DNA from: Candidatus Multivoradales bacterium
GTDB taxonomy: Bacteria > Acidobacteriota > Thermoanaerobaculia > Multivoradales > Multivoraceae
Direction of reading: 5' to 3'
Length of the DNA: 64,000 bases
Assembly (NCBI GenBank): GCA_965223325.1
Contig: CBDCWI010000002.1
Coordinates: 1,152,001-1,216,000 of the forward strand
A model generated the notes under the pieces. It made no database searches. It was not told the DNA's origin and saw only the letters and a program-made list of their open reading frames with translations. The translations under genes were made by a program, and so were the position numbers. Shown piece after piece: positions 1 through 64,000 of this stretch; the first letter of the stretch is position 1; the number at the start of each line of letters is the position of its first letter.

Positions 1-3
1 CCA

Positions 4-1788
4 GTGATCGCGCAACCAAAGAACGCAGCGGCCCTTTTTGCCATTGCCTTTCTCGCTTTGGTTCCAAAGCTCTTGGCAGAGGACGTCTCGGTCCGCATCG
101 GGGTCGACGGGGATCGACTCGCCGGCGCTGACGACGACGGCAATCTCCTCTTGTACGCCCCAGGCACGGTTTCGTCGGGCTCGTCGATCAGTCACTGGGA
201 CAACACCGCCACGCCGAACCTGCTGATGGAACCGTCGGCGTCGCGCGACCTGCCGCTTGGCGGCCTCGACGTGACGGTGGCGGCGCTGCGTGATCTCGGG
301 TGGCCGGCGGGCTCGGGGGCCACCATCACGCCGATGTATCAGGACGGCGGCGGCCAGGGCTTCTTCGATCCCGGCCTCGGCGACCAGCGCCGGCGAGCGT
401 TCGAGCAGGCTCTGGCAATCTGGGCTGGCCAGTTGCGCAGTCCGGTTCCGATTCGCGTGCGCGCCTCCTTTGAATCGCTGACCTGTGGTTCGGGGGGTGC
501 GACTCTTGCCGTCGCCGGGCCGCTCCGTCTCTATCAAGGAACCGAACTGCCACAGGACAACACCTGGTACTCGGAGTCGCATGCCGAAGCGATCGTCGGC
601 CGCGAGCTCAGCGATGCCTCTTCGGCCGATCTCCAGATTCGTTTCAACAGCGAGATCGACAATGGCTGCACCGGTGGCCCAGGCTTCTTCTACGGCACCT
701 CGGGCTCGCCGCCTGCGGATCGCCCGAGCTTTCTGCCGGTCGCCCTGCACGAGCTGGGTCACGGTCTGGGCTTTGTCTCTCTGGTCGACCTCGGCACTGG
801 CCAGAAGTTCGGCGGCCGGATCGACGTGTTCTCGGCGCTCATTCGTGACAACGACCAGCAGCGCTTCTGGAGCCAGATGAACGCGGCGCAGATTCTGCGC
901 TCGGTCACCAACACCGGTGCCGTGGCCTTCACCGGCAGGCGGGCGGCCAACAGCGCGGCGGGCTTTCTCGGCCCGGCCACCACCTTGCGCATCGAAACAC
1001 CAAGAGAGATCGCCGGCACGCTGGCCTTCGGGACCGCAGCCTTCGGACCGGCACCCTCGGCGATGACGGTGACCGGAAACCTGGTGCAGACCACTCCTCG
1101 ACGCGCCTGCTCCCCGATCAGCAAGGACACGACCGGGCTGATCGCGCTCATCGAGCGCGGCGACTGCACCTTCGTAGAGAAAGTCCGCGCGGCACAAGAC
1201 GCCGGAGCCTCAGCCGTCGTCATCTACAACAACGACGGCAGCGGAGTCATCAACATGGGCGGCAGCGACGGCTCGATCACCATCCCATCGCTGTTCATCG
1301 CCCAGAGCGACGGCCGGGACCTCGTCGCCACCCTCGAAGGCGCAGACCCAGACGACCCGGGCGACCCTGGAGATCCTGGAGATCCCGGCGAAGAGCCACC
1401 GATCGAGGACGACGCCGAGGAACCCAGTGTGTGCTCTGAAGACGCGATAACCGAGTGCATCCAAGGCGACCGCTTCCGCATTCGCATGGCCTACGAGCTC
1501 CAGAACGGCGAAAGGGGTGACGGGCTGGCCTTCGAGCTCACCGAAGACACCGGCTACTTCGTGTTCACCAATACCGACAACGTCGAGATCGTCGTCAAGG
1601 TCCTCGACGCCTGCCAGGTCTTCGACCGCTTCTGGGTGTTCGCTGCTGGCCTGACCGATCAGAAGATCACCCTCGAGGTCACCGATACCGCAACCGGTCG
1701 CATTCGGAGATACCGCAACGATCTCAAACAGACCTACCAACCGATCCTCGACACCGCAGCGTTCGACACCTGTGGCGCGGGGGGCTAG
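4..1788 (+). CDS. Secreted PA-domain zinc metallopeptidase, apparently circularly permuted, with acidic DPG linker and Cys-containing C-terminal beta domain
   Basis: Signal-peptide-like N-terminus; HELGHGLGF zinc motif; PA domain (ALIERGDCTFVEKVRAAQDAGASAVVIYNN); C-terminal domain with NVEIVVKVLDAC...FWVFAAGLT...DTAAFDTC. The start lies at the window edge and may be further upstream. Confidence 0.85.
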   Translation: MIAQPKNAAALFAIAFLALVPKLLAEDVSVRIGVDGDRLAGADDDGNLLLYAPGTVSSGSSISHWDNTATPNLLMEPSASRDLPLGGLDVTVAALRDLGWPAGSGATITPMYQDGGGQGFFDPGLGDQRRRAFEQALAIWAGQLRSPVPIRVRASFESLTCGSGGATLAVAGPLRLYQGTELPQDNTWYSESHAEAIVGRELSDASSADLQIRFNSEIDNGCTGGPGFFYGTSGSPPADRPSFLPVALHELGHGLGFVSLVDLGTGQKFGGRIDVFSALIRDNDQQRFWSQMNAAQILRSVTNTGAVAFTGRRAANSAAGFLGPATTLRIETPREIAGTLAFGTAAFGPAPSAMTVTGNLVQTTPRRACSPISKDTTGLIALIERGDCTFVEKVRAAQDAGASAVVIYNNDGSGVINMGGSDGSITIPSLFIAQSDGRDLVATLEGADPDDPGDPGDPGDPGEEPPIEDDAEEPSVCSEDAITECIQGDRFRIRMAYELQNGERGDGLAFELTEDTGYFVFTNTDNVEIVVKVLDACQVFDRFWVFAAGLTDQKITLEVTDTATGRIRRYRNDLKQTYQPILDTAAFDTCGAGG

Positions 1789-1879
1789 CCGAGTCGGCGG
1801 CGGCGAGGCGTGGGGCGTGGTGCTTTGGCGGCGCGGCAGAGAGGGCGCCGCCTGAACCCTGGCGACGCTCGACCAGATC

Positions 1880-3487
1880 GTGCGACTAAGCTCGACCGGA
1901 AGCGCTTCAGAACGGGTACGGACGCTACAACGGATGGGTTTACCGAACAGAGACCAGAACTCTGGCAGCGCCAGGGAGCGCCGATCGGCGATCACGCTGG
2001 TGCTGGCGCTTCTTCTTCTCGCGGCCTGGATGGTCGCACCGCGGCTGTTCCAACACTGGAATCGAACGACGCCGGTCTCCTTCGAGTCCTTTCCGATCGA
2101 GGGTGACCTGACACCTGAGCGCAACTTCGCCTTTTCGCACGAGGGCATCGAGCTCAACGGCTGGTCGCCGCGTGCCGTCTCCGTAACGGCGGGAGGCAAA
2201 CCTCTCGAACGCACGTCGGCTCGGCGGGTGCGAAAAACGGGCGACGGAACTTTTCATATCGGCCAGGGCGGTCGCCTTCTCGTGGCTCCTCCCGGCAACC
2301 AGAACCCCACCGCGCTCGAGATCGAGGTCAGCCAGCCCCGCGACCTCCCACCTCGCTCCCTGGTGGGCGCGCTGTCGATCTTCGTCTTTCTGCATGTCGG
2401 CACGTTGGTGGCGCTGGCGCGCCAGCTGTGGACCAGGCCACTCCTGCGCGCGCTCCCGCCGGTGATCCTGGCGATGCTCAGCGGTCTGCTCACCTTGCAC
2501 GCGGCCAATGCACACCTACCGCCCTCACGGGCCGACTCGATCGGGGAGCGCCAACGACAGTTCGCCCAAGCGATAAAGAACGAGAGTCCGCCGCCCGATA
2601 CGGTCTTCCTCGGGTCGAGTGTGATCTACAGGCAACTCGATCCGGCGACTTTCGACGACGCTTTCGCTCACGCGAAGCGTCCCCGGCGCTCATTCAACCT
2701 GGGAGCCGCCGGGGCGAGAATGCCTGAGGTCCTGCACCTCGCAAGCTGGGCGCTAGAGCGCGGCGAGGGCCAGATCGACCTGCTGGTGGTCGAACCACGG
2801 GACAGGCCGTTCGATCCCCTGGGCACCCGCCGACTCGCCGCCCGCAGCGTCGCCTGGCACACCTCTCGCGCGCTCTGGATGGTCGCCCGCGGCCTCCACC
2901 AGGACGGAATCGGAGCCGAGGAGGCTGCTCTTCGCATGAGCGAGCACTTGCCCGCCTGGGGTAGGAACACGCTCGCGCTCGGCCGCGGGCTCGACGGTCT
3001 CGACGCGCTCTTCGCAGTCAAACCCCGCTGGATCAACCCGAGTCGACGCGGCTTTCTGCCGCTCGACCTGCAGCCGAACCTGGCCAGGCGCCACGCCACG
3101 TTTCTTGACCGACCCAAGACCTGGGAGAGAGCCGTCGAAGAGCTGCTCGCCAGCCACGGCACCGGCACGCCGACCAGTGCTTTCGAACTCGAGATGTTCC
3201 TTCAACTCGAACACCTGGCCGCGGAGCACGGTGCCGACGTCGTCTGGCTGATCGCCCCCCACATCACACGACGACCCAATATGGTCTACGCCCACGATCA
3301 AGGACACGTCGAGACCCTCTTGCGCTTCGACGACCCACAAGAACACTCTCGCTACTACGACCTCTCGGCCCGCTTCGACGCCGGACATCTCAACCAGCGC
3401 GCCGCCCTCCTTTGGAGCCGCGACGTTGCAGAGCGCATTCTCGCCCTTGAACGTGACTCCGAGCGAGTCAGCGAGCTCCAGCCGTGA
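1880..3487 (+). CDS. Membrane-anchored SGNH-like (AlgJ/DltD-like) acyltransferase partner
   Basis: TM segments; VFLGSS block I, SFNLG block and D-x-x-H-L-N (FDAGHLN) motif; stop overlaps the MBOAT start (GTGA). Confidence 0.7.
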   Translation: MRLSSTGSASERVRTLQRMGLPNRDQNSGSARERRSAITLVLALLLLAAWMVAPRLFQHWNRTTPVSFESFPIEGDLTPERNFAFSHEGIELNGWSPRAVSVTAGGKPLERTSARRVRKTGDGTFHIGQGGRLLVAPPGNQNPTALEIEVSQPRDLPPRSLVGALSIFVFLHVGTLVALARQLWTRPLLRALPPVILAMLSGLLTLHAANAHLPPSRADSIGERQRQFAQAIKNESPPPDTVFLGSSVIYRQLDPATFDDAFAHAKRPRRSFNLGAAGARMPEVLHLASWALERGEGQIDLLVVEPRDRPFDPLGTRRLAARSVAWHTSRALWMVARGLHQDGIGAEEAALRMSEHLPAWGRNTLALGRGLDGLDALFAVKPRWINPSRRGFLPLDLQPNLARRHATFLDRPKTWERAVEELLASHGTGTPTSAFELEMFLQLEHLAAEHGADVVWLIAPHITRRPNMVYAHDQGHVETLLRFDDPQEHSRYYDLSARFDAGHLNQRAALLWSRDVAERILALERDSERVSELQP

Positions 3488-4899
3488 TCTTCACCGAGTT
3501 TCGCTTCCTCGCCTTCTTCGGGCTCGTCCTCGCGGTCTACTGGTCACTCGAAGGCAATCGCCTGCGCAAGATCTGGCTGCTGGCGGCGAGCTATGCGTTC
3601 TACGCCGCCTGGGACTGGCGCTTTTTGTCGCTCATTCTCATCTCGACGCTGGTCGACTACGCGGTAGGCACGCGACTGGCGACAACCGACTCGGAGTCCC
3701 GCCGCCGCGCCCTCCTCCTCGCCAGCCTGGTCACCAACCTCGGGCTACTCGGCTTTTTCAAGTACTTCGGTTTCTTCGTCGACTCGGCGGTCGATCTGGG
3801 TTCATTTCTCGGGTTCTCGCTCAGCCGACCAACGCTCGAGATCGTGTTGCCGGTCGGCATCAGCTTCTACACCTTCCAGACGCTCAGCTACACCATTGAC
3901 GTCTATCGTCGCGGCCTCGAGGCGACGCGCAACCTGCTCGACCTGGCGCTGTTCGTCGCCTTCTTCCCGCAGCTGGTGGCGGGGCCGATCGTGCGCGCTT
4001 CGTACTTCCTGCCGCAGCTGCACGAGGAGCGCCGCTGGCAGAACGTCGCCGCGCGTTCTCACCTGGTCTTGTTCCTCATCGGCTTTGCCAAGAAGGCCTG
4101 CATCTCCGACAACATCTCGCCCTTCGTCGACAGCTACTTCGCCGCCCCGGAGGGCTGGAGCGCAGGGGCCGCGTGGCTAGCGGTGTTGCTCTACGCCATT
4201 CAGATCTACTGCGACTTCTCCGGTTACTCGGACATGGCGATCGCCACCGCTGGACTTCTGGGCTACGACCTGGGACCGAACTTTCGTTCCCCCTACGTCG
4301 CCCTCAACCCGCGGGACTTCTGGCAGCGTTGGCACATCAGCCTATCGACCTGGCTGCGCGACTACCTGTACATCCCACTGGGCGGCAACCGCGGCAGCAC
4401 GATCTTCACTTACCGCAACCTGATGCTCACCATGCTGCTCGGAGGGTTGTGGCACGGGGCCGCCTGGCACTTCGTCGTCTGGGGTTTCCTGCATGGCCTG
4501 GCACTCTGCCTGCACCGGCTGGTCCGTACTGACGGGAAAGAGCAGGGGGCCTCTCCTCTCAAACGCATTGCCTCGACCCTCGCCATGCAGTACTGGGTGT
4601 GCCTGGCGTGGATCTTCTTCCGAGCGGAGAGCTGGGGCGATGCGATGGTCACCGCAAAGGCCTGGTTGTTCTGGAGCAGCCCGGGCTCTCTGACTCTCGA
4701 TGCGCGCTGGTGGTGGTTCATCGCCGCCTTCGCGCTAGCCCACTGGGTGGGCGCTCGCTACGCCAGCACCGATGAACCCTTCCTTCCCGGCGCACGGCTC
4801 CCACAGCCCCTTTTTGCAGCCGCCTACGGCGTCGCCACCGCCATCGTCCTCCTCTTCGTTCAGGTCGACGTACAGCCCTTCATCTACTTCCAGTTCTAG
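3484..4899 (+). CDS. MBOAT family O-acyltransferase (AlgI/PatA/DltB-like)
   Basis: LPVGISFYTFQ, FFPQLVAGPIVR, IYCDFSGYSDMA, FWQRWHISLSTWLRDYLYIPLGG, GLWHGA and C-terminal FIYFQF. Confidence 0.95.
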   Translation: MIFTEFRFLAFFGLVLAVYWSLEGNRLRKIWLLAASYAFYAAWDWRFLSLILISTLVDYAVGTRLATTDSESRRRALLLASLVTNLGLLGFFKYFGFFVDSAVDLGSFLGFSLSRPTLEIVLPVGISFYTFQTLSYTIDVYRRGLEATRNLLDLALFVAFFPQLVAGPIVRASYFLPQLHEERRWQNVAARSHLVLFLIGFAKKACISDNISPFVDSYFAAPEGWSAGAAWLAVLLYAIQIYCDFSGYSDMAIATAGLLGYDLGPNFRSPYVALNPRDFWQRWHISLSTWLRDYLYIPLGGNRGSTIFTYRNLMLTMLLGGLWHGAAWHFVVWGFLHGLALCLHRLVRTDGKEQGASPLKRIASTLAMQYWVCLAWIFFRAESWGDAMVTAKAWLFWSSPGSLTLDARWWWFIAAFALAHWVGARYASTDEPFLPGARLPQPLFAAAYGVATAIVLLFVQVDVQPFIYFQF

Positions 4900-5893
4900 T
4901 GAGGTCCGTGGTTTTCGACCAATGCGCTGCGGACCTTGATTGGGTAGGCGGTGCTGTTGGAATTCCCGCCTCGACGTCTCGGCCTGTCGTGTACCACGGA
5001 CCTCACTAGAGTCACATCTGCGGCGCAAGCGCTCCAAAGCGCGAGCCGCCTTCACTGGCGCTCGCCTTGCAAAAGCTGCCACCGACTTCGGTCGCCTGGC
5101 GCGCGCCGCGGATTCCTGCCTCCGATGGAACCGACCTCGACGCTCACCACTCAACTGCCCCCCGTGGTTTTCGACCAATGCGCTGCGGGCCTTGATTGGG
5201 TAGGCGGTGCTGTTGGAATCCCCACCTCGCCGTCTCGGCCTGTCGTGTACCACGGACCTCACTAGAGTCACATCTGCGGCGCAAGCGCTCCAAAGCGCGA
5301 GCCGCCTTCACTGGCGCTCGCCTTGCAAAAGCTGCCACCGACTTCGGTCGCCTGGCGCGCGCCGCGGATTCCTGCCTCCGATGGAACCGACCTCGACGCT
5401 CACCACTCAACTGCCCCCCGTGGTTTTCGACCAATGCGCTGCGGACCTTGATTGGGTAGGCGGTGCTGTTGGAATCCCCACCTCGCCGTCTCGGCCTGTC
5501 GTGTACCACGGACCTCACTAGAGTCACATCTGCGGCGCAAGCGCTCCAAAGCGCGAGCCGCCTTCACTGGCGCTCGCCTTGCAAAAGCTGCCACCGACTT
5601 CGGTCGCCTGGCGCGCGCCGCGGATTCCTGCCTCCGATGGAACCGACCTCGACGCTCACCACTCAACTGCCCCCCGTGGTTTTCGACCAATGCGCTGCGG
5701 ACCTTGATTGGGTAGGCGGTGCTGTTGGAATTCCCGCCTCGACGTCTCGGCCTGTCGTGTACCACGGACCTCACTAGAGTCACATCTGCGGCGCAAGCGC
5801 TCCAAAGCGCGAGCCGCCTTCACTGGCGCTCGCCTTGCAAAAGCTGCCACCGACTTCGGTCGCCTGGCGCGCGCCGCGGATTCCTGCCTCCGA
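4895..5893. repeat. Tandem array of a 256-bp unit (~3.9 copies); first copy bounded by a perfect 18-bp inverted repeat with CTAG ends
   Basis: CCGTGGTTTTCGACC recurs at 4906, 5162, 5418 and 5674. TCTAGTGAGGTCCGTGGT (4895-4912) is the reverse complement of ACCACGGACCTCACTAGA (4993-5010). Units differ by only a few substitutions. Confidence 0.95.
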
Positions 5894-5937
5894 CTTAACA
5901 CGGAGGCTTCTCTTCCCCGGATCCCAGGACCCTCTTC

Positions 5938-6876
5938 ATGAAGCAGCCACCGAACCCTCTCTCCGTCGCCATCTCCGGCGCCAGCGGTCTGGTTGGCCGC
6001 GGACTCATTCCGCGGCTCGAAGCGGCCGGCCACCAAGTGCTCCGCCTCGAACGACGAGGTGAGCCCGGCGCCGACCCGGCCCGCGTCTTGTGGAGTCCGG
6101 AGACTGGCGTTCGTGAGCCCGAGAAACTCGAGGGCGTCGATGCCATCGTTCATCTCGCCGGCGAAAGCATCGCGGGCGGGCGCTGGACCCGGCGCAAGCG
6201 GCAGGAGATTCGCCGGAGCCGCATCGTTGGCACCCGCAAGCTGGTCGCCTCGCTCGCTACCCTCGAGCGACCGCCGGCTAGCTTCATGTGCGCGTCGGCG
6301 GTGGGCTACTACGGCAACACCGACGAGCGAGCCGACACGCCGGTCGATGAGCGTTCGCCCGCCGGCCGCGGGTTTCTCGCCGAGGTGTGCGTGGACTGGG
6401 AGAAGGAGGCGGAGTGTGCCCGGGACTTCGGCGCGCGGGTCGTTCGCCTTCGGTTTGGCGTCATTCTGTCGTCAACTGGTGGGGCGTTGGCCAAGATGCT
6501 GCCGGCACTTCGCAGCGGCCTCGGGGGACGGCTCGGCGGCGGGCGGCAGATCATGGCGTGGATCAGCCTGCGGGACTGCGTCAACGCCATCGAAACCCTG
6601 CTCTCTAGAGATGACCTCTCGGGAGCCTTCAACCTGACCGCGCCGCGGCCCGCCAGCAACCGCTGTTTCACCGCACGGTTGGGCGGTGCCCTGGGGCGCC
6701 CGACACCGCTCGCGGTTCCTGCCGCGCTCCTTTCTGCGACTTTCGGCGGCATGGCCCGCGAGACACTCCTGGCCTCGAACGACGTTCGGCCCACGCGCCT
6801 CCTGGAAGCGGGGTTTGAGTTCGAGCACAGCGAACTCGACAACGCCCTCTCAGAGCTCCTCGCTCAGACGGACTAG
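5938..6876 (+). CDS. TIGR01777-family NAD-dependent epimerase/oxidoreductase
   Basis: AISGASGLVG Rossmann motif; VHLAGESIAGGRW, ASAVGYYG, FLAEVCVDWE, LRFGVIL; C-terminal PTRLLEAGFEF. Confidence 0.92.
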   Translation: MKQPPNPLSVAISGASGLVGRGLIPRLEAAGHQVLRLERRGEPGADPARVLWSPETGVREPEKLEGVDAIVHLAGESIAGGRWTRRKRQEIRRSRIVGTRKLVASLATLERPPASFMCASAVGYYGNTDERADTPVDERSPAGRGFLAEVCVDWEKEAECARDFGARVVRLRFGVILSSTGGALAKMLPALRSGLGGRLGGGRQIMAWISLRDCVNAIETLLSRDDLSGAFNLTAPRPASNRCFTARLGGALGRPTPLAVPAALLSATFGGMARETLLASNDVRPTRLLEAGFEFEHSELDNALSELLAQTD

Positions 6877-7676
6877 GAGTCGCGCTCGAGGGCCGCCCAA
6901 CGCCGGAAGCCGCCCTCCGAGTCGATCACCTGGCCAGTGATCCAGGCGGATTCATCGCTCGCCAACCAGCTCACCAGCCGGGCCACGTCCTCAGGCTGCC
7001 CCCAACGACGGGCGGGGAACATCTCGGCGACCTGCTCGTGCACAGGCCCTTCGAGCCAGCCGCTATCGACGGGTCCGGGATTGATGCAGTTGACGGTGAT
7101 TCCGGAGTCGATCACCGCATCGGCGAGAGTCATGGTCATCTGATGGATCGCACCTTTGCTCACCGCGTAGGCGATCTCGCCGCTCATCGGGCCGATGTGC
7201 TGACCGCTGGTAAAGAGAATCGCCCGACCTCCGGGACCGGGCGCGCGGCGCGCAGCCAGCGCCTGGATCAAGAGCACCGAAGCACGCACATTGACCGCCC
7301 AACAGCGGTCGAGCTCGGCGGCAGAGACCTCGCCGAGCCCATGATGGGAGGAGCGCGCGTGGTTGGCGACCAGCACATCGAGCGCTCCATAGGTGTCGAA
7401 GGCCAGCCCCACCAGCTCGGCCGGACTCTCGGGGCACTCCAGGTCGCGCTCGACCCAAACCAGCCTGCCCGCCTCTCGTGCGTCAGACAGCGTGGCCACG
7501 GCATCGTCGCCGGTGCTATCCCGGCCCCAGGGCATCTCAGCGTCGTGGGCGTGCCAGCCACTGGCTAGAACACGCATCCCGTCACGTAGCAGACGGTCGA
7601 CCAGCGCCCGGCCGATGCCTTTCTGGCGACTGACCCCGGTGACCAGCGCGACTTTCGTGTGCGGACCTTCGGACAT
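6873..7676 (-). CDS. Short-chain dehydrogenase/reductase (SDR)
   Basis: ALVTGVSRQKGIG, YAVSK catalytic motif, NCINPGPVDSGW, WITGQVI. Confidence 0.93.
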   Translation of the reverse strand: MSEGPHTKVALVTGVSRQKGIGRALVDRLLRDGMRVLASGWHAHDAEMPWGRDSTGDDAVATLSDAREAGRLVWVERDLECPESPAELVGLAFDTYGALDVLVANHARSSHHGLGEVSAAELDRCWAVNVRASVLLIQALAARRAPGPGGRAILFTSGQHIGPMSGEIAYAVSKGAIHQMTMTLADAVIDSGITVNCINPGPVDSGWLEGPVHEQVAEMFPARRWGQPEDVARLVSWLASDESAWITGQVIDSEGGFRRWAALERDS

Positions 7677-7696
7677 GGCCCGCCAGCCTACTAGTT

Positions 7697-7862
7697 CTAG
7701 TACCCCGTACCATTGAAACGGATAGTGGCTGAGCGGATGATCGTGCTCGAGATCAAGGCGTCACGACAGAGGCATATTGGTGATCTGTCGAGGAGTGACA
7801 ACACAGAGATCGAGCGCGAGGACCGCGCAGACGCTGTGCGTTTCAATGGTACGGGGTGCTAG
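7697..7862. mobile_element. 166-bp MITE-like element with 24-bp terminal inverted repeats and CTAG termini
   Basis: CTAGTACCCCGTACCATTGAAACG (7697-7720) vs CGTTTCAATGGTACGGGGTGCTAG (7839-7862), one mismatch; nested internal stems; no credible ORF. Confidence 0.85.
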
Positions 7863-7863
7863 G

Positions 7864-8658
7864 TCACTGCAGCGAGAAACTGATCGTCAGGTTCATGTAG
7901 ACCGAAACCGGCTTCCCCTCGAGCGTCGCCGGCTCATAGCGCCAGTTGCTGACCGTCTGCACCGCCGACTCCTCAAGCCCCTCCGGCAGTCCCTTGACGA
8001 CCTTGACGTTGGTCACGTTGCCCAACGAGTCGACGATTGCCTGCAGGATCACCACGCCCTGAACGCGGGCCTTGCGGGCTTCTTCGGTGTAGTGCGGTTG
8101 CGGCGCATGCACCTTTTTCGGCGGCTGCACGTTGCCTTCGATGTACATCGGCCCGGGCTTGCCAGCTCCCGGTGGTGCCGGCGGCACGTCGAGCAGATCG
8201 CCGATCTCGGGCGCATCGATCAGCGGCACTTCGACCGGCGCCTCGCGCGGAATGGGCTCGGGGTCGTCAGGCGTCGGATCGGGCATCGGGATCCGGCGTG
8301 CCTTCTTCTTCTCGACCGGCTTGGCGCGCGGCGCCTGCTTGGGAGGCGGCTGGAAGCGCACCGGCTCGACCATGTAGACCGAGCGGTTCGAAGAAATCTG
8401 CTGCGGCTCGCTGAGAGGAGTGGGCAACACCCAGAAACCGAAGGCCAGGATCAAATGAAAGGCGATCGCCGCGGCGACCGCGCGCCGGAAGCGCTTGGCG
8501 TCTGCTGGGTCTTCTTCGGGCAGGTAGGCACCGCCGCCGAGGCGCACCGGTGCCTCGCCGCCCAACCGGAAGGAGGACGCCGAATGCGGACTCGACCGCA
8601 CCTGGATGCGAGGTCCCCGGGAGCCACCGCCGAGGCGGCTTTCAATCTGGATCGCCAT
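7864..8658 (-). CDS. tonB: TonB-family energy transducer
   Basis: Single TM helix, Pro-rich linker, TonB C-terminal domain (PHYTEEARKARVQGVVILQAIVD...WRYEPATLEGKPV). Confidence 0.9.
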   Translation of the reverse strand: MAIQIESRLGGGSRGPRIQVRSSPHSASSFRLGGEAPVRLGGGAYLPEEDPADAKRFRRAVAAAIAFHLILAFGFWVLPTPLSEPQQISSNRSVYMVEPVRFQPPPKQAPRAKPVEKKKARRIPMPDPTPDDPEPIPREAPVEVPLIDAPEIGDLLDVPPAPPGAGKPGPMYIEGNVQPPKKVHAPQPHYTEEARKARVQGVVILQAIVDSLGNVTNVKVVKGLPEGLEESAVQTVSNWRYEPATLEGKPVSVYMNLTISFSLQ

Positions 8659-8898
8659 GAGTGTTTGTCAGGGCCGGCGACCGGCCTCTCTTCTACTGTT
8701 TAAAACTTGTCTTCCGGTTCAACCCTTGCCCAACAGGATCTGGTCGTGCCGATGCCCGCTCTTTCTACGGCTACCACCCGCCTCGGGGTCATGGAAACGT
8801 TGAAGTGGCCGCTCTTAATCCCGCCGACGCATCAACCGGCGACGGCGTTGGTCTCGGGCCGCCATCAAGAACGGCCCCTCCAGTTCCGAAGGGCGCAG

Positions 8899-9492
8899 TC
8901 AGTCGGAGCCGCGTTCGCGACGCGCTTTGCGCTCGAGGGCTTCTAGCTTGCCCGGCCCCTCTTCGAGGAAGCGCAACATCGCCTCCTTCGAAAGAATGCC
9001 CTGCTCGGTCACGGCGTAGCCCCGGTCGGGCCTGGCAACCACCATGGTCGGGAAGCCAGTGATCAGAAAACGCATCTGAACTCGGTCGACGTCGCTGCTA
9101 TTGCGACCGTCCTCACGGACCCGATCCAGCACCTCCACCGGTACAAAATGCTTCTGCAGCCTCCGGGCGACCGCCTCGCTGTTGAACACATCATCCTTGA
9201 GGGCATGGCAGGGACCGCACCATTCAGCAGTGAAGAAATAGAGCACCAGGCGGCCCGTTTCGCGCGCCTCTTCTTCGCCGTCAGAGACCGTCCGCCAGGC
9301 GACCCGAGAGACCGGTTGGGGTTCCGCCCAGGTCTGCCGCTCCCACGACCGCTCCTGTGCTTGAGCAGGAAATGACAAGACGAATCCTGTGAACAACAGG
9401 CATGACAGGACTCCTCTCGCTGAAATGTGCGCTTTGCGCTCTGGATGCTTGACCATGGTACGTATCGCCGTTAGCGTATTTACTCCTTCCAC
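8899..9492 (-). CDS. Exported thioredoxin-family protein
   Basis: Signal-like segment, FTAEWCGPC active site, GFPT cis-Pro loop; start uncertain. Confidence 0.85.
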   Translation of the reverse strand: MEGVNTLTAIRTMVKHPERKAHISARGVLSCLLFTGFVLSFPAQAQERSWERQTWAEPQPVSRVAWRTVSDGEEEARETGRLVLYFFTAEWCGPCHALKDDVFNSEAVARRLQKHFVPVEVLDRVREDGRNSSDVDRVQMRFLITGFPTMVVARPDRGYAVTEQGILSKEAMLRFLEEGPGKLEALERKARRERGSD

Positions 9493-9644
9493 CGACAGCC
9501 CGCTCTCGGACTTGCTACGTGGTGCCGCTCAGTCCGCGGTCTCGACCGGCTCATCGCCGGACGTTATCGCAACGCCTGGAGACACTCCGCAGCGCGTTCC
9601 GTCGAACGGATCCTATTACGACGAGTATTCCTGGAGGAATCCCC

Positions 9645-10601
9645 ATGCTTTCAAAGTCCAAGATCGAGATTCTCGTTCTGGCCCTGGTCGCTCTGCTGGT
9701 CGCTGTACCGGCAGCAGCGCAAGAAGACGAAGAGTTCCCGCCCAACGCTGAAGCCGGCAAGTGCTACGCCAAGTGCGTCATCCCGGCTCAGTACGAGACC
9801 TACACCGAGCAGGTTCTCAAGAAAGACGCCGCCAAGCGGCTCGAGGTCGTTCCGGCGACCTACGAGACCGTCACCGAGCAGGTCGTCACCCGCGAAGCGT
9901 CCTCACGCCTCGAGGTGGTCCCTGCCCAGTACGAGAACGTCACCGAGCAGGTGATGATCAAGCCTGCCAGCAGCCGGGTCGAGGTCGTTCCGGCGACCTA
10001 CGAGACGGTCACCGAAACCGTCACCGTGTCGCCTGCCAGCACCCGCTGGGAAAAGACCAGGGGCGACGCTTCCTGCCTGTCGGCCAACCCCGAAGATTGC
10101 CGCGTCTGGTGCCTGGTCACCGTTCCGGCAGTCACTCGTACGGTCAGCAAGCGGGTCCTCAAGACCCCGGCCACCACTCGTGAAATCGAGATCCCGGCCG
10201 AGTACAAGACGGTCACCCGTCGCGTCGTCAAGGTTCCGGCTTCGACCCGCACGGTCGAGATCCCGGCCGAGTACGGCACCATCACCAAGACGGTGCTCAA
10301 GAGCCCGGCAACCACTCGCGAGATCGAGATCCCGGCCGAGTACCAGACGGTCACCCGCACACGTCAGGTGTCGGCCGCTGGTTCGACCGAGTGGCGTGAG
10401 GTCCTCTGCGCTGCCGACATCACCCAGGCACGCATTCGTACCATCCAGCGCGCGCTCAAAGAACGCGGCTACGACCCGGGGCCGATCGACAACATCCTCG
10501 GCTCCCAGACCCGCGCCGCGCTCCTGCGCTTCCAGCGCGACAACAAGCTGCCGGAAGGCAGTCTTGACCTCGAAACTCTAAAGGCGCTCGGCGTCAACTG
10601 A
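9645..10601 (+). CDS. Secreted beta-repeat protein with C-terminal peptidoglycan-binding domain
   Basis: GGAGG RBS before ATG 9645; signal peptide; ~24-aa repeats (VPATYETVTEQV / IPAEYKTVTRRV); PG_binding_1-like IQRALKERGYDPGPIDNILGSQTRAALLRFQ. Confidence 0.88.
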   Translation: MLSKSKIEILVLALVALLVAVPAAAQEDEEFPPNAEAGKCYAKCVIPAQYETYTEQVLKKDAAKRLEVVPATYETVTEQVVTREASSRLEVVPAQYENVTEQVMIKPASSRVEVVPATYETVTETVTVSPASTRWEKTRGDASCLSANPEDCRVWCLVTVPAVTRTVSKRVLKTPATTREIEIPAEYKTVTRRVVKVPASTRTVEIPAEYGTITKTVLKSPATTREIEIPAEYQTVTRTRQVSAAGSTEWREVLCAADITQARIRTIQRALKERGYDPGPIDNILGSQTRAALLRFQRDNKLPEGSLDLETLKALGVN

Positions 10602-10643
10602 GTTCGTCTCACATTCGAGACCCGCGCTTCGCGGGTCCAGAGG

Positions 10644-10681
10644 AGAGGGATGACCCCGAAACGGGTCATCCCTTTCTTTTT
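10644..10681 (+). terminator. Intrinsic terminator
   Basis: AGGGATGACCC-CGAAAC-GGGTCATCCCT followed by TTCTTTTT; a second hairpin GACCCGC/GCGGGTC precedes it at 10619-10637. Confidence 0.85.
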
Positions 10682-10703
10682 GCCCCTCCCGGTTCTGTCG
10701 CTC

Positions 10704-11918
10704 TCACGGCGGCGAATCGAGAAGCTCGAGGAGCCGTTCATCCATCCTCGAAGCGCGTTCTCGCCAGGCGAAGCGGCGGCGCACGGCGGCGCGGATGGAG
10801 GGCTCTTCCTTCTCCCAGCGGCGCTCGGCCGCCACCATTTCGAGATGATCCGCGAGCACCCGGGCCAGTGCAACATCGTTGGGCGGGCCCTCGGGCACCG
10901 GGTAGAGGTAGGAGCCCGGCGCCCCTGGCAGACCCTCGACCAGCTCGGGGTAGGAGAGTCGCGCCGGCAGGACCGGCAGGCAGCCCGCAGCCATCGCCTC
11001 GACGACGGCGATACCGAAAAACTCGTGATCGGCAGTCGAGACGAAGACGCTGGCGCCAAGCAAACAGCGCCAATAGTCGTCGCGCGAGGCCTGAAAGCCC
11101 CAATGTCGAATGCAGCCTTCGAACTCCTTGCGGGCCTCGTCAAAGACCGGCGGCACCTGAGGAAAAGACTGGCCCAGCACCGACACCCGAAAGTCGACGC
11201 CCCTCCGGCGCAGCTCGCGCAGCGCCAGAAAGAACGCAGCCGGGTTCTTGTCGAACTCCCAGCGCGCCGCCCACAGGATCTCGATCGGTCCGCCGGCGGA
11301 GGTACCGGCGGCATGAACCTCGGCCTCGATCTCGGTGGGTGGCAGCGAAACTCCCGGGTACTCGACGCGTGACCGTTCCAGGAGACCGTGCTCGAGCCCT
11401 CCCGGGCGGGGCTTGGGCATGCGCCCGACGAAACGGGCCGCGGCAGCGACAAAGTCATCGCGGTGAAAGGCCGAGTTCCACCACACTTCCCGCGCTGCGA
11501 GCGCACTGGTGAGGTTGGTCAACCCGAAGTGGGCGTCGCGCTCCCTCGTCTCGTCCTGGTCTCGGCCCACTTCGAGCTCACCGCGGGGGCGCACCGGATA
11601 GGTGAACTGATTCTCGTGGAAGTAGATGACCGCCGGCAGGTCGCGAAAAGGCGCCGGCGCGATACCTCTAAAGCACGCCAGGTCGAGCATGTCGGAGCAA
11701 AAGAGAACATCGAAGGCTTCCGCGGCCAAACCCTCGAGCTCGGCGACCGCCGCCAGCGGACCGCTTCGCATGCGCCACTTCCACTGCCGCGCCGGCAATC
11801 CCAGCACCTCGAACCGATGCCGGCTGTGCTCTATCCAGCCGTCGAGAAAGGCCCGGTGACTACCACCGTAGAAGGGCTCGAGCGCCAGGACAGAGAGCGC
11901 AGTCAGGGAGGCTGCCAC
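10704..11918 (-). CDS. DUF3524/GT4 glycosyltransferase (GTDC1/QTMAN-like)
   Basis: LEPFYGGSH, LPARQWKWRMR, YFHENQFTYP, RWEFDKNP, STADHEFFGIAVVEA, RLSYPEL motifs. Confidence 0.9.
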   Translation of the reverse strand: MAASLTALSVLALEPFYGGSHRAFLDGWIEHSRHRFEVLGLPARQWKWRMRSGPLAAVAELEGLAAEAFDVLFCSDMLDLACFRGIAPAPFRDLPAVIYFHENQFTYPVRPRGELEVGRDQDETRERDAHFGLTNLTSALAAREVWWNSAFHRDDFVAAAARFVGRMPKPRPGGLEHGLLERSRVEYPGVSLPPTEIEAEVHAAGTSAGGPIEILWAARWEFDKNPAAFFLALRELRRRGVDFRVSVLGQSFPQVPPVFDEARKEFEGCIRHWGFQASRDDYWRCLLGASVFVSTADHEFFGIAVVEAMAAGCLPVLPARLSYPELVEGLPGAPGSYLYPVPEGPPNDVALARVLADHLEMVAAERRWEKEEPSIRAAVRRRFAWRERASRMDERLLELLDSPP

Positions 11919-13051
11919 CCTGCCGGAGGCGTGAAGTAGATGCGCAGTTCGGCCTCCCGAGGTTCGGTCGTGCTGTTGTTTCTAAACGCTGTCGCGATGA
12001 GCAGGCCCCCGTCGGTGATCGTCTCGACCCACGGTAGGTCGATGAAGGAAGCGCCTCCGATCGGGCATTCGTCGGTGCCGAGGCAGTCGCCATCTCCGGT
12101 CGAGTCGCCGGCGCGCGTGCGGTAGCCAATGAAGCGCGCTCCGCGCGGCAGTGCCACCATCAGCATCGGACAGCTCTGAGCGCTCGCTAGGTACGGACCG
12201 ATGTGCTGTGCAAGGGCCTGGCCCCCAGGGACACCGGCGATGACCTCCAGCAAGTCCGGGTGGTCGGCGTCCTGCACCGGACCGGCAAACGACGCAAAAC
12301 TCTCGCTGTCGACTTCTTCGAGCAACGCAAGGGCTTCGCCGAGAATCGCCTCGAGGTCTCCTGGGCAGGGTTGTCCGGGTGAGCGGGCCGGCACCTGGAC
12401 GAGGCTGGAAGCTGTCCACTCTGAAGCCGCGCATTCCAGGCACGCCTCCGCCGGTGCGACACGCTGAGCCCTGGGGGGAGCAGGAGGCGGGGCTTCCGGC
12501 TCTACGAGTCGCGCCCGGTCACGCCCCGCCCTGGGCTCGGCCGCTTCGCTCTCCACTACTCGCGCCATGTCTCCCTTGGCGGCCCGGCGGGCGAGGCGCT
12601 CCTCCTGGCGACGCCGTCGCGCCTGCTCGCGCCGGGCGCGTTTCTGGTCCCCTCGATCGGCCACCATGACGCCGCCTTCGCCGGCTGCAAAGCTGACCTC
12701 GAGCGGTGCCCAAAAGGTGCCGGTGCGCTGCTTTGAGCTGAAACCGACCTCAGGGGGTTGCCCAACGCTGATCTTGATGTAGCCGGTGTAGAGCATGTAA
12801 CCCTCACGGCGGACATCGACCTGCCACTCGCCAGCCGCCAGGCCGTCAAAGGAGGCGCGGCCATCTTCTTCGGTCAGAGCGGACGTCGCCGGACCGGATT
12901 CCGATTGCAGAACGACCAGCGTCTGAGGAAGCCCAGCGCCGTTGTCGTCGGTGACCAGGACCCGGACGTCAATCTGGGCGCCCGCCATGCCTGCCCAGCT
13001 CATCGCCAGGGAGAGGTACACGACCGGAAGGAGGAACCACCGACGCTTCAC
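11903..13051 (-). CDS. Secreted protein: carboxypeptidase-regulatory-like beta-sandwich, basic helical linker, uncharacterised Cys-containing C-terminal domain
   Basis: Signal peptide; VTDDNGAGLP...TEEDGRASFDGLAAGEWQVDVRREGY pattern; overlaps both neighbours. Confidence 0.65.
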   Translation of the reverse strand: MKRRWFLLPVVYLSLAMSWAGMAGAQIDVRVLVTDDNGAGLPQTLVVLQSESGPATSALTEEDGRASFDGLAAGEWQVDVRREGYMLYTGYIKISVGQPPEVGFSSKQRTGTFWAPLEVSFAAGEGGVMVADRGDQKRARREQARRRRQEERLARRAAKGDMARVVESEAAEPRAGRDRARLVEPEAPPPAPPRAQRVAPAEACLECAASEWTASSLVQVPARSPGQPCPGDLEAILGEALALLEEVDSESFASFAGPVQDADHPDLLEVIAGVPGGQALAQHIGPYLASAQSCPMLMVALPRGARFIGYRTRAGDSTGDGDCLGTDECPIGGASFIDLPWVETITDGGLLIATAFRNNSTTEPREAELRIYFTPPAGWQPP

Positions 13052-13344
13052 GGTTGCTCTCTCGGTGGTGTCACGTTCTTCATCGGCGGGCGCTCGCCCA
13101 CCGGCTGGTGACTCGCATCCTGGCCAGAGGCTTGCTGGCCGCCGGGAGACATTTCTTCATCGCCGGGCTGGCGACGAGCGGCCAGGAAGGTCAGCACCAT
13201 CAGGATCGCCTCGTCAACGAACGGCAGTGGATCGGGAACCAGCATGTCGACCACCAAAAGGACCAGCAGGAAGCCGAACAGCTGCCGCGAACTCAAGCGC
13301 ATGAGCATGCGACGACCGACCTCCATGAGACCGCGACCCGCCAT
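13048..13344 (-). CDS. DUF6116-like small membrane protein
   Basis: LLVVDMLVPDPLPFVDEAIL motif; tightly coupled to neighbours. Confidence 0.75.
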   Translation of the reverse strand: MAGRGLMEVGRRMLMRLSSRQLFGFLLVLLVVDMLVPDPLPFVDEAILMVLTFLAARRQPGDEEMSPGGQQASGQDASHQPVGERPPMKNVTPPREQP

Positions 13345-13782
13345 CTAGGACACCGCCCTCTTCTCGGACCCACGAGTCGACCGGTCCTTCTTCCTGACGA
13401 CGAATTTGAGGCCCGACCAGACGTCGTCGACCGCGCACACCTTGACATCGACCAGACCATGCTCCAGACCGACCTCCCGTACCACCCCGCCGCTGAGGTC
13501 AGTGGACACCCCCGACGACTTCTTGGGCCAGCTGATCCACAGCATGCCCTCGGGAAAGATCGCGCGCGCCATTGCCGGAAAGCGCTTCTCGAGCTTCGCG
13601 CGCCGCAGCGCGAAGTGGTGAACGAAGTCACGCCCGCCGCGCAGATCGCTTGCAACCTGAGACCGCCCGGGAAGAGGACCTAGAGACTTCAGGAAGCCGG
13701 GAGGGGCATCGAGAATCGCGACGCGGTCGCCTTCCTTGATGCCTAGTTTGGCGATCAACGGTCGTTGTGAGTAACCGGCCAA
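13345..13782 (-). CDS. DUF3052-family protein
   Basis: Start re-assigned to TTG 13782 giving (M)AGYSQRPLIAKLGIK; WISWPKKSSGVSTDL and GLVDVKVCAVDDVWSGLKFVVR motifs. Confidence 0.85.
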   Translation of the reverse strand: MAGYSQRPLIAKLGIKEGDRVAILDAPPGFLKSLGPLPGRSQVASDLRGGRDFVHHFALRRAKLEKRFPAMARAIFPEGMLWISWPKKSSGVSTDLSGGVVREVGLEHGLVDVKVCAVDDVWSGLKFVVRKKDRSTRGSEKRAVS

Positions 13783-13811
13783 GTTCGGTCTTTGCCCCTT
13801 TGCTCCTGAGG

Positions 13812-14942
13812 TCAAACCAGTTCGTCGATGTATTTGTCGCGCGCCAGGCGCCAGAAGACCACCAGGAAGGCGGTCAACGGAATCGCGAGGACCATCCCCG
13901 AGATACCACCGAGTGCGGATCCCCAGAAGAATACCGCCACGATGATCGCCATGGGGTGCAGGCCGGTGCGGTCGCCCATGATCTTGGGTGTCAATAGATA
14001 ACCTTCGATCATCTGCACGATGGTGAACACCGCTAGCACGCCGCCAACCAACCACCAGCCGCCGCCGTCCTGGAAGAAGCCGAGCGGTAGCGCAATGCCC
14101 AGGCCGACGATGCTGCCGAGGTAGGGAATGATGTTCATGAAGCCGAGCGTCAGGCCCAGAACCAGCCCATAGCGCAGGCCCAACAAGCTGAAGCCGAGCG
14201 CAAACAGGCAGCCCTGCATGAAGGCCACGATGATCTGGCCGCGAAAGAAGGCGACCAGAATGTTGACGAACTCGGTCACCAGGTAGACGACGTCTTTGCG
14301 GGTCTCGGCCTTGAGAAACGGCAACAGACCGTCGAGGTGTTGGGGACGCATCAGGTCGGCCATCAGAAAGAACGCCAGGTAGACCGGCAGGACAGCCCAG
14401 GTGATGACGGTCCCGACCGTGCCAAACACGCGACCGACGATGCTGAAAGCCTGATTACCGACGTCGCCCAGGCTGCCGACGACCTTCTCGCGGTTCCCTT
14501 CGAAGGTGTCTTTGAGGACCTGACCCCAGGGGGATTCCTCGAAGAAGGCGAGAACCCTCGGCCAGCGTTCCTGGACGGCATTGCGCGCCGACTGCCACCA
14601 CTCCGGTGCGCGTTCGACGGCATCCGTGATCTGTTCGATGGCAATCGCACCGAAGAAGCCGAGGAACGCGAGAACCGGGAAAAGAATCGACAAGAAAACG
14701 CCCGCTAGCGCCAGCGGCTTCGGCACACGGCGTTCCAGCGCCTCATAGAAGGGCTTGAGGACCAACGCCATCACACCCGCTGTCGCCAGCGGCAGGAAAA
14801 CGTTCGAGAAACGAACGAAGAACAACCCGAGCAAGTAGAAGATCGCGGCAACGAAGCACACAATGACGAAGACAGCGATGATGGTCATCGCCGCCCCGAG
14901 GGTGGCCTTCTGACGATCACTCATTCCCAAGCCAAACGGCAT
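13812..14942 (-). CDS. AI-2E family transporter
   Basis: Multi-TM; FFRGQ, NIIPYLG, QMIEGYLLTPKIMGDRTGLHP, GMVLAIPLTA. Confidence 0.92.
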   Translation of the reverse strand: MPFGLGMSDRQKATLGAAMTIIAVFVIVCFVAAIFYLLGLFFVRFSNVFLPLATAGVMALVLKPFYEALERRVPKPLALAGVFLSILFPVLAFLGFFGAIAIEQITDAVERAPEWWQSARNAVQERWPRVLAFFEESPWGQVLKDTFEGNREKVVGSLGDVGNQAFSIVGRVFGTVGTVITWAVLPVYLAFFLMADLMRPQHLDGLLPFLKAETRKDVVYLVTEFVNILVAFFRGQIIVAFMQGCLFALGFSLLGLRYGLVLGLTLGFMNIIPYLGSIVGLGIALPLGFFQDGGGWWLVGGVLAVFTIVQMIEGYLLTPKIMGDRTGLHPMAIIVAVFFWGSALGGISGMVLAIPLTAFLVVFWRLARDKYIDELV

Positions 14943-15100
14943 ACTCAGTTTCCTCTCAGGGTCACCTGGAAGTCAGGCGGATGACGCGGCGGATACGATG
15001 ACCGAGCGTCACCCATTCGTTCCAAGACTAGCGCCCCGCGGCGAGAACGGAGCACCAACCAGCCACGAGAAGGTGCTCAGAAGACCGAAGAAGAGACTCC

Positions 15101-15916
15101 GTGCCGCTTCACCAACTCCTCCTCCTGGCCGCAGTCGGCGTCGTCGCTGGCACGCTGAACGTGCTCGCCGGCGGTGGTTCGCTGCTCACGCTGCCGGTTC
15201 TGGTGTTTTTCGGACTTCCCGCGGGCGTTGCCAACGGCACCAATCGCATCGGCATCCTGCTCCAGAACATCGTCGCCTCCTGGAGTTTCCGAAGAAGCAA
15301 CGTGCTGGTGGCAGGCGACGTCTGGTGGATGGTCGTTCCCGCGACGCTCGGCGCCGGCCTGGGAACTCTCCTGGCGCTCGAGATCGGCGATCAGGCACTG
15401 CTTCGCCTGCTGCCCTGGCTGATGGTGGGAGTCGTCATGGCCACCCTGCTCTGGGATCCGGCCAAGAAGAACACCAGGTCCACCGCAAAGGCTGGTCGCG
15501 AAGACCCCAGGGCTCTTGACGACACCGCGCATGCCGGGGTGACCGACAGCCAGGGTGGGGCGTCGCGCTTTGCCGTCGCGTTCGGCTTCTTCGTGGCGGG
15601 CGTCTACGGTGGCTTCATCCAGGCGGGCGTCGGCTTCCTGATCCTGGCGGTGATCTCACTGCTGGGTCTCGACCTGGTGCGCGGCAACGCCTTCAAGGTG
15701 GTGGTCGTCCTGGCGTTCACCTGCCTGTCGCTCTTCTTGTTCGCCGCCGACGGGCAGGTCCAGCTGGTCCCCGGTCTGGCGCTCGGCACCGGCACGATGC
15801 TCGGCGGCTTCCTGGGTGCTCGGCTGACGGTGCTCAAGGGGCACCGTTTCGTGCGGCTGGTGGTCGTTCTCACGGTGATCGCCTTTGCGGCTCGCCTGTG
15901 GTGGAGCGCACGTTGA
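15101..15916 (+). CDS. TauE/SafE (sulfite exporter) family membrane protein
   Basis: AGTLNVLAGGGSLLTLP, ANGTNR, GVYGGFIQAGVGF motifs. Confidence 0.92.
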   Translation: MPLHQLLLLAAVGVVAGTLNVLAGGGSLLTLPVLVFFGLPAGVANGTNRIGILLQNIVASWSFRRSNVLVAGDVWWMVVPATLGAGLGTLLALEIGDQALLRLLPWLMVGVVMATLLWDPAKKNTRSTAKAGREDPRALDDTAHAGVTDSQGGASRFAVAFGFFVAGVYGGFIQAGVGFLILAVISLLGLDLVRGNAFKVVVVLAFTCLSLFLFAADGQVQLVPGLALGTGTMLGGFLGARLTVLKGHRFVRLVVVLTVIAFAARLWWSAR

Positions 15917-16488
15917 GCACCAGTGGCCGCGAAGACACTGCGCCAGTCGAAGACACTGCGCCAGTCGAAGACACCATGCACCACGAAGACACCGTGCACG
16001 ATGAAGACTCGGTGCTGCGCGCTGGGCAGCTCTCCGCCGGCTCACTCGAGGAGCTGTTCTCGGGCTACGGACTCCTGGTGCGCTGGGTAGCACCCGATGA
16101 GGACATCCCGGGCAGCTACTGGGGCGCTCCCGAGGCCGGCCTGCTCGGCAACGTCCTGTGGGTGCGCGCCGACACGCCGGTGCACTCCGCACTCCACGAA
16201 GGCTGCCACTGGATCTGCATGGATGAGCAAAGGCGACGCCATCTCGACACCGATGCCGGTGGAACGGAAATCGAGGAGTCCGGCGTCTGCTATCTGCAGA
16301 TCTTGCTTGCCGACTCTCTCGACGGCGTCGGCAGCGCGCGCCTGCAGGCCGATATGGACGCCTGGGGCTACAGTTTCCGGCTTGGCAGCACCCGCCGTTG
16401 GTTCCTGGAAGATGCCGAAGATGCGCGCCTTTGGCTCCATTTACGCGACCTCCTGCCTGGTGCACCACTTGTTGACGAAGATTCGTAG
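15913..16488 (+). CDS. Conserved hypothetical protein with HExxH motif
   Basis: IPGSYWGAPEAGL, VHSALHEGCHWICM, DMDAWGYSFRLGS; TTG 15913 overlaps the upstream TGA; start uncertain. Confidence 0.75.
   Translation: MSTSGREDTAPVEDTAPVEDTMHHEDTVHDEDSVLRAGQLSAGSLEELFSGYGLLVRWVAPDEDIPGSYWGAPEAGLLGNVLWVRADTPVHSALHEGCHWICMDEQRRRHLDTDAGGTEIEESGVCYLQILLADSLDGVGSARLQADMDAWGYSFRLGSTRRWFLEDAEDARLWLHLRDLLPGAPLVDEDS
15931..16014 (+). repeat. 18-bp in-frame tandem repeat, 5 degenerating units
   Basis: GAAGAC starts at 15931, 15949, 15967, 15985 and 16003; the first two units are identical (GAAGACACTGCGCCAGTC). Confidence 0.85.
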
Positions 16489-16613
16489 ATCGACTTAAAC
16501 AGCTGTATGGCTATTTGCGGCTACCGCCTTTGAGTTGTCGGATCGTGCTGCATTCGATATAAAGCTGGCTATTCCTTTTCTTCGTCCCCAAAGCCCTCAG
16601 GAGTCCGACTGCC

Positions 16614-17918
16614 GTGACGCCTCCCCCCGTCGACCGAGAATGGGTCGACGACCCAGCCCCCGTGGCCACCGTCACTGGCAGCCACGGCATCATCGCCGAC
16701 TCGGTGCCCGAGTTCGGCCAGGCGGCGGAGTACATCGTCAGGCGCTTCCTCGCACGCAAGGGCTTCGAGCGCGAGAAACAGCGCGAGCTGTCGGGCGCGG
16801 TTCGACTCGGTGCACAGAACCGCATTCCGTTGCTCGACAACGCGTCTCTCTTGCGGGTCATCGGCTTCACCCTCCTGGGACTGGGAATCGTGCCGGTGTT
16901 TCGCCTCTGGGCGCAACCAGCGGAGGTGGCACAGTCCCTGTGGCTGCCCGCGGCACTCCTCTTGACGGTCTATCCGCTCGTCGTCCTGGCCGTCACCCGG
17001 AGCTTGATCAACACGCCCGACGAGCGCGAACCTGTCTGGCTGCTGCTCTCAGATACCGCGATGGTCACTCTCGCCATTCACATGCTCGGCGGGCCGACCG
17101 GCGGTCTGTTCTGGCTAGGACTTGTGCTGGTGGCGACCCAGGTCGGCATGTCGTGGCGACGGACCGCAATTGCAGCCGCCCTGGTTCTGTCGGCCCACCT
17201 CGGGCTCACTGTTTGGGGAAGTCCTGCGCCAGCCGACGCGCAAGAAGTCGCCTGGCGTGCGCTGATCATTGCCTTCGGCGGCCTCTACCTCACCGCCGGC
17301 AGCGCGATCGTCGACCGACGCCGACGGGCCGGCGACGCGGCGATCGAAATCGCCCGGCTGACGATCGCCGACCTCGAACGTGAGTCCGTCGAACTACGCG
17401 AAGCTCGTGAGCGCTGGCGCAACGAAGCGCTGCACGATCCGCTCACCGGGCTGCTCAATCGCAAGGGCATTCTCGACCGGGTCGACCGCGGACTGCGGCG
17501 GGCAGTTTCGAGTGGCATCCCGTTCGCTATCGCCGCGATCGACATCGACGGTTTCAAGCTCGTCAACGATCGCTTCGGCCATCTCGCTGGCGACGATGCA
17601 CTGCGCGGCGTCGCGCGCGCCATCCTCGGCACCGCACGACCGTTCGATGCCGTCGGACGGCTAGGCGGCGATGAGTTGTTGATCGCCCTCCCCAACTGCG
17701 ACGGCGAAGGCGCTGCGGCGCTTGCCGAACGGCTGGGGCAGTCGGTGCGCGCGCTCGGCGTGGCAGCGCGAGGTCCGGCTTCGATCACTCTCAGCATCGG
17801 GGTCAGCGAGGTACGCCCCGACGACAGCGGCGCCATCGATCAGCTGCTCGACCGAGCGGACCGGGCGCTCTACGAAGCCAAGAACGCCGGCGGCGACTGC
17901 GTTCGCTCGGCACCCTGA
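16614..17918 (+). CDS. Membrane-bound diguanylate cyclase (GGDEF)
   Basis: About 6 TM helices, coiled coil, HDPLTGLLNR, DIDGFKLVNDRFGHLAGD, RPFD I-site, GGDEL. Confidence 0.9.
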   Translation: MTPPPVDREWVDDPAPVATVTGSHGIIADSVPEFGQAAEYIVRRFLARKGFEREKQRELSGAVRLGAQNRIPLLDNASLLRVIGFTLLGLGIVPVFRLWAQPAEVAQSLWLPAALLLTVYPLVVLAVTRSLINTPDEREPVWLLLSDTAMVTLAIHMLGGPTGGLFWLGLVLVATQVGMSWRRTAIAAALVLSAHLGLTVWGSPAPADAQEVAWRALIIAFGGLYLTAGSAIVDRRRRAGDAAIEIARLTIADLERESVELREARERWRNEALHDPLTGLLNRKGILDRVDRGLRRAVSSGIPFAIAAIDIDGFKLVNDRFGHLAGDDALRGVARAILGTARPFDAVGRLGGDELLIALPNCDGEGAAALAERLGQSVRALGVAARGPASITLSIGVSEVRPDDSGAIDQLLDRADRALYEAKNAGGDCVRSAP

Positions 17919-17953
17919 GGGCCCCCTTCGCGGCCCTCCTGTAGGCTGCGGTC

Positions 17954-18646
17954 ATGAAACCTTTCTCTGCTCGGTTGGCGATCGCGATCGCCTCACTCGG
18001 TGTGCTCGGCCTCCTGCTGGCGTTGCTCGGCGCCGCCACCGGAGTGCTGGCGCCCTTCGCAGCCTTTGGCCTGTTCTTCATGTCCTTGCTCCTCGGCCTG
18101 CCGGCCATCCTGGTCGGTCTGTTCGCCCTGTGGCGCTCGCGTCACCTCGAAAGCCCCGCTCGCGGTCGCGCCTTCCTTGCCATCGGCATGGGTCTGGCAC
18201 TCCTGGCAGCGATGATGGTGCTCGCCGCTCCGGCCGGCGAGTGGCCACCGATCCACGACATCACCACCAGCCCAGACCGCCCGCCGGTTTTCCAATCGGC
18301 AGCGCACGGTCCATGGCCTGTGGACGGCGAAGAGGCCAGGAAGCTCCACCTCGAGAACTACAAGCTAGCCCCGATCGACCTCTCCGTCGCACCCGACGCG
18401 GCGGTCGAGAGAGCCGTCAAAGCAGCCGAGTCCCTCGGCTGGACGGTCGTCGACCGCGGCGCCCTGCGGCTCGAAGCCCACGACACCAGCCGCGCCTTCC
18501 GCTTCGTCGACGACGTCGTGGTTGAGTTCGAACCGACGAGCGCGGGCACCCGCCTGCACGTACGCTCGACCTCTCGCGTAGGGCAGAGCGACCTCGGCGC
18601 CAACGCCGCACGCATCCGCCGGTTCGAAGCGGCGCTCAAGTCATGA
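17954..18646 (+). CDS. DUF1499-domain membrane protein
   Basis: PPIHDITT, FRFVDDVVV, VRSTSRVGQSDLGANAARI. Confidence 0.9.
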   Translation: MKPFSARLAIAIASLGVLGLLLALLGAATGVLAPFAAFGLFFMSLLLGLPAILVGLFALWRSRHLESPARGRAFLAIGMGLALLAAMMVLAAPAGEWPPIHDITTSPDRPPVFQSAAHGPWPVDGEEARKLHLENYKLAPIDLSVAPDAAVERAVKAAESLGWTVVDRGALRLEAHDTSRAFRFVDDVVVEFEPTSAGTRLHVRSTSRVGQSDLGANAARIRRFEAALKS

Positions 18647-18674
18647 ACGGTGAGCTAGGGCCTCAAACACTCTT

Positions 18675-20270
18675 CTAGACATAGAGCAGCACTCCGCGGA
18701 CCTGCTCCCCCGTCATGCGCTCGAGGGCATAGACGTACCACCCGAGTTGCCGACGGTAGGTGAGGGTGCGCTCCTCTGAAGCGACTGGATCGCGGTCGGT
18801 CTTGAAGTCGACCACTGTCCAACCTGATTCGTCCCGGTAGCAGAGGTCGATGGTGCCTTCGAGCAGCCGATGCTCATCGAGGTAATGGTGAAACGGCACC
18901 TCGCGACGCATCTCCTTCGCCTGGCGTGCTGCCTCGAGGAGGGCGTGAGCGAGCGCCCGCCGGACCGCATCGGCTGCCAGCTCGACATCGTCCTCGGAGG
19001 CCCCCAGGAGACGCGCGCGTAGCCGGGTCGCCTGGATGACAGTCGCCTGATCGGAGGCCAGATCGATATCGGCGAGTACTGCGTGCACCAGGCTTCCGAA
19101 CGCCTTTCCACCGGCTGCCCGCACACCTTGTGACGATCCGTCCGGCAAGTCCACCCGCACGATCTCGATCACCGGCGGGCCTGGGGGTTCATCGTCGAGC
19201 TCGGTGACCACCTCGATGCGGTGCGATGGAGTCACACCGGTCGCTCGAGCTCGGGCAAGCTCGCTCTGCCACTGCTCGAAGGCACAGACGCCGGAGGCTG
19301 CGATTCCTTCGTCGTCTTCGACCAGCAGGCTCTCCTGGCGCAGGCCATAGTCGGGTGGCGGAACCTGGGCGAGCGCTGCGGGGTCCCACCACACGACGTC
19401 CCACGACGGCGCTTCGTCGGCGTCGTGTTGACGGTCTCCCGAAAGGCGATAGAGACCCGGGCGAACCGACTCCTCGGCGCGGCCGTCGTACTCCTGCGGC
19501 CGTGCCAGCACGCTCGCCTCTCCAAACGGCGGACAACCAAGGTGCTCGGCGGAGCGACCGTCGCGCCACGAGCCCTTCGGCGGGTAGACCGCGTGATTGA
19601 GCGGCTCAACCCAACCGGGGCGTAGAACGTCGCCCACCGCTGGCACGACGAGCATGTCGCGCGCGCGCGTCGCTGCGACGTAGGCGACTCGTAGACCCTC
19701 GGCGCGCTCGCGTGCCAGCTCGATGTCGCGGTTCTCGAGCAACTCGATCGGCGTCAATCCGAGGAGTCGTTGCACCGCTGTCTGGTTGCGGTTGTCGATC
19801 GTCCGTGCCGGTTGGCGGGCGGTGAGCTTGGCAGTCATGTCGGCGAGAAGGACAATCGGGAATTCGAGCCCCTTCGCGGTGTGGACCGTCATCAGGCGCA
19901 CGCCTTCTGCCTCGGGCTCGATCAGCGGTGACTCGGAAGCGTTTCGGCGCTCGGCCTCGCGGTCCAGGGTCTCGACGAACCCCCGAAACGACCGCCCGCC
20001 GCCCGCTTCGTAGCGCCGCGCGAGGTCGAGCACCCGGCCGACGTTGGCAAGTACCTGCTGCCCCGCCGGCCGCAGGGCGAAGGCAGCATGGGCGCGGGTC
20101 GCACTCAAGAGCGCCTGCAGCGTCTCGACGATCGCTCGACGATTGCGCTGCCGATGCAACGTACCGAGCAGGAGTAGCGCGTCATGAAGCGGCAACAGGT
20201 CAGGGTCGAGGGTGTTGTCGGCATCGATCTGAAGCGCATAGAGCGGATGCAGGCGACGGGTCGTTTTCCC
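18675..20270 (-). CDS. addA: AddA/UvrD-like helicase-nuclease, C-terminal part (after frameshift)
   Basis: Helicase motifs V/VI (MTVHTAKGLEFP, YVAATRARD) and PD-(D/E)xK nuclease (GTIDLCY...VVDFKT...QLGWY); frame is open back to the GGGAAAA at 20270-20264. Confidence 0.85.
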   Translation of the reverse strand, partial: GKTTRRLHPLYALQIDADNTLDPDLLPLHDALLLLGTLHRQRNRRAIVETLQALLSATRAHAAFALRPAGQQVLANVGRVLDLARRYEAGGGRSFRGFVETLDREAERRNASESPLIEPEAEGVRLMTVHTAKGLEFPIVLLADMTAKLTARQPARTIDNRNQTAVQRLLGLTPIELLENRDIELARERAEGLRVAYVAATRARDMLVVPAVGDVLRPGWVEPLNHAVYPPKGSWRDGRSAEHLGCPPFGEASVLARPQEYDGRAEESVRPGLYRLSGDRQHDADEAPSWDVVWWDPAALAQVPPPDYGLRQESLLVEDDEGIAASGVCAFEQWQSELARARATGVTPSHRIEVVTELDDEPPGPPVIEIVRVDLPDGSSQGVRAAGGKAFGSLVHAVLADIDLASDQATVIQATRLRARLLGASEDDVELAADAVRRALAHALLEAARQAKEMRREVPFHHYLDEHRLLEGTIDLCYRDESGWTVVDFKTDRDPVASEERTLTYRRQLGWYVYALERMTGEQVRGVLLYV

Positions 20271-22366
20271 TCGGGCACAGCCTGGCGGAATCGCAACAGT
20301 TCGTCATCGGTGATGCCAAAGAGAGCACCTCGTAGGGTGGCGTACACCGACAGCTCGTCGTCGGGCCACTCGATGGCAGAAAGCGCCGCGCGTAGCGTCT
20401 CGACCTCTTCGCGCTCGAAGAAGCTGCGCGACCCCACCAGTAGATGCGGAATACTGAGCCGGTCGAAAGCACGCACATAGGGCCGCACGACGTCGTTACC
20501 CCAGGAGACGAAGCGGCGAAACAACAGGCAGATGTGGCGCGGTTCGATATCGATCACCCCGCGCCGCGGGTCGCGCACCTTGAAGGCCGTCGCACCGCTG
20601 TCATCGCGTTCGAGCAACCAGGCAACGAAAGCGGCGGTGGTCTCGGGGTAGCAGTCGTTGATCGCGCTCTCGGCGATTCTCCTGACACCGTAGGGTCGCG
20701 GCGCAGGCAAGACGATCACCGAGGGTTGGTCCGCAATTGCCGGCCGCGATTCATGCAGCGGAACATAGGCGGGGTTGCCGATGTCCTGCGAGCCGTCCAT
20801 GACCTCCGCAAAGGCGTGATTGATGACCCGCTGAATGTCGGGCACTGACCGGAAGCTCTGGGTCAGATGCAGAACGGCAACGCCGGCCTCGCGAAGGTCG
20901 CGCTCGATCTCCTGATAGAGCCGCACGTCGGCACGCCGGAAGCGATAGATCGACTGCTTCGGATCACCAACCAGAAACAACTTGCCGGGCGCGGGCTTGA
21001 CCTGGCGCCAATCCGGGGGCTCGGCCTCGGCCGCTTCTCCAGTAGCCAGCGCTTCTTCTTCACCCGCGAGCAGGAACAGAATCTCGGCCTGCAGGGGGTC
21101 GGTGTCCTGAAACTCGTCAACGAAAATATGGGTGATGCGGCGTTGCAAATGGCGGCGCACATCGGCACGGTCACGCACCAGGTCACGCGTCAGGATGAGA
21201 AGGTCCTGGAAGTCGAGCCGACCCGAGCGCCGCTTGACCCCGTCGTAGTTGGCGACGACTGGCCAGAGATCGGCACGCAACGCGACCGCGAGATCCGCAT
21301 CGACACAGTCGCGAAAGCGCTCGAGTGCTTCGATCAAACCGTCTTTGAGCTCGATGACCTGCTGGCGAGCGATTCCCTCTGCCAGCGGTCCACTGCCTTT
21401 GCGGGGGCGATTCCAACCGCTCAGATCGCGGCAGAGTGCGACCAGCCGCGCCTCGAGCGCGTCGTCGTCCCGCGGTGATTCCTGGTCGGAGGGGTGGTGC
21501 AGAGAAGGGCGCCGAATCCAGTTCGCCAGGAGTGTCACCGGCTGAAGATCCGAAACCAGAATGTCGCGCCGCGGCGCGGGTTCGATCAGGTCGGCCAAAC
21601 GCAGGACCCGCTCTAGCAGCTTGTCGATCGCCCAGGCGCGTTCGAACGGCTCCCGGCGCCAGTCGCCCGGGTAGTCGCGCCACTCGACGAGGTTCCAGGC
21701 GGCGTCCCGCAGGCGCTCGAGCGGCGCGCCGAAGCGTGAGCCACCTTCCAAGGTCAAGCGCTCGAGGGCCCGCCGCACACCTTCGGGGAGATCGACGAGT
21801 CGCTCTGGAATGAACTCGTCGAAAGCGCGCGCGAAGAGCTCTCGGTCTTCGCCGTCGGCCACTTCGCGAAAGGCCGGGTCGATCCCCGCCTCGATCGGCC
21901 GCTCGCGCAGAATCTCGGCACAGAACGAGTGAATGGTTCCGATGCGCGCTTCCTCGAGGTGGGCCGTCGCCTCTTCGAGCCGGCGCGATTCGTCGGGGTC
22001 GGTACTCGCCAGGCGCTCCTGCTCCAGGCGCTCGCGAAGCCTCAGCTTGAGCTCGCCTGCGGCCTTGCGGGTAAACGTCACCGCCACCACAGACGCCGTG
22101 GTTGCACCGCGACTGCCGGTCGCCAGCACACGCACCAGCCGTTCGACGAGTACCGTGGTCTTTCCGGTTCCAGCAGCGGCTTCGACCAGCAGGCTCTCGT
22201 CGAGAGAGTTGCTGATGCGATCACGCACACCCTGGTCGACGGCATCGCCGCGCGGCGAATCAGCTCCCCCCGACGGAGCACTCTCACCACTGGCTGACCC
22301 AGCCTCTTTCGTAGAACCTTCTTCTGAGGGCCGACCGTTGAACGGCACAACGTTGTCTTCGCTCAC
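20105..22366 (-). CDS. addA: AddA/UvrD-like helicase-nuclease, N-terminal part (frameshifted)
   Basis: EAAAGTGKT Walker A, TFTRKAA, TIHSFC, VDEFQDTD, VGDPKQSIYRFR; GTG 22366 with GGAGG overlaps the addB stop. Confidence 0.88.
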   Translation of the reverse strand: MSEDNVVPFNGRPSEEGSTKEAGSASGESAPSGGADSPRGDAVDQGVRDRISNSLDESLLVEAAAGTGKTTVLVERLVRVLATGSRGATTASVVAVTFTRKAAGELKLRLRERLEQERLASTDPDESRRLEEATAHLEEARIGTIHSFCAEILRERPIEAGIDPAFREVADGEDRELFARAFDEFIPERLVDLPEGVRRALERLTLEGGSRFGAPLERLRDAAWNLVEWRDYPGDWRREPFERAWAIDKLLERVLRLADLIEPAPRRDILVSDLQPVTLLANWIRRPSLHHPSDQESPRDDDALEARLVALCRDLSGWNRPRKGSGPLAEGIARQQVIELKDGLIEALERFRDCVDADLAVALRADLWPVVANYDGVKRRSGRLDFQDLLILTRDLVRDRADVRRHLQRRITHIFVDEFQDTDPLQAEILFLLAGEEEALATGEAAEAEPPDWRQVKPAPGKLFLVGDPKQSIYRFRRADVRLYQEIERDLREAGVAVLHLTQSFRSVPDIQRVINHAFAEVMDGSQDIGNPAYVPLHESRPAIADQPSVIVLPAPRPYGVRRIAESAINDCYPETTAAFVAWLLERDDSGATAFKVRDPRRGVIDIEPRHICLLFRRFVSWGNDVVRPYVRAFDRLSIPHLLVGSRSFFEREEVETLRAALSAIEWPDDELSVYATLRGALFGITDDELLRFRQAVPEGKRPVACIRSMRFRSMPTTPSTLTCCRFMTRYSCSVRCIGSAIVERSSRRCRRS

Positions 22367-25300
22367 CGAAGCCTCCGCAGCTCGACCAGGGGAAGTAACT
22401 CGTCGCGACGCTTCTTGGCGATCCTGGTTTCCTCGTAGGGACCGCACACCGGTCGATAGTCGCACCATCGACAGGCACCTTCGTCGGGTGCGGCCGGCAG
22501 GAACCCTTCGGCGATCGCGTCATCCACCGTCGCGGTGACCTTCTCGAAGCTCGACCGCGCACGCTCGTCGAGCGGCACCTCGACGACTTCGTAGCCACCG
22601 CGCTGGGTGCAGTAGAAAAGCCGTCCACTGTCGACCTGGCGCGGTGCCTCATCGCCAGCGGTTCGAGCGAGCATTGCCTCTGCCGCGAGGCCGTAGACCA
22701 CCGGCTGCAGCACCCGGCCGCCGGCGACACGCAGATCGCCGCTACGAATCGGAACCCACCGCCCCCGCGCCTGGACCCTGGTGACCCTACCGGTCTTGTA
22801 GTCGGTCACCCGGAACCTCTGGCCGCCAGCCTGGCGCTCGACCAGATCAATCGACCCGCGCACATTGACACCACTCGCGAGCTTCACCGGTTCCGGCTGA
22901 CTCGCTGGATCACGACCGTCGGCACCCGGCTCGAGAGGTCCGAGGCCGAAGGCGAGCTCGGCATAGGCCGGTTGCCAACGCCAGTCCTCGCCTTCCCAAT
23001 AACGCACGAAGCCGTGCAGGTCGCTGCGCAGGCTCTCGACCTCGGTGCGCCAGACACGCGGAATCGCCGGATGGAGCGTTTCTTCGTACTCGGCGGCAGT
23101 TTCGTCGAGAACCGCATCCACCCTGGCCATGACCTCGTCGAGGTTGTCGGTGCGCACCGGCAAGAGCTCACTCGCCTCGAGTTCTCGAAAGAGCTTGAAC
23201 TGAACATCGTGAAACAGACTGCCGCGGGTCAGCGGGTCGACCGCCTCGAGAGTCTCGATCTCGTCACGCGGTCGCAGACGTTGGATCGCCTGAAGGAAAA
23301 AGCGGTACGGGCAGGCGGCAAAGTGCTGCAGGGCCGTCGGCGAAACCGAACGCTCGCTCAAACGGTGGCCCGCGAGTACGACAGCAGCAGCCGCGCCCGG
23401 TTCGACCAGGCCGTCGGAGGGAAACCAACCTCTCCGCCAGCGCCCGGCACGCGCTCGCAGAGAGCGCGCCAGCCAGCGGTTCGAGGAAAGCAGAAACCGC
23501 CCGGCGCCGCGGGTCTGTTCGCGGCGCGCCGCGCGGTCTTCTCCGCGCGCCAATGGGCGCAGCAGGGGTCGCAAGAGGGCCAGGTCGTACTCGACCTCGT
23601 CAATCGCCGAACGAGGATCTTCCGGGGCCGGCCAACCGGCGCCGCGCGCCGACGCCTCGGCAGCGTCACGCGCCAGCGCGTCGAGCTTGGGCAAGAGACC
23701 GTCGGCGGCACGCAAGAGATCAAGGGCGTAGAAAGAAGGCACACGCTCGCGTCCCTCGGCCGCATCGACGCGTGGATACGAGACCACCAGCTGCTGCTCG
23801 GCCGCCCCGACCGCGAGGTGCAGGAGTTGGCGCTCGGCCTGGATGCGATCCTCCTGGAGCTCGAGTCGGATGCCGTCTTCCTCTAATCGGCGACGTTGCT
23901 GATCGAGCAGCAACGGATCTTCGAGCGCACGGCGCGGAAACACGCCCTCGGCGAGACCGGGGAGAAAGACCGTTTCAAAAGAGCGCGCCGCGGCATCTTC
24001 GATCGACCCGACGTACAGCCGACCGAAACGTCTCCTCGGCGGCTCGGCGCGCAGTTCGGTCAGTCGATCACCAAGCGTCTGACGAACCTGTTCGAGAGAG
24101 ACCGGACGAACCTCGGACATCGGCGCCAGGTCCTTGAGCAGCGCTAGAACCGAACGTGGAAACCGCAACGCAGCGACCGCCAGGTCCTCGAGTGCCGACA
24201 GCCACTCTCCCCAACTTCCACCTTCGGGTAGCCCCTCGAGCCGGCCGATGAGTGGCAGCGCGAAGCGCGCCAGGTCGAGCAGTCGCTGGCGCTCGCGGCG
24301 GAGCGCCGCGGCGCGAAGTTCGTTCTCCTCCTCCACCAGGCGCGCCCGACGTTCCAGTTCGGCAGCGCGACCGGTGAGACGGCGCCGCCAGCGATCTGAC
24401 CCGCCAACGACTGAAGCGTCGACCAGCGCCTTCTCCCAGAAGAGCGGCGCCACCAGAGTGCCTGCACGCGCCGGCGAGTCGGCGGCCAGTTCCTCGGCCA
24501 ACAACTCCTCGTCGAGGTGCTCGAGGGCCTCGCCGCCAGCCACCGGTGCTTCGTCTTCGCTGTCGGCAAACAGCACCAGCTGCTCGGAAACTGGCGCGAC
24601 AAACGGCACCTTCGGAGCCTCTTCGGGGCGACCGTCTTCGAGCTGCGGAACCTGACCGAGCGAGAGGTACTCGGCAAAGCGAGTCGCAGTCAGCCCCTCG
24701 CTCGCACAGGCGAGAAGCGCCAGCAGAGCGCGGCCGGCTGGATCGGGGCGGCGGGTGCCGCGGCTCCAGTACGCCGGCAGCTGGGCCCGCCTGAAGGCAT
24801 CTTCGAGGTGCGGGCGGTACGCCCCCGGCTGGCGCAGGAGAATCGCCATGCGATCGAAGGGGGTTCCCGCTGCGGCGAGCTGCTGGACCCTCCTGACGAT
24901 CTCGACACACTCGGCACCTTCCCCGGGCGCCGAGAAGAACACCAGCGTGTCGTCCGGAGCGCTGGCTTCTTCGCTAGCCACCGCACTCGAAAGAGGTACA
25001 AAGACGTCGTCCTGGACACGTTGCAGGCGGCTCTCTGGTGGAACGCCTGAGGCGTCGCTCGAGCCTTCGCCGGTCAACCCTAGAGGGTCGAATTCGTCGA
25101 GACCGAGGCTTGTGAGGACCTCGCGCTGGCTGCCGTAGGGCGGTAGAGCGGAGAGCGCCGCCCGCCGACCAATCACGAGGGCGGCGAGAAGCTGGCGTTC
25201 GAGGCGACCGTTGGGGGCGGCGTCGAGCCAGATCAGCGGGCAGTGCGCGAGGTCTCCCGTCGAGAGAGCGCCGGCCCCGGCCTGGCCCTTGGCGGCAGCG

Positions 25301-25842
25301 GCCAGTGCCGCGATCGCGAGGTGCAGGATGCCGGCCCGATCGGTCATGTCAGAGGCGTCGAGTAGCACCAGGTAGCGCGCGTAGAGTGCCGCTAGATCCT
25401 GCCCGGCCGGCCCGTCGAGCGTACCGAGAGCCTCTGCCTTGGCGTCGGCGAGGCGCAGCTCTCCGAAGGTGCGGTCGAGAGCCAGCGGGAATCCCGGCAG
25501 ATCGACCATCGAAGAAAGCTCTCGGAGGGCGCCCTCCTCTTGCAGCTGGGCCAGAGCGCGCACAGCCAGCGCGCGACTCGAGAGCACCGGGAGCGGTGAC
25601 CAGCCACGTTCGGCCAGCGCCGGTCCGGCAAGTTCATGTGCCAACTGCCACGGCGTATAGGGTCGCCACCCCCACAACGAGGTGTCGAGCGAACGAGTAG
25701 CCGCGCGCAGGAAGTCGTTCGCTGCTCGATGGGTCGGGGCTATGAGAAGTCCGGCCCCGCAACGCGCGCCGAAGGTCTCGAGAGCTGCCGTCGCGCGCCG
25801 CAGACGGTGGTCGGCCCGGCGGGAGAGGATGAGATCGAGCAT
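22363..25842 (-). CDS. addB: AddB-like inactive-helicase/PD-(D/E)xK nuclease with Fe-S cysteines
   Basis: SPTALQHFAACPYRF, RGSLFH, RGSIDLVE...DYKTG, Q..VY, CRWCDYRPVC; start taken at ATG 25842. Confidence 0.85.
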   Translation of the reverse strand: MLDLILSRRADHRLRRATAALETFGARCGAGLLIAPTHRAANDFLRAATRSLDTSLWGWRPYTPWQLAHELAGPALAERGWSPLPVLSSRALAVRALAQLQEEGALRELSSMVDLPGFPLALDRTFGELRLADAKAEALGTLDGPAGQDLAALYARYLVLLDASDMTDRAGILHLAIAALAAAAKGQAGAGALSTGDLAHCPLIWLDAAPNGRLERQLLAALVIGRRAALSALPPYGSQREVLTSLGLDEFDPLGLTGEGSSDASGVPPESRLQRVQDDVFVPLSSAVASEEASAPDDTLVFFSAPGEGAECVEIVRRVQQLAAAGTPFDRMAILLRQPGAYRPHLEDAFRRAQLPAYWSRGTRRPDPAGRALLALLACASEGLTATRFAEYLSLGQVPQLEDGRPEEAPKVPFVAPVSEQLVLFADSEDEAPVAGGEALEHLDEELLAEELAADSPARAGTLVAPLFWEKALVDASVVGGSDRWRRRLTGRAAELERRARLVEEENELRAAALRRERQRLLDLARFALPLIGRLEGLPEGGSWGEWLSALEDLAVAALRFPRSVLALLKDLAPMSEVRPVSLEQVRQTLGDRLTELRAEPPRRRFGRLYVGSIEDAAARSFETVFLPGLAEGVFPRRALEDPLLLDQQRRRLEEDGIRLELQEDRIQAERQLLHLAVGAAEQQLVVSYPRVDAAEGRERVPSFYALDLLRAADGLLPKLDALARDAAEASARGAGWPAPEDPRSAIDEVEYDLALLRPLLRPLARGEDRAARREQTRGAGRFLLSSNRWLARSLRARAGRWRRGWFPSDGLVEPGAAAAVVLAGHRLSERSVSPTALQHFAACPYRFFLQAIQRLRPRDEIETLEAVDPLTRGSLFHDVQFKLFRELEASELLPVRTDNLDEVMARVDAVLDETAAEYEETLHPAIPRVWRTEVESLRSDLHGFVRYWEGEDWRWQPAYAELAFGLGPLEPGADGRDPASQPEPVKLASGVNVRGSIDLVERQAGGQRFRVTDYKTGRVTRVQARGRWVPIRSGDLRVAGGRVLQPVVYGLAAEAMLARTAGDEAPRQVDSGRLFYCTQRGGYEVVEVPLDERARSSFEKVTATVDDAIAEGFLPAAPDEGACRWCDYRPVCGPYEETRIAKKRRDELLPLVELRRLR

Positions 25843-25916
25843 GGGGCTGCTCTCTTCGTCGCGGCTGGCCACATCAAAGGCGACGATAGCAGGCCGGAGT
25901 GGGTACTCTAGCTGCC

Positions 25917-26783
25917 ATGGACCTGGTTTCACTCGCCGACGCAGCCCTCGAACCGCAGGCGGTTCGCCGCTACGCGATCGAGCTGCTCTACGAGAACCCG
26001 CCGACGCTCGATCTCGAGCAGGTCCGAACACTCGAGCGTGGAGCCACCGGCGATGCGGCTGCAATCGAGGTCGAAGTGGAAGCCGAGCGCGCCACCATCA
26101 CCTGGCGGGCAATCAACGGGGACGGAGCGACCGATCTGGGTAGCTGCGTCGTCGAGGGCTCTTCGCAGCCTGCCGACTCGACGGTCACGCTCGCTGCCGC
26201 CAGTCAGTCCTGGTGGTGGCAAGAGGCCCGTCAGGTGGCACCACGATGCCGGTTCGCAGTTCGCATCTTCGACCGTGACGCAGAGGCGATCGACCGCAGG
26301 GTGCGAGTCGGCCACCTGCAGGAAGCGGTCGCGACGATCCATCAGCATTGCCCGGCGGCAGCGATTCATTGGGTGCCGGCCCAACAGTTGATGGCGCCAA
26401 ACGAAGCGACGGCTGGTTGGCGATCAGACGGGTTCACCAACCCGATGCCTGGCGCCATCAACGTGCGCGCCTTCCGAGTCGGTGGAGAGCCAGAGGCGGG
26501 GGAAGCCGAGTGGCTGATGGACACGATGGGCCTCGCCGCAGTCGGACTACGGGATCTTCAATGTCACTTTCGCGGTCTCGACCCGAACGAGGTCAGCCGG
26601 TCGCTCTACAACACCGCGCTCTACCTGTGGGAGAAGGGCGACGTACTCGAAGACGGCCACACCGTCGAGGGCCCTCGACCCGACGACGAGTGGCGGTGCC
26701 AGCGTGAGAATGCCCGCGCCCAACCGCGACGCGCGGTCGTCGACCTCGACCCTGGTTTCCCGTTCACTGCCGGCGCCCACTGA
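25917..26783 (+). CDS. DUF4261-domain protein
   Basis: MDTMGLAAVGLRDLQCHFRGLDPNEV...YLWEKGDVLEDGHTVEG...WRC pattern. Confidence 0.8.
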   Translation: MDLVSLADAALEPQAVRRYAIELLYENPPTLDLEQVRTLERGATGDAAAIEVEVEAERATITWRAINGDGATDLGSCVVEGSSQPADSTVTLAAASQSWWWQEARQVAPRCRFAVRIFDRDAEAIDRRVRVGHLQEAVATIHQHCPAAAIHWVPAQQLMAPNEATAGWRSDGFTNPMPGAINVRAFRVGGEPEAGEAEWLMDTMGLAAVGLRDLQCHFRGLDPNEVSRSLYNTALYLWEKGDVLEDGHTVEGPRPDDEWRCQRENARAQPRRAVVDLDPGFPFTAGAH

Positions 26784-26811
26784 GGGGCCTCCCGAAAGGC
26801 GGCCAGGGGCG

Positions 26812-28152
26812 CTAAGGCTTCGACGAACTCCACTGCGTCGTGGTACCCGACTCAAAGCCATCCGAGTAAATCTCGCCGCCCGCGACGACGCGGTAGATCA
26901 CGCCACTCCGCTCGCCGAGTCCGCCGCGGTACGCCATGTAGACCGCACCGGACTGGCTCTCGCCGAAAGCCGAGATGCCCTGGCTCGAAAGATCCGCGAG
27001 CACATCGGTCGACCAGCTCCTGATCCCCCGTCGCGTCGACTCTGCGGCCCCCCAGATACGCCCGGAGCACCAGTCGGCGTAGAGGTAGTAGCCATAGAGG
27101 GGACCCGGGTTGCGATAGCGCACGCCCCCGATCACCGCGCAACCGACGTCGTGGTCGTACTCGAGAATCGGCGGATCATAGAGCGTGCCGGAGCACTGCG
27201 CCTGGGTCGTGCCGGGATCATCGGGCTCGCCGTTGCGGTCGTCGAACGGGTGGGTCCCCTCACACTCATCCCAGCCGAGATGGTCACCACCACTGCCGGC
27301 GGCAAGCAGGTTGACCTCTTCCCAGAACTGCTGACCGACGTCGGCTACGAAGAGGTCACCGGTCTCACGATCGAAGCTCATCCGCCAGGGGTTGCGCAGC
27401 CCGTAGGCCCAGATCTCGTCGCGGCCGGCGGGGCTGCCCTTGAAGGGATTGCCGTCGGGCGATGTGTAGGAGCTCCCACTCGAGGTGTCGATGCGCAGCA
27501 CCGCGCCGAGCAGCGTCAACGGGTTGCCGCCGTTTTCGTTGGGATCGCGGCTACCACCACCGTCGCCGAGCGAAACGTAGAGATAGCCGTCGGGCCCGAA
27601 GTGGAGATCACCGCCATTGTGGTTGCCGTCGGGTTGGTCAACCTGCAGGATGATCTGCTCACTCGAAGCGTCGGCCGCACGCGGGTCGTTGACGTCGCGG
27701 AGAAAGCGCGACACCACGGTGTCCTGCTGCGCATCGGTGTAGTAGACGAAAAAGCGCCGGTTGTTCAAGTAGTCCGGGTCGAAGGCAAGGCCGAGCAGGC
27801 CGCGCTCGCCACCCGGGACGAACTTGCTGCTCAGGTCGAGAAAGCTCGGGCTCCGGATGCGCCCGTTCTCGAAAATGTGAATCTCACCGGTTTGGGAGAC
27901 GATGAACAGGCGCCCGCTGTCGTCACCGGAGTGACGAATCGCGATCGGGCTCTGGACCTGGGTGGCCACAGGGTCGAGCTCGACCACGAGCTGCGCGGTC
28001 GCCAAACCGGCGTAGAACGCCGAGAACGCCAGGACGAAGAGGCTTGCAGCAACCGCACGAGGCTCTGTGCCACGGGTTCGTTCGAAGCCGAAACCGATGA
28101 ACAACGGGATTCGCAGGATCGGTGAATTGAACATCCAGATTCTCCTCGGCAA
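26812..28152 (-). CDS. PQQ-dependent glucose/sorbosone dehydrogenase family protein with C-terminal DGFES tag
   Basis: GERGLLGLAFDP, NHNGGDLHFGPDGYLY, WAYGLRNPWRMSFD, DVGQ..WEEVN; start uncertain. Confidence 0.92.
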   Translation of the reverse strand: MPRRIWMFNSPILRIPLFIGFGFERTRGTEPRAVAASLFVLAFSAFYAGLATAQLVVELDPVATQVQSPIAIRHSGDDSGRLFIVSQTGEIHIFENGRIRSPSFLDLSSKFVPGGERGLLGLAFDPDYLNNRRFFVYYTDAQQDTVVSRFLRDVNDPRAADASSEQIILQVDQPDGNHNGGDLHFGPDGYLYVSLGDGGGSRDPNENGGNPLTLLGAVLRIDTSSGSSYTSPDGNPFKGSPAGRDEIWAYGLRNPWRMSFDRETGDLFVADVGQQFWEEVNLLAAGSGGDHLGWDECEGTHPFDDRNGEPDDPGTTQAQCSGTLYDPPILEYDHDVGCAVIGGVRYRNPGPLYGYYLYADWCSGRIWGAAESTRRGIRSWSTDVLADLSSQGISAFGESQSGAVYMAYRGGLGERSGVIYRVVAGGEIYSDGFESGTTTQWSSSKP

Positions 28153-28348
28153 CGCATGGCGCGGTCTCTTCCCAAGGAAGAGTCGCGAGCTAGCGGATCC
28201 GTCGACCTGCGTGGTCGAGCGGATGGAACACAGACAGGTCCGAAACCGACCACTCCGGGTCGGTTCGGGGAAAGAAAAATCGCTCTAGTGCGATGATTCT
28301 ATACAAGCGCGCCAACCGAAGAGCAGCGCCCGGTGACGAGGGCTCACC

Positions 28349-29893
28349 TCAAGGCGTGTAGACGTAGGAGGCCTGGAGCCCCAGCGGAATGCCCAGTGCC
28401 CAGTAGATGATCAGGAAGATGGTCCACAACACCAGGAGTGCCACCGAATACGGCAGCATCAGGGAAACCAGGCTTCCGATGCCGGTCTTCTTCACGTAGC
28501 GCTGGCAGAACACCACCACCAACGGGAAGTACGGCATGAGCGGCGTGATGATGTTGGTGCTCGAGTCGCCGATCCGGTAGGCGGCCTGGGTCAGCTCGGG
28601 CGAAATCCCGAGCTCCATCAACATCGGTACGAAGATCGTCGACAGCAGTGCCCACTTGGCCGAAGCCGATCCTACGAAGAGATTGACGAAGGCCGACAAG
28701 AGAATGATCCCGATGACGGTGACCTGCGGGGCGAGCGCCAGGCTTCTTAGAAACTCAGCCCCCTTGAGTGCAATCAGGAGACCGACGTTGGACTGGTTGA
28801 AGGCGTAGATGAAAAGCGCAACGAAGAAGACCATCGCGATGTAGTACGCCATGGTTCCCATCGCCTTGGACATGCCCTCGATGATGTCGCGATGGTTCTT
28901 GACCGTGCCGGCGACGTAGCCGTGGACGACGCCAGGGATGATGAAGAAGATGAAGATGAGCGGCACGATCATCTGCATCAGCGGCGCCGAGAACGCCGTG
29001 ATCTCGCCATTCGGAGAGCGCAGCGCCGAGGTTTCGGGAAGCACCAGGAGAAAAAGCCCGACCGACAGGACGAGCATCGTCACCAGTCCCGCCCACATGC
29101 CCCGGCGGTCACGATCGGAAAGCTCCTGCATCGTCGGAATGTCGTCGGGGTCACCGTCGACCTCGGTCGCCGTCAGGCGCGGTTCGATGATGCGATCGGT
29201 GATGTACCAGCACACCAGAATCACCAGCAGGCTCGAGACGCCAGTAAACAGCAGGTTGCAAAGCGGGTTGACGAGATAGGTCTCGTTCGAGATCTGGGCC
29301 GCCGACTGCGTAAAGCCCTGCAGCAACGGGTCGATTCCCGAGGGGATGAAGTTGGCCGAGAAACCGCCCGAGACCCCGGCAAAGGCCGCACAGATTCCCG
29401 CCACCGGGTGACGCCCGGCGGCGTAGAAGATGACCCCGCCGAGCGGTATCACCAGCACATAGCCGGCGTCGGCTGCGGTGTGGCTAACGATCGCCGCGAG
29501 GACCAACATGGGTGTTAAGAGCGCACCGGGCGTGAAGGCGAGAAGACCCTTCAACACGGCATTGATAAAACCGGTGTGCTCGGCGACTCCGACACCGAGT
29601 AACGCGACCAGAACGACGCCGAGCGGCGGGAAGCTGGTGAAGGTGTTCACCATCCCGGCCATGAACTGTGCCAGAGCGGGACCGGTCAGCTGGGAGACGA
29701 CCCGAACCGGCTCGCCCGTCCGGGGATTGACCTCATCGAACTGAACCGGAGCCAGCACCGCCGACGCCACCCAGGTCGCCACCATCAGAATCAGGAACAG
29801 CACCGCCGGGTCGGGCAGCTTGTTGCCAACGACCTCGATCGCATCGAGGAAGCGTCCCAGGAGACCCGACGGGTTGGCTTCTTTCTTCGACAT
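28349..29893 (-). CDS. abgT: AbgT family transporter
   Basis: IEVVGNKLPDP, GRHPVAG...FAGVSGGFSAN, SASAKW, YRIGDSSTNIITPLMPYF. Confidence 0.93.
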   Translation of the reverse strand: MSKKEANPSGLLGRFLDAIEVVGNKLPDPAVLFLILMVATWVASAVLAPVQFDEVNPRTGEPVRVVSQLTGPALAQFMAGMVNTFTSFPPLGVVLVALLGVGVAEHTGFINAVLKGLLAFTPGALLTPMLVLAAIVSHTAADAGYVLVIPLGGVIFYAAGRHPVAGICAAFAGVSGGFSANFIPSGIDPLLQGFTQSAAQISNETYLVNPLCNLLFTGVSSLLVILVCWYITDRIIEPRLTATEVDGDPDDIPTMQELSDRDRRGMWAGLVTMLVLSVGLFLLVLPETSALRSPNGEITAFSAPLMQMIVPLIFIFFIIPGVVHGYVAGTVKNHRDIIEGMSKAMGTMAYYIAMVFFVALFIYAFNQSNVGLLIALKGAEFLRSLALAPQVTVIGIILLSAFVNLFVGSASAKWALLSTIFVPMLMELGISPELTQAAYRIGDSSTNIITPLMPYFPLVVVFCQRYVKKTGIGSLVSLMLPYSVALLVLWTIFLIIYWALGIPLGLQASYVYTP

Positions 29894-30079
29894 ATCGAAC
29901 CTCCAGGGTCCCGCAACAGGGGACCCCGCCAAGAAAGTGACACAGCAGGGAACGGGAAAGCCTCGCCAGTCTACCTATCCACCACCGCGCCCCGTTCCCA
30001 GGCTCTACGCTGGCCGACGGGACTGGCTACGGGACCGCGGAAATGTCGCGTGGGCGCCTTACGGGACCCAGAGCTGGAC

Positions 30080-31183
30080 CTACGTGTGCTCGCCGCGGAA
30101 CTCGCGCATCCAGGCTGCCAAGCGCTCCACACCGGCCACCGGCATGGCGTTGTAGATCGACGCTCGAACCCCACCCACCGAGCGGTGCCCCTTGAGAGTC
30201 ACCAGGCCGCGCTCGGCAGCGCCCTCGAGAAAGCCACCATCGAGAAGGGCGTTGGCGGTACGGAACGTCACGTTCATCCGCGAACGGCTGGCCTTCTGGG
30301 CATGCGGCAGGTAGAACGGCTCGGGGCTCGAGTCTTCGTCGAGAACCTCATAGAGAAGCGCCGCCTTCCTCTTGTTGTGCTCGGCCATCGCTGCCAGACC
30401 ACCCATCTCGTCTTCCAACCAACGCAGGACCAGCAGGAACGCCCATACACCGAAGACCGGCGGGGTGTTCAGTCGCGACCCGGCCTTGGCGTGGGCTCGG
30501 TAGTCGAGCATTGGATGTTGCTCGGGGACGGCACGGTTCATGAAGTCGTTCTCGATCACCACTACGGTCAGCCCGGAGGGCCCGGCGTTCTTTTGTGCGC
30601 AGGCGTAGTACATCGCGTGGCGTTCGATATCCACCGGACGACTCAGGAAGTCCGAAGACGCATCACAGATCAACGGCACGTCGCCTGCCGACGGAAGGTC
30701 CTGGAACTGCACGCCCTGGATGGTCTCGTTGGACACGTAGTACATGTAGACCGAGTCCTCAGCCACTTGGTACTCGCCATCTTCCGGGACGCGCGTCCAA
30801 TTCTCGTCGCTGCCACTCCAGACCACTTCTACCCGGCCCTCGCGCTCCGCCTGGGTCACTCCCTTGCCCCCCCACGTCCCGGTGACCAGGTAGGACGCGG
30901 CGCTCGGCTGGCCACAGAGGAAGTTGATCGGGATCATCGAGAACTGCAGCTGGGCGCCGCCCTGCAGAAACAGGACCGAGTAGCCGTCAGGCACACCGAG
31001 AACCCGTCTCAGCCTCATCTCGGCCTCCTCGAAGATCTCGTCGCAAGCGGCCGACCGGTGACTCATCTCGAGCACCGACATACCGGCACCCGGCAGGGTG
31101 ACGATTTCGTCGCGGATCCGTTCGAGCACCGGGAGCGGCATGACCGCTGGCCCGGCCGAGAAATTGAAGACACGTTCTGACAT
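30080..31183 (-). CDS. serC: Phosphoserine aminotransferase
   Basis: FNFSAGPA, EMSHRS, FLQGGA, NETIQG, AQKNAGPSG, NTPP, RSRMNV, LKGHRSVGGVRASIYNA. Confidence 0.97.
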   Translation of the reverse strand: MSERVFNFSAGPAVMPLPVLERIRDEIVTLPGAGMSVLEMSHRSAACDEIFEEAEMRLRRVLGVPDGYSVLFLQGGAQLQFSMIPINFLCGQPSAASYLVTGTWGGKGVTQAEREGRVEVVWSGSDENWTRVPEDGEYQVAEDSVYMYYVSNETIQGVQFQDLPSAGDVPLICDASSDFLSRPVDIERHAMYYACAQKNAGPSGLTVVVIENDFMNRAVPEQHPMLDYRAHAKAGSRLNTPPVFGVWAFLLVLRWLEDEMGGLAAMAEHNKRKAALLYEVLDEDSSPEPFYLPHAQKASRSRMNVTFRTANALLDGGFLEGAAERGLVTLKGHRSVGGVRASIYNAMPVAGVERLAAWMREFRGEHT

Positions 31184-31412
31184 GGAAACTCCTTCTGAAA
31201 CCGATCTCGTCGCGGGGCCGCCAGCAACAGCGACCGCAAACACCGCACCCGTCCTCGCCCCAGGCGCGCAAATCATAGTCGGCCAGCGAGAGCCGCGCGG
31301 TCGAGCGTCGAGGCGGCCCGAAACGCCTCGCGGGCTGCAGCTGGAATTGGTCCTCCTCCGACGGTGGTCGATGGCACCTTCTTCCGGCCCACCGCTTCGC
31401 TACCATCTCCAC

Positions 31413-33413
31413 ATGGAAACGACCTACCCCAGCGCCTGCCCGCTCGACTGCCCCGACAGCTGTTCGCTCGAGGTGTCCGTCGAGAGTGGCCGCGTGACAG
31501 GCGTTAGGGGCAGCCACAGCAATCCGTTGACCCAGGGGTTCGTGTGCTCGAAAGTCCGAAACTACGCTCGCCACACCTACTCTGACGCTCGCATCACCTC
31601 GCCGGGCCTACGCACCGGCCCCAAAGGAAGCGGCGCTTTTCGCGATGTCTCCTGGGACGAGGCCATGGCAACGGTCAGCGAGCGGCTGGCCGAGGCCGTG
31701 GCAACCAGCGGCGGGACGTCCATCCTGCCGTTGTCCTACGGTGGATCGAACGGTCTGTTGACGCAGGACACGACCGACGCACTCCTCTTTCGAAGACTCG
31801 GCGCGTCGCAACTCCTGCGCACGGTCTGCGCCGCCCCTTCGACCGCCGCCCAGGCTGCCCTCTACGGGAGGATGCCGGGCGTGGCGCTCACCGACTACGA
31901 ACACGCGAGGCTGATCGTGGTCTGGGGTTCCAACCCCTCGGCGACCGGAATCCACCTCATCCCGATCATTCAACGCGCCCGCCAGGCCGGGGCCCAGCTG
32001 GTGGTCGTCGATCCTCGAGCGACGCCCCTGGCCAAACAAGCCGATCTGTGGATTGCTCCCCGACCCGGCAGCGACCTCGCCCTCGCCCTGGCGCTCATTC
32101 GCGAGCTCTACTCCGGCGGTCACGCCGATGACGCCTTTCTCTCGGCGCACACCCGCAACGCCTCTGAACTCCGCCAGTGCGCCCAGCCCTGGACGCTCGA
32201 GCGAACCGCCCGGACCACCGACGTCCCGGCGGCGGACATCGAGCGCTTCGCTACGCTCTACCGCAGTTCGAACCCGGCGGTGATTCGCTGCGGATGGGGT
32301 GTCGAGCGCAACCGCAACGGCGGCTCGGCGGTCGCCGCGATCCTGGCGCTCCCGGCGGTTGCCGGCAAGTTCGCGGTGCGAGGCGGCGGCTACACCATGA
32401 GCAACAGTGGCGCCTGGGACTTTCCGGATCTCGAAGACGAAACGCCTCCCGGGACACGTCGCGAGGTCAACATGAATCAGATGGGCAGCGCACTCACCGC
32501 GCTCGATCCGCCGATCGAGGTTCTCTTCGTCTACAACTGCAACCCGCTCGCTACCCTTCCCAACCAGCAAGCAGTGCAGCGCGGTCTAGAGCGCGACGAC
32601 TTGTTCACCGTCGTGTTCGACCCGGTGATGACCGACACGGCGCGCTACGCCGACGTCGTGCTCCCCGCAACGACCTTTCTCGAGCATCATGACCTCGCAC
32701 GCGGCTACGGCGCATTCGCCATGCACGAGGTTCGTCCGGTGATCGAACCCATCGGTCAGGCGCGACCAAACCACCACGTCTTCGCTGATCTGCTCGACCG
32801 TTTGAACCTCTCGACTGACGACGAAGACAGCACCCTCAGGAGCTTCCGGAACCGCCTTCTCGAAGAGCTTCCGGAACAGCGAGAGCAGCTCGCGAGCGAA
32901 GGCATCGCTCGCCCGCCGGCGGGCTCGCACCCGGTTCAATTCGTCGACGTCTTCCCCAACACTCCAGACCGGAGAATCGATCTGTTCCCGGAGTCGTTGA
33001 ACGAAGAGGCACCGCTCGGACTGTTCGGGTTCCATACCGACCCTGGAAGCGAGGAGTACCCCCTCGCCCTGATCTCTCCGGCGGGTCCAAACCGCATCTC
33101 CTCGACCTTCGGCCAGCTCGACCAGCGCCTGATTCCGCTCGTCATGCACCCCGACGACGCGAGTGCGAGAGGACTCACCCCTGGCGAGCGCATTCGGGTG
33201 TGGAACGCGCTGGGTGAAGTGGTCTGTCACGTCGAGGTCTCGCGCGCGGTCCGGCCCGGAGTGGTGGCGCTCGAGAAGGGGCTCTGGCGCCACCACACCG
33301 AGAGCGGAACGAGCTCGAATTCCCTCGTTCCCGAGGCGCTGACCGACCTCGGAGGTGGCGCCTGCTTCAACGACGCGCGCGTCCAGGTCGAAGCGGCCCC
33401 TCCCAGGAGCTGA
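31413..33413 (+). CDS. Stand-alone molybdopterin (bis-MGD) oxidoreductase with N-terminal 4Fe-4S cluster
   Basis: CPLDCPDSC...CSK, VSWDEA, MTDTARYADVVLPATTFLE, C-terminal binding domain (MHPDDA..RG); start at ATG 31413. Confidence 0.92.
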   Translation: METTYPSACPLDCPDSCSLEVSVESGRVTGVRGSHSNPLTQGFVCSKVRNYARHTYSDARITSPGLRTGPKGSGAFRDVSWDEAMATVSERLAEAVATSGGTSILPLSYGGSNGLLTQDTTDALLFRRLGASQLLRTVCAAPSTAAQAALYGRMPGVALTDYEHARLIVVWGSNPSATGIHLIPIIQRARQAGAQLVVVDPRATPLAKQADLWIAPRPGSDLALALALIRELYSGGHADDAFLSAHTRNASELRQCAQPWTLERTARTTDVPAADIERFATLYRSSNPAVIRCGWGVERNRNGGSAVAAILALPAVAGKFAVRGGGYTMSNSGAWDFPDLEDETPPGTRREVNMNQMGSALTALDPPIEVLFVYNCNPLATLPNQQAVQRGLERDDLFTVVFDPVMTDTARYADVVLPATTFLEHHDLARGYGAFAMHEVRPVIEPIGQARPNHHVFADLLDRLNLSTDDEDSTLRSFRNRLLEELPEQREQLASEGIARPPAGSHPVQFVDVFPNTPDRRIDLFPESLNEEAPLGLFGFHTDPGSEEYPLALISPAGPNRISSTFGQLDQRLIPLVMHPDDASARGLTPGERIRVWNALGEVVCHVEVSRAVRPGVVALEKGLWRHHTESGTSSNSLVPEALTDLGGGACFNDARVQVEAAPPRS

Positions 33414-33565
33414 CCGCCAAGGAAAGCGCGATATACTGCTTTTTGCGATTCAGCGATGTGTCCCCGAACGCGCCGCAGGCAGTTCGCTGGCACACCCGCC
33501 CGTTCCAGGGCATCACCAGCTCTTGCGGCTCGCCAGTACGCCTGGCTCCTTGGTGACCCCCCGCC

Positions 33566-35473
33566 ATGACTCAGACCGACCATTTGCCCAGCGCCCCGGC
33601 TCAATCGGCTGGTCTCGATGCAGCCGAGCGATTCGAGGCACAGGCCCGGATCCTCGATCTCTTCCGCCTCGACCGCTCCCTCGGGGAGACCCTGGGGGAT
33701 GTCTGCCGGTTGATCGAGGCCAGCTGCCCGAATTCGCGCTGCGCCATCCTGATCTGCGAACCGAAGGGCACCCGTCTGGCGGCCGCGCCGAACCTCTCAG
33801 AGCCGGTTCGCCAGGCGCTCGAAGGCGTACCCACCCACCAGGGCGACCAGAAATCGACCGCCGCGATGGCCGCCCTCGCGGCAACCACCGGGCACCCGGT
33901 GTTCATCGAGCAGATCTCATCGCACGCCGCCTGGGAGGGTTACCGTGACGCCTTCCTCGAGGAAACCCTCTCCGCCTGCTGGTCGATTCCTCTCCTCGGC
34001 CGCGCCGATGGCGAGGTCGTGGGAACAATCGACCTCTTCCAGTCGGAAGAGCGCGAACCGACCGAAGAGGAACGCCAGATCCTCGCCGCCGCCGCCGACC
34101 TGACGCGGGCGGTTCTGCAACGCCTCGAAATGCTCGAGGATCTCGTCCGCCAGACCCAGTACGACTCTCTGACCGGTCTTCCCAACCGCACGCTCTTCGC
34201 GCGTCGCCTTGGCGCCCTCATCGCCCGCGAACGCGAGGAGCGCTCGGAGTATCGCTTCGCGGTCGTTGCGCTGGACATCGACCAGCTCAAGAACATCAAC
34301 GACACCCTCGGTTTCAACATGGGCGACTACCTCTTGCGCGCCATCGGCAAGCGGCTGGTCGATTGCGTGCGCAAGGACGACACGGTAGCTCGCACCAGCG
34401 GTGACGAGTTCCTGCTCCTCCTGCGCGATATCCACCGCAACGACGACGTGGCGATGATCGCGCAGAAGATCCGCCAGCAGATCAACTCGCCATACGACTT
34501 CGATGGTCAGGGACTGTTCGTCACCGCGACTCTGGGCATTTCGGTTTACCCCTGGGATGGCGAAGACGGTCAGACTCTCCTGCGAAACGCCGAGACCGCC
34601 CTTTCGCACGCCAAAGATCTCGGTGGCAGCGGCTACCAGTTTTTCCGCCCCACCATGGTGCGCAACAAGCCCACCTTCGACGATTGGTGGCACCGTTCGA
34701 AGCTCGCCTCCGACCTACGCCACGCGCTCTCGAAGGAAGAGTTCGAGCTCTACTACCAGCTCAAGTACGACACCGAAGGCAAACACATCCTCGGTGCCGA
34801 GGCCTTGATCCGCTGGAACCATCCCGAGCTCGGCCTGCTCTTGCCGGGCAAGTTCATCCCGATGTCAGAGCAAACCGGCGAGATCATCCCGATGGGCGCC
34901 TGGGCTCTCGAAACCGCCTGCCGTCAAAACAAGGCGTGGCAAGACGCCGGCCTCTTTCGTGCCCCGGTTGCGGTCAACGTCACCGCCCAACAGTTCCGAC
35001 AGAGCGACCTCATCGACCTGATCGTGCGGGTGCTCGACGAAACCGGCCTCGGTCCGGCCTACCTCGAGCTCGAAATCACCGAAAGCCTGGCCATGGAGGG
35101 CGGCGCCAAGTCACTCAGTCGCCTCCAGGCCCTCGCCGATCTCGGCGTAAGTCTCACCATCGACGACTTCGGAACCGGCTTCTCGTCGCTCAGCTACCTG
35201 AGCCGCTACCCGATTCACACCCTCAAGATCGACCGGTCCTTCATCAAGGACATCGGAACCGGCAACGAAAACGATCACGACAGTCGTTCGCTGGTGCTCG
35301 CGATCCTTTCGGTGGCCAAGGCCCTGCAACTGGTGACCGTCGCCGAGGGCGTGGAAACCGAAGAGCAGCTCGAGTTCATGCGCGAACACAGCTGCGATCA
35401 AATCCAGGGTTTCCTGCTCGCTCGGCCCGAAGCTGTCGAACCGCTGACAGACCGCCTCTTCAAGCGCTCCTGA
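33566..35473 (+). CDS. GAF-GGDEF-EAL c-di-GMP protein
   Basis: GAF (ACWSIPL), YDSLTGLPNR, variant SGDEF, EALIRW, DDFGTGFSSL, KIDRSF, AEGVE, QGFL. Confidence 0.93.
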   Translation: MTQTDHLPSAPAQSAGLDAAERFEAQARILDLFRLDRSLGETLGDVCRLIEASCPNSRCAILICEPKGTRLAAAPNLSEPVRQALEGVPTHQGDQKSTAAMAALAATTGHPVFIEQISSHAAWEGYRDAFLEETLSACWSIPLLGRADGEVVGTIDLFQSEEREPTEEERQILAAAADLTRAVLQRLEMLEDLVRQTQYDSLTGLPNRTLFARRLGALIAREREERSEYRFAVVALDIDQLKNINDTLGFNMGDYLLRAIGKRLVDCVRKDDTVARTSGDEFLLLLRDIHRNDDVAMIAQKIRQQINSPYDFDGQGLFVTATLGISVYPWDGEDGQTLLRNAETALSHAKDLGGSGYQFFRPTMVRNKPTFDDWWHRSKLASDLRHALSKEEFELYYQLKYDTEGKHILGAEALIRWNHPELGLLLPGKFIPMSEQTGEIIPMGAWALETACRQNKAWQDAGLFRAPVAVNVTAQQFRQSDLIDLIVRVLDETGLGPAYLELEITESLAMEGGAKSLSRLQALADLGVSLTIDDFGTGFSSLSYLSRYPIHTLKIDRSFIKDIGTGNENDHDSRSLVLAILSVAKALQLVTVAEGVETEEQLEFMREHSCDQIQGFLLARPEAVEPLTDRLFKRS

Positions 35474-35489
35474 ACTCCAGCAAACCAGT

Positions 35490-36599
35490 TCACCGACCCG
35501 CCGTCTGCTCGACACCGAGTTCATGCCAGCGGGCATCGATATCGAGCTCGGCGAGTTCTTCGGCGCGCGAATAGAAGCACGGTAACTCACCGTCGCACGC
35601 CTCGAGCTCGCGTTCGAGGGGATCGACCAGCAGCCAGTAGGCACTCACGCTGGCCAGATCGGCATTGTCGAGCTCGCCTTCGAAGAAGCGGCGCCAGGGA
35701 ACCCGCTCGCGCTCGAGGTACTCGTCGCGCATGGAGGCGAACAGCTCGGCTTTCTGAACTCGCTGGGTCGACGGCTCGAGCGCGGCGTTCCGGTAGACCT
35801 CTCTGAGCCGCTCGCGGTAGCGCAGGAGAAGTGCTACGACCTCGCGTTCGTCCTCCTGGCGCTGCTTGTACTCCGCCCATAGCGCTTCGTCTTTCTCGTT
35901 CTCTTCGAGCCAGCGCTCGACCCCCGCCATCTCGACGACAGTCGCAAACGATTCGTTGAACACCGTATCGCCGGGTGCGTAGACGACCTGGTGGGAGAGC
36001 TCGTGAAAGAGAAGACCAGCGAGGTCGGCCTCCGGAAGGCCAACGAAGGTATTGAGGACGGGATCTGCAAACCACCCCAACGTCGAGTACGCCGTCACGC
36101 CGCCGACAGACACGTCCCAACCACGCGCGGCCAGCCGATCGGCATAGCGCTCGGCGCGCTCCTTCTTGAAGTAGCCCCGGTAGGAAACACAACCGGCAAC
36201 TGGAAAACACCAGACCCGCGGCACCACCGAAAACTCCGGCGCTGCCACCACGTTCCAGGTCACGTACGGGCGCCCAAGATCGACGTAGGTTCGGTAGCTC
36301 TTGTTGTCTGGAAGGGAAAGGCGTCGAGTGGCGAAGTCGCGCATCGCCAGGATGCCCTCGAGCTTTCTCGTCAACCCTGGATCGAGATCACCGCTGGCGA
36401 GCAAGCGGTCGATCGGTTGGCGCTCGAGCAGAACCCGCGCTCCGCCACTCGCCGCCTGGGTGTAGTAGGAGAGCGACGAGCAGCCCAGAACCAACCCGAG
36501 CAGCAAGCTGAGGAGTAGTCCGCGCACAAGCAGGCGGCGTAGAAACGCCTTCGGGGACGGACCAATCATCTCCTGCTCGTTCGATATCATCCCCCTCAC
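35490..36599 (-). CDS. Putative zinc aminopeptidase lipoprotein
   Basis: Lipobox LVLGC; WCFPVAGCVSYRGYF, AYSTLGWFADP, FHELSHQ, FNESFA; start uncertain. Confidence 0.9.
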   Translation of the reverse strand: MRGMISNEQEMIGPSPKAFLRRLLVRGLLLSLLLGLVLGCSSLSYYTQAASGGARVLLERQPIDRLLASGDLDPGLTRKLEGILAMRDFATRRLSLPDNKSYRTYVDLGRPYVTWNVVAAPEFSVVPRVWCFPVAGCVSYRGYFKKERAERYADRLAARGWDVSVGGVTAYSTLGWFADPVLNTFVGLPEADLAGLLFHELSHQVVYAPGDTVFNESFATVVEMAGVERWLEENEKDEALWAEYKQRQEDEREVVALLLRYRERLREVYRNAALEPSTQRVQKAELFASMRDEYLERERVPWRRFFEGELDNADLASVSAYWLLVDPLERELEACDGELPCFYSRAEELAELDIDARWHELGVEQTAGR

Positions 36600-36735
36600 C
36601 CTCTCCGAATCGACCTTCTGAAAGCCTCAAGCCCCGGCGGCACCAGGCGTGGATAAACCGAGATCCAACAGAAGCTTAGACCGATCTTGCGCCGATGTGA
36701 CTTGCGGTCGTACAAGGTGATCAAAGGCTGGGAAG

Positions 36736-37320
36736 ATGAACGACGAAAGACCCGCGGACGAAGAACTGGTCAGCGCGGCAAAGAGCGCCCCTGACGGGGA
36801 CATGAAAGCTTTCAACGAACTCGTTCGGATTCACAGAGGCCGCGTGCTGGCCAACTGTCGCTTCATCTCTCGCTCTCCGAATGACGCCGAAGACCTCGCC
36901 CAGGAAGTCTTCGTCAAAGCCTACTTCGCCTTGCCGAGGTTTGAAGGCAGATCGACCTTCAAGACCTGGATTCAGAGAATCAAGATCAACCACTGCCTCA
37001 ACTTCCTCGACAAACGTCGCGGTAAGGAATGGCTGAACGTTGAAGACCCCAGCCTGATGCACCACGAAGCCCTGCAGTTCGAATCACGCGCCGAACGCCT
37101 GACGATTGCCATGAGCGAGCGCGCGCGCATCGAGCGCATCCTCGACGAGCTCAACGAGACCCTGCGTGTACCGCTCGTCCTGCGTGACTCCGACGGCTGT
37201 TCCTACCAGGAGATCGCCGAGCAGTTGGGGATCAGCCTTTCGGCAGTCAAGATGCGTATCAAGCGCGCCCGCGAACAGTTCCGCGAGCTCTGGGAACAAC
37301 AAGAAGCAGGTGCAGCGTGA
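36736..37320 (+). CDS. ECF sigma-70 factor (SigX-like)
   Basis: Region 2 DAEDLAQEVF...FEGRSTFKTW; region 4 SYQEIAEQLGISLSAVKMRIKRAR. Confidence 0.93.
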   Translation: MNDERPADEELVSAAKSAPDGDMKAFNELVRIHRGRVLANCRFISRSPNDAEDLAQEVFVKAYFALPRFEGRSTFKTWIQRIKINHCLNFLDKRRGKEWLNVEDPSLMHHEALQFESRAERLTIAMSERARIERILDELNETLRVPLVLRDSDGCSYQEIAEQLGISLSAVKMRIKRAREQFRELWEQQEAGAA

Positions 37321-37664
37321 CGATCGATGGCGGCTACGACGGTTACGACGGCGACCCCGTCGACGGCGTCGATCACCAGACGATCGAGACTGGTGAACCG
37401 ATCGGTGTTCTGGTCGATGTCGAGCTGCCGGCCAGCACCGGATTCATCGATGGCCTCAGGCGTCGCATTGAACGCCGCCGCCTGGCGAACACCGTCACCG
37501 GTCTCGCCTGGAACGGCCCCATCGTGGTTCTGCTCGAGATGTTGGGCGCCTTGTTTCAGCTCATCGGAATCGAATACCGTCATGAGGACGCGATCGACAC
37601 CACAGATCCATCCTCACCCCGCAGTTCACCGAGGGCTTCCCGCCGGAGGGACAGTAACCGATGA
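37317..37664 (+). CDS. Small membrane protein, candidate anti-sigma factor (CrfX-like)
   Basis: Coupled on both sides (GTGA, ATGA); one hydrophobic segment; sits between sigma and the CmpX-like gene. Confidence 0.6.
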   Translation: MTIDGGYDGYDGDPVDGVDHQTIETGEPIGVLVDVELPASTGFIDGLRRRIERRRLANTVTGLAWNGPIVVLLEMLGALFQLIGIEYRHEDAIDTTDPSSPRSSPRASRRRDSNR

Positions 37665-38488
37665 GTACGCTCGAACTTCTGCGAGAGCAGCTCCTCCAGA
37701 CCTGGCACGATCTCCTGACCAGCATCGTCGACTCGCTACCGGTGGTCCTGGTCGGTATCGCACTCGTCCTTCTGGCCCTTCTGATCGCCCGGTTGGTGCG
37801 CTGGGGGACCCGGGTTGCGCTCGAGCGCGTCCACTTCGACAGGGCAATCGAACGGCTCGGTCTCGATCGCTCGCTACGGCAGTTCGGAATCACCAAGCCG
37901 CTCAGCCAACTGATCCCGACTGCCGTCTACTGGTTGCTCCTCTTCCTCTTCGCGCGGACTTTCGCCGACAACCTCGGCCTGACTCCGGTCTCAGAGGCGC
38001 TCGGCACCTCACTCTCCTACGTCCCGAACATTATCGCCGCCATCGCCGTGCTACTCGCCGGGAGCTTGATGGCGCAGTTCGCTGGCTCCGGTGTCGCACA
38101 GGCCAGCGAGTCGGCAGGCCTGGAGTTCGGTCCCGCCCTCGGTCGCCTGGTTTCGGCCCTGATCCTTTTCGTCGCCATCATCATGGCCATCAGCCAGCTT
38201 CGTATCGACACCGACATCGTTCGAATCGTCACCGCCTGCTCCCTGGCCGGCGTCGCCCTCGCCTTCGCTTTGTCCTTCGGCCTGGGAATGCGTAGTACCG
38301 TCGAACAGATCCTCGCCGGCTTCTATGTGCGTAAGGTTCTCGACGTCGGGGACCGTGTCGAGGTCCACGGCGAGACCGCAGAACTGCAGGCCATCACTCC
38401 CACGCTCGCGGTTCTCGAACGTGACGGCAAGCGCTGGCTGGTTCCCAACTCGGCCCTCTCCAAACCCGGCTCACCTCCGGAGTCTTGA
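37661..38488 (+). CDS. cmpX: CmpX-like small mechanosensitive-channel family protein
   Basis: Two TM-helix repeats; AISQL, ALSFGLG...QILAGFYVR...VGDRV and short MscS beta domain, matching Pseudomonas CmpX as recalled. Confidence 0.8.
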   Translation: MSTLELLREQLLQTWHDLLTSIVDSLPVVLVGIALVLLALLIARLVRWGTRVALERVHFDRAIERLGLDRSLRQFGITKPLSQLIPTAVYWLLLFLFARTFADNLGLTPVSEALGTSLSYVPNIIAAIAVLLAGSLMAQFAGSGVAQASESAGLEFGPALGRLVSALILFVAIIMAISQLRIDTDIVRIVTACSLAGVALAFALSFGLGMRSTVEQILAGFYVRKVLDVGDRVEVHGETAELQAITPTLAVLERDGKRWLVPNSALSKPGSPPES

Positions 38489-38668
38489 CCCGAACAGCAG
38501 TCGCGCCGCGAATCCCCATCGCCTAAGCGAACCTCCCGGCAGGGCGGGACCGTTTCGCCGCCTTGTACGAACAACCCTCGCCCCGCGGCGGGAGGTTGCG
38601 ACACAGAACTCGATCCATACCGTTTCTATCCCTACAAAACCTCCACACCGATCAAGAGGATCTACTCC

Positions 38669-39550
38669 ATGAATCTCCGCCTCAAGAACCATCTCGCCCG
38701 CGCCGCTGTGGCGCTCCTGGTCGCAGCCAGCCTCCCCGCCCTCGCTCTCGCCCACGAAGAAGCAGAGGAGAGGGAGTTCGGTTGGTTCGATACCGGCGAG
38801 CTCGCCTTCGTCCAGACCGACGGCAACTCCGAGGCCAGCAGCCTTTCGCTGCGCAACAACCTGAGCCGCGTCTGGGAAGACGCCACCTTCACACTCAACC
38901 TCGGTGCTCTGCGCGCCGAGTCGACTGACATCCGACGCTTCGCCGTCGGAACTCCCGACGCCTTCGCCATCCGCGAGGAGAAGCGCTCCGACCTGACCGC
39001 CGAGAACTACTTCATCCGCGGACGCTACGACCGGCAGATCACCGACTCGCTCTTCTGGTACGCCGGCGCCGGTTGGGAGAAGAACGAGTTCGCAGGCTTC
39101 GACAGCCGAACCGTGCTCACAGCCGGTGTCGGCAACATCTGGTTCGAAGAAGACGCCGCGCGGTGGCGCACCTGGTACGGCGCCACCTGGACCTCCCAGG
39201 ACGACATCGTCCCCAACCCCGAGATCGACGACAGCTTCATTGGCCTCCAGTTCGGCTCCGACTACGCCCGCCAGCTCGGCGCCAACTCGCTCTACGAGAG
39301 CCTGCTCGTCGTCGACCTCAACATCGACGAAACCGAAGACTGGCGTGCCGACTTCGTCAACTCCATCACCACCAGCATGACCAACCACCTCGCCCTCAAA
39401 GTCAGCCTGCAGATTCTGTACGACAACCTGCCGGCCCTCGAAGCCGTCGAGCTCATCGACATCACCGGCGCCTCGACCGGCACCGAAGTCTTCGGTTCGC
39501 TGGACGAGATGGACACCCTCCTGACCGCCTCGCTGGTCGTTAGTTTCTAG
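38669..39550 (+). CDS. DUF481 outer-membrane beta-barrel protein
   Basis: Signal peptide; TDGNSE motif, TAENY, amphipathic strands, terminal Phe (LVVSF). Confidence 0.85.
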   Translation: MNLRLKNHLARAAVALLVAASLPALALAHEEAEEREFGWFDTGELAFVQTDGNSEASSLSLRNNLSRVWEDATFTLNLGALRAESTDIRRFAVGTPDAFAIREEKRSDLTAENYFIRGRYDRQITDSLFWYAGAGWEKNEFAGFDSRTVLTAGVGNIWFEEDAARWRTWYGATWTSQDDIVPNPEIDDSFIGLQFGSDYARQLGANSLYESLLVVDLNIDETEDWRADFVNSITTSMTNHLALKVSLQILYDNLPALEAVELIDITGASTGTEVFGSLDEMDTLLTASLVVSF

Positions 39551-39552
39551 GG

Positions 39553-39951
39553 GTCTAGCGTTCCCGTGGTTTGCGGCCTTTGGGACGCGCCCGTGTTGGT
39601 GTGAGGTGGTGTTGATGGAGAGACGACCCAGCGATCGAGGTTCGTCGTTACCACGGGAACGCTAGACGTCACATCGGCCGCGCAAGCGGTCCAACGCGCG
39701 GGCCGCCGCCGCAGGCGAACGCCCTGTACCTGCGATCGGCACACTGCAAGGGGCCGGCGCGCGCGGCGGATTCTGGGCTCCGATCGAACGACGGCTCCGA
39801 AGCCAGCGATGCGAAGACCGCCGCGCAGGAGGAGGAGCTGCCCGAATGGCACACGACCGTTGGGGACGCGCCCGTGTTGGTGAGAGGTGGTGTTGATGGA
39901 GAGACGATCCAGCGATCGAGGCTCGTCGTTACCACGGGAACGCTAGACGTC
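39553..39951. repeat. Diverged relative of the 4.9-kb repeat: IR-bounded module + structured module + partial second copy (period ~281 bp)
   Basis: GTCTAGCGTTCCCGTGGT (39553-39570) / ACCACGGGAACGCTAGAC (39650-39667) perfect IR; ~90 bp repeated at 39863-39951; GTCACATC...GCGCAAGCG.TCCAA.GCGCG.GCCGCC...GGCGCGCGC.GCGGATTC shared with 5011-5115. Confidence 0.9.
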
Positions 39952-40055
39952 GTCGAAACCGGAAATCAACAAATTCAAAGATTTCTATTCTTCGTGCTAA
40001 GATAGACGCGGTCCGAGCCCCACACCCACCGACCCCCCGGCCCGCCTACCGCCCG

Positions 40056-41369
40056 ATGAAAACCATCCTCCTCGTCGACTTTGACCGCGAGCTCCTGGAG
40101 TCGCAGGCGCGGGCCTTCCGCGCCCACCGCACTGCCTGGGAGCTCCTGCTTGCCGAGAATGGCCACCAAGCGGTCCAGGTTCTCGAGAACCGCGCGATCG
40201 ACCTCCTCTTCACGGCCCTCGAGATGCCGGTCATGGACGGTTTCGAGCTCATGAGTCACGTCCTGCGCCTGCAGCCTGATGTCCCCGTCGTCATGTTCGC
40301 ACCCGCCGAGAGCGGCCTGGCGCCCGAAACGCTCGACATCCCCGGCACCTGTGACGTGCTCGTCAAACCGCTCTCGACCGACGGTGCGTTCAACTATGCA
40401 CGCACACACTTCGCCCGCGGACTTCGCGGCCACCTGAGCGGCATCAGCCTCTCCGGTGCCCTTCAGCTTCTCCACCTCGAGCAGCGCAGCTGCACGGTCA
40501 CGGTTCGCAAGAAGGGTCAGGTCGGCACCTTCGAACTGCAAGATGGAGTCCTCACGCACGCTTCCGTCGGAGGTCTCAAAGGCGAGGAAGCTGCGATCCA
40601 GATCCTCACCTGGCGCCACCCCGACCTCGAAGTCGTGGGACTCGCCACCAGCCCGTTTCACACCGTCAGTCAGCCGCTCGAAGGTCTGTTGATGGAAGCC
40701 GCGCGCCAGCACGACGAGTCGCGTCGTGACCTGCCCGACCTCTCCAGCCGGTGGCTGGCGAAAACCGAAGGCTCGAGCTACATCCCGCCGTTCGAACTCC
40801 GGCCGAAGCAAAGCCGCACCGTGCGCAGCCTGCTCCAGCGCGTCATGATGATCGAGGGCACCCTCGGCGTCGGCCTGATGGACACCCGCTCGGCCTCCTG
40901 CGTCATGAGCGAGAGCGTCCGACTGAAGGAGTCTTTCGACGAGCAGGCGGCCCAGACCGTCATGCTGGTGCGCGATCGTCGCTACGGGCTCGGAGCCGAC
41001 TCGGGCGATCCGAGTCTCGATCGAATGGTCGTGGAGCTGCACCGCCACATCGAGGTGTTTCAAAGCCTGGAGGGCGTTCCGCTCGGCCTCTACCTCCTGG
41101 GACGCCGGCACCTGACCGTGCCATCAGAGGCGATCGAAACCATCGAGCGCATCGCCGCCAAGATCAGCGACGTGCTGGTCGACCCCGATCCCGCCCAAAG
41201 CAACCTGCCGCGGCTGATCAAGACCGCACCGGCCAACTCAGACAAGAGCCGTGAGCGACCAACCGACTCGACGACGAGAAAGCGCACCGACCCTCCCGCC
41301 GGAGAGAACGCTTCAGTCGTTGACGAGGACGACCCGGTTCCGCCCCTGACGGCTCGCAACCGTCAGTGA
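40056..41369 (+). CDS. Atypical receiver + DUF4388 (PATAN-like) protein with C-terminal roadblock-like region
   Basis: ILLVD...LEMPVMDGFEL; GHLSGISLSGALQLLHLEQRSCTV...GEEAAIQILTW. Confidence 0.85.
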   Translation: MKTILLVDFDRELLESQARAFRAHRTAWELLLAENGHQAVQVLENRAIDLLFTALEMPVMDGFELMSHVLRLQPDVPVVMFAPAESGLAPETLDIPGTCDVLVKPLSTDGAFNYARTHFARGLRGHLSGISLSGALQLLHLEQRSCTVTVRKKGQVGTFELQDGVLTHASVGGLKGEEAAIQILTWRHPDLEVVGLATSPFHTVSQPLEGLLMEAARQHDESRRDLPDLSSRWLAKTEGSSYIPPFELRPKQSRTVRSLLQRVMMIEGTLGVGLMDTRSASCVMSESVRLKESFDEQAAQTVMLVRDRRYGLGADSGDPSLDRMVVELHRHIEVFQSLEGVPLGLYLLGRRHLTVPSEAIETIERIAAKISDVLVDPDPAQSNLPRLIKTAPANSDKSRERPTDSTTRKRTDPPAGENASVVDEDDPVPPLTARNRQ

Positions 41370-42986
41370 TCGGCGCGCATCTTCGTGCAGCTCGACCGCC
41401 AGGTCGTATCCCGGCAAAGCGGCGATGCCTGCCGTAAAGCTGGCGTGGAAGGTTCCTTCCGAAGACCGATGCGGTAGCTCCGAGAACAGCGCACGAATCT
41501 CGTCGAGAACCCGCAACGCACCCTTGCCGGGCGTGTCCGGCATGATGACGCCGAACTCCTCACCGCCCCATCTACCCACCAGGTCGGTCTTGCGCAGCCG
41601 TTGGGTCAGGAGCCCGGCGAGGCTCTTGATGACGCCGTCGCCGGTGAGGTAGCCGTAGCGTTCGTTGATCGACCGCAGGTTGTCGAGATCGATGATCGCG
41701 TAGGAGAACGACCGCTGGTGGCGCGCCGACTGTTCGAACTCGGCTTCGAGACGTTGCATGAACTCGGTGTGGTTGAGAACCCCAGTCAAACTGTCGTGCG
41801 ACAAGAAGTAGCGTAGAGACCTGCTGCGCTGGGCGTGGTAGCTGACCGTCGACACCAGCGATTCGAGATCCTCGGGATCGTCCACCAGATCGTCGGCACC
41901 CGAGCGCATGATCCCCAGCTGCACGTCGACCGGTGCCCCCTCGCTCAGAAACACGATCGGTACGTGAATGTAGGCGTCGCTCTGACGAATGATCGCTGCC
42001 AGCTCGGGGCCCGTCACTTCGGGTAGATCAACATTGAGCAGTACGACATCGGGTTGGAAGTCCACCAGCTCCTTGAGCGCTCGGTCGGGCTGGGTCGCGA
42101 TCGCTGCGGTCATGCCAGAGCGCTGGAGCACCAGAGAGTGGCGCAGGGCGTCCTGGTAGCTCTGTTGCACGACCAGAACGCGGAAGGGATCGCTGGGTTG
42201 AGAGTGGGTCAAGACCTCGAGCCGCTCGACCAGCTTGCGAATGCTGGGGGGCGAGGTCAAGAAGACATCAACGCCGGCACGCACCGCTTCGAGCCTGGTC
42301 TGTAAGTCGGAGCGCACTGAGATCAGGACCACCGGCATCGACAGGTTCCGTCGCCGCAGCTCGTCGACAAACTCGCGCGTCTCGGCAACGACAGGAGCAA
42401 AGGGGTCGGCATCGACGATCAACACCGCCGGCGACTCATCCAGGCGCTCGAGCGGCTCCCGTGCATCGGCGAACGCCCGCACGAGATAGCCAAAGCAGCC
42501 GAGCTGAAAGCTGAGATCGGCCGCCAGGGAGCTGTTGCGGGTCACCAGAAAGAGGAGGCGCCGGGACTTCGTGGGCTCGAACGGCAGCACGTCTCTGTCA
42601 TCGTTGGTCATCGCGGCGGCCTCGATCTCACCGGTTCCATCGTGGTCTTCGGCATCGAAGCACGCCTCTCGAAGTTCGGCCACCTCGGCCATCAGCCGAT
42701 CTCTATCCAGGTCCTGTTCTTCTTCGGTTGCCTCGATCTGCGCCAACATCGAAACCAGATTGCGCGCCTTCTCCGACAGGCGATCGTAACCAAAGATCGC
42801 TCCACTCCCAGCCAGGCTGTGGGCCATCAAGCGCAGCGAGCGGAGCGCATCGCGCCAACCGATCTCCGGCAACGCCCGACTGGCGCTCTCGATCTGCGCG
42901 ATGCGGTGCGGAAGCTGCTGGGCGTAGGCCCGACGCAGCGAGCGCAGACGTTGCGCCATCGGGCGTTCGGTCGGTTCCGAGGACAT
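41313..42986 (-). CDS. Hpt-REC-REC-GGDEF diguanylate cyclase
   Basis: AHSLAGSGAIFGY Hpt motif, two receiver-like folds, HDSLTG, RKTD I-site, RWGGEEF; start taken at ATG 42986. Confidence 0.92.
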   Translation of the reverse strand: MSSEPTERPMAQRLRSLRRAYAQQLPHRIAQIESASRALPEIGWRDALRSLRLMAHSLAGSGAIFGYDRLSEKARNLVSMLAQIEATEEEQDLDRDRLMAEVAELREACFDAEDHDGTGEIEAAAMTNDDRDVLPFEPTKSRRLLFLVTRNSSLAADLSFQLGCFGYLVRAFADAREPLERLDESPAVLIVDADPFAPVVAETREFVDELRRRNLSMPVVLISVRSDLQTRLEAVRAGVDVFLTSPPSIRKLVERLEVLTHSQPSDPFRVLVVQQSYQDALRHSLVLQRSGMTAAIATQPDRALKELVDFQPDVVLLNVDLPEVTGPELAAIIRQSDAYIHVPIVFLSEGAPVDVQLGIMRSGADDLVDDPEDLESLVSTVSYHAQRSRSLRYFLSHDSLTGVLNHTEFMQRLEAEFEQSARHQRSFSYAIIDLDNLRSINERYGYLTGDGVIKSLAGLLTQRLRKTDLVGRWGGEEFGVIMPDTPGKGALRVLDEIRALFSELPHRSSEGTFHASFTAGIAALPGYDLAVELHEDARRSLTVASRQGRNRVVLVND

Positions 42987-43214
42987 GGTTGGGGATCCGG
43001 AGGGAGGGGTGAATCGGGGCAGGCGAGGAGCAGGGCAACCAAGACACACGAACCGGCGCGGCCCCGGAAGGGCAGCTGGAGTCGAAGGGACGGGCTTCCC
43101 CGCTCCTACGAATCGTACCGAAACTACGGAAAAAGGAACAGTCGCCGAAAACGAGGGGCCAATCCCCTCGATCGAATCGCTTTTTCCTCCAAATAGCTTG
43201 TTTTCGGACGGCGC

Positions 43215-43538
43215 TCAGTCGCCGGCAGCGAACCGGATAAGGCGCTTCTCGGGGTCGGGATGGGCGCGATACAGAATCGCCACCCGGCCGACGAGCCCGG
43301 CGAGGGCGGCGCCGAGCCGCGCCGCGAGCTCGGTCGCCACCTGTTTGCGCTCCTCGCGGTCCAGCTGCAGGCGGATCTTGATCAACTCGTGCACTGCGAG
43401 TGCCTGATCGATCTCAGCTACTACCCCGTCGCTCAGACCACTACGCCCGACGAACCCCACCGGCTCGAGGTTGTGGGCCATGCCCCGCAGGCGCTTGCGC
43501 TCGCCGCTGGTGAGCGCGACCTTCTCTCCCTCCGACAT
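43215..43538 (-). CDS. yhbY: YhbY/CRM-domain RNA-binding protein
   Basis: LRGMAHNLEP..VGRSGL, HELIKIR, VGRVAILYR. Confidence 0.93.
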   Translation of the reverse strand: MSEGEKVALTSGERKRLRGMAHNLEPVGFVGRSGLSDGVVAEIDQALAVHELIKIRLQLDREERKQVATELAARLGAALAGLVGRVAILYRAHPDPEKRLIRFAAGD

Positions 43539-43556
43539 TCCTCCATCCTATGAGAT

Positions 43557-44768
43557 TCAGTACGACGCTTCGCGCGAGCGCACCCGGGTGCCGCCTGTGA
43601 CCCGGGCCGACGGATGCACGACAACCATCTCTCCCTGCTCGAGGCCCGACTGGATCTGGGCGATGCGTCCCGTGCGGTGGCCGACCGTGACGGTGCGCGC
43701 CATCGCCTTGCCACCCGTTGTCACGTACACCGCCCAGGAGTCATCTGAGTTGCGAAACAGGCTTCCGGCTGGAACCTGGAGGACCTCGTCGCTCTCGAAG
43801 ATGACCACCCGGACCTCGACCCGGTACCCGTCGCCCAGCCCATCGGGGACTTCACCCAGCGCAACGATCACATTCACCCGTTGCTCCTCGACGCCGAGCG
43901 CCGAGATACGCGTGAAGCCCGAGGGTTCAACGCGTTCCACCCGCCCTGCCAGGGAGTGATCGCCGCCCCAACGCTCGATCAGAACGCGCTGGCCCGCTCG
44001 AATGCGGACCGCATCAGACGATAGGTAGTCCGAGATCACCTCGAGGTCTCTCGGATCTCCAACTTCGATGAGCGCTTCGCCAGCTGGCACGATCGCCTCA
44101 CTCTCGCGCAAGCGCCGCAAGACGACGCCATCGATCGGCGACCGCAACGCGATACTGCCAGCCGGAGTGTTCCCGGTGCTCGTGGCGGAACCAGGACCGC
44201 CATGAATCAACCGCGCGCGGGCGACTTCGAGGCCATGCTGTGCGGTGGCGACCGCAAAACGTGCGGCTTCGAGGGCCTCGCGACGGGTCTCAGTGTCGAG
44301 CTCTGCGGCATCGAGGCGCTCGACCGAAACGATGCCTTCCTCAGCCAGCCGGCGCGCACGCACGACCTCTGCGGTGGCGAACTCGAGCTCCTCCTGGCGC
44401 TGACGCTCGGTCGCTCGCGCCTGCCCCAGGGTTGCCTCGGCAGCGTCAATGGCGGCGCGCGCCTCGGCGCGCGAGCGAATATCGAGCAGGGCAGGATCGC
44501 TGGGCTTGAAGGTGGCGAGCGGAGTCTCGCCCGCCACCACCCGATCCCCGGGTTCGAGCTCGATGCGCAGAATACGACCCGCGAACGGTGCCGAGACCGA
44601 AAAGCGCTCGCGCACCCTGGTCTCACCCTCTTCGTCGAGGGTCACCAACATCGGCGCCAAACGGACCTCCGCGGTGTCGACCGGAGTCGCGGGATCACGC
44701 AATGCCCACCCCACTGCGACCAGCACGAGAAGCAGGATCAGAAGCATCAACCAACGGCGTCGGGTCAT
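43557..44768 (-). CDS. Periplasmic adaptor (HlyD/MFP) of ABC efflux system
   Basis: N-terminal TM, EEGETRVRE, LRSPIDG, SALGVEEQRVNV. Confidence 0.92.
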   Translation of the reverse strand: MTRRRWLMLLILLLVLVAVGWALRDPATPVDTAEVRLAPMLVTLDEEGETRVRERFSVSAPFAGRILRIELEPGDRVVAGETPLATFKPSDPALLDIRSRAEARAAIDAAEATLGQARATERQRQEELEFATAEVVRARRLAEEGIVSVERLDAAELDTETRREALEAARFAVATAQHGLEVARARLIHGGPGSATSTGNTPAGSIALRSPIDGVVLRRLRESEAIVPAGEALIEVGDPRDLEVISDYLSSDAVRIRAGQRVLIERWGGDHSLAGRVERVEPSGFTRISALGVEEQRVNVIVALGEVPDGLGDGYRVEVRVVIFESDEVLQVPAGSLFRNSDDSWAVYVTTGGKAMARTVTVGHRTGRIAQIQSGLEQGEMVVVHPSARVTGGTRVRSREASY

Positions 44769-44827
44769 CTCTTTCTTCCTCGTTCCCAAACGTAGAGTTG
44801 ATCGTCAAAAGAGCGCCATCGTCGCCG

Positions 44828-47209
44828 TCACTCGCGGGTCTTTAGAACGGCGATCAGGTCGAGCCTGTCGAGTCGCCGCCGAACCAGGAGCGCTGACACC
44901 GCGGTGCCGGCGCAGACGGTGAGCGCTGCAACCATGAAGTTCTTCGGCGTGACGACCAGGGGAATACGAAACGCCTCGGTATCGAGACCCGAAACCGCCG
45001 CCGCCACTAGACCGTAGCCAATCAGCGCGCCGAGCGGTAGCGAAATCAACGTCAGAAGTGCCAACTCGCCGAGCAAGATGAACGAGATCTCGCGACGTGT
45101 GAAACCCATCACCCGCAGACTGGCGAGATCGCGGTTGCGTTCCGAGAGCGAGATCCGAGCGCCGTTGTAGACCACACCAAAAGAGATCACGGTTGCAAAG
45201 AACAAAAAGAACGCCGACATGAACCCCATGTTCTCAGCGAAGAACTCATCGAAGTTCTCGAGCACGCCCTTGCGCGTGACGACACCAGCAACCGCCGGCG
45301 TTTCTTTCAAGTAGCTCATCAGGCGATCGTGATCGCGCGTGTCGACCTGAAGCACCGCTCCGGTGATGGTTTCGCCCTCGCGCAGTAGTGAACGCAGACT
45401 GTCGATCTCCATCCAGGCACCCAACCCGACGTAGTCATCGACCAGCCCTCGGACGGGTACGCGACGTCGCGGCCGCTGGCCCTCGAGGACCTCGACTTCG
45501 ATCCAGGAGCCAACCTTCACACCGAGGTCCCGCCCCAACTTGGCGGACATCACCAGGCCGTCGGGCGGCAGGGTGACCGGACGGCCACGGGCGTCGACGA
45601 CTCGCTCGAGCGTGGCGCCGGCAGGAAGACCCCGAATGCCGATTTCCTTCGACCGTTGCTCGAAACGAAAGCGGGCAGCAACCGAGCGGTTGGGCTCGAC
45701 CGACAGGACTCCTGGCATGCGCTCGAACTCGAACCCCGAGGCGGCACTCGCCGGTTCGTAGAGAGCGACGGTGACGTCTTGCCGTTGCGCGGCGTCGAAC
45801 TGCAGATCGATCATGTGATCAATGGCGTCGAACATGAAGCCGCCGACCAGCATGATCGAACCGGCAAGCGAGATCGCAAGAACCGTGAGGCTGGTGCGCA
45901 CCGGCAGGCGGGTGATGTTGCGAACGATCATGCGCACCGGTTGCGGCCAGTCGCGGGCACCGCTCCACAGTCGCTCGACCCACGAACGACCGAAACTCGT
46001 CGGAGCCGCTGGGCGCATCGCTTCCGCAGGAGGCAGCGTGACTGCGCTTCGCACCGCCCGAACCGCGCCGACGACCGCCGCCAGAAGCGCCACGCCCAGC
46101 GCTCCGAGAAGCGTCGCCGGGCGCCAGTTGCGTTCGAGGAAAGGCAGCTGGAAGAACTCGACGTACATATCGAGCCATGCCTCGCTCATCATCAAACCAC
46201 CGAACAGTCCGAAAGCGGTTCCGAGGCAGGCGACCAGCACTGCCCACTTGACGAAATGCAACCCGATTTCGAGGGCGCTGTACCCCAACGCTTTCAGCTG
46301 TGCGATCTGCTCGCGCTGCACCGCCACCAGTCTGGTGAGCACCAGGTTGAGGAGAAAGGCTGCGACCGCGAGAAAGATCGTGGGCACGACGATCGCCATT
46401 CGCGAAAGCTGATCGAGCTCGTTTTGCAGGTACCAGTGCGACATCTGCAGGCGGCGCGGAATCGCACCGCGCCCACCGTAGCGCTCGAGTACCGCGTCGA
46501 GACGATCGAGTACCTCGTCCTCCACTGCACCGGGCGAAAGGGTGAGCGCCACGTCGTTCCAGGCACCGTCCATCTCGAACGCCGTAGCCAGCGGCTTTCT
46601 GGCCATCCACAAGATGCCGAAGCGGCGCGCGTCGGGGATCAGGTCGCCGGGCGCCATGGTGTAGATGAACTCGGGGGACAACGCAACGCCAACAATCCGG
46701 AAGGCCTTGCGACGGCCATTGAGGATCGCCACGATCGCATCGCCTGGTCCAAGCCCGTGAGCGTCGGCAAAGGCTTCGTTGACGAGAACTTCGTCGTCTT
46801 CGCGCGGGTCGAGGGCCCGCCCGCGGCGCAGAAAGAAGGCGTTGAGCCGCGGCTCGGATTCTTCGCCGCCAATGCCAACCGGAACCGACACCAGGCGACC
46901 GCGCGCCGGCTCCACCATGCCCTCGACGTCGAGAGTGACATCGGCGACAACCCGCGTGTCGACAACCGCGACGCCGGGGATCTGCGCCACACGCTCGGCG
47001 ACCGGATCGGGCACGCGCACGGCGCCGGCGAAGACCTCAGCGAAACGGTAACGATCGTAATAGGCGCTCTGGGTCTCGAACAGCGAATCGAACGTTGCCA
47101 CCGAGCCAACGTACAAACTGATCCCGGCCCCGATCACCGCCGCAATCGCGAAAGCCATTCCGCGGCTGCCCCAGAGATCGCGCAGAAGCTTGCGGTCGAG
47201 TGCTCGCAT
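44828..47209 (-). CDS. FtsX/MacB-like ABC transporter permease (duplicated)
   Basis: LDRKLLRDL start, QREQIAQLKALGY, ERNRDLASLRVMGF, LDLIAVLKTRE end. Confidence 0.93.
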   Translation of the reverse strand: MRALDRKLLRDLWGSRGMAFAIAAVIGAGISLYVGSVATFDSLFETQSAYYDRYRFAEVFAGAVRVPDPVAERVAQIPGVAVVDTRVVADVTLDVEGMVEPARGRLVSVPVGIGGEESEPRLNAFFLRRGRALDPREDDEVLVNEAFADAHGLGPGDAIVAILNGRRKAFRIVGVALSPEFIYTMAPGDLIPDARRFGILWMARKPLATAFEMDGAWNDVALTLSPGAVEDEVLDRLDAVLERYGGRGAIPRRLQMSHWYLQNELDQLSRMAIVVPTIFLAVAAFLLNLVLTRLVAVQREQIAQLKALGYSALEIGLHFVKWAVLVACLGTAFGLFGGLMMSEAWLDMYVEFFQLPFLERNWRPATLLGALGVALLAAVVGAVRAVRSAVTLPPAEAMRPAAPTSFGRSWVERLWSGARDWPQPVRMIVRNITRLPVRTSLTVLAISLAGSIMLVGGFMFDAIDHMIDLQFDAAQRQDVTVALYEPASAASGFEFERMPGVLSVEPNRSVAARFRFEQRSKEIGIRGLPAGATLERVVDARGRPVTLPPDGLVMSAKLGRDLGVKVGSWIEVEVLEGQRPRRRVPVRGLVDDYVGLGAWMEIDSLRSLLREGETITGAVLQVDTRDHDRLMSYLKETPAVAGVVTRKGVLENFDEFFAENMGFMSAFFLFFATVISFGVVYNGARISLSERNRDLASLRVMGFTRREISFILLGELALLTLISLPLGALIGYGLVAAAVSGLDTEAFRIPLVVTPKNFMVAALTVCAGTAVSALLVRRRLDRLDLIAVLKTRE

Positions 47210-47220
47210 CGCCCTTAGAC

Positions 47221-47946
<726 letters not shown>

Positions 47947-48173
47947 CGTTCGGGCTCATCGGACATTTTGACCTCTCAAAATTTCTTCCTGGTTCCTACG
48001 CTACTCCTCCGTCTCGCGGCGGTCAATCGACCTGCGCACCACCGGGCACGACACACGGGACAAAGCCCGCTCTGTCGAGGGTCGCGGGAACAGGTTCATG
48101 ACGAAAGAGGGGCATTGGAGACCCTTTTCAATCTTTTTATCGAGAAAAACTAGAATTCATATAAAATCTAGCC

Positions 48174-48428
48174 ATGTCGAACACGCTCTACCTGGGAAAC
48201 CTGCCCGCCCACACGCGCGACCAGGACCTCTTCAAGCTGATCCAGGCGACCGAACCGGCCCAGCTCCCCAAAGTGCGCCTTTCGCGACCTGGCGATGCGC
48301 CGCGTTACGCTTTCGTCGACCTCACCGACCCGCAAGAAGCCGAACGGCTGGCGGCCCAACTCCAAGGCGCCGACCTCGCGGGGCGACGACTGACCGTGCT
48401 GGTGCTCCAGTCAAGAGCCACCGCCTGA
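48174..48428 (+). CDS. Single-RRM RNA-binding protein
   Basis: RNP2 LYLGNL, RNP1 RYAFVDL, LQGADLAGRRLTV. Confidence 0.85.
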   Translation: MSNTLYLGNLPAHTRDQDLFKLIQATEPAQLPKVRLSRPGDAPRYAFVDLTDPQEAERLAAQLQGADLAGRRLTVLVLQSRATA

Positions 48429-48506
48429 GTCGAACCCGCGAGTAGCGCCCCGACCGGGGACCTCGATCCGCTCCCCAGCACCGGGAGAGGATTCGTCCCC
48501 GCCAGC

Positions 48507-49169
48507 TCAGCCGCAAAGCGACAGGCCGACGAGCGCCCCGAGCTCAGACAGAGCATCATCCGGCTCGACGACCTTGATCGTGTGCATGCCGAGAGCCCGG
48601 GCACTCTTCAGGTTGGCGCCAATGTCATCGAGGAACGCAGTTTGATCGAGCGCCACGCCCACGACCTCGCAAGCGTGCCGGTAGATCCGCGGATCGGGCT
48701 TGCGCATTCCCAGAACGCTCGACTCGAGGAAGTGATCGAAGTGCTGTGCCAGCCCTTGGCGCTCGTCTCCTCGACTGGCTGAGCGACTGCCTTCGTCGCT
48801 GGCCCAGTTGTTGGTCAGCGCTGCGACCAACAGGCCGGCTGCGCGAAGACGCTTGATGGCCTCGAGCATCACCGGGCGAGGGGCGGACTCGGCGGCGATC
48901 TCGGCAAACATCTCGACCGACGAGAAGCGCGGCCCGGCACCCCGGCACTCCTCGTCGAAGGCGGCATGAAAGGCCGGTCCGAGGGTCAGCTCACCGCGTT
49001 CGAGCCGGTGCCAGGCAGCGTCGGGAGCCGACCCCATGACCTGACGGTTGACAAAACCGACCTCGATGCCGCGCTGGCGCTCGAAGCGTTCAATGGCGTG
49101 CAGCGGAGATCCCAACACAACGCCCCCGAGATCGAAAATGACAGCTTTGATGTTTACTTCCTGGCTCAT
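48507..49169 (-). CDS. HAD-family phosphatase (epoxide-hydrolase/ACAD10 N-domain-like)
   Basis: AVIFDLGGV, LTNNW, RKPDPRIY, FLDDIGANL; start re-assigned to ATG 49169. Confidence 0.92.
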   Translation of the reverse strand: MSQEVNIKAVIFDLGGVVLGSPLHAIERFERQRGIEVGFVNRQVMGSAPDAAWHRLERGELTLGPAFHAAFDEECRGAGPRFSSVEMFAEIAAESAPRPVMLEAIKRLRAAGLLVAALTNNWASDEGSRSASRGDERQGLAQHFDHFLESSVLGMRKPDPRIYRHACEVVGVALDQTAFLDDIGANLKSARALGMHTIKVVEPDDALSELGALVGLSLCG

Positions 49170-49427
49170 ACGGTGGACGATATCCGCCGCCAGAGCGTGG
49201 CGGGGCCTGAAATCAACAGTTGGCTGTCCAGATTCGAGTGTTAAGGTACGGCCACTTCCGAGACAACCGGTTCCGCTTGGTGCGACCGAGGCCCTCTGGG
49301 CCTTGTCGGAAGGCAGTTCTATTTCGCCCGTTTTCGTCCGCGTCTCGAGCTTCGGAGTCGACACCCGAACCTTCCATCCACCAACATTCTACGGGGTCAG
49401 AAAACGCGCCTCAGGGGCTCAAAACGA

Positions 49428-49458
49428 GCTTGTGAAAGTTTTCACAAGCGACTATCGT
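49428..49458 (+). promoter_or_regulatory. Rex-type operator overlapping a sigma70-like promoter of the act-cox operon
   Basis: TTGTGAA-AGTT-TTCACAA at 49430-49447 matches the Rex consensus TTGTGAAnnnnTTCACAA; TTGTGA (49430-35) - 17 bp - TATCGT (49453-58). Confidence 0.8.
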
Positions 49459-49710
49459 GAACCTCGGTAGCGCCAATCTGGAATTGCGAGACACGTCGTG
49501 CCTCGCAGTTCGCTCCCGGCGAGCCAAGAACAACGAACGTCACCAACGGCAGACGGCGCACTGTTTCGAGGAAGCGAAGTCATGCAAGCGACGGCCGTCC
49601 ACGTGGTCCCGCCTCGCCAGCAGTCTCTCGCTCGCAACCAGTACGCGCCTCCTGAAGCGGTCCGCAGCAATGCGGGCTACCCAGACGGGACCTGAGGACA
49701 AGACCAAGAC

Positions 49711-50370
49711 ATGCCGCACATCTTTCCGCGTAGCGCCAACCAGATCGCCTTCGCGAGCATCGTGCTCACATTGCTGGGAGCAGCGGTCGCAGGAGCCCTG
49801 CTCTTCGCGCTCGACCGCTCGCCATACCACACCAAGCAGGGTGAATTCATCGAGCAAGACGTTCCCTTCTCCCATGATCACCACATCGAGGCGCTCGGTC
49901 TCGACTGTCGCTACTGCCATACGACAGTCGAAGAGTCCCGCTTCGCCGGGATCCCACCCACAGCGACCTGCATGAACTGCCACAAGCAGATCTGGGCCGA
50001 CACCGACATGCTCAAACCAGTGCGCGATAGCTGGCAGAGCGGCGAGCCCCTGGCGTGGAAACGCGTCTACGATCTGCCGGACTTCGTCTACTTCAACCAC
50101 AGCGTGCACATCGCCAAGGGCGTTGGCTGTCAGAGCTGTCACGGCAAAGTCAACGAGATGCCGTTGGTGGTGCAGGAGCACTCGTTGCAAATGCGTTGGT
50201 GCCTCGACTGCCACCGGCACCCCGAAGACCACGTGCGCCCCGCAGACGAGGTGTTCAACATGGATTGGACGCCGGCCGACGAAGGCATGACACAGCGTGA
50301 TCTGGGTACCCAGTTGGTGGCCGAGAACGGCATCCAGTCGCTCGAGCATTGCTACACCTGCCACCGGTGA
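49711..50370 (+). CDS. actA: Alternative complex III pentahaem cytochrome c
   Basis: N-terminal TM; five CxxCH (CRYCH, CMNCH, CQSCH, CLDCH, CYTCH); VYDLPDFVYFNHS. Confidence 0.95.
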   Translation: MPHIFPRSANQIAFASIVLTLLGAAVAGALLFALDRSPYHTKQGEFIEQDVPFSHDHHIEALGLDCRYCHTTVEESRFAGIPPTATCMNCHKQIWADTDMLKPVRDSWQSGEPLAWKRVYDLPDFVYFNHSVHIAKGVGCQSCHGKVNEMPLVVQEHSLQMRWCLDCHRHPEDHVRPADEVFNMDWTPADEGMTQRDLGTQLVAENGIQSLEHCYTCHR

Positions 50371-50518
50371 TGAGCCCCGCGCCGATCTTGCCTGTGACCG
50401 ATGACTTACTTGCCAGCACGATGATTCCTACGATGAACAGCGACGTTCGTGGCCACGGCCACGCCCTGGCGCTGGAGTTTGCGATACCCGCGGCCTGTGA
50501 CCGCACGGGAGGGAACCG

Positions 50519-53500
50519 TTGAAGATCCTCAACGATCACGACGTCCTCGCTGAGGACCATGAAGACCGCGCCACTTCTCACATCGCTGAAGCGGCGCCTG
50601 GGCAAGCGACCGGCGACGAATCGGAGAACACGCCGCGCTACTGGGTGGGCCTCGAAGATCTCGCCAACACTCCGGAGTTCCGGGAGCGGGTGGCCAACGA
50701 GTTTCCACGCTACGCGCCTCAGGAGTGGGAAGACGACGCGAGCCGTCGCGACTTCCTGAAGCTCTCGGGAGCATCGGTTGCACTGGCTGGTTTGACTGCA
50801 TGTACCCGTCAGCCGAGCGAACGGATCATTCCGTACGTCGAACAGCCCGACGGCGTCATCTATGGCAAGCCCGACTACTACGCCACCACCTTTCCGCTCG
50901 CCGGCTACGGCCAGGCAGTCATTGCCAAGAGTCGCGAAGGCCGCCCGATCAAACTGTCGGGAAACCCCGGCGCCCCGTCGAGCAAAGGCGGGACCGGCCT
51001 GGTGGCACAGTCCGAAATCCTGCGGCTCTACGACCCGGATCGCAAGCAGGGCTCGAGCTACCTCGGTCGTCTGCAGCCGTGGGCCACGGTGGTCGCCGAG
51101 TTGCGCGCCCCACTCCTGGCGCAGCAAGCCATTGGCGGCGAGGGCCTGGCTATTCTGACTGGTGCCCAGAGCGGCCCCACCTTCGAGCGCCTGATGGGAG
51201 CCGTCAAAGAGCGCCTCCCGCGCGCGCGCTGGTTCCAGTACGACGCTCTGGCGCGCGACGAGGCCCGCGAAGCAGCCCGACGCGCCTTCGGTCGCGACGC
51301 CTGCGTGCACTACGACCTCGCGAAGGCCGATGTGGTGCTGGCGCTCGATGCCGACTTCCTCAACGAGGGTCCAGGCCACGTGCGCTACGCCTCAGACTTT
51401 GCGGCCCGCCGTCAGGTCGCTGCGCCCGGCGACTCGATGAACCGGCTCTACGCACTCGAGACGTCGCTCTCGGGCACCGGCGCCACCGCCGATCACCGGC
51501 GCAGCGTCTCGGCCCACGACCTGGCCACCTTCACCGTGGCCCTCGCGGCTCGACTCGGCGTCTCCGGTTCGAACGCCGGCCTCGAGGACGACATGCTGCG
51601 TCGCTGGCTCGATGCGGTCAGCGAAGACCTGGGCGCCCACCGCGGCCGCAGTCTGGTCATCGCGGGCGACTACGCGCCGGTGGAACTTCAGGTCCTGGCG
51701 CTGGCGATCAACCAGGCGCTCGGAAACATCGGGGAAACCGTCATCGTCACCGACCCGGTCCTACTGGGCGGAGACGGCCAGGCCGGCCTGCGTGACCTCG
51801 CCGCAGCAATGGAAGGCGGCGACGTTCAGGCGCTCTTCGTGCTCGGCGCAAACCCGGTCTATGACAGCGCGGCCGACATCGACTTCGGCGCCGCAATGGA
51901 AAACGTCGACCTGCGGGTGCACGTCGGCCTCCACACCGACGAGACAGCCGCCCTCTGCCACTGGCAGATCGGCGGCACTCACTTCCTCGAAAGTTGGGGC
52001 GACTGCCGATCCTTCGATGGCACCCTGTCGGTCATTCAGCCGCTCATCGAACCCCTCTACGACGGCAAGAGCGATCTCGAGATTCTGGCTCTCATCGCGG
52101 GCCAGACGAACGTGTCGAGCTACGACCTGGTGCGCAACAACTGGCGCGACCTCGGCTACGGCGAAGGCGCCTGGCGGCGCGCCCTGCACGACGGTTACGT
52201 CGCCGACTCGGCCTTAGCGCACAGCGGTGGTGGGGTCTCCAGCGGTGCCGCGAGCGCCGCCGCCAGCGCACTGGCCCAGAAGGGCGCTTCAGCGAGCGAC
52301 GGCTACGACGTCCAGTTCCGTCCCGACCCGGCAATCCGCGACGGCCGCTACGCCAACAACGGCTGGCTGCAAGAGGTGCCCAGGCCGATCACTCTCCTGA
52401 CCTGGGACAACGCCGCGATCGTCGCTCCCGCCGATGCCGAGCACCTCGGAACGCAAACCGGCGACGTCGTCTGGCTACAGGACCCCAACAGCGAGCGTCG
52501 CCTCGACCTGCCGGTCCTCGTGCAGCCAGGCCAACCACGCGGCACGATCACCGTCCACATCGGCTACGGCCGCGCAATGGGCGGCCGGGTCGCTGACGGT
52601 GTGGGCTCGAACGCCAACCTTCTTCGCACCGCCGACAGCCCCTGGTCGATGAGCGGCGTGACCGTCGAGAAGAGTGGCCGCTTCCACAAGCTGGCAACCA
52701 CCCAGAGCCACTTCGTCATCCGCGACCTCGACTACGAGCTCAAGGACTACCAAGTCGAAGAGGAGCAGGTCGAGAAACGGCACCTGATCAAAGAGGCAAC
52801 GCTCGAGCACTTCCGCGAGGACCCGGAGTTCGCCGCGCATCTCGGCCACAGCCCACCGTTGACGCAACTCTTCCCGCGCTGGAAGTACGAGGGCTACTCC
52901 TGGGGCATGGCGATCGATCTGACGACCTGCACCGGTTGCCAGGCCTGCGTGGTGTCGTGCCAGGCCGAGAACAACATCCCGGTCGTGGGTAGAGAGAAGG
53001 TCATCGAAGGTCGTGAGATGCAGTGGCTGCGCATCGACCGCTACTTCGAAGGCCCGATCGACCAACCGCGCATTCATCATCAACCGATGCCCTGCCAGCA
53101 GTGCGAGCAGGCCCCCTGCGAGGTGGTTTGCCCGGTGGCTGCGACGGTCCACGGACCGGAAGGCCTCAACCAGATGATCTACAACCGTTGCGTCGGTACG
53201 CGCTACTGCTCCAACAACTGCCCCTTCAAGGTGCGGCGCTTCAACTTCCTGCAGTACAACTACCACGACATCCCGGTGCTCGACCTGGCCCAGAACCCCG
53301 AAGTGAGCGTCCGTGCTCGCGGTGTGATGGAAAAGTGCACCTACTGCGTGCAACGCATCAACGCCGCACGCGGCGACGCCAAAGTCGCTGGCCGGCGTAT
53401 TCACGATGGCGAGGTGCAGACTGCCTGCCAGGAAGCCTGCCCGACCAACGCGATCACCTTCGGCGACCTCAACGACGCCAACTCCGAGGTCAACCGGAAG

Positions 53501-53698
53501 AAGGCGCTGCCGACCAACTACACGTTGCTCGACGAGCTGCAGGTGCTGCCGCGCACCAGCTACCTGGCGCGCATCGCCAACGTCAACCCGGCACTTGCCG
53601 AGCAAGAACCCTACTGGGGCGCCCATGGCTCCCACGAACCAGCCACGGACGCGACACATGACGGCGGCGACCACGCCGGCAGCGAGGAGGCTCACTGA
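50519..53698 (+). CDS. actB: Alternative complex III subunit B (molybdopterin-oxidoreductase-like + Fe-S domain)
   Basis: YWVGLEDL, SRRDFLKL Tat motif then LTAC, CTGCQACVVSCQAENN, CQQCEQAPC, RCVGTRYCSNNCP, EKCTYC. Confidence 0.95.
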   Translation: MKILNDHDVLAEDHEDRATSHIAEAAPGQATGDESENTPRYWVGLEDLANTPEFRERVANEFPRYAPQEWEDDASRRDFLKLSGASVALAGLTACTRQPSERIIPYVEQPDGVIYGKPDYYATTFPLAGYGQAVIAKSREGRPIKLSGNPGAPSSKGGTGLVAQSEILRLYDPDRKQGSSYLGRLQPWATVVAELRAPLLAQQAIGGEGLAILTGAQSGPTFERLMGAVKERLPRARWFQYDALARDEAREAARRAFGRDACVHYDLAKADVVLALDADFLNEGPGHVRYASDFAARRQVAAPGDSMNRLYALETSLSGTGATADHRRSVSAHDLATFTVALAARLGVSGSNAGLEDDMLRRWLDAVSEDLGAHRGRSLVIAGDYAPVELQVLALAINQALGNIGETVIVTDPVLLGGDGQAGLRDLAAAMEGGDVQALFVLGANPVYDSAADIDFGAAMENVDLRVHVGLHTDETAALCHWQIGGTHFLESWGDCRSFDGTLSVIQPLIEPLYDGKSDLEILALIAGQTNVSSYDLVRNNWRDLGYGEGAWRRALHDGYVADSALAHSGGGVSSGAASAAASALAQKGASASDGYDVQFRPDPAIRDGRYANNGWLQEVPRPITLLTWDNAAIVAPADAEHLGTQTGDVVWLQDPNSERRLDLPVLVQPGQPRGTITVHIGYGRAMGGRVADGVGSNANLLRTADSPWSMSGVTVEKSGRFHKLATTQSHFVIRDLDYELKDYQVEEEQVEKRHLIKEATLEHFREDPEFAAHLGHSPPLTQLFPRWKYEGYSWGMAIDLTTCTGCQACVVSCQAENNIPVVGREKVIEGREMQWLRIDRYFEGPIDQPRIHHQPMPCQQCEQAPCEVVCPVAATVHGPEGLNQMIYNRCVGTRYCSNNCPFKVRRFNFLQYNYHDIPVLDLAQNPEVSVRARGVMEKCTYCVQRINAARGDAKVAGRRIHDGEVQTACQEACPTNAITFGDLNDANSEVNRKKALPTNYTLLDELQVLPRTSYLARIANVNPALAEQEPYWGAHGSHEPATDATHDGGDHAGSEEAH

Positions 53699-55089
53699 TG
53701 GCCCTTGCGGAAAAGAAGGAGAGTCACGACTCCATCCAGGACATCCAGCCGCCGGTCTTCGTACCGCCGGAAGAAAACCCGGCGACGATCACCGAGACCA
53801 TCTCGGGTGTCATCTTCGGCAAGACCTATCTATGGTGGATCCTGGCGCTGGGAGTGAGTTTCTCGCTCCTCAGCATCGGCGGCCTCGCCCTGACCTGGCT
53901 GCTTCTGAAGGGTGTCGGCATCTGGGGCGTCAACGTTCCAGTCGCCTGGGGCTTCGCGATCATCAACTTCGTCTGGTGGATCGGTATCGGACACGCCGGC
54001 ACCTTGATCTCGGCGATCCTGTTGCTCCTGCAGCAGGAGTGGCGCACCTCGATCAACCGGTTCGCGGAAGCGATGACCCTGTTCGCAGTCGCCTGTGCGG
54101 GCATCTTCCCGATCTTCCACACCGGTCGCCCGTGGCTGGCGTACTGGCTCCTTCCCTACCCCAACTCGATGAGCCTGTGGCCGAACTTCCGGTCGCCGCT
54201 GATCTGGGACGTGTTCGCGGTTTCGACCTATTTCACGATCTCGCTCGTCTTCTGGTACACCGGCCTGGTTCCCGATCTCGCCACCATGCGCGATCGCGCC
54301 AAGAAGCCCTGGCTGAAGCGGATCTACGGCCTGTTCGCGCTCGGTTGGCGGGGCGCTGCCAACCACTGGCACAACTACGAAAAGGCCTACCTCCTGCTCG
54401 CCGGCCTTTCGACGCCGCTGGTGCTCTCCGTCCACTCCGTCGTTTCGTTCGACTTTGCGGTCGCCCAGCTGCCGGGCTGGCACGCCACGATCTTCCCGCC
54501 CTACTTCGTTGCCGGCGCCATCTACGCCGGCTTCGCGATGGTGCTCACCTTGATGATCCCGCTGCGCATCATCTTCAAGCTCGAGAACTACATCACCACC
54601 AAGCATCTCGAGAACTGCGGCAAGGTCATGCTGGTCACCGGTCTGATCGTTGCCTACGGCTACATGACCGAGATCTTCATGGCCTGGTACTCGGGCAACG
54701 TCTTCGAGCGTTTCATGATGTACAACCGGGTGTTCGGCCAGTCGTGGTGGGCCTACTGGGCGCTCATGTTGTGCAACCTCATCGTTCCGCAGCTGATGTG
54801 GATCCGCCGTTTCCGGCGGTCGATGTTCTGGCTGTTCTTCGTCAGCCAGTTCGTCAACGTCGGCATGTGGCTCGAGCGCTTCGTCATCGTCGTCACCAGC
54901 CTCCAGCGCGACTTCCTGGTCAGCTCCTGGGGCAACTACCGCGGGACGATCTGGGACTGGGCTGCCTACATTGGCACCATCGGTCTCTTCCTCTCGCTCA
55001 TCTTCATCTTCATCCGCATCCTTCCGGCGATCTCGATCTTCGAGATCAAGACCGTCTCGAAGGAAGGCAAGTCGGTGGGGCATCACTAG
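53698..55089 (+). CDS. actC: Alternative complex III subunit C (NrfD family)
   Basis: NFVWWIGIGHAGTLISA, WRTSINRFAEAMT, HTGRPW, SPLIWDVFA, VLSVHS. Confidence 0.96.
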   Translation: MALAEKKESHDSIQDIQPPVFVPPEENPATITETISGVIFGKTYLWWILALGVSFSLLSIGGLALTWLLLKGVGIWGVNVPVAWGFAIINFVWWIGIGHAGTLISAILLLLQQEWRTSINRFAEAMTLFAVACAGIFPIFHTGRPWLAYWLLPYPNSMSLWPNFRSPLIWDVFAVSTYFTISLVFWYTGLVPDLATMRDRAKKPWLKRIYGLFALGWRGAANHWHNYEKAYLLLAGLSTPLVLSVHSVVSFDFAVAQLPGWHATIFPPYFVAGAIYAGFAMVLTLMIPLRIIFKLENYITTKHLENCGKVMLVTGLIVAYGYMTEIFMAWYSGNVFERFMMYNRVFGQSWWAYWALMLCNLIVPQLMWIRRFRRSMFWLFFVSQFVNVGMWLERFVIVVTSLQRDFLVSSWGNYRGTIWDWAAYIGTIGLFLSLIFIFIRILPAISIFEIKTVSKEGKSVGHH

Positions 55090-55668
55090 ATGGCAAACAC
55101 AGAACATTCCGTGACCGGGCACTCCATGACCGGGAACAATGACGAACTCTTCGGCGTCGCCGCCAGCTTCGCTGACCCCCAGGACCTCGTGGCTGCCGCC
55201 GAGAAGGTCTACGACCAGGGTTACCGCGACATCAACACCTACACGCCCTACCCGATCGAGGGCGCCTGGGAAGCCATCGGCCATCATCGTTCGCCGATGT
55301 CGATGATCACCCTGATCGGCGGTGTCACCGGCTGCCTCGCAGCGTTCGGCTTCCTGACCTGGGCGTCGGTGATCGACTACCCGCTCAACGTCGGCGGACG
55401 ACCGACGTTCTCCTGGCCAGCCTGGATCCCGCCGACCTTCGAGACCACGATTCTGTTTGCCGGTCTCTCGGCCGCCATCGGCATGTTCCTGGTCAACGGC
55501 CTGCCAAAGCCCTATCACCCGATGTTCGGTATGCCGGGATTCGAGCGCGCCACCCAGGACCGCTATGTGCTCTGCATCGAGGCCACTGATCCCAAGTTCG
55601 ACCGCAGCGCAGCGGCTGAGTTGCTGCGCGGTTTCGACCCCGAGGAGGTGCACGAAGTTGCGCACTGA
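55090..55668 (+). CDS. actD: Alternative complex III subunit D (DUF3341)
   Basis: YTPYPIEG, DYPLNVGGRP, PPTFETTILF; operon position. Confidence 0.93.
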   Translation: MANTEHSVTGHSMTGNNDELFGVAASFADPQDLVAAAEKVYDQGYRDINTYTPYPIEGAWEAIGHHRSPMSMITLIGGVTGCLAAFGFLTWASVIDYPLNVGGRPTFSWPAWIPPTFETTILFAGLSAAIGMFLVNGLPKPYHPMFGMPGFERATQDRYVLCIEATDPKFDRSAAAELLRGFDPEEVHEVAH

Positions 55669-56317
55669 TTCCCTGATTCACCGCTCTCGATTGATCGCCG
55701 TCATCGCTGCCGGCCTGGCCCTCGCTGGCCTCGGTTGCCGGCAAGACATGCACGATCAACCGAAGCTCGAGCCCCTCGAGTGGAGCGCCTTCTTCCCTGA
55801 CGGCCGTGGTTCCAGGCAAGCCCCGGCGCACACCATCGCGCGTGGAACGTTGCCGAACTCGAGCCCACTGTTTACCGGTGTCGAGGACAACGGTGAGTTC
55901 GTCTCCGCCCTCCCGGTACAGCTCAGCGCCGAGCTCCTCGATCGCGGCGAAGAGCGCTTCAACATCTACTGCACTCCCTGCCACGACCGCGCCGGCGGCG
56001 GCCGCGGCATGATCGTCGAGCGCGGCTTCCGTCAGCCTCCGAGCTACCACGAGGACCGTCTGCTCGAGATGCCGGTGGGCTATCTCTTCGACGTCATCAC
56101 CAACGGCTACGGCCAGATGTCTGGCTACTCTGCGCAGATCAAGCCGGCCGACCGCTGGGCGATCACCGCCTGGATCCGCGTGCTGCAGAAGAGCCAGAAC
56201 GTTGATCGAACGGAACTCACCGGCGACGAGCTCCGTCTCGTCGCCGACGGTGCGGTCGTCGTCGCCGAAGACGAGACGCACGCCAACGACTCCCACGCCG
56301 CAGAAGAGGCCCACTGA
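55658..56317 (+). CDS. actE: Alternative complex III subunit E, monohaem cytochrome c lipoprotein
   Basis: LAGLGC lipobox, RQDMHDQP, CTPCH; TTG 55658 preceded by GAGGAGG. Confidence 0.92.
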   Translation: MRTDSLIHRSRLIAVIAAGLALAGLGCRQDMHDQPKLEPLEWSAFFPDGRGSRQAPAHTIARGTLPNSSPLFTGVEDNGEFVSALPVQLSAELLDRGEERFNIYCTPCHDRAGGGRGMIVERGFRQPPSYHEDRLLEMPVGYLFDVITNGYGQMSGYSAQIKPADRWAITAWIRVLQKSQNVDRTELTGDELRLVADGAVVVAEDETHANDSHAAEEAH

Positions 56318-57513
56318 TGGAAGCGAACACAATCTCCGGTGTTGACCCGCAGCGCTACCTGCTGCCAGACACCTACAAGAGCTCGCAGAACATCGCCCTG
56401 ATGGTCGGCGCGATTGGAACCGTCGCGTGCATCATCGGCTTTCTGACCGACCACAGCCAGTTCTTCAAGTCCTACCTGGTGGGCTGGATGTTCTGGCTGA
56501 TGATCGCCCTCGGCAGCCTCGGCTGGCTGATGATCAACCACCTGACCGCCGGTGGCTGGGGCATCGTGTTGCGACGGCCCTGGGAAGCCGCCTCGCGTAC
56601 CATCCCAGTGCTTGCGATTCTCTCGTTGCCGTTCTTCTTCGGTATGGGAGACATCTTCTCCTGGGCGCGCCCGGAAGCCGCGCAGGACGCGCTCATCCAG
56701 GCCAAGGCGGCGTATCTCGACACCGGCTTCTTCTGGGTGCGCTGGGTCATCTACTTCGGCATTCTCTCGATCTGGGCGTTCCTCCTTTCGGGACGCTCCA
56801 GGCAGCAGGACGAAACCGGAGATCCCAACGCCACCCGCCGGCTGCGCAACCTCTCGGGGCCCGGCCTGGTGCTCTACGTCATCGCGACCTCCTTCATGGC
56901 CTGGGACTGGCTCATGTCTCTCCAGCCCCATTGGTTCTCGAGTCTCTACGGTTTCTGGTTCGTGTCGATGACCGCCCTCTCGGCACTGGCGTTCAGCTGC
57001 ATCCTCGCCTGGTCGCTCGACAAACGCCAACCAATGGTCGATGTCTTCCGCGAGAAGCACTTCCATGACATGGGCAAGCTGGTACTGGCACTCACCATGT
57101 TCTGGGCCTACATGACCCTGTCCCAGTTCCTGATCAGCTGGGCGGGCAACATCCCGGAGTTCATCATCTGGTACACCGAGCGTAACCAGGGTGGTTGGAA
57201 GCCCTACACATACTTCCTGATCATCTTCCACTTCTTCGTGCCCTTCCTGATCCTGCTCTCGGCGGCAATCAAGAAGAGGCCCAGGCAACTCGCTCTAGTC
57301 GCTCTCTACATGCTGGTGATGCAGTGGGTCGACATCTACTGGCAGGCCGGCCCGGCGTGGCACAAGCAGCTCACCATTCATTGGCTCGACTTTGCCGCCG
57401 TGGCAGCAGTTGGTGGCTTCTGGCTGTTCCTCTTCTTCTACGAGCTGCGCAAGCGCACTCTTCTGCCGATCAACGATCCGCACATCATGGAGGTCCTCCC
57501 TCATGAGTCATGA
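56317..57513 (+). CDS. actF: Alternative complex III subunit F
   Basis: Multi-TM; DWLMSLQPHWFSSLYG, HDMGKL, SQFLISWAGNIPE. Confidence 0.93.
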   Translation: MEANTISGVDPQRYLLPDTYKSSQNIALMVGAIGTVACIIGFLTDHSQFFKSYLVGWMFWLMIALGSLGWLMINHLTAGGWGIVLRRPWEAASRTIPVLAILSLPFFFGMGDIFSWARPEAAQDALIQAKAAYLDTGFFWVRWVIYFGILSIWAFLLSGRSRQQDETGDPNATRRLRNLSGPGLVLYVIATSFMAWDWLMSLQPHWFSSLYGFWFVSMTALSALAFSCILAWSLDKRQPMVDVFREKHFHDMGKLVLALTMFWAYMTLSQFLISWAGNIPEFIIWYTERNQGGWKPYTYFLIIFHFFVPFLILLSAAIKKRPRQLALVALYMLVMQWVDIYWQAGPAWHKQLTIHWLDFAAVAAVGGFWLFLFFYELRKRTLLPINDPHIMEVLPHES

Positions 57514-58030
57514 CGAACACAACCCCGCGATGGGCCACGGCTTCGAGCCGGGTTCTGCCGAGAAGGGCCTGCAGTACCGGCTCATCTACTTCGCCCTCAT
57601 GGCGATCATCGCGCTGTGCGTTTTCTTCAGCATGGCGCTGTGGCCAATGGTCAAGGGCATGAGCTACATGGAGGCTCGCGACTCGGACACGCCGCTCCTC
57701 GACGCTCAGCTCGAAACGCTGCGGCCTGCAGGCGCTCTCCTACAACCCGACCCACCCGCCGACCTCGAGCGCCTCGAAAAGCGCGACGACCACCAGCTCA
57801 ACAGCTACGGCTGGGTCGACCAGGCCAGCGGACGCGCTCACATTCCGCTCGAGATCGCACGCCAGAAGGTCCTCGACGAGGGCCTGCCGCAGGCGGCCTA
57901 CGCCTTCCAGAGTCTTCCCGAGAGCAGCATTCACAGCGAGACCTATCCCGAGGGCGTTTCTACCGAGCCGCCCGCCTTCACCGCCGGGACGCAGAACGCC
58001 GCCGAGGAGGAGCACACTGGCGGTCACTGA
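57503..58030 (+). CDS. actG: Alternative complex III subunit G-like protein
   Basis: Single TM; LQPDP..DL, LNSYGWVD...HIPLE motif; between actF and SCO. Confidence 0.75.
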   Translation: MSHDEHNPAMGHGFEPGSAEKGLQYRLIYFALMAIIALCVFFSMALWPMVKGMSYMEARDSDTPLLDAQLETLRPAGALLQPDPPADLERLEKRDDHQLNSYGWVDQASGRAHIPLEIARQKVLDEGLPQAAYAFQSLPESSIHSETYPEGVSTEPPAFTAGTQNAAEEEHTGGH

Positions 58031-58055
58031 CCGCCGCTACCGGACTCGAGCAACC

Positions 58056-58940
58056 ATGATCACACCCAAACCCTTCCCACACCGCTTCGTCAGAGCGTTT
58101 GCGCTGGTGCTCGCGGGCCTTCTCGCCGCGCCGCTCTCGGCACAATCTCAGCGCATGGCGGTGTCGCGCAACAAGGTCACGCCAGACCCCGAGCAGGAGA
58201 ACCGCCTGCCGCCGGAGCTACGAGACCTCGGTTGGGAGCAGAACCTCGGGGCCGCAGTACCCGAGAACCTCGTGTTCACCGACCACAACGGGAACGAGGT
58301 CGAGTTCGCCGACCTGCTCGGGAAGCAGCCGGTGATCCTCGCGCCGGTCTACTACGAGTGCCCGATGCTCTGTTCGCTGGTCCTCGACGGTGTAACGCGT
58401 GGTTTGAAACCGCTCAAGTTCGGCGTCGGAGACGAGTTCCGAGTGGTCGCGTTGTCGATCGATCCGCGTGAAGACGCCGAACTCGCCGCCGCCACCCGTC
58501 AGTCGGCAATCTCACGCTATGGCCGCGACGAAGCCGATCCGGAGGCCTGGACTTTTCTCACCGGCGAGAAGGTTCAGATCGACCAGCTCACCGATGCGGT
58601 CGGCTTCAAGTACGCCTACGACGAGCGCACCGGTCTATACAACCACGCCGGCGGTGTGGTGCTCCTCACTCCGGACGGCAGGGTGTCGCGCTACTTCTAC
58701 GGTGTCGACTACGCACCTCGCGACCTGCGACTCGGACTGGTCGAGGCTGCCGACGAGAAGATCGGTAACGTCGTCGACCAGATCCTGCTGTTTTGCTACC
58801 AGTACGACCCTGCCCTGGGGAAGTACTCCACCGCAGTCACCAATATCGTTCGCGCCGCCGGTGTACTGACCGTAGTCGCCATGGCTCTTTTCATTCTCAT
58901 GATGCTGCGCCGCGAACAGAAGGAGCCCGCCCACGCCTAG
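58056..58940 (+). CDS. SCO family copper chaperone
   Basis: YYECPMLC, WTFLTG, YNHAGG, GRVSRYFYG, LLFCYQYDP, C-terminal TM. Confidence 0.93.
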   Translation: MITPKPFPHRFVRAFALVLAGLLAAPLSAQSQRMAVSRNKVTPDPEQENRLPPELRDLGWEQNLGAAVPENLVFTDHNGNEVEFADLLGKQPVILAPVYYECPMLCSLVLDGVTRGLKPLKFGVGDEFRVVALSIDPREDAELAAATRQSAISRYGRDEADPEAWTFLTGEKVQIDQLTDAVGFKYAYDERTGLYNHAGGVVLLTPDGRVSRYFYGVDYAPRDLRLGLVEAADEKIGNVVDQILLFCYQYDPALGKYSTAVTNIVRAAGVLTVVAMALFILMMLRREQKEPAHA

Positions 58941-58973
58941 GACCCAACCTCAGTCATTTCGTCGCTTTTGACG

Positions 58974-59077
58974 CGTTCAGCCTGGAGAGCTTGCCCACCA
59001 ACGAGCTTTCCAGGTTGAGCGAACCGAAGGACCCGAGAGGCCTCAGCCATGGCCCCTCGTGACCCTCAGGTTCGTTT
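58974..59077 (+). other. Intercistronic stem-loops between SCO and coxB
   Basis: 20-bp uninterrupted stem 58974-58993 / 59002-59021 whose four non-Watson-Crick pairs are all G-U; overlapping second stem GAGCGAACC / GGTTCGTTT. Confidence 0.65.
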
Positions 59078-59137
59078 GACACCAACCAGAGACCCCTCGC
59101 CCCCCGGCGGGTGGGAATCGACATGGAGTCTTCCAGC

Positions 59138-60190
59138 ATGCCAGACATCATCAAGAACGCCCTGCCAGCGCTCTTCGACAACATCCCCCTCCTCCCCGAA
59201 CAGGCATCGACCGTGGCCGGAGAAGTGGACCTCCTGATGATCGCGTGGACCCTGGTCTCGTTCGTTTCGGGCACCACCGTGGTTGCGGTCATCCTGTTCA
59301 TGATGTTCCACTATCGCCGCCGTTCCACCACCGAGACCGGTGGCCCCGAGTTTCACAACCCGATGATCGAAATCATCTCGATGGCGATTCCCTTCGTCGT
59401 CTGCATGGTGATGTTCACCTGGGGCGCCAAGGTCTTTGTCGATCTGAAGCAACCGCCGGCCGACGCGGTGGAGTACTTCGCCTTCGGCAAGCAGTGGATG
59501 TGGAAGTACCAGCACCCCAACGGCAAGCGCCAGATCAACGACCTGACGATCCCGATCAACACCCCGATCAAGGTCACCATGACCTCAGAAGACGTCGTGC
59601 ACGCGTTCTTCGTGCCAGACTTCCGGGTCAAGCAGGACGCCTTCCCAGGCATGTACACAACGGTCTGGTTCGAGGCCACCAAACTCGGTGACTACCATAT
59701 GTTCTGCGCCGAGTACTGCGGCACCGACCACGCCGGCATGGGCGGCACCGTTCACGTCGTGAGCGAGGCCGACTATCAGAACTGGCTGCTCGACGATGAG
59801 CTGAGCCCCGCGCCTTCGACATCGGGTGAACAGCTCTTTACCTCGCTCGCCTGCACCACCTGCCACACCGGTGAAGATTCAGGCCGCGGCCCGGCGCTGC
59901 ACGGCGTTGCCGGCAGCCAGATCGCGCTCGCGAATGGCGAAACCGTTGTCGCCGATGACGCCTTCCTCCGCCAGTCGATCGTCGAGCCGCGCGCTCATGT
60001 GCGAGCCGGTTTCACCGAGCTCATGCCGACCTACCAGGGGCAGGTCACCGAGGAGCAACTCTTCCAGCTGGTCGACTACATCAAGTCCCTAGAAGCACCG
60101 CCCGACACGCTGGCCGACGACCGTGAAGCTGTGACCGTCGCCCCATCCGAAGATCGCACCCCCAACCCCGCCGTCCTTTCTGGAGGCTGA
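59138..60190 (+). CDS. coxB: Cytochrome c oxidase subunit II with fused cytochrome c (caa3 type)
   Basis: [23 protein letters not shown] CuA motif, CTTCH; start 59138 or 59123. Confidence 0.96.
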
Positions 60191-60195
60191 TCGTT

Positions 60196-61851
60196 ATGTC
60201 GACTGCAGCAAGTACCCCAAGGGTTCACTACCTGAACCACGACTTCAGCATCCGCTCGTGGATGCTGTCAATCGACCACAAGCGGATCGCGTGGCTCTAC
60301 CTGGTCACGATCTCGATCTTCTTCGCGATCGGCGGCCTCTTCGCGATGATGGTGCGACTCGAACTGCTCACCGCACAGGGCGATCTCATGAGCGCCGACA
60401 CCTACAACCGGATGTTCACCCAGCACGGTGTGGTGATGATCTTCCTGTTCCTGATCCCGGCGACGCCGGCGGTGATGGGCAACTTCTTGTTGCCGCTCAT
60501 GATCGGGACGGTCGACGTCGCGTTTCCCAAGATCAACCTGCTGAGTTACTACGTCTTCCTCACGGGCGCCATCATCCTGACCGCTGCGATCGTGACCGGC
60601 GGTGTCGACACCGGTTGGACCTTCTACACGCCGCTTTCGTCGACCTACTCGAACTCGGCGGTGATGTTAGGCACGTTTGGCGCGTTCATCACCGGGTTCT
60701 CATCGATTCTGACCGGGGTCAACTTCCTGGTCACCGTTCACAAGATGAGGGCCCCCGGTCTCAACTGGTTCAAGTTGCCACTCTTCGTCTGGTCGATCTA
60801 TGCCACCAGCTTGATCTTCGTCCTCGGCACGCCGGTGGTCGCGATCACCCTCCTCATGCTCTTCGTCGAGCGTGCATTCGGTCTCGGTATCTTCGATCCG
60901 GCGCTGGGCGGCGACCCGATCCTCTTCCAGCATCTCTTCTGGTTCTACTCGCATCCGGCGGTCTACATCATGATCCTGCCGGCGTTCGGCGTGATGTCGG
61001 AAGTCATCACCGCGTTCTCGCGCAAGCGCATCTTCGGCTACTCGTTCGTCGCCTTCTCGAGCGTCGGTATCGCGATTCTCGGCTTCCTGGTGTGGGCGCA
61101 TCACATGTTCACCACCGGTATGTCGGTCTACGCAGCAACGGTGTTCTCGGCGATCACAATGCTGATTGCGGTTCCCACCGCGGTGAAGGTGATCAACTGG
61201 ACGACGACGATGTACCAGGGTTCTGTGTCCTGGGAAACCCCGATGCTCTACGCCGCGGGTTTCCTCGGCCTGTTCCTGATCGGCGGTCTGACCGGCGTCA
61301 TGCTGGCCACTCTCGGCCTCGATGTGCACGTGCACGACACCTACTTCGTCGTTGCGCACTTCCACTACGTGATGGTTGGAGGTGCCATCATGGGCTTCCT
61401 GGCGGCGATCCATTTCTGGTGGCCGAAGATGACCGGTCGCATGTATCCGGCCGGCGTCTCGAAGCTCTCAGCGTTGTTCATCTTTGCCGGCTTCAACCTG
61501 ACGTTCTTCCCGCAGTTCCTACTCGGCTATATGGGAATGCCGCGCCGCTACCACTCCTATCCCGAGGAGTTCGAGGCGCTCAACATCCTGTCGTCGGCCG
61601 GCTCCAGCGTGCTGGGTGTCGGGTACCTGCTGCCCGTCATCTACTTCGGTTGGTCGCTCATCTGGGGCGCTCGCGCACCGTCCAACCCCTGGGGCGCGGT
61701 TGGCCTGGAATGGCAGACCACTTCGCCCCCGCCGGTTCTCAACTTCCACCAAAAGCCCGTGATCACCGAGGCCTACGACTACGACGGCGACATCTACCGA
61801 GATGAGCTCGAGCGTTTGTCCAGGATTCCCGAGGAGGCTCCCGTTGTCTAA
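60196..61851 (+). CDS. coxA: Cytochrome c oxidase subunit I, type A2
   Basis: [19 protein letters not shown] (YS motif of A2 oxidases), [23 protein letters not shown]. Confidence 0.97.
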
Positions 61852-62566
61852 CGCAGCTCACGACGACGCGCATTCGACCCTTGCGCATCATTTCGAGAAC
61901 TACGACCAGCAGCGCGAGGCTGCCTCCCTGGGAATGTGGTTCTTCATGGCCCAGGAGATTCTCTTCTTCGGAGGTGTCTTCCTCCTCTACATGATCTATC
62001 GGATCAGCAACGCCAAGGCATTCGCTCTGGCGAGTTCCGAGTTGGACGTCAAATGGGGTTTCATCAACACCCTCGTGCTGATCGCCAGCTCGGTCACCAT
62101 GGCCCTGGCCGTCAAGCAGGCCCAACTGGGCAAGCGCAAGGCGCTTTGTCTCTTCTTGATCTTCACGATCCTGTTCGGGTTCGTGTTCCTCGGTATCAAG
62201 TACATCGAGTACAGCGCCAAGTTCGAGCACAACACCGTACCGGGACCGTCTTTCGAGTTCCATCCCGATCCAGCCGACGTCGAAAGGCTCGGGCTGACGG
62301 CCGAGGAGCTGGTCAACCTCGAGAGTCGCGCCGAGATGTTCTTTTCGGTCTACTTCATGATGACCGGCCTGCATGCGGTGCACATGATCATCGGCATCGG
62401 CATTGGCATTTGGCTGCTTTTCCCCTCCTGGGCCGGCAAGTTCAACCTCGACTACCACAACCCGATCGAGAACTTCGGGCTCTACTGGCATTTCGTCGAT
62501 CTGGTCTGGATCTTCCTTTTCCCGCTCCTCTACCTTCTGGGGCGCAACATTCACGCCGGCGGCTGA
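61844..62566 (+). CDS. coxC: Cytochrome c oxidase subunit III
   Basis: [50 protein letters not shown]; TTG 61844 after GAGGAGG. Confidence 0.95.
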
Positions 62567-62581
62567 GGAGGCTCTTCGCTC

Positions 62582-62989
62582 ATGTCTGACAGCACACACG
62601 CAGCCACCCACGACGACGGGCACCACCCGGTGCACATCTCTCCAGATTGGATGTACCTGGCGGTGTTTGCCGCCCTTGCCGTGCTTACGGTGCTCACCTG
62701 GTGGGTCGCCCAGTTCGACTACGGGGTCTTCAACGACTTCATCGCCCTGGGTATCGCATGTACCAAGGCAACGCTCGTCGTGCTCTTCTTCATGCACGTC
62801 AAGTACGCCGGCAAACTCACCCAGATGATCGTTGTCTGCGCGATCCTGTGGGTCGCCATCATGTTCGCGCTCACCCTGATCGACTACTTGTCACGCTCGA
62901 GTGACATCGTGCCGCGGGTCGTGCCAGTACCCTCATCGATCGATTGGGAAGCGCCAGCGCCCGAACCGGCGCCTGGCGACGCCCACTGA
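62582..62989 (+). CDS. coxD: Cytochrome c oxidase subunit IV
   Basis: Three TM; IACTKATLVVLFFMHVKY motif. Confidence 0.92.
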   Translation: MSDSTHAATHDDGHHPVHISPDWMYLAVFAALAVLTVLTWWVAQFDYGVFNDFIALGIACTKATLVVLFFMHVKYAGKLTQMIVVCAILWVAIMFALTLIDYLSRSSDIVPRVVPVPSSIDWEAPAPEPAPGDAH

Positions 62990-63023
62990 CGGTGAAATCA
63001 CTCGGGCGACCCTGAGTACTTCC

Positions 63024-63050
63024 AAGGGCCGGTTTTCACCGGCCCTTCTT
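63024..63050 (+). terminator. Probable intrinsic terminator of the act-cox operon
   Basis: AAGGGCCGGT-TTTC-ACCGGCCCTT followed by CTT; short U tract. Confidence 0.7.
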
Positions 63051-63095
63051 GATGGCTCCTTCATGGCTCACTCGGCAACCGCCGGAGCGACCGCG

Positions 63096-64000
63096 ATGAC
63101 CGAAACTGCGCCCCCTTGCGACCCCGGGCACACCCACGACGACGCCGTCACCTTCGTGCTCGCCCTGGGACCGGCTCTGCACGAGCACGGCGCACCAGCG
63201 CACCGCGTCGAGAGCGCACTCGAAGAAGTAGCCCAGGCACTCGGCCTCGAGGCGACCTTCCTTTCAACGCCAACCTCCTTGATCTCGAGCTTCAAGGGCG
63301 CCAGTCCGGGAGGAGCCAGTCCGGGCGCGGCCAGCCCGCTCAACGAGAGCACCCACCTGGCACGACTCGAGCCAGCCGAGCCCGATCTCGGCAAACTCTC
63401 CGATCTCGACGCCCTGGCGCGAAGAGTGGTCACGGGCGCGACCGACCCCCGGCAGGGATCGCAGGCGATCGTGGAGGTGGTGTCGAAGCCCGTCCTGTGG
63501 AACGGCGGCTGGCGAACCCTGGGTTTCCTGCTCGCCTCGGCTTCCGCAGCGCGAGTCTTTGGCGGCGGCGGCAGCGAGGTGATCGCCGCTGGCCTCGGCG
63601 GCATTCAGGTGGGTCTCCTGGCCTTTGCCGCCGAGCGCTCAGCTGTTCTGGCGCGACTGTGGGGAGCGACCGGGGCCTTTCTGGTCGCGACCCTGGCAAC
63701 CTACGCCGCAAGTGTCTTTGCTCTCGAGCCGTCGGTCGTGATTGTCTCGGCGCTCATTGTTCTTGTCCCCGGCCTCACCCTGACCGTCAGTGCGACAGAA
63801 CTGGCGCAGGGCAGTCTGGTCTCGGGAACCTCACGGCTGGCCGGAGGTCTGCTCGCCCTCCTCCTGATGGGTTTTGGCGCTTTCCTGGGGACCCGGGCCG
63901 GCCGGCTGGTCATCCGCGCAACCGACGGAGCGGTAGAGTTTCACCCGGGCATGGGTGGCGGCGCCGATCTCCCGGCTTGGACGATGGTCGCAGCCGTCTT
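63096..64000 (+). CDS. ThrE-family threonine/serine exporter (3' end beyond window; absent from the ORF track)
   Basis: Manual translation: MTETAPP...FVLALGPALHEHGAPAHRVESAL...FLSTPTSLI...LIVLVPGLTLT...ELAQGSLVSG. Confidence 0.88.
   Translation, partial: MTETAPPCDPGHTHDDAVTFVLALGPALHEHGAPAHRVESALEEVAQALGLEATFLSTPTSLISSFKGASPGGASPGAASPLNESTHLARLEPAEPDLGKLSDLDALARRVVTGATDPRQGSQAIVEVVSKPVLWNGGWRTLGFLLASASAARVFGGGGSEVIAAGLGGIQVGLLAFAAERSAVLARLWGATGAFLVATLATYAASVFALEPSVVIVSALIVLVPGLTLTVSATELAQGSLVSGTSRLAGGLLALLLMGFGAFLGTRAGRLVIRATDGAVEFHPGMGGGADLPAWTMVAAV

What the first reader, a model, noticed from the sequence alone, without database searches (positions are those of the whole stretch)
4895..5893. 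256-bp tandem array of a bipartite, CTAG-bounded, structured element that starts in the MBOAT stop codon
Seen: about 3.9 head-to-tail 256-bp units, each made of module A (CCGTGGT...ACCACGGACCTCACTAG) and module B (GTCACATC...GGATTCC, plus linker). Only the first unit has the full 18-bp left inverted repeat, and its CTAG supplies the gene's TAG. Later units keep just CCGTGGT, so the array has one left end and four right ends. Units 1 and 4 share GGAATTCCCGCCTCGACG, units 2 and 3 share GGAATCCCCACCTCGCCG, and unit 2 has a private SNP, which argues against a simple assembly stutter. Inference: this is a non-autonomous mobile or RNA-producing element amplified by unequal recombination or via a circular/rolling intermediate. 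I cannot assign it to a named IS, REP, CRISPR or retrozyme family.
Basis: partly seen in the sequence, partly recalled or inferred. Interest (0 to 1): 0.85.

Follow-up and report, generated by a model that had tools for sequence, protein, structure and literature searches.

The report
Tandemly repeated CTAG-bounded hairpin repeat element
A small non-coding hairpin-shaped repeat element that landed in the stop codon of a gene has been copied four times head to tail, which is a local curiosity of a familiar kind rather than a new type of genetic system.

Summary
Window 4906-5893 holds 3.9 head-to-tail copies of a 256-bp unit at 98-100% identity. There is one complete left inverted-repeat arm and four right arms, and the first CTAG contains the MBOAT stop codon.

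The array is four copies of one bipartite element separated by three identical 36-bp spacers (4x220 + 3x36 = 988). The element is hairpin module A, bounded by CTAG, plus structured module B.

A diverged copy (68% identity) lies at 39555-39951. It also carries a left-truncated second hairpin copy. A third CTAG-bounded foldback lies at 7697-7862. All three sit 0-4 nt after a stop codon.

The MBOAT C-terminus is native: 118 of 120 homologues end in the same residues. The protein is unchanged.

No Rfam family, ribozyme, coding domain or transposase was found. No copy turned up in the plasmid or phage collections, in one pattern scan of reference genomes, or in three protein-proxy searches.

Best reading: a lineage-specific MITE/REPIN-like element, probably in an Acidobacteriota genome, later amplified by unequal recombination. 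The mobilising enzyme class is unresolved (DDE IS630/IS5-like or HUH RAYT/TIRYT-like). Tandem reiteration of palindromic repeats together with flanking DNA is already described. Interest is modest.

The parts
3484..4899 (+). MBOAT (AlgI-like) gene. Its stop TAG is part of the CTAG that bounds the element.
   Evidence: Pfam PF03062 E 1.5e-29. 118 of 120 listed homologues end in ...QF, as this protein does, so the gene end is native.
4896..5009 (+). Module A, complete copy: a 114-bp CTAG-to-CTAG foldback with 17 perfect (25 nt at 88%) terminal inverted repeats.
   Evidence: I13. RNA fold -59.8 kcal/mol, z -6.7. ssDNA fold z -5.7.
5010..5125 (+). Module B, copy 1: 116 nt closed by an 11-13-bp terminal stem. 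Homology to the second locus ends at ...CTCCGA.
   Evidence: 71% identity to 39668-39783, E 5e-15. Consensus fold has 29 pairs, 4 of them compensatory. The sequence after ...CTCCGA is no more similar between the loci than shuffled sequence (1765 of 5000 shuffles).
5126..5161 (+). 36-bp spacer, copy 1. Copies 2 and 3 are at 5382-5417 and 5638-5673. It is absent from both flanks of the array and from the second locus.
   Evidence: Similarity to the element's own centre is only marginal (153 of 3000 shuffles).
5162..5381 (+). Unit 2: A lacking its first 10 nt (5162-5265) plus B (5266-5381). Carries variant type II and one private SNP.
5418..5637 (+). Unit 3: truncated A (5418-5521) plus B (5522-5637). 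Variant type II.
5674..5893 (+). Unit 4: truncated A (5674-5777) plus B (5778-5893). Variant type I, 100% identical to unit 1. No spacer follows.
5886..5917 (+). Terminator-like hairpin of 7 bp followed by a T-rich tail. Its left arm is the last 8 nt of the final B module.
   Evidence: This is a consensus scan only; function was not shown.
5938..6876 (+). Downstream gene: NAD-dependent epimerase with DUF1731.
39555..39783 (+). Second family member: complete A2 hairpin (39555-39665, 18 of 18 perfect arms) plus B2 (39666-39783). It starts 4 nt after the stop of a DUF481 gene (38669-39550).
   Evidence: 67.7% over 232 nt, E 1e-23; I17. ssDNA fold z -5.2.
39784..39951 (+). Locus 2 spacer (about 76 nt), then a second A2 copy lacking its first 24 nt (39860-39946, 95% identical to A2), then 5 shared nt.
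   Evidence: D4. nhmmer E 1.6e-17.
7697..7862 (.). Third CTAG-bounded foldback: 166 bp with 40-nt arms at 85%. It ends 1 nt after the TGA stop of a TonB_C gene (7864-8658, minus strand).
   Evidence: I1. 23 of 24 terminal bases match. ssDNA fold z -11.6. A 30-nt internal similarity to A2 is reached by 5 of 3000 shuffles. TonB_C E 3.8e-21.

Best explanation
The array is four head-to-tail copies of one roughly 230-bp non-coding, non-autonomous repeat element, separated by three identical 36-bp spacers. The element is a CTAG-bounded foldback (module A) joined to a second structured module (B). It belongs to a small lineage-specific family of MITE/REPIN-like palindromic elements. These elements insert at the TA of C-TA-G sites, or 3' of CTAG, and survive just downstream of stop codons.

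At this locus the target was the C-TA-G made by the last Phe codon and the TAG stop of the MBOAT gene. The gene product is therefore untouched.

The array is secondary. One initial duplication had its left breakpoint 10 nt inside the left hairpin arm and produced element-spacer-element. RecA-type unequal crossing-over between the 220-bp repeats then expanded it to four copies. The I-II-II-I pattern of variants fits a 3-SNP patch arising in a middle unit, followed by one more unequal exchange.

The internal copies have lost the left arm and no longer form the hairpin, so they are dead ends for a terminal-repeat transposase. Any present-day effect is probably a by-product at the RNA level: a highly structured 3' untranslated region ending in a terminator-like hairpin.

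Shown here: the repeat anatomy, the inverted repeats, the paralogous loci, the native stop codon, and the absence of coding or ribozyme signal. Inferred: transposition, the enzyme class, and the recombination pathway.
For: Anatomy.

4x220 + 3x36 structure: the spacer is absent from both flanks. Inter-locus homology stops at ...CTCCGA, which is exactly where the array stops.

Family: a second locus at 67.7% identity over 232 nt, E 1e-23, covers both modules. There is a third CTAG-bounded foldback. 10 of the 49 CTAG sites in the window are element ends, while CTAG is depleted overall (49 found, 89.7 expected).

Flanks: CTAG N0-2 GTCAC occurs only at the right ends of these elements (6 sites at 3 loci, 0.54 expected).

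Native gene ends: 118 of 120 MBOAT homologues end in ...QF. The TonB_C domain ends at residue 263 of 264.

Hairpins: z -5.7, -5.2 and -11.6 for the complete copies, against -0.25 and +1.04 for the truncated copies.

Non-coding: the period of 256 is not a multiple of 3. No Pfam domain in the 6 ORFs inside the array and locus 2. GC3 is 0.62, against about 0.8 for neighbouring genes.

Literature, passages read: IS630-family elements insert at TA, and a cited title states a preference for TA within CTAG (PMC2170065). An IS5-like MITE inserts after CTAG with a 4-nt duplication (PMC3189936). [quoted passage not shown]

Assembly: the window's MBOAT protein is recorded on a 4,546,094-bp contig, which favours a well-resolved assembly.
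Against: No transposase of any class is in the window (45 ORFs scanned), so mobility is inferred only from anatomy.

No empty site and no further copy could be found. The single reference-genome scan returned one hit, and that hit is the expected chance match inside a 709-aa ORF. Plasmids and phages gave none. Three spurious-ORF proxy searches gave nothing usable.

CTAG is its own reverse complement. It could therefore be part of the inverted repeat rather than a target duplication.

The 36-bp spacer has no identified source, so the initial duplication is not a clean tandem duplication.

A left-truncated second copy recurs at the second locus. A purely random local accident does not predict that, and it hints at an element-driven or hairpin-driven process.

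Module B has 4 compensatory pairs out of 29 between its two copies. That is also compatible with a selected RNA structure.
Confidence: 0.55

Rival explanations
1. Element-driven reiteration by a single-strand HUH tyrosine transposase (RAYT/TIRYT or IS200/IS605-like). In this reading the mobile unit is the 256-nt CTAG-to-CTAG segment (B, spacer, truncated A). It inserts 3' of a CTAG and brings a new CTAG at its own 3' end, so it regenerates its target and arrays grow head to tail.
For: All unit boundaries can be drawn at CTAG: 4896, 5006, 5262, 5518, 5774. In the internal units the last 10 nt, ending in CTAG, are unpaired 3' of a hairpin foot. The second locus reads as a hairpin plus exactly one 281-nt CTAG-to-CTAG unit. 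TIR-associated tyrosine transposases form a sharply defined group in Acidobacteria, and their TIR repeats occur as dimers and clusters (PMC3733652, section 16 read). [quoted passage not shown] The nearest homologues of the window's MBOAT are named Thermoanaerobaculia/Acidobacteriota.
Against: No Y1/HUH transposase domain in the 45 window ORFs scanned. The tag is CTAG, not the GTAG or CGTC of the described REP superfamilies; CTAG occurs 0 times in that paper's text. The last unit at locus 1 is a partial unit (B only, no CTAG at its end), which this model does not explain. At locus 2 the repeat runs 5 nt past CTAG (D4).
Confidence: 0.15
2. Module B, with or without A, is a selected structured RNA. 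It could be a 3'-UTR stabiliser or terminator element, or a small RNA gene. The array would then be a multi-copy RNA locus.
For: B is the best conserved part between the loci (71%; 35 of 40 bases at its 5' end). Its consensus fold keeps 58 of 58 cells paired, with 4 compensatory pairs against 0 in every slid control. All three elements lie 0-4 nt after stop codons. At loci 1 and 2 the element has the same orientation as the upstream gene. A terminator-like hairpin uses the end of the last B.
Against: Only two distinct B sequences exist, and the structure was derived from them. The shuffle control reaches the observed values in 36 of 500 trials. The B2 fold alone is no better than shuffles (z +0.44). 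The opposite strand gives a comparable consensus fold with 3 compensatory pairs. No Rfam match. No promoter-like site in or before the array.
Confidence: 0.15
3. Assembly artefact: the true locus has one or two units, and the assembler mis-expanded a repeat.
For: Units are 98-100% identical. The stretch between variant sites in successive units is about 215 nt, longer than short-read k-mers, so unit order could not be resolved from short reads alone (inference).
Against: Units carry an ordered set of variants including one private SNP. The contig is 4.55 Mb. A structurally parallel but much diverged duplication exists at a second locus.
Confidence: 0.05
4. Retrozyme-like or viroid-like tandem repeat that yields circular RNA through self-cleaving ribozymes, or a rolling-circle (IS91/Helitron-like) product.
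For: Head-to-tail units of viroid-like size. One left end and several right ends.
Against: No hammerhead, twister, HDV-like, hatchet, pistol or hairpin ribozyme hit, even at E up to 10. No reverse transcriptase or Rep domain in the window. No relatives in the phage or plasmid collections.
Confidence: 0.03

Closest known systems
Bacterial MITEs derived from TA/CTAG-targeting DDE insertion sequences (IS630/Tc1-mariner family; IS5-family MITEs such as MITEPsy1)
   Same: Short (114-166 bp), non-coding, with terminal inverted repeats and intergenic. Flanked on both sides by TA within CTAG. Occurs as related copies at several loci.
   Different: No cognate transposase and no empty site could be found. 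The tips after CTAG are not conserved among the three elements. Module B is attached to A at two loci. The copy here is tandemly reiterated.
REP / REPIN / BIME clusters and TIR repeats mobilised by RAYT or TIRYT tyrosine transposases
   Same: Extragenic palindromic doublets that fold into one long stem-loop, carry a conserved terminal tetranucleotide, and lie mostly downstream of coding regions. Clusters consist of dimers reiterated in tandem with flanking DNA (PMC3733652).
   Different: The tag is CTAG rather than GTAG or CGTC. The arms are not 20-40-nt REP palindromes. Only three loci were seen. No RAYT or TIRYT gene is in the window.
[quoted passage not shown]
   Same: A modular, non-coding, structured intergenic repeat in which a module is present in a variable number of tandem copies.
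   Different: No sequence relationship. Here the reiterated unit is 256 bp and contains one terminal arm plus a 36-bp spacer, not a 45-bp internal module.

Membership tests
MITE (non-autonomous DDE transposon) | Terminal inverted repeats | tested here: met
   Perfect arms of 17 and 18 nt in A1 and A2 (A1: 25 nt at 88%; I13, I17); arms of 40 nt at 85% in the third element.
MITE (non-autonomous DDE transposon) | Small size and no coding capacity | tested here: met
   114, 111 and 166 bp. No Pfam domain in the 6 ORFs inside the array and locus 2. The period of 256 is not divisible by 3.
MITE (non-autonomous DDE transposon) | Target-site duplication (TA or CTAG) | tested here: inconclusive
   All 3 elements are flanked by CTAG on both sides. 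CTAG is palindromic, so it may be part of the repeat instead. No empty site was available.
MITE (non-autonomous DDE transposon) | Multiple dispersed copies in the genome | tested here: inconclusive
   3 loci in 64 kb. The rest of the genome could not be searched.
MITE (non-autonomous DDE transposon) | Autonomous partner with matching ends | not testable with these tools
   No transposase in the window. The source genome is not in the searchable collections.
REP/REPIN/BIME (RAYT-mobilised) | 20-40-nt palindromic unit with a GTAG or CGTC tag | tested here: not met
   The tag is CTAG, and the arms are not self-contained REP palindromes. Definition taken from the PMC3733652 abstract and passages.
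REP/REPIN/BIME (RAYT-mobilised) | Clusters of dimers reiterated in tandem with flanking DNA | tested here: met
   compare.
REP/REPIN/BIME (RAYT-mobilised) | Associated RAYT/TIRYT gene | not testable with these tools
   None among the 45 window ORFs. Genome-wide status is unknown.
Retrozyme / ribozyme-bearing tandem repeat | Self-cleaving ribozyme in each unit | tested here: not met
   Rfam 15 at E up to 10 on 4500-6300 and 39400-40100 returned only sub-threshold hits to IRES_L-myc, RMST_8, p27_CRE and isrG.
CRISPR array | Short repeats separated by unique spacers | tested here: not met
   The repeats are 220 bp and the three 36-bp spacers are identical.
Any Rfam family | Score at or above the gathering threshold | tested here: not met
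   0 matches in the whole window.

The most novel reading that the evidence does not exclude
The reiteration is made by the element's own transposition chemistry rather than by generic recombination. A single-strand (HUH, TIRYT-like) transposase of this acidobacterial lineage inserts CTAG-ended units 3' of CTAG. Each insertion recreates its own target and so builds head-to-tail arrays with one complete left arm and many right ends, independently at two loci. That would be a natural record of how REP/BIME-type arrays are born.
Probability: 0.12. Interest if true: 0.6.

Novelty: new member of a known kind. Interest (0 to 1): 0.3.

Why it matters
If the main reading holds, this adds a lineage-specific family of CTAG-bounded foldback repeats in a poorly sampled acidobacterial lineage. 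It is also a clean example of a stop codon serving as a transposon target without harm to the gene. The array would be a likely length-variable marker, and its hairpins may shape the 3' end of the MBOAT transcript. The only point of wider interest is the recurrence of 'complete copy, spacer, left-truncated copy' at two diverged loci. If that is element-driven, it would bear on the unsettled question of how clustered palindromic repeats (BIME-like arrays) arise.

Tried and rejected
1. Rfam at gathering threshold on the whole window and at E up to 10 on both loci: only sub-threshold noise.

It is a 27-nt match inside a 709-aa ORF of a Gemmatimonadota MAG, with no further similarity. That equals the roughly one chance hit expected. 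Solo A copies, and B copies differing at any of the 20 specified positions, were never searched for in that collection.

3. blastn (distant mode) of unit 1 and of locus 2 against plasmids, and of unit 1 against phages: no match.

4. Spurious-ORF proxies for the repeat in protein collections. The 127-aa minus-strand ORF and the 101-aa locus 2 ORF gave nothing. The 104-aa plus-strand ORF gave one hit, P0121, E 1e-13. It is a translated 83-aa tandem repeat. A single unit matches at only 24.6 bits (13 of 36 identities) and does not match locus 2. The E-value sums 11 identical repeats, so I rejected it.

5. My idea that the 36-bp spacer and the 'internal left arms' are conserved between loci: rejected by shuffle tests (1093 of 2000, 1114 of 2000, 428 of 2000 and 831 of 2000; 1765 of 5000).

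6. Spacer as templated filler from the element or its flanks: marginal at best (153 of 3000 and 65 of 3000 against the own element; 904 of 3000 or worse against the flanks).

7. B as a degenerate A-type hairpin: 32 of 3000 at locus 1 but 2651 of 3000 at locus 2. Not adopted.

8. The right flank of the third element as a B remnant: not supported beyond GTCAC (1472 of 3000 and 2504 of 3000). That GTCAC overlaps the native TonB stop codon.

9. Extra B copies at 20045-20162 and 36691: not convincing (nhmmer E 0.15; reading).

11. Supplementary files of PMC3733652 (TIR sequences of the acidobacterial TIRYT genes) were not opened. They could bear on the HUH rival.
Full report

Tandem Repeats Finder gives one array at 4906-5893: period 256, 3.9 copies, 98% matches, no indels. 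The direct-repeat tool finds four copies spaced by 256 bp. BLAST of the first unit against the later ones gives 98.4%, 98.8% and 100% identity.

The 16-nt terminal motif occurs once on the plus strand and four times on the minus strand, against 0.28 expected. The 'one left end, four right ends' description is therefore exact.

The MBOAT ORF (3484-4899, Pfam E 1.5e-29) ends in the TAG of the CTAG at 4896-4899.

The unit alignment confirms the variant pattern: units 1 and 4 share one variant, units 2 and 3 share the other, and unit 2 has one private change.

2. FINER ANATOMY

The 988 bp equal 4x220 + 3x36. A 36-bp segment (5126-5161 and its two copies) lies only between units. It is absent from both flanks.

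The first copy of module A (4896-5009) is a complete CTAG-to-CTAG foldback. The other three copies lack its first 10 nt.

Folded as single strands, the complete copies are far more stable than shuffled sequence (z -6.7 as RNA, -5.7 as DNA). The truncated internal copies are not (z -0.25), and their last 10 nt, ending in CTAG, stay unpaired.

Module B (116 nt) closes on its own terminal stem.

The final B runs into a terminator-like hairpin at 5886-5907 followed by a T-rich tail, 31 nt before the start of the epimerase gene.

3. IT IS A FAMILY, NOT A ONE-OFF

A second locus at 39555-39951 has the same parts in the same order. It has a CTAG-bounded hairpin with perfect 18-nt arms and a B module. 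Unit 1 aligns across both modules at 67.7% over 232 nt, E 1e-23. After these come a spacer of about 76 nt and a second hairpin copy that lacks its first 24 nt and is 95% identical to the first (D4).

A third CTAG-bounded foldback of 166 bp lies at 7697-7862, with 23 of 24 terminal bases matching and z -11.6. It shares a 30-nt internal stretch with A2, a score reached by 5 of 3000 shuffles.

All three elements start or end 0-4 nt from a stop codon:
- the MBOAT TAG itself;
- 4 nt after the TAG of a DUF481 gene;
- 1 nt after the TGA of a TonB_C gene on the minus strand.

Ten of the 49 CTAG sites in the window are ends of these elements, and CTAG is depleted overall (49 found, 89.7 expected).

The motif CTAG N0-2 GTCAC occurs only at their right ends, against 0.54 expected. 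AGTTCTAG occurs only at the left ends of two of them.

Profile searches found no further A or B copies in the window.

4. THE GENE IS UNHARMED

The window's MBOAT protein ends in ...YFQF. So do 118 of the 120 homologues listed. The sequence CAG TTC TAG is therefore native.

The element sits in a pre-existing C-TA-G. Whether TA or CTAG was duplicated, the reading frame and the stop are kept.

The same search shows the nearest homologues are only 69% identical. Their sources name them Thermoanaerobaculia or Acidobacteriota. The window's protein lies on a 4.55-Mb contig. The lineage is poorly sampled, and the assembly is probably of high contiguity.

5. WHERE THE FAMILY HOMOLOGY ENDS

Shuffle tests show that sequence after ...CTCCGA is no more alike between the two loci than chance: 1765 of 5000 shuffles score as well. 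Homology thus stops exactly where the array stops (5893).

So the repeated entity is the element A+B, and the 36-bp spacer is not part of it.

The spacer's source is unknown. Its similarity to the centre of A is marginal (153 of 3000 shuffles) and it has no match in the flanks.

My earlier idea of a conserved 'internal left arm' failed the same kind of test.

6. WHAT IT IS NOT

- No Rfam family reaches threshold anywhere in the window.
- At E up to 10 only noise appears, and no self-cleaving ribozyme family.
- The 6 ORFs inside the array and locus 2 have no Pfam domain. GC3 there is 0.62, against about 0.8 for neighbouring genes. The 256-bp period shifts the frame at every unit.
- None of the 45 window ORFs scanned carries a transposase, integrase, reverse-transcriptase or Rep domain.

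7. SEARCHES OUTSIDE THE WINDOW WERE EMPTY

Plasmid and phage collections gave nothing.

Three protein-proxy searches gave nothing usable. The one hit is a translated unrelated tandem repeat whose E-value was inflated by 11 identical stretches.

Copy number in the source genome, empty sites and the partner transposase therefore remain unknown.

8. STRUCTURE OF MODULE B

The consensus fold of the two B copies has 29 pairs. All are paired in both copies, and 4 carry compensatory changes. Slid controls have none and pair at only 22-43%.

This rests on two sequences from which the structure was itself derived. The shuffle control reaches the observed values in 36 of 500 trials. The opposite strand gives a similar result. 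I treat it as suggestive only.

9. MECHANISM

The most economical account has three steps.

Step 1. A CTAG-bounded foldback element of MITE/REPIN type inserted at the C-TA-G of the stop codon. This is inferred. Both IS630-family and IS5-family elements are documented to use this target: PMC2170065, passages and a cited title; PMC3189936, passages and tables.

Step 2. A first duplication produced element-spacer-element. Its left breakpoint lay 10 nt inside the left arm, and 36 bp of unknown origin sit at the junction.

Step 3. Unequal homologous exchange between the 220-bp repeats raised the number to four.

The I-II-II-I pattern is obtained from I-II-I by one exchange upstream of the 3-SNP patch. 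The private SNP of unit 2 came later.

The long hairpin is a plausible trigger for the first break, but that is conjecture.

10. THE PUZZLE THAT REMAINS

A left-truncated second copy behind a spacer also occurs at the diverged second locus.

Either this architecture predates the divergence of the two copies and is kept homogeneous within each locus, or the element tends to generate it.

The second option fits a single-strand HUH transposase that inserts CTAG-ended units 3' of CTAG and so recreates its own target. REP clusters made of dimers reiterated in tandem with flanking DNA, and TIR-associated tyrosine transposases that form a distinct group in Acidobacteria, are both described in PMC3733652 (passages and section 16 read).

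Against this option:
- the tag is not GTAG or CGTC;
- no such gene is in the window;
- the last unit at locus 1 is partial.

I give this rival 0.15 and its boldest form 0.12.

11. VERDICT

The finding is real and well described. It belongs to a known kind: palindromic extragenic repeats and MITEs, with tandem reiteration as in REP/BIME clusters or modular BOX elements.

It is a new, lineage-specific member whose mobilising enzyme cannot be named from this window.

Interest is modest at 0.3. It would rise only if the array proves to be built by the element's own transposition chemistry.

Noticed in passing
window 7697-7862: A 166-bp near-perfect foldback bounded by CTAG (40-nt arms at 85%, ssDNA z -11.6). 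It lies between the stop of a TonB_C gene (7864-8658, minus strand) and the start of an SDR gene (6873-7676, minus strand). A sigma-70-like promoter match (7713-7741, + strand) lies in its left arm.
   Followed up: partly
window 9781-10357: Two runs of a 69-bp (23-aa) in-frame repeat (66-69% matches) inside ORF 9519-10601, which ends in a peptidoglycan-binding domain. This looks like a repetitive cell-envelope protein.
   Followed up: no
window 36691-36701 (minus strand): An exact 11-nt match to the start of module B2, followed by short similar blocks, in the gap between the aminopeptidase and sigma-factor genes. It may be a decayed B fragment or chance (9 matches to the 11-nt pattern at up to 1 mismatch, 6.8 expected).
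   Followed up: partly
window 15930-16008: Two overlapping short tandem repeats of an 18-bp unit (2.4-2.5 copies) at the junction of ORFs 15101-15916 and 15898-16488.
   Followed up: no
window 1-64000: CTAG is depleted to about half of expectation (49 found, 89.7 expected). A fifth of the sites that remain are ends of the three foldback elements.
   Followed up: partly
protein P0121 (not in the window): An 882-aa predicted 'protein' in the public representative set is a translated tandem DNA repeat of 83 aa (249 nt) in about 10.6 copies. It is unrelated to the window element at the single-unit level.
   Followed up: yes
window 18675-26064 (minus strand): Two adjacent large ORFs with PD-(D/E)XK nuclease and UvrD-like helicase C-terminal domains (506 and 1233 aa), resembling an AddAB/RecB-like pair. 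The 506-aa ORF may be a truncated call.
   Followed up: no

Follow-up and report, generated by a model that had tools for sequence, protein, structure and literature searches.

A high-copy modular repeat anchored at stop codons in a Candidatus Multivoradales genome is probably a REP/BIME-like mosaic element

The BIMEs of Escherichia coli combine palindromic units with conserved non-palindromic motifs. GTAG-tagged REPs, in the account of Di Nocera et al. (2013, PMC3733652), are 20 to 40 bp long, carry an unpaired tag and are located for the most part downstream of ORFs, the neighbouring ORF often taking its TAG stop codon from them; clustered copies are repeated in tandem along with the DNA that flanks them. 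The same account places GTAG REPs in the Planctomycetes-Verrucomicrobia group too and relates that some REP/BIME sequences have been proposed as sites for a nucleoid protein, gyrase or a recombinase (PMC3733652). Nunvar et al. (2010, PMC2817692) describe the REP head as GT(A/G)G, the RAYT gene as flanked by two inverted REPs, and ISs as using REPs as targets. Here, we analyze a 119-nt sequence, module B, which we judge with a probability of roughly 0.6 to be the core of a modular, REP/BIME-like mosaic repeat that is present in many copies in the genome studied and has so far been seen in no other. By analogy, GTAG-tagged REPs and BIME-type mosaic repeats appear to be its closest kind. As far as those accounts describe REPs, the likeness extends to high copy number, an extragenic position mainly just downstream of ORFs where TAG can be the stop, GC-rich stems kept by complementary changes, tandem clusters and use as a target by mobile elements. 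The differences are equally specific: REPs measure 20 to 40 bp in the published description, whereas the hairpin module found here (module A) is ≈118 nt and module B 119 nt; the tag of REPs is an unpaired GT(A/G)G, whereas here it is paired and mostly CTAG; the companion 119-nt module has a closing stem of its own, and units occur only head to tail; finally, the RAYT gene is described as flanked by inverted REPs, whereas no RAYT flanked by the repeat was found here.

The window is a 64,000-nt stretch of Candidatus Multivoradales bacterium (GCA_965223325.1, contig CBDCWI010000002.1, positions 1,152,001 to 1,216,000 of the forward strand), and all features located in it below lie on the + strand. 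An earlier sequence-only reading had drawn attention to two loci in it, and its letters and coordinates at both proved correct when the sequence was read again. At locus 1, a gene of the MBOAT family (3484–4899 in the ORF list; Pfam MBOAT, 103.8 bits) ends in a TAG (4897–4899) that lies inside the 5′ arm of the first module A hairpin (4894–5011), which was delimited from the sequence, a stem scan and an RNA fold. This hairpin closes an 82-nt interior with an 18-bp stem (4894–4911 with 4994–5011) containing the MBOAT stop codon and last coding bases, and its RNA fold reaches −60.9 kcal/mol (z = −6.23). The first copy of module B follows as a conserved core of 119 nt (5012–5130; nhmmer and covariance-model matches, 116.2 bits), with a closing stem P1 (5016–5026 paired with 5103–5113), an inner hairpin in the MFE fold that adds five pairs and one bulge to CGCC-N6-GGCG (5041–5065), and a CGAC-UUCG-GUCG hairpin, read from the sequence, that is particular to a few copies (5083–5094). 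Tandem Repeats Finder delimits an array of 3.9 units of 256 nt (4906–5893; 98% matches), in which each unit runs from module A, minus the outer 5′ arm, through B to a 36-nt tail; B starts at 5012, 5268, 5524 and 5780, the fourth copy being incomplete. A weakly indicated terminator-like hairpin with a T-rich run spans the array end (5886–5907; one site versus a shuffle mean of 1.1), and an epimerase/DUF1731 gene lies downstream (5938–6876; ORF list and domain match). Locus 2 is found behind a DUF481 gene (38669–39550; stop TAG at 39548–39550). Its module A (39553–39667; sequence and stem scan) starts 3 nt past the stop codon, has a 17-bp stem (39553–39569 with 39651–39667) and folds with z = −4.67; one copy of module B follows (39669–39788; nhmmer and covariance model, 89.1 bits), and the repeat ends, on reading the sequence, in a second, partial module A that comprises the interior and 3′ arm only (39860–39949).

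These two loci belong to a large family. A single-sequence nhmmer search of the genome with module B gave 95 matches and, when iterated, 170 matches, spread over 68 loci; the covariance model, for which 38 arrays were used, likewise gave 170 matches across these loci, a few of them duplicates where loci overlap. The family thus comprises 170 copies of B at 68 loci, distributed over two contigs (21 and 47 loci) and over both strands (32 on + and 36 on −), with one B copy at 27 loci and tandem arrays of two to seven copies at the other 41. Array periods range from 62 to 377 nt (median 243.5), and all units run head to tail, never in alternating orientation. Within arrays, units share a median of 99.0% identity (181 pairs), compared with 66% between arrays (1911 pairs). 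The arrays differ from CRISPR in that entire units of ≈130 to 360 nt are repeated, at a median identity of 99% and without unique spacers. The type III antitoxin ToxI and the tandem sRNA NsiR1 are transcribed as head-to-tail repeats and processed into units, and such arrays occupy one locus with a partner gene or carry a promoter and a terminator in each unit. The repeat studied here shares the head-to-tail order but is found at 68 loci behind unrelated genes, and a promoter scan detected no sigma-70-like promoter in its units. An array that encodes a repetitive peptide or small proteins can be almost entirely discounted: mechanically called ORFs of 87 to 127 aa do cross the units on both strands, but the window period of 256 is no multiple of 3, the tails and module A interiors differ among units in both length and sequence, and 35 of 102 periods genome-wide are divisible by 3, a chance-level proportion, so that nothing suggests a repeated peptide.

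Module B is nearly always preceded by module A, and at 48 loci the first B follows a hairpin with a stem of at least 14 bp. These stems usually comprise 16 to 20 bp around an interior of ≈80 nt (61–62 nt at three loci and 5 nt at two), which gives module A a length of ≈113 to 141 nt at most loci, with two minimal versions of 41 to 49 nt. We scored a locus as anchored when the 5′ arm started with a stop codon that closed an ORF of 100 codons or more at a GC3 no lower than 0.70; by this measure, the arm starts at the stop of a gene in the same orientation at 41 of the 48 loci. Three of the seven misses are near ones, two with a stop a few nucleotides upstream (window locus 2 among them) and one with an ORF of 97 codons. 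The anchoring stops are TAG at 34 loci, TGA at five and TAA at two, compared with a TAG share of 44% among the stops of 2921 crude ORFs of the genome. At the 34 TAG loci the tag reads CTAG (21), GTAG (11) or TTAG (2) and is Watson–Crick paired with the 3′ arm, and loci with TAA or TGA stops carry the matching TTA or TCA there. With regard to the terminal inverted repeats and target-site duplication that characterize a MITE, the flanks of module A are complementary (TAA/TTA, TGA/TCA) and not direct repeats. The last coding base is Watson–Crick paired at 38 of 41 loci and the preceding base at 24 of 41, with pairing further upstream at chance level. With the three outermost positions excluded, A stems are 97.6% Watson–Crick (689 Watson–Crick, 4 G-U, 8 A-C and 5 other pairs), and their middle 5 to 7 bp differ among loci despite near-perfect pairing, that is, in a compensatory manner.

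Copying of the 5′ arm from the target was considered and rejected: four loci behind different genes carry an identical 5′ arm, compared with ≈0.5 expected by chance on a base-composition estimate, which indicates that the arm travels with the element. In two related genomes (G007 and G003), the MBOAT orthologues end in the same last codons and TAG and have no element, so the MBOAT stop codon predates the element. The next downstream gene lies on the same strand at 27 loci and on the opposite strand at 26, with none found at 15, and this balance ties the repeat to the end of the upstream gene and not to operons. Contact with stop codons is also known from the MIRUs of mycobacteria, tandem repeats of 46 to 101 bp at tens of intergenic loci that are oriented with the flanking genes, touch their stop codons, lie inside operons and carry small ORFs overlapping the neighbouring genes. 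The present repeat is likewise tandem, gene-oriented and in contact with stop codons at tens of loci, but its units are ≈130 to 360 nt long and show no reading frame, and the gene that comes next is convergent about as often as it is co-oriented. The BOX elements of Streptococcus pneumoniae are modular intergenic repeats with modules of ≈45 to 60 nt, one of which is reiterated in tandem; they are predicted to form stable RNA folds and to be co-transcribed with neighbouring genes, and to our knowledge they are not anchored to stop codons. Modularity, tandem reiteration and foldability are common to both, whereas sequence relation is lacking and BOX modules are shorter.

In the sequence-only reading, module B was a multi-stem, plus-strand RNA with covariation and stable tetraloops, a candidate undescribed noncoding RNA or ribozyme co-transcribed as a 3′ UTR. 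The closing stem on which this rested is borne out: it has 11 pairs at locus 1 and 10 of 11 at locus 2, where the remaining opposition is G-G, and the exchange of G-C for C-G noted between the two window loci recurs across the family (G-C in 26, C-G in 11 and unpaired in one of 38 arrays, each represented by one full-length copy in a MAFFT alignment). A second closing-stem pair covaries as well (C-G in 34, G-C in three and U-A in one of 38), and covariation in P1 amounts to two to three pairs overall. The main swap requires 10 changes on the best tree, where its carriers fall into about four separate groups; this tree is poorly resolved and star-like, which makes the number of independent swap events uncertain. 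RNAalifold, one of the checks named in that reading, recovered from the 38 arrays the closing stem and a GCG/CGC extension and no other helix. Module B has a closing stem of 9 to 11 bp around ≈76 nt.

We then used a four-helix model (closing stem, extension, inner hairpin and last hairpin) for the covariance model and for realignment of all copies. Among 120 distinct copies, pairing falls from 95.7% in the closing-stem core and 87.5% in the extension to 79.7% at the base and 67.1% at the top of the inner hairpin and 60.4% in the last hairpin; with one copy for each of the 38 arrays, the closing stem is 89.1%, the inner hairpin 75.4% and the last hairpin 58.6% paired. The full structure is 79.3% paired versus 37 to 47% with slid partners in the 120 copies, and 80.4% versus 32 to 52% in the 38 arrays. 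The inner CGCC-N6-GGCG hairpin, which had been read as kept while its loop changes, is present at both window loci but only moderately kept in the family (≈75% paired), with few changes on both sides of the helix. The UUCG-capped last hairpin fares worse still, with at least three closing pairs in just 5 of 66 array representatives, and TTCG letters at the loop position in 25 of 66; ACU(U/G)CG is kept as a sequence, not as a closed tetraloop. The closing stem alone is robust, and with the UUCG hairpin not conserved the multi-stem description with stable tetraloops has to be given up. Two kinds of alternative pairing were rejected: a long helix between B positions 20–32 and 91–103 is thermodynamically competitive but fails at two covarying columns, and a scan for other helices (at least four pairs, at least 75% pairing) returned many short GC-rich options without covariation. 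Sequence conservation extends well beyond the stem. In the 38 arrays, 19 columns are invariant and 24 nearly so, many of them outside helices, and the conserved letters include ACU(U/G)CG and CAAGCGGUCCG. Such strong conservation of unpaired letters suggests specific recognition by some factor, and we count it against the REP/BIME reading.

Folding energies further separate the window copy from its relatives. The first B copy of the window has z = −3.32 (0 of 200 shuffles as good) and is the best folder among the 38 representatives; the copy at locus 2 has z = +0.45 (137 of 200 shuffles as good). Averaged over the representatives, z is −0.96 for the + strand but −0.06 for the − strand, and 30 of 38 are no better than z = −2. 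The preference for the + strand put forward in the sequence-only reading does persist, the + strand having the lower fold energy in 30 of 38 representatives. Taken with the strict co-orientation with the upstream gene, the covarying closing stem, the conserved unpaired columns and an abundance of G-U pairs (157 versus 3 A-C in the closing-stem extension and 193 versus 40 in the inner hairpin), this strand preference is consistent with module B being a functional RNA, either a source of sRNAs processed from 3′ UTRs, for instance by RNase III at the A stem, or a decoy for an RNA-binding protein, the latter a multi-site arrangement in which the protein recognizes the conserved unpaired motifs. 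We regard such a role as unlikely, if deserving of attention. The mean fold z is just −0.96, a single helix is robust, co-orientation is also expected if survival of the element requires lying behind a stop codon, 13 B copies are split by an intron (see below), and 190 other genomes contain nothing beyond one weak GC-rich match. A ribozyme or trans-acting RNA is not supported; no hammerhead, twister, pistol, hatchet, HDV-like or other ribozyme model matched, even at E up to 10. We favor the REP/BIME reading over an RNA gene on account of the 170 copies, the arrays, the lack of a convincing match in 190 genomes and the use of the repeat as an intron target.

Inverted-repeat covariation alone does not separate RNA from single-stranded DNA, and part of the evidence points toward DNA. 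In A stems, which are almost purely Watson–Crick, G-U is tolerated no better than A-C (4 versus 8); module B contains long invariant sequence blocks, and RNAalifold finds its closing stem equally well on the − strand. These features could be expected of a double-stranded or extruded DNA site for a nucleoid protein, gyrase or a recombinase, with strand orientation as a by-product, a possibility to which we give very little credence. T-G oppositions are conserved at two closing-stem positions (31 of 38 and 32 of 38), folding is biased toward the + strand, a purely DNA-level role predicts no tie to the stop codon, and a GC-skew test detects no bias relative to replication direction (36 versus 32 arrays, with genes likewise unbiased), the last a weak inference since origin placement is unsure. 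Over module B as a whole, G-U outnumbers A-C by 562 to 190, an excess partly built into the choice of structure, and the wobble counts of A stems and module B together do not settle which strand folds.

The idea of an undescribed element withstands the database searches. No Rfam family matches the window at gathering score, and at E up to 10 the region 4850–5950 gives only chance matches of 15 to 21 bits to a eukaryotic IRES model. Relative to the genome's own copies, which score 22.7 to 116.2 bits with the covariance model, a search of 40 relatives (best 89 candidates per genome) yielded one weak match of 27.9 bits in sequence of 80% GC, and a search of 150 genomes of the phylum (best 24 candidates per genome) yielded none. 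Pattern scans gave single hits, ascribed to chance, at 17 loci of public genome contigs (at most 12.9 bits) and at 19 loci of public metagenome contigs (at most 17.3 bits); plasmid and phage collections gave no match, and a genome of the same genus gave just chance BLAST hits (E of 0.15 or worse). Among the genomes searched, the family would thus so far appear confined to one, relative to which the others are distant: MBOAT orthologues in the nearest comparison genomes are 47 to 63% identical. A full-text literature search by the features of the repeat found no account of such an element.

The repeat is itself a target of a mobile element. Thirteen first B copies start at model position 15, and each is preceded by an identical sequence, which is the end of a 1.9-kb element present in 14 copies in the genome. 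This element, a match to Rfam group-II-D1D4-6 at 180.6 bits, carries the gene for a group II reverse transcriptase/maturase (TIGR04416, 342.3 bits); in 13 of the 14 copies it is inserted between B positions 14 and 15, with the intron sense strand opposite to B. RVT_1 occurs in this genome in the 14 intron copies only. None of 28 Y1_Tnp hits has an A-like hairpin (perfect stem of at least 11 bp) within 1.3 kb, and none has a B copy next to it, except for array 15 by adjacency. One Y1-like ORF is flanked by a different, 11-nt tandem repeat. An enzyme able to move the element was therefore not found among the Y1 transposase and reverse transcriptase families, which we also count against the REP/BIME reading.

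The layout of the arrays bears on how the repeat spreads. Internal units lack the outer 5′ arm and start within ≈15 nt of a CGTGGTT motif, and the left edge of an array is fixed, whereas the right edge falls at a variable phase, often just past B; simple tandem duplication does not explain this combination of a fixed start near CGTGGTT and a variable end phase. The array tree has the shape of a star, and good support is found for 1 of its 35 inner branches. Elements of the IS200/IS605 group and their miniature derivatives lack terminal inverted repeats and insert in a hairpin-dependent, strand-specific manner 3′ of a short target that pairs with an internal guide of 4 to 5 nt. At the foot of the A hairpin, the pairing that takes in the stop codon and last coding base is reminiscent of such a guide, but the stem here is continuous over 16 to 20 bp, and no transposase of this type adjoins or is flanked by the repeat. 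The A–B unit might be mobile without being autonomous, passing through an RNA or single-stranded intermediate, with B as the core that is recognized or that catalyzes, possibly as an RNA of a new kind able to cleave or insert itself, and with arrays arising from repeated insertion behind one and the same stop codon or from a multimeric template that is copied. The fixed left and variable right edges, stems that are nearly perfect though their sequences are unrelated among loci, the paired last coding base at 38 of 41 loci, the star-like tree, and B sequences that diverge strongly among loci while each array is young and uniform would all be accommodated by this explanation, which we nevertheless hold to be improbable: neither B nor A matches a known ribozyme or intron family, the search for a partner enzyme among the Y1 transposase and reverse transcriptase families was negative, and the 5′ arm shared by four loci speaks against its being a mere copy of the target. 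A more specific proposal, to which we attach a similarly small chance, is that the A–B unit is a new kind of non-autonomous element that homes to stop codons and that, whenever it inserts, would fit the foot of its hairpin to the stop codon and the final coding base. The core formed by module B, whether structured RNA or single-stranded DNA, would then be recognized for insertion or for the cutting of multimers, or would perform one of these steps itself, and arrays would record repeated homing behind a single stop codon or would derive from a multimeric or circular template that had been copied.

In the REP/BIME reading, which we prefer, the unit would consist of a long hairpin (A), module B and a variable tail placed directly behind a gene, with the stop codon, mostly TAG, and the last one or two coding bases paired in the foot of the A hairpin. 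The element would have spread as DNA to many gene ends while being kept foldable as a single strand, and local multiplication at most loci would have produced the head-to-tail arrays. We infer transcription of the element, an effect on the upstream mRNA and its way of moving. The placement in a 3′ UTR proposed in the sequence-only reading agrees with the position of the element directly 3′ of a co-oriented gene, where read-through would yield a 3′ UTR and probably does so; read-through most likely makes the element part of the 3′-terminal region of the upstream mRNA, where its group of highly stable hairpins could impede 3′ exonucleases or form a structure close to the site of termination, and the element would act otherwise than as a free-standing RNA gene.

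For scans of genomes, these findings hold the lesson that inverted-repeat covariation between two copies and one good fold do not make an RNA gene; of the 38 copies compared here, the window copy was by chance the one that folds best. If the REP/BIME reading is true, this genome contains a large and unusually elaborate relative of REPs and BIMEs, in which a stem of 16 to 20 bp locks up the stop codon and last coding base of dozens of unrelated genes, with the conserved module of 119 nt behind it and amplification into arrays. It would also offer an example of a group II intron that uses a repeat as a multi-copy home. Finally, the family would provide a natural system in which to ask how repeats arrive at gene ends, how arrays grow with a fixed left edge, and how a buried stop codon affects termination, mRNA decay and ribosome release.

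Module B, the conserved 119-nt core that lies directly 3' of the stop-codon-anchored hairpin module A, is the target of a 1.9-kb group II intron, 14 near-identical copies of which are found in the genome to which the window belongs. The intron matches Rfam RF02005 with 180.6 bits and encodes an RT/maturase assigned to TIGR04416 (342.3 bits); one copy occupies positions 231-2138 of the excerpted locus L129, corresponding to about 698830-700737 of contig C2, with 13 further places elsewhere in the genome. Thirteen of the 14 copies are inserted at a single fixed position of module B, all antisense to it, and the fourteenth lies at a site that has the letters CAAGCG in common. The same genome harbors 28 Y1_Tnp matches, several of them clustered, the best of which (45.2 bits) is a Y1-transposase-like ORF at L210:1390-2208, on contig C1 around 1306000. 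This ORF is flanked on either side by the same block of TTCCCGGGCGC-type 11-nt tandem repeats (L210:1309-1375 and 2221-2290).

Within the window, a hairpin that resembles a terminator and carries a T-rich tail (5886-5907) straddles the end of the first array of A-B units. The last B unit, which is truncated, supplies one half of this hairpin and unique DNA the other; this is one site, and not above the shuffle count. The product of the gene next after the second repeat locus (40056-41369) has a response-regulator receiver domain and, C-terminal to it, DUF4388. Separately, a diverged tandem repeat of 69 bp (66-69% matches) forms two arrays inside the ORF at 9519-10601 (9792-10015 and 10154-10357), where it is probably a repetitive protein domain. 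At 15930-16008, two tandem repeats with an 18-bp unit, each present in about 2.5 copies, lie side by side. Genome-wide, of 2921 long ORFs with high GC3 (a crude set), 44% end in TAG, 51% in TGA, and 5% in TAA; a lower TAG share would be expected in a bacterium of 64% G+C.

Finally, a sub-family found across the genome (e.g., C2:3962434, C2:4105436, and C2:2887030) carries an additional hairpin module, a C-run followed by a G-run, between A and a shortened B comprising model positions 10-98, and behind a small number of A hairpins stand yet other B-like modules. The A-B repeat family is thus a mosaic of modules.

Follow-up and report, generated by a model that had tools for sequence, protein, structure and literature searches.

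Behind the stop codon of a DUF481-family gene, positions 39,553 to 39,951 of the window (the whole 64,000-nt stretch of DNA analysed here) hold a hairpin, a second structured module and a partial repeat of the hairpin. The question raised by this locus is what kind of element it is, and how its inverted arms come to be perfectly paired. In the first-pass annotation, it was described as a diverged relative of another locus in the window, built as module A, a GTCAC motif with module B, and a second A copy without the left arm, with a TAG stop codon just upstream. These coordinates and this anatomy hold.

Structure of the locus

The features of the locus are as follows.

38669..39550, + strand: upstream host gene of the DUF481 family (open reading frame; PF04338, E = 1.2e-32), with its native TAG stop at 39548-39550
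39553..39570, + strand: left arm of module A, GTCTAGCGTTCCCGTGGT, with 18 of 18 bases paired with 39650-39667
39571..39649, + strand: loop of module A, 79 nt, G/T-rich on the + strand and homologous to the loop of the first locus (z = 3.8)
39650..39667, + strand: right arm of module A, ACCACGGGAACGCTAGAC, paired with 39553-39570
39668..39797, + strand: GTCAC motif and module B (nhmmer E = 2.7e-41 for the whole unit; covariance model R1, 101 bits at 39669-39797)
39676..39693, - strand: empty group II intron homing site, GGACCGCTTG^CGCGGCC, with a predicted cut between 39683 and 39682
39798..39859, + strand: locus-specific linker from B to the second A copy, outside the family profile
39860..39951, + strand: partial second A copy without the left arm, 96% identical to 39579-39670 (nhmmer model positions 11-106)

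The perfect self-complementarity noted earlier for the arms is thus exact at this locus, over all 18 pairs and across the 79-nt loop. The sequence GTCACATC starts at 39668, and module B has a closing stem of its own, formed by GCCGCGC (39677-39683) and GCGCGGC (39761-39767). The right arm of the partial second A copy lies at 39931-39948, and the whole A-B-A' arrangement is bounded by two arms and CTAG. The DUF481 protein ends in ..VVSF*, and this C-terminus is equal in length to that in four relatives.

The other locus in the window, referred to here as the first locus, is larger.

4895..5893, + strand: hairpin A followed by 3.86 tandem A'+B units with a period of 256 bp
4895-4912 and 4993-5010, + strand: arms of hairpin A

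The CTAG of its hairpin contains the TAG stop (4897-4899) of an MBOAT gene, whose PF03062 domain falls within 4000-4899 of the window, and R1 matches occur at 5012-5139, 5268-5395, 5524-5651 and 5780-5907. A global alignment of the two window units has 168 identical positions out of 254 and scores 62, compared with -37 +/- 6.6 for 300 dinucleotide shuffles (z = 15). Aligned part by part, the A loop gives z = 3.8 and module B gives z = 10.3, and none of the 300 shuffles reached the values of the whole unit, the A loop or B. The proposal that the two loci belong to one family was to fall if they aligned no better than shuffled controls, and it is upheld by this comparison.

A genome-wide family

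When all copies in the genome were collected, nhmmer returned 199 matches to the unit in 66 loci, and the two window loci are part of this larger family. The R1 model of module B has at least 84 matches in the genome, at 83-131 bits. The unit consists of module A, with an 18-bp perfect stem and an 80-nt loop (3-4 nt in minimal forms), and of GTCAC with module B, which is about 105 nt long and has its own closing stem of 9-11 bp. The orientation of A relative to B is the same in all full units. Fifty-five hairpins in the genome with a stem of 13 bp or more have GTGGT...ACCAC at its inner end; on both strands together, GTGGT gave 110 hairpin matches, against 2-8 for each of six control pentamers. 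A B-type match lies just downstream of 45 of these 55 hairpins, and copies are 55-68% identical between loci, in keeping with the earlier view of A+B as an old unit. Independent occurrence of A and B, which would speak against such a unit, was encountered to a weak degree, as B-only, part-of-B and A-only arrays (loci 23, 62 and 36). The B material at loci 23 and 62 consists of partial local duplications inside loci that open with an A hairpin. At locus 55, B directly follows a CTAG stop, and locus 44 consists of a palindrome alone, CTAGTGAGG joined to CCTCACTAG.

Local amplification has turned each locus into a tandem array with junctions of its own. Most loci are such arrays, with 2-7 copies and periods of about 128-360 bp, and the junction phase is different in every locus; the array unit of locus 36 includes 14 nt of the 3' end of a gene. 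The array units contain no open reading frames and their periods are not multiples of 3. Arrays of this kind may have grown by replication slippage or by unequal exchange at the structured repeats. Spurious open reading frames arise across the repeat arrays and are a problem for annotation.

Pairing and divergence of the arms

Stems of at least 14 bp were present in 52 of 63 first units, with a median of 17-18 bp. Among 1013 arm pairs there were 19 mismatches (98% Watson-Crick), of which 3 were G-T and 8 were A-C. Pairwise identity between loci was 0.46-0.50 for the variable arms, 0.55 for the loop and 0.94 for the GTGG/CCAC core. The co-variation proposed for the arms from two loci is borne out by RNAalifold, in which the variable stem columns display both-sided changes in 8-15 of 28 sequences while one-sided changes are almost absent. 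In the closing stem of B, a G-C to C-G swap was present in 9 of 28 sequences. These two closing stems are the only ones supported by RNAalifold, and the interior of the unit, folded on both strands, was no better than shuffles (mean z about -0.5).

The first-pass annotation had further suggested that the pairing is selected or is regenerated at insertion. Regeneration at insertion is not supported: the arms have diverged like the loop (46-50% against 55% identity) and yet are 98% complementary, which calls for continuing maintenance rather than a single event. Five loci with the common arm TAGCGAGGGGCG differ in the 2 nt before TAG (TC, GG, TG, AC and TC), and each variant is matched after CTA. 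In arrays 9, 36, 57 and 11, the gene-proximal hairpin retains 12-13 of 13 outer pairs, whereas among the internal copies that carry a left arm most have 9-12 and one has 4. A perfect first hairpin with less perfect internal copies fits selection on the first hairpin better than mutational perfecting.

CTAG and CCGTGGT/ACCACGG had been regarded as invariant motifs and as candidate recognition or cleavage sites. Across the genome, the inner motif, (C)GTGG(T)/(A)CCAC(G), hardly varies (94% pairwise identity), and GTGGT/ACCAC remains plausible as a recognition site, as it stays at the stem tip with a 3-nt loop just as with an 82-nt loop. CTAG, on the other hand, is not invariant; GTAG, TTAG, TAA and TGA heads also occur, and their complement is always present in the right arm.

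Position relative to stop codons

Distance and orientation to stop codons were scored with gene positions from a crude caller based on open reading frames and codon usage. The unit is co-oriented with the upstream gene in 59 of 66 loci, and the contexts of the 66 loci are same/same (31), convergent (28), divergent (4) and opposite/opposite (3). As a rule the hairpin begins 1-2 nt ahead of the upstream gene's stop, and the usual order within the stem is 2 nt, the stop codon, 8 variable nt and GTGGT. In 34 of the 44 loci that could be evaluated, the stop ends at stem offset 3 or 4. The stops in these 44 stems are TAG (36), TGA (6) and TAA (2), with a genome-wide TAG share of 37%. The host genes are functionally unrelated and include those for IMP dehydrogenase (IMPDH), argininosuccinate synthase, a class II tRNA synthetase, a TonB receptor, a permease, MBOAT and DUF481 proteins, and others.

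At two loci, the paired bases include the last codon of the host gene and its native stop. At locus 2 the protein ends in ..KIYP*, just as in five relatives, with CG-TGA and TCA-CG as pairing partners; at locus 22, where the C-terminus matches that of three relatives in length, GG-TAA is paired with TTA-CC. Pairing covers at least 2 nt before the stop in 26 of 44 loci, compared with about 6% expected by chance. The proteins at loci 11 and 12 fall short of those in relatives by 1-3 residues, and thus the stop may be provided by the repeat itself in some copies instead of preceding it. A search for orthologues for locus 15 returned nothing.

Stop-embedded hairpins as a general trait of the genome were also considered and rejected; when a perfect arm of 10 nt or more beginning at the stop was required, only 5 genes per start offset (-3 to 0) were found outside the family, and several of these are unrecognised minimal members of it. 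The tetranucleotide CTAG is 4.5-fold under-represented in the genome, and 792 of 2333 non-genic CTAG sites are at stops. A resident 166-bp miniature inverted-repeat element (MITE), also present in the window, is flanked by CTAG in 33 of 33 full copies, 23 of which touch a stop codon.

Distribution outside the genome

In 40 relatives, BLAST with the unit gave three short matches, two in coding sequence and a third of 24 nt, and R1 gave none in the same 40 apart from one match of 28.5 bits. An exact 19-mer from the core of B had 50 single matches in genome_contigs and one match in each of 86 stretches in metagenome_contigs; these scans may exclude records of the window's own genome. When R1 was run over 100 of the 136 19-mer loci, the four matches obtained, at about 22 bits, lay around the seeded word, and thus no relatives were found. 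Contigs from four sequencing runs yielded the same strain alone, broken at the repeats, and contained no empty site. Repeat arrays of this type break short-read assemblies. In the literature searched, no paper describing the combination of features of the hairpin A + B repeat was found. On this sampling of sequences, the family is so far known from one bacterium and appears to be lineage-specific.

Nature and maintenance of the repeat

The best explanation, with a probability of roughly 0.5, is a non-coding mosaic repeat, specific to this lineage and of the REP/BIME/MITE kind, in which the arms are kept paired at the DNA level. Such a repeat could have spread by insertion of its TAG-bearing end at or beside stop codons, in the manner of the CTAG-specific 166-bp MITE. 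The arms would then be kept identical by copying within the palindrome, either template switching or intra-hairpin conversion, and the same copying would extend the pairing outward into the last codon of the host. The GTGGT/ACCAC stem tip may be read by a protein in folded form. No transposase, recombinase or autonomous relative with hairpin A ends was found in the genome, and mobility is thus deduced from dispersal alone. A simple TAG or CTAG target does not account for the 8 of 44 heads that are TGA or TAA, for which a mosaic repeat of this kind needs a later change of the stop codon with compensation. The family provides about 50 natural replicates of long palindromes that have drifted and yet are perfectly paired, with absorbed host-coded bases, and concerted evolution of palindromes, by template switching or by selection, is directly measurable within one genome.

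It is also possible, with a good deal less confidence, that the gene-proximal hairpin is a functional cis element of the mRNA 3' end. Its very stable stem, which opens within the last codon and the stop codon, would influence translation termination, mRNA decay or transcription termination, with the strength of the effect set by array copy number, and the repeat family would have been domesticated instead of being selfish DNA alone. The sense orientation in 59 of 66 loci, the fixed geometry relative to the stop codon and the four arrays with a perfect first hairpin and imperfect internal left-arm copies are all consistent with this. In Escherichia coli, translation is lowered by REPs that lie within about 15 nt of a stop codon, which also counts in its favour. 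GTAG-type REPs are reported to be mostly downstream of genes, plausibly transcribed and able to supply TAG stops (PMC3733652). However, G-U pairs are not tolerated in the stems (3 G-T against 8 A-C mismatches in 1013 pairs), there is no T-run after the stem and no terminator-like site is predicted inside the element. Neither an interior fold nor an Rfam family was found for the unit, the host genes have no common function, and the repeat was not found in any of the 40 relatives searched, which argues against a conserved regulatory role. A role as intrinsic terminator was rejected, the right arm being followed by (A)GTCAC... with no T-run and the loop usually being about 80 nt; a terminator scan of 39400-40100 gave its sole terminator-like match inside the DUF481 gene. 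Rfam at gathering score had no match in the window, and at E <= 5 the best sub-threshold match at the first locus was to an unrelated IRES model (20.6 bits against 60). Whether the hairpins inside the last codons of the IMP dehydrogenase, argininosuccinate synthase and tRNA synthetase genes set expression is testable.

A third reading, considered unlikely, is that the repeat is anchored to stop codons as such, the distal arm being written from the last bases and the stop of the host gene, either at integration or by a hairpin-copying activity. If stop-anchored writing did occur, each gene would gain a bespoke perfect hairpin beginning inside its final codon, which would imply either a new integration or repair chemistry (a target-templated inverted arm) or a new coupling of termination to 3'-end structure; in the latter case, array copy number would be a tuning knob.

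Mobilization of the hairpin as single-stranded DNA by one of the HUH tyrosine (Y1) transposases of the genome, like that of REPINs by RAYTs or of TIR repeats by TIRYTs, is somewhat more doubtful. The enzyme would read the folded GTGGT/ACCAC stem and cut at the (C/G)TAG tag. GTAG REPs, BIMEs and REPINs resemble the present family in being intergenic, GC-rich, hairpin-forming and mostly downstream of genes, in having a (G/C)TAG head that can be the TAG stop of a gene, in forming composite arrays and in being targets of other mobile elements, and RAYT is reported to bind single-stranded REP and to cut the GTAG motif (PMC3733652). The genome contains Y1 transposase genes, with 28 PF01797 matches, one RAYT-like gene (NF047646, 66.8 bits, below the cut-off of 80) and a TIR-flanked Y1 element of about 1.5 kb in 7 copies at 90-100% identity. 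The stems are strictly Watson-Crick with a GTAG or CTAG head, and a GTAG-type terminal tag able to supply a TAG stop is present, the head being CTAG, GTAG or TTAG in most loci and the stop within the stem TAG in 36 of 44. In contrast, the repeat on the flanks of the RAYT-like gene (L069 1390-2208) is a different one, with CCCGGGCG 11-mers and a 50-nt tail, so that a REPtron, a RAYT gene flanked by the same repeats, was not found in the genome. The multicopy Y1 element is bounded by unrelated 60-nt TIRs of its own, and 1 of 66 loci adjoins a Y1 gene, which is at chance level. Plus- and minus-strand loci, as judged by eye, are interleaved along both contigs. A REP is a palindrome of 20-40 bp, whereas the unit here has 18-bp arms, an 80-nt loop and a 105-nt B module; REPs and REPINs are near-identical within a genome, whereas these arms differ between loci, are not self-palindromic and are 46-50% identical in their variable part. 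Unlike those of REPs, the arrays are head-to-tail local duplications with locus-specific periods.

More doubtful again is that module A, or A-B-A', is a classical MITE moved by cut and paste through a DDE transposase that targets TA or CTAG. The element would then be related to, and older than, the 166-bp CTAG-flanked MITE, and B would be passenger DNA. Correia and ERIC-type elements are bacterial MITEs with TA or CTAG targets. Bacterial MITEs, including the 166-bp element, likewise have inverted arms, CTAG ends, overlap with stops and tens of dispersed copies, and the unit has terminal inverted repeats, of 17-18 bp in 52 of 63 first units. CTAG occurs at both ends of A in about half of the loci, A-B-A' in the second window locus is bounded by arms and CTAG, the 166-bp MITE has the same stop-codon bias, and loci 55 and 44 could be empty sites or excision remnants. 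The flanks, however, are inverted complements (GG-TAG...CTA-CC) rather than direct duplications, the right end of A+B has no defined duplication, and TGA heads lack TA. Terminal repeats read by a transposase should be constant, whereas the outer 8 nt vary freely here, and A has a fixed orientation to B. No DDE_3 gene (IS630-type, PF13358), the cognate transposase searched for, was found in the genome, and none of the 55 GTGGT-type hairpins brackets a transposase gene. The family also differs from the 166-bp MITE in its co-varying outer arms, its fixed gene orientation (59 of 66, against both orientations), its tandem amplification and its age, with copies 55-68% identical compared with 96-99%.

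It is very improbable that the units are attC-like recombination sites (dispersed cassette sites) or structured small-RNA genes: an integron integrase is encoded in the genome (TIGR02249, 422.7 bits, cut-off 265) and the units combine conserved structure with variable sequence beside stop codons, but the 8 attC-like repeats of the resident integron (spacing 458-674 nt) have another consensus (..AACAAC..GAACCCGCG..CGCTTCGC..), attC sites have a GTTRRRY-type core, R boxes and bulged bases whereas these stems are perfect, with no bulges, spacer or GTTRRRY-type core, the array units have no open reading frames and no fixed junction, and a small RNA is opposed by the lack of an Rfam match, of covarying interior helices and of a stable fold (z about -0.5).

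Mycobacterial MIRU-type VNTRs, which are 40-100 bp long and contain small open reading frames overlapping the neighbouring stop and start codons, are alike in occupying dozens of intergenic loci as short tandem arrays abutting gene ends. The units described here differ in being 128-360 bp long, in periods that are not divisible by 3 and in having a long perfect hairpin first.

A group II intron in module B

Module B is the homing site of a group II intron present in identical copies. The intron (RF02005, 180.6 bits; TIGR04416, 342 bits) is 1.9 kb long and has no endonuclease domain. Its 12 insertions are at one fixed point in B, all antisense to the unit, and at 11 of the 12 occupied sites the junction is GGACCGCTTG followed by GATACG. 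About 90 B homing sites are empty, the second window locus among them; the 10-nt 5' exon at 39676..39693 is that of the 11 occupied junctions, and the site is unoccupied. The host-coded bases paired into the stem, the genome-wide family and this intron had been missed in the first-pass annotation.

Homing to multicopy safe sites, such as IS elements, REPs, terminators and attC, is similar in that an intron with no endonuclease domain is present here in 12 identical copies at one point. In Pseudomonas putida, 2 of 9 intron copies are associated with REPs (PMC1525189), whereas all 12 copies mapped in the arrays here are in one repeat family. In contrast to homing at terminators or attC, the site here is inside B, at the edge of the closing stem, and is set by the 10-nt 5' exon. 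The intron may use B as a multicopy site at which insertion is harmless. An intron living almost wholly on one repeat family is a clean system for the study of homing and host tolerance. Group II introns specific for attC also insert antisense to the cassette gene, as this intron does to the unit.

Structure of the unit at the two loci

The repeat unit consists of a hairpin module A (two arms and a loop), followed by GTCAC and a module B. At window 39553-39951 the first-pass annotation had described A, B and a second A copy lacking its left arm, all behind a DUF481 gene (window 38669-39550; PF04338, E=1.2e-32), and the sequence agrees with this anatomy. The DUF481 C-terminus is native, and the element begins immediately past the TAG stop at 39548-39550.

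Features behind the DUF481 gene (window coordinates)
39553-39570: left arm of A, 18 nt, GTCTAGCGTTCCCGTGGT, beginning three bases past the DUF481 TAG
39650-39667: right arm of A, pairing perfectly with 39553-39570 across a 79-nt loop
from 39668: GTCACATC, directly after the right arm of A
to about 39797: module B, conserved, after GTCACATC
62 nt: linker between module B and the second A copy
39860-39951: second A copy, without left arm, 96% identity to 39579-39670

The first locus carries 3.86 tandem copies of a 256-bp unit (window 4906-5893), preceded by a left arm whose CTAG holds the TAG stop of an MBOAT-family gene. The proposed homology of the two loci stands against shuffled controls: the two window units are identical at 168 of 254 positions, with an alignment score 15 SD above 300 dinucleotide shuffles, and in separate tests the A loop (z=3.8) and module B (z=10.3) were each significant alone. 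Elsewhere in the window, diverged 69-nt tandem repeats (9781-10357; 61-88% identical) look in-frame within a coding region.

The genome-wide family

The host genome comprises 6.69 Mb in two contigs at 64% G+C, of which the window is G000:C2:1152001-1216000. Three rounds of nhmmer from one unit (E<=1e-3) gave 108, 193 and 199 hits, the last representing 66 numbered loci across the whole genome. Tandem arrays of 2-7 units with periods of about 128 to 360 bp were found at most loci. Because the unit-to-unit junction lies at a different point at every locus, and the repeated unit at locus 36 takes in 14 nt from the 3' end of the upstream gene, the arrays arose by local duplication and not through a site-specific process. 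The view of A and B as one unit holds at the level of loci, where a B-type match lies within 130 nt downstream of 45 of the 55 GTGGT-type hairpins in the genome. Within some arrays the repeated segment is limited to all or part of B (loci 23 and 62) or to A (locus 36). In about a dozen loci a further small module, a hairpin of the form CCCCCC...GGGGGG, separates the A hairpin from B (e.g. contig G000:C2:510650-510700 and C2:3512438-3512460), and the family is therefore a mosaic.

Position at gene ends

Gene positions were taken from a purpose-made ORF and codon-usage caller (4725 genes, 87% coverage), which is crude and underlies all gene-position counts. Distance and orientation to stop codons, which the first-pass annotation had proposed to score, proved regular: the unit is co-oriented with the upstream gene in 59 of 66 loci, and where a stop could be assigned (44 loci), its last base falls at stem position 3 or 4 in 34 cases, so that the stem begins 1-2 nt inside the last sense codon. 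The gene contexts are co-directional in 31 loci, convergent in 28, divergent in 4 and opposite in 3. Among first, gene-proximal units, the stem reaches at least 14 bp in 52 of 63 (median 17-18) and the loop about 78-82 nt; in minimal forms the loop shrinks to 3-4 nt, with the geometry and the GTGGT/ACCAC tip unchanged. The stops at the 44 evaluable loci are TAG (36), TGA (6) and TAA (2), and TAG makes up 37% of stops genome-wide (1745/4725, crude gene calls), a high share at 64% G+C. Perfect hairpins beginning at a stop codon outside the family are rare in the genome, several being unrecognised minimal members. The host genes have no common theme: they include IMP dehydrogenase, argininosuccinate synthase, a class II tRNA synthetase, an amidase, a TonB-dependent receptor, a permease, a pilin-like protein, GNAT, a TPR protein, MBOAT and DUF481.

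A classical 166-bp MITE in the same genome served as an internal control.

MITE in the window
7697-7862: MITE, 166 bp, 40-nt inverted ends, CTAG on both sides

Its 33 full copies (92-100% identical, plus fragments) are all flanked by CTAG, and 23 of them touch or overlap a stop codon, in either orientation. CTAG is 4.5-fold under-represented in the genome (4857 found, about 22000 expected), and a third of non-genic CTAG sites lie at stops. Preference for a TAG-containing word and selection against hits within genes are thus enough for placement at stop codons. The A+B family differs from this MITE in four respects: fixed orientation, arms that vary and co-vary, age and tandem growth.

Two further observations concern hairpins at stops. 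At start offsets of +7 to +13 from the first base of the stop, about 20 genes in the whole genome are followed by a perfect arm of 10 nt or more, which suggests yet another gene-end repeat family. In a relative of another genus (stretch L014, G010:C5), a short perfect hairpin of unrelated sequence begins at the TGA stop of the DUF481 ortholog, C-TGA-GCGGGCTGCGAGC ... GCTCGCAGCCCGC-TCA-G; hairpins with an embedded stop may have a wider spread in the host's bacterial family.

Paired arms and host-coded bases

The perfect self-complementarity of arms that differ between loci, first noted in the window, extends almost intact across the genome, with 19 mismatches among 1013 stem pairs. Only 3 of these are G-T against 8 A-C, so there is no wobble tolerance of the RNA-stem type on either strand.

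Between-locus pairwise identity
Variable arm part: 46-50%
A loop: 55%
Module B: 68%
GTGG/CCAC core: 94%

Over 28 loci, RNAalifold counted 8-15 sequences with changes on both sides at each variable stem column, and essentially none with a change on one side only. From these changes and the identities it follows that the arms drift at about the neutral rate yet remain complementary. A single insertion event is insufficient for this; either strong selection on pairing or copying of one arm from the other is needed. Of the earlier suggestion that terminal pairing is selected or regenerated at insertion, the second part is therefore lost as a single event, and selection survives as one of two options.

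Pairing also takes in bases of the host gene. The arm TAGCGAGGGGCG is common to five loci behind different genes, where the two bases before TAG are TC, GG, TG, AC and TC, each pair matched by the two bases past CTA in the right arm. At locus 2 a tRNA-synthetase-family protein ends in ..KIYP before the stop, as in five relatives, which makes the TGA native; here the left arm is CG-TGA-TCTGAGGC-GTGGT, and ...TCA-CG stands at the end of the right arm. The TonB-receptor gene at locus 22 stops at the length seen in three relatives, and its GG-TAA is paired with TTA-CC. The proteins at loci 11 and 12 fall 1-3 residues short of their counterparts in relatives, and the C-terminus at locus 21 is variable; at all three the TAG may have been brought by the element. 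Pairing includes two or more bases before the stop in 26 of 44 loci, where chance would give about 6%.

A group II intron in module B

Module B is interrupted at a single point in twelve loci by an insertion of 1852-2111 bp.

Intron in module B
L001 980-2890 (G000:C2:2708380-2710290): group II intron, about 1.9 kb; 11 further copies

The intron matches RF02005 (180.6 bits) and encodes a 521-aa reverse transcriptase/maturase (TIGR04416, 342 bits), in which Pfam detected no endonuclease domain. All twelve are antisense to the unit, and hence to the upstream gene, and at eleven of them the boundary reads GGACCGCTTG/GATACG. Genome-wide, 14 intron 5' ends were counted, and 90 copies of the 11-nt site stand empty, one of them in the B behind DUF481 (about window 39676-39693). 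Over the stretches compared the intron sequence does not differ from copy to copy, while the flanks are about 70% alike, which indicates that the intron invaded pre-existing B modules. Its start, GATACG, departs from the usual GUGYG, and the CCCCCC...GGGGGG hairpin also flanks the intron at two loci.

Proposed origin

The A+B family is most likely a mosaic repeat of the REP/BIME/MITE kind, either selfish or domesticated to a slight degree at most. Spread would have placed a TAG-bearing hairpin end at or beside stop codons, and arm identity would be maintained by copying inside the palindrome. An established route of mutation is template switching at quasi-palindromes. Such copying would push pairing outward as far as the constrained GTCAC motif, which would account both for the fixed stem length of 18 bp and for the host bases taken into it. 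The structured DNA may promote slippage and unequal exchange, giving arrays, and the intron could use B as a multicopy site without harm. GTAG REPs are described as lying mostly downstream of genes, with ends that often provide a TAG stop, and RAYT as cleaving the GTAG motif (PMC3733652); REPs are recorded as IS targets, and two of nine copies of a P. putida group II intron as REP-associated (PMC1525189).

Four arrays speak against mutation alone and for a possible functional role of the gene-proximal hairpin: their first hairpin is perfect, and of the internal copies with a left arm most have 9-12 of 13 outer pairs and one has 4. Both readings may hold together.

Candidate identities and distribution

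No Rfam family matched, the A and B interiors folded as RNA no better than shuffles on either strand, and a T-run after the stem is absent. BLAST with the unit and a covariance model of B did not find the family in 40 relatives, including one same-genus genome; the few weak matches inspected were coding sequence or seeded chance matches. Exact-word scans of public genome and metagenome collections gave single chance matches only. As judged by these similarity searches, the family was not found outside its host among the genomes and collections covered.

Resident mobile systems
L069 (G000:C1:1305900-1306900): RAYT-like gene, single, 272 aa, HUH motif
G000:C2:4455000-4487000 and G000:C1:2126000-2144000 (e.g. 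L070 1146-2683): Y1 elements, inverted ends of about 60 nt
L236 13261-19774 (G000:C2:3807261-3813774): chromosomal integron, integrase TIGR02249, 422.7 bits

The Y1 (HUH) transposase domain has 28 matches in the genome, many of them in a multicopy 1.5-kb element whose copies cluster towards one end of each contig; this element is similar to the TIR-associated tyrosine (Y1) transposases described in PMC3733652, and its own inverted ends speak against it as the family's partner. The same holds for the RAYT-like gene, as its flanks carry another repeat: the same direct repeat on both sides (L069 1300-1400 and 2215-2330), with runs of a CCCGGG-containing 11-mer and a 50-nt tail. No IS630-type transposase was found in the genome. 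Integron attC sites were dismissed because the resident integron's own attC-like repeats (at least eight, spaced 458-674 nt, downstream of the integrase on the same strand) have a different consensus. A 134-bp tandem repeat lies immediately upstream of this integron (L236 12468-12968).
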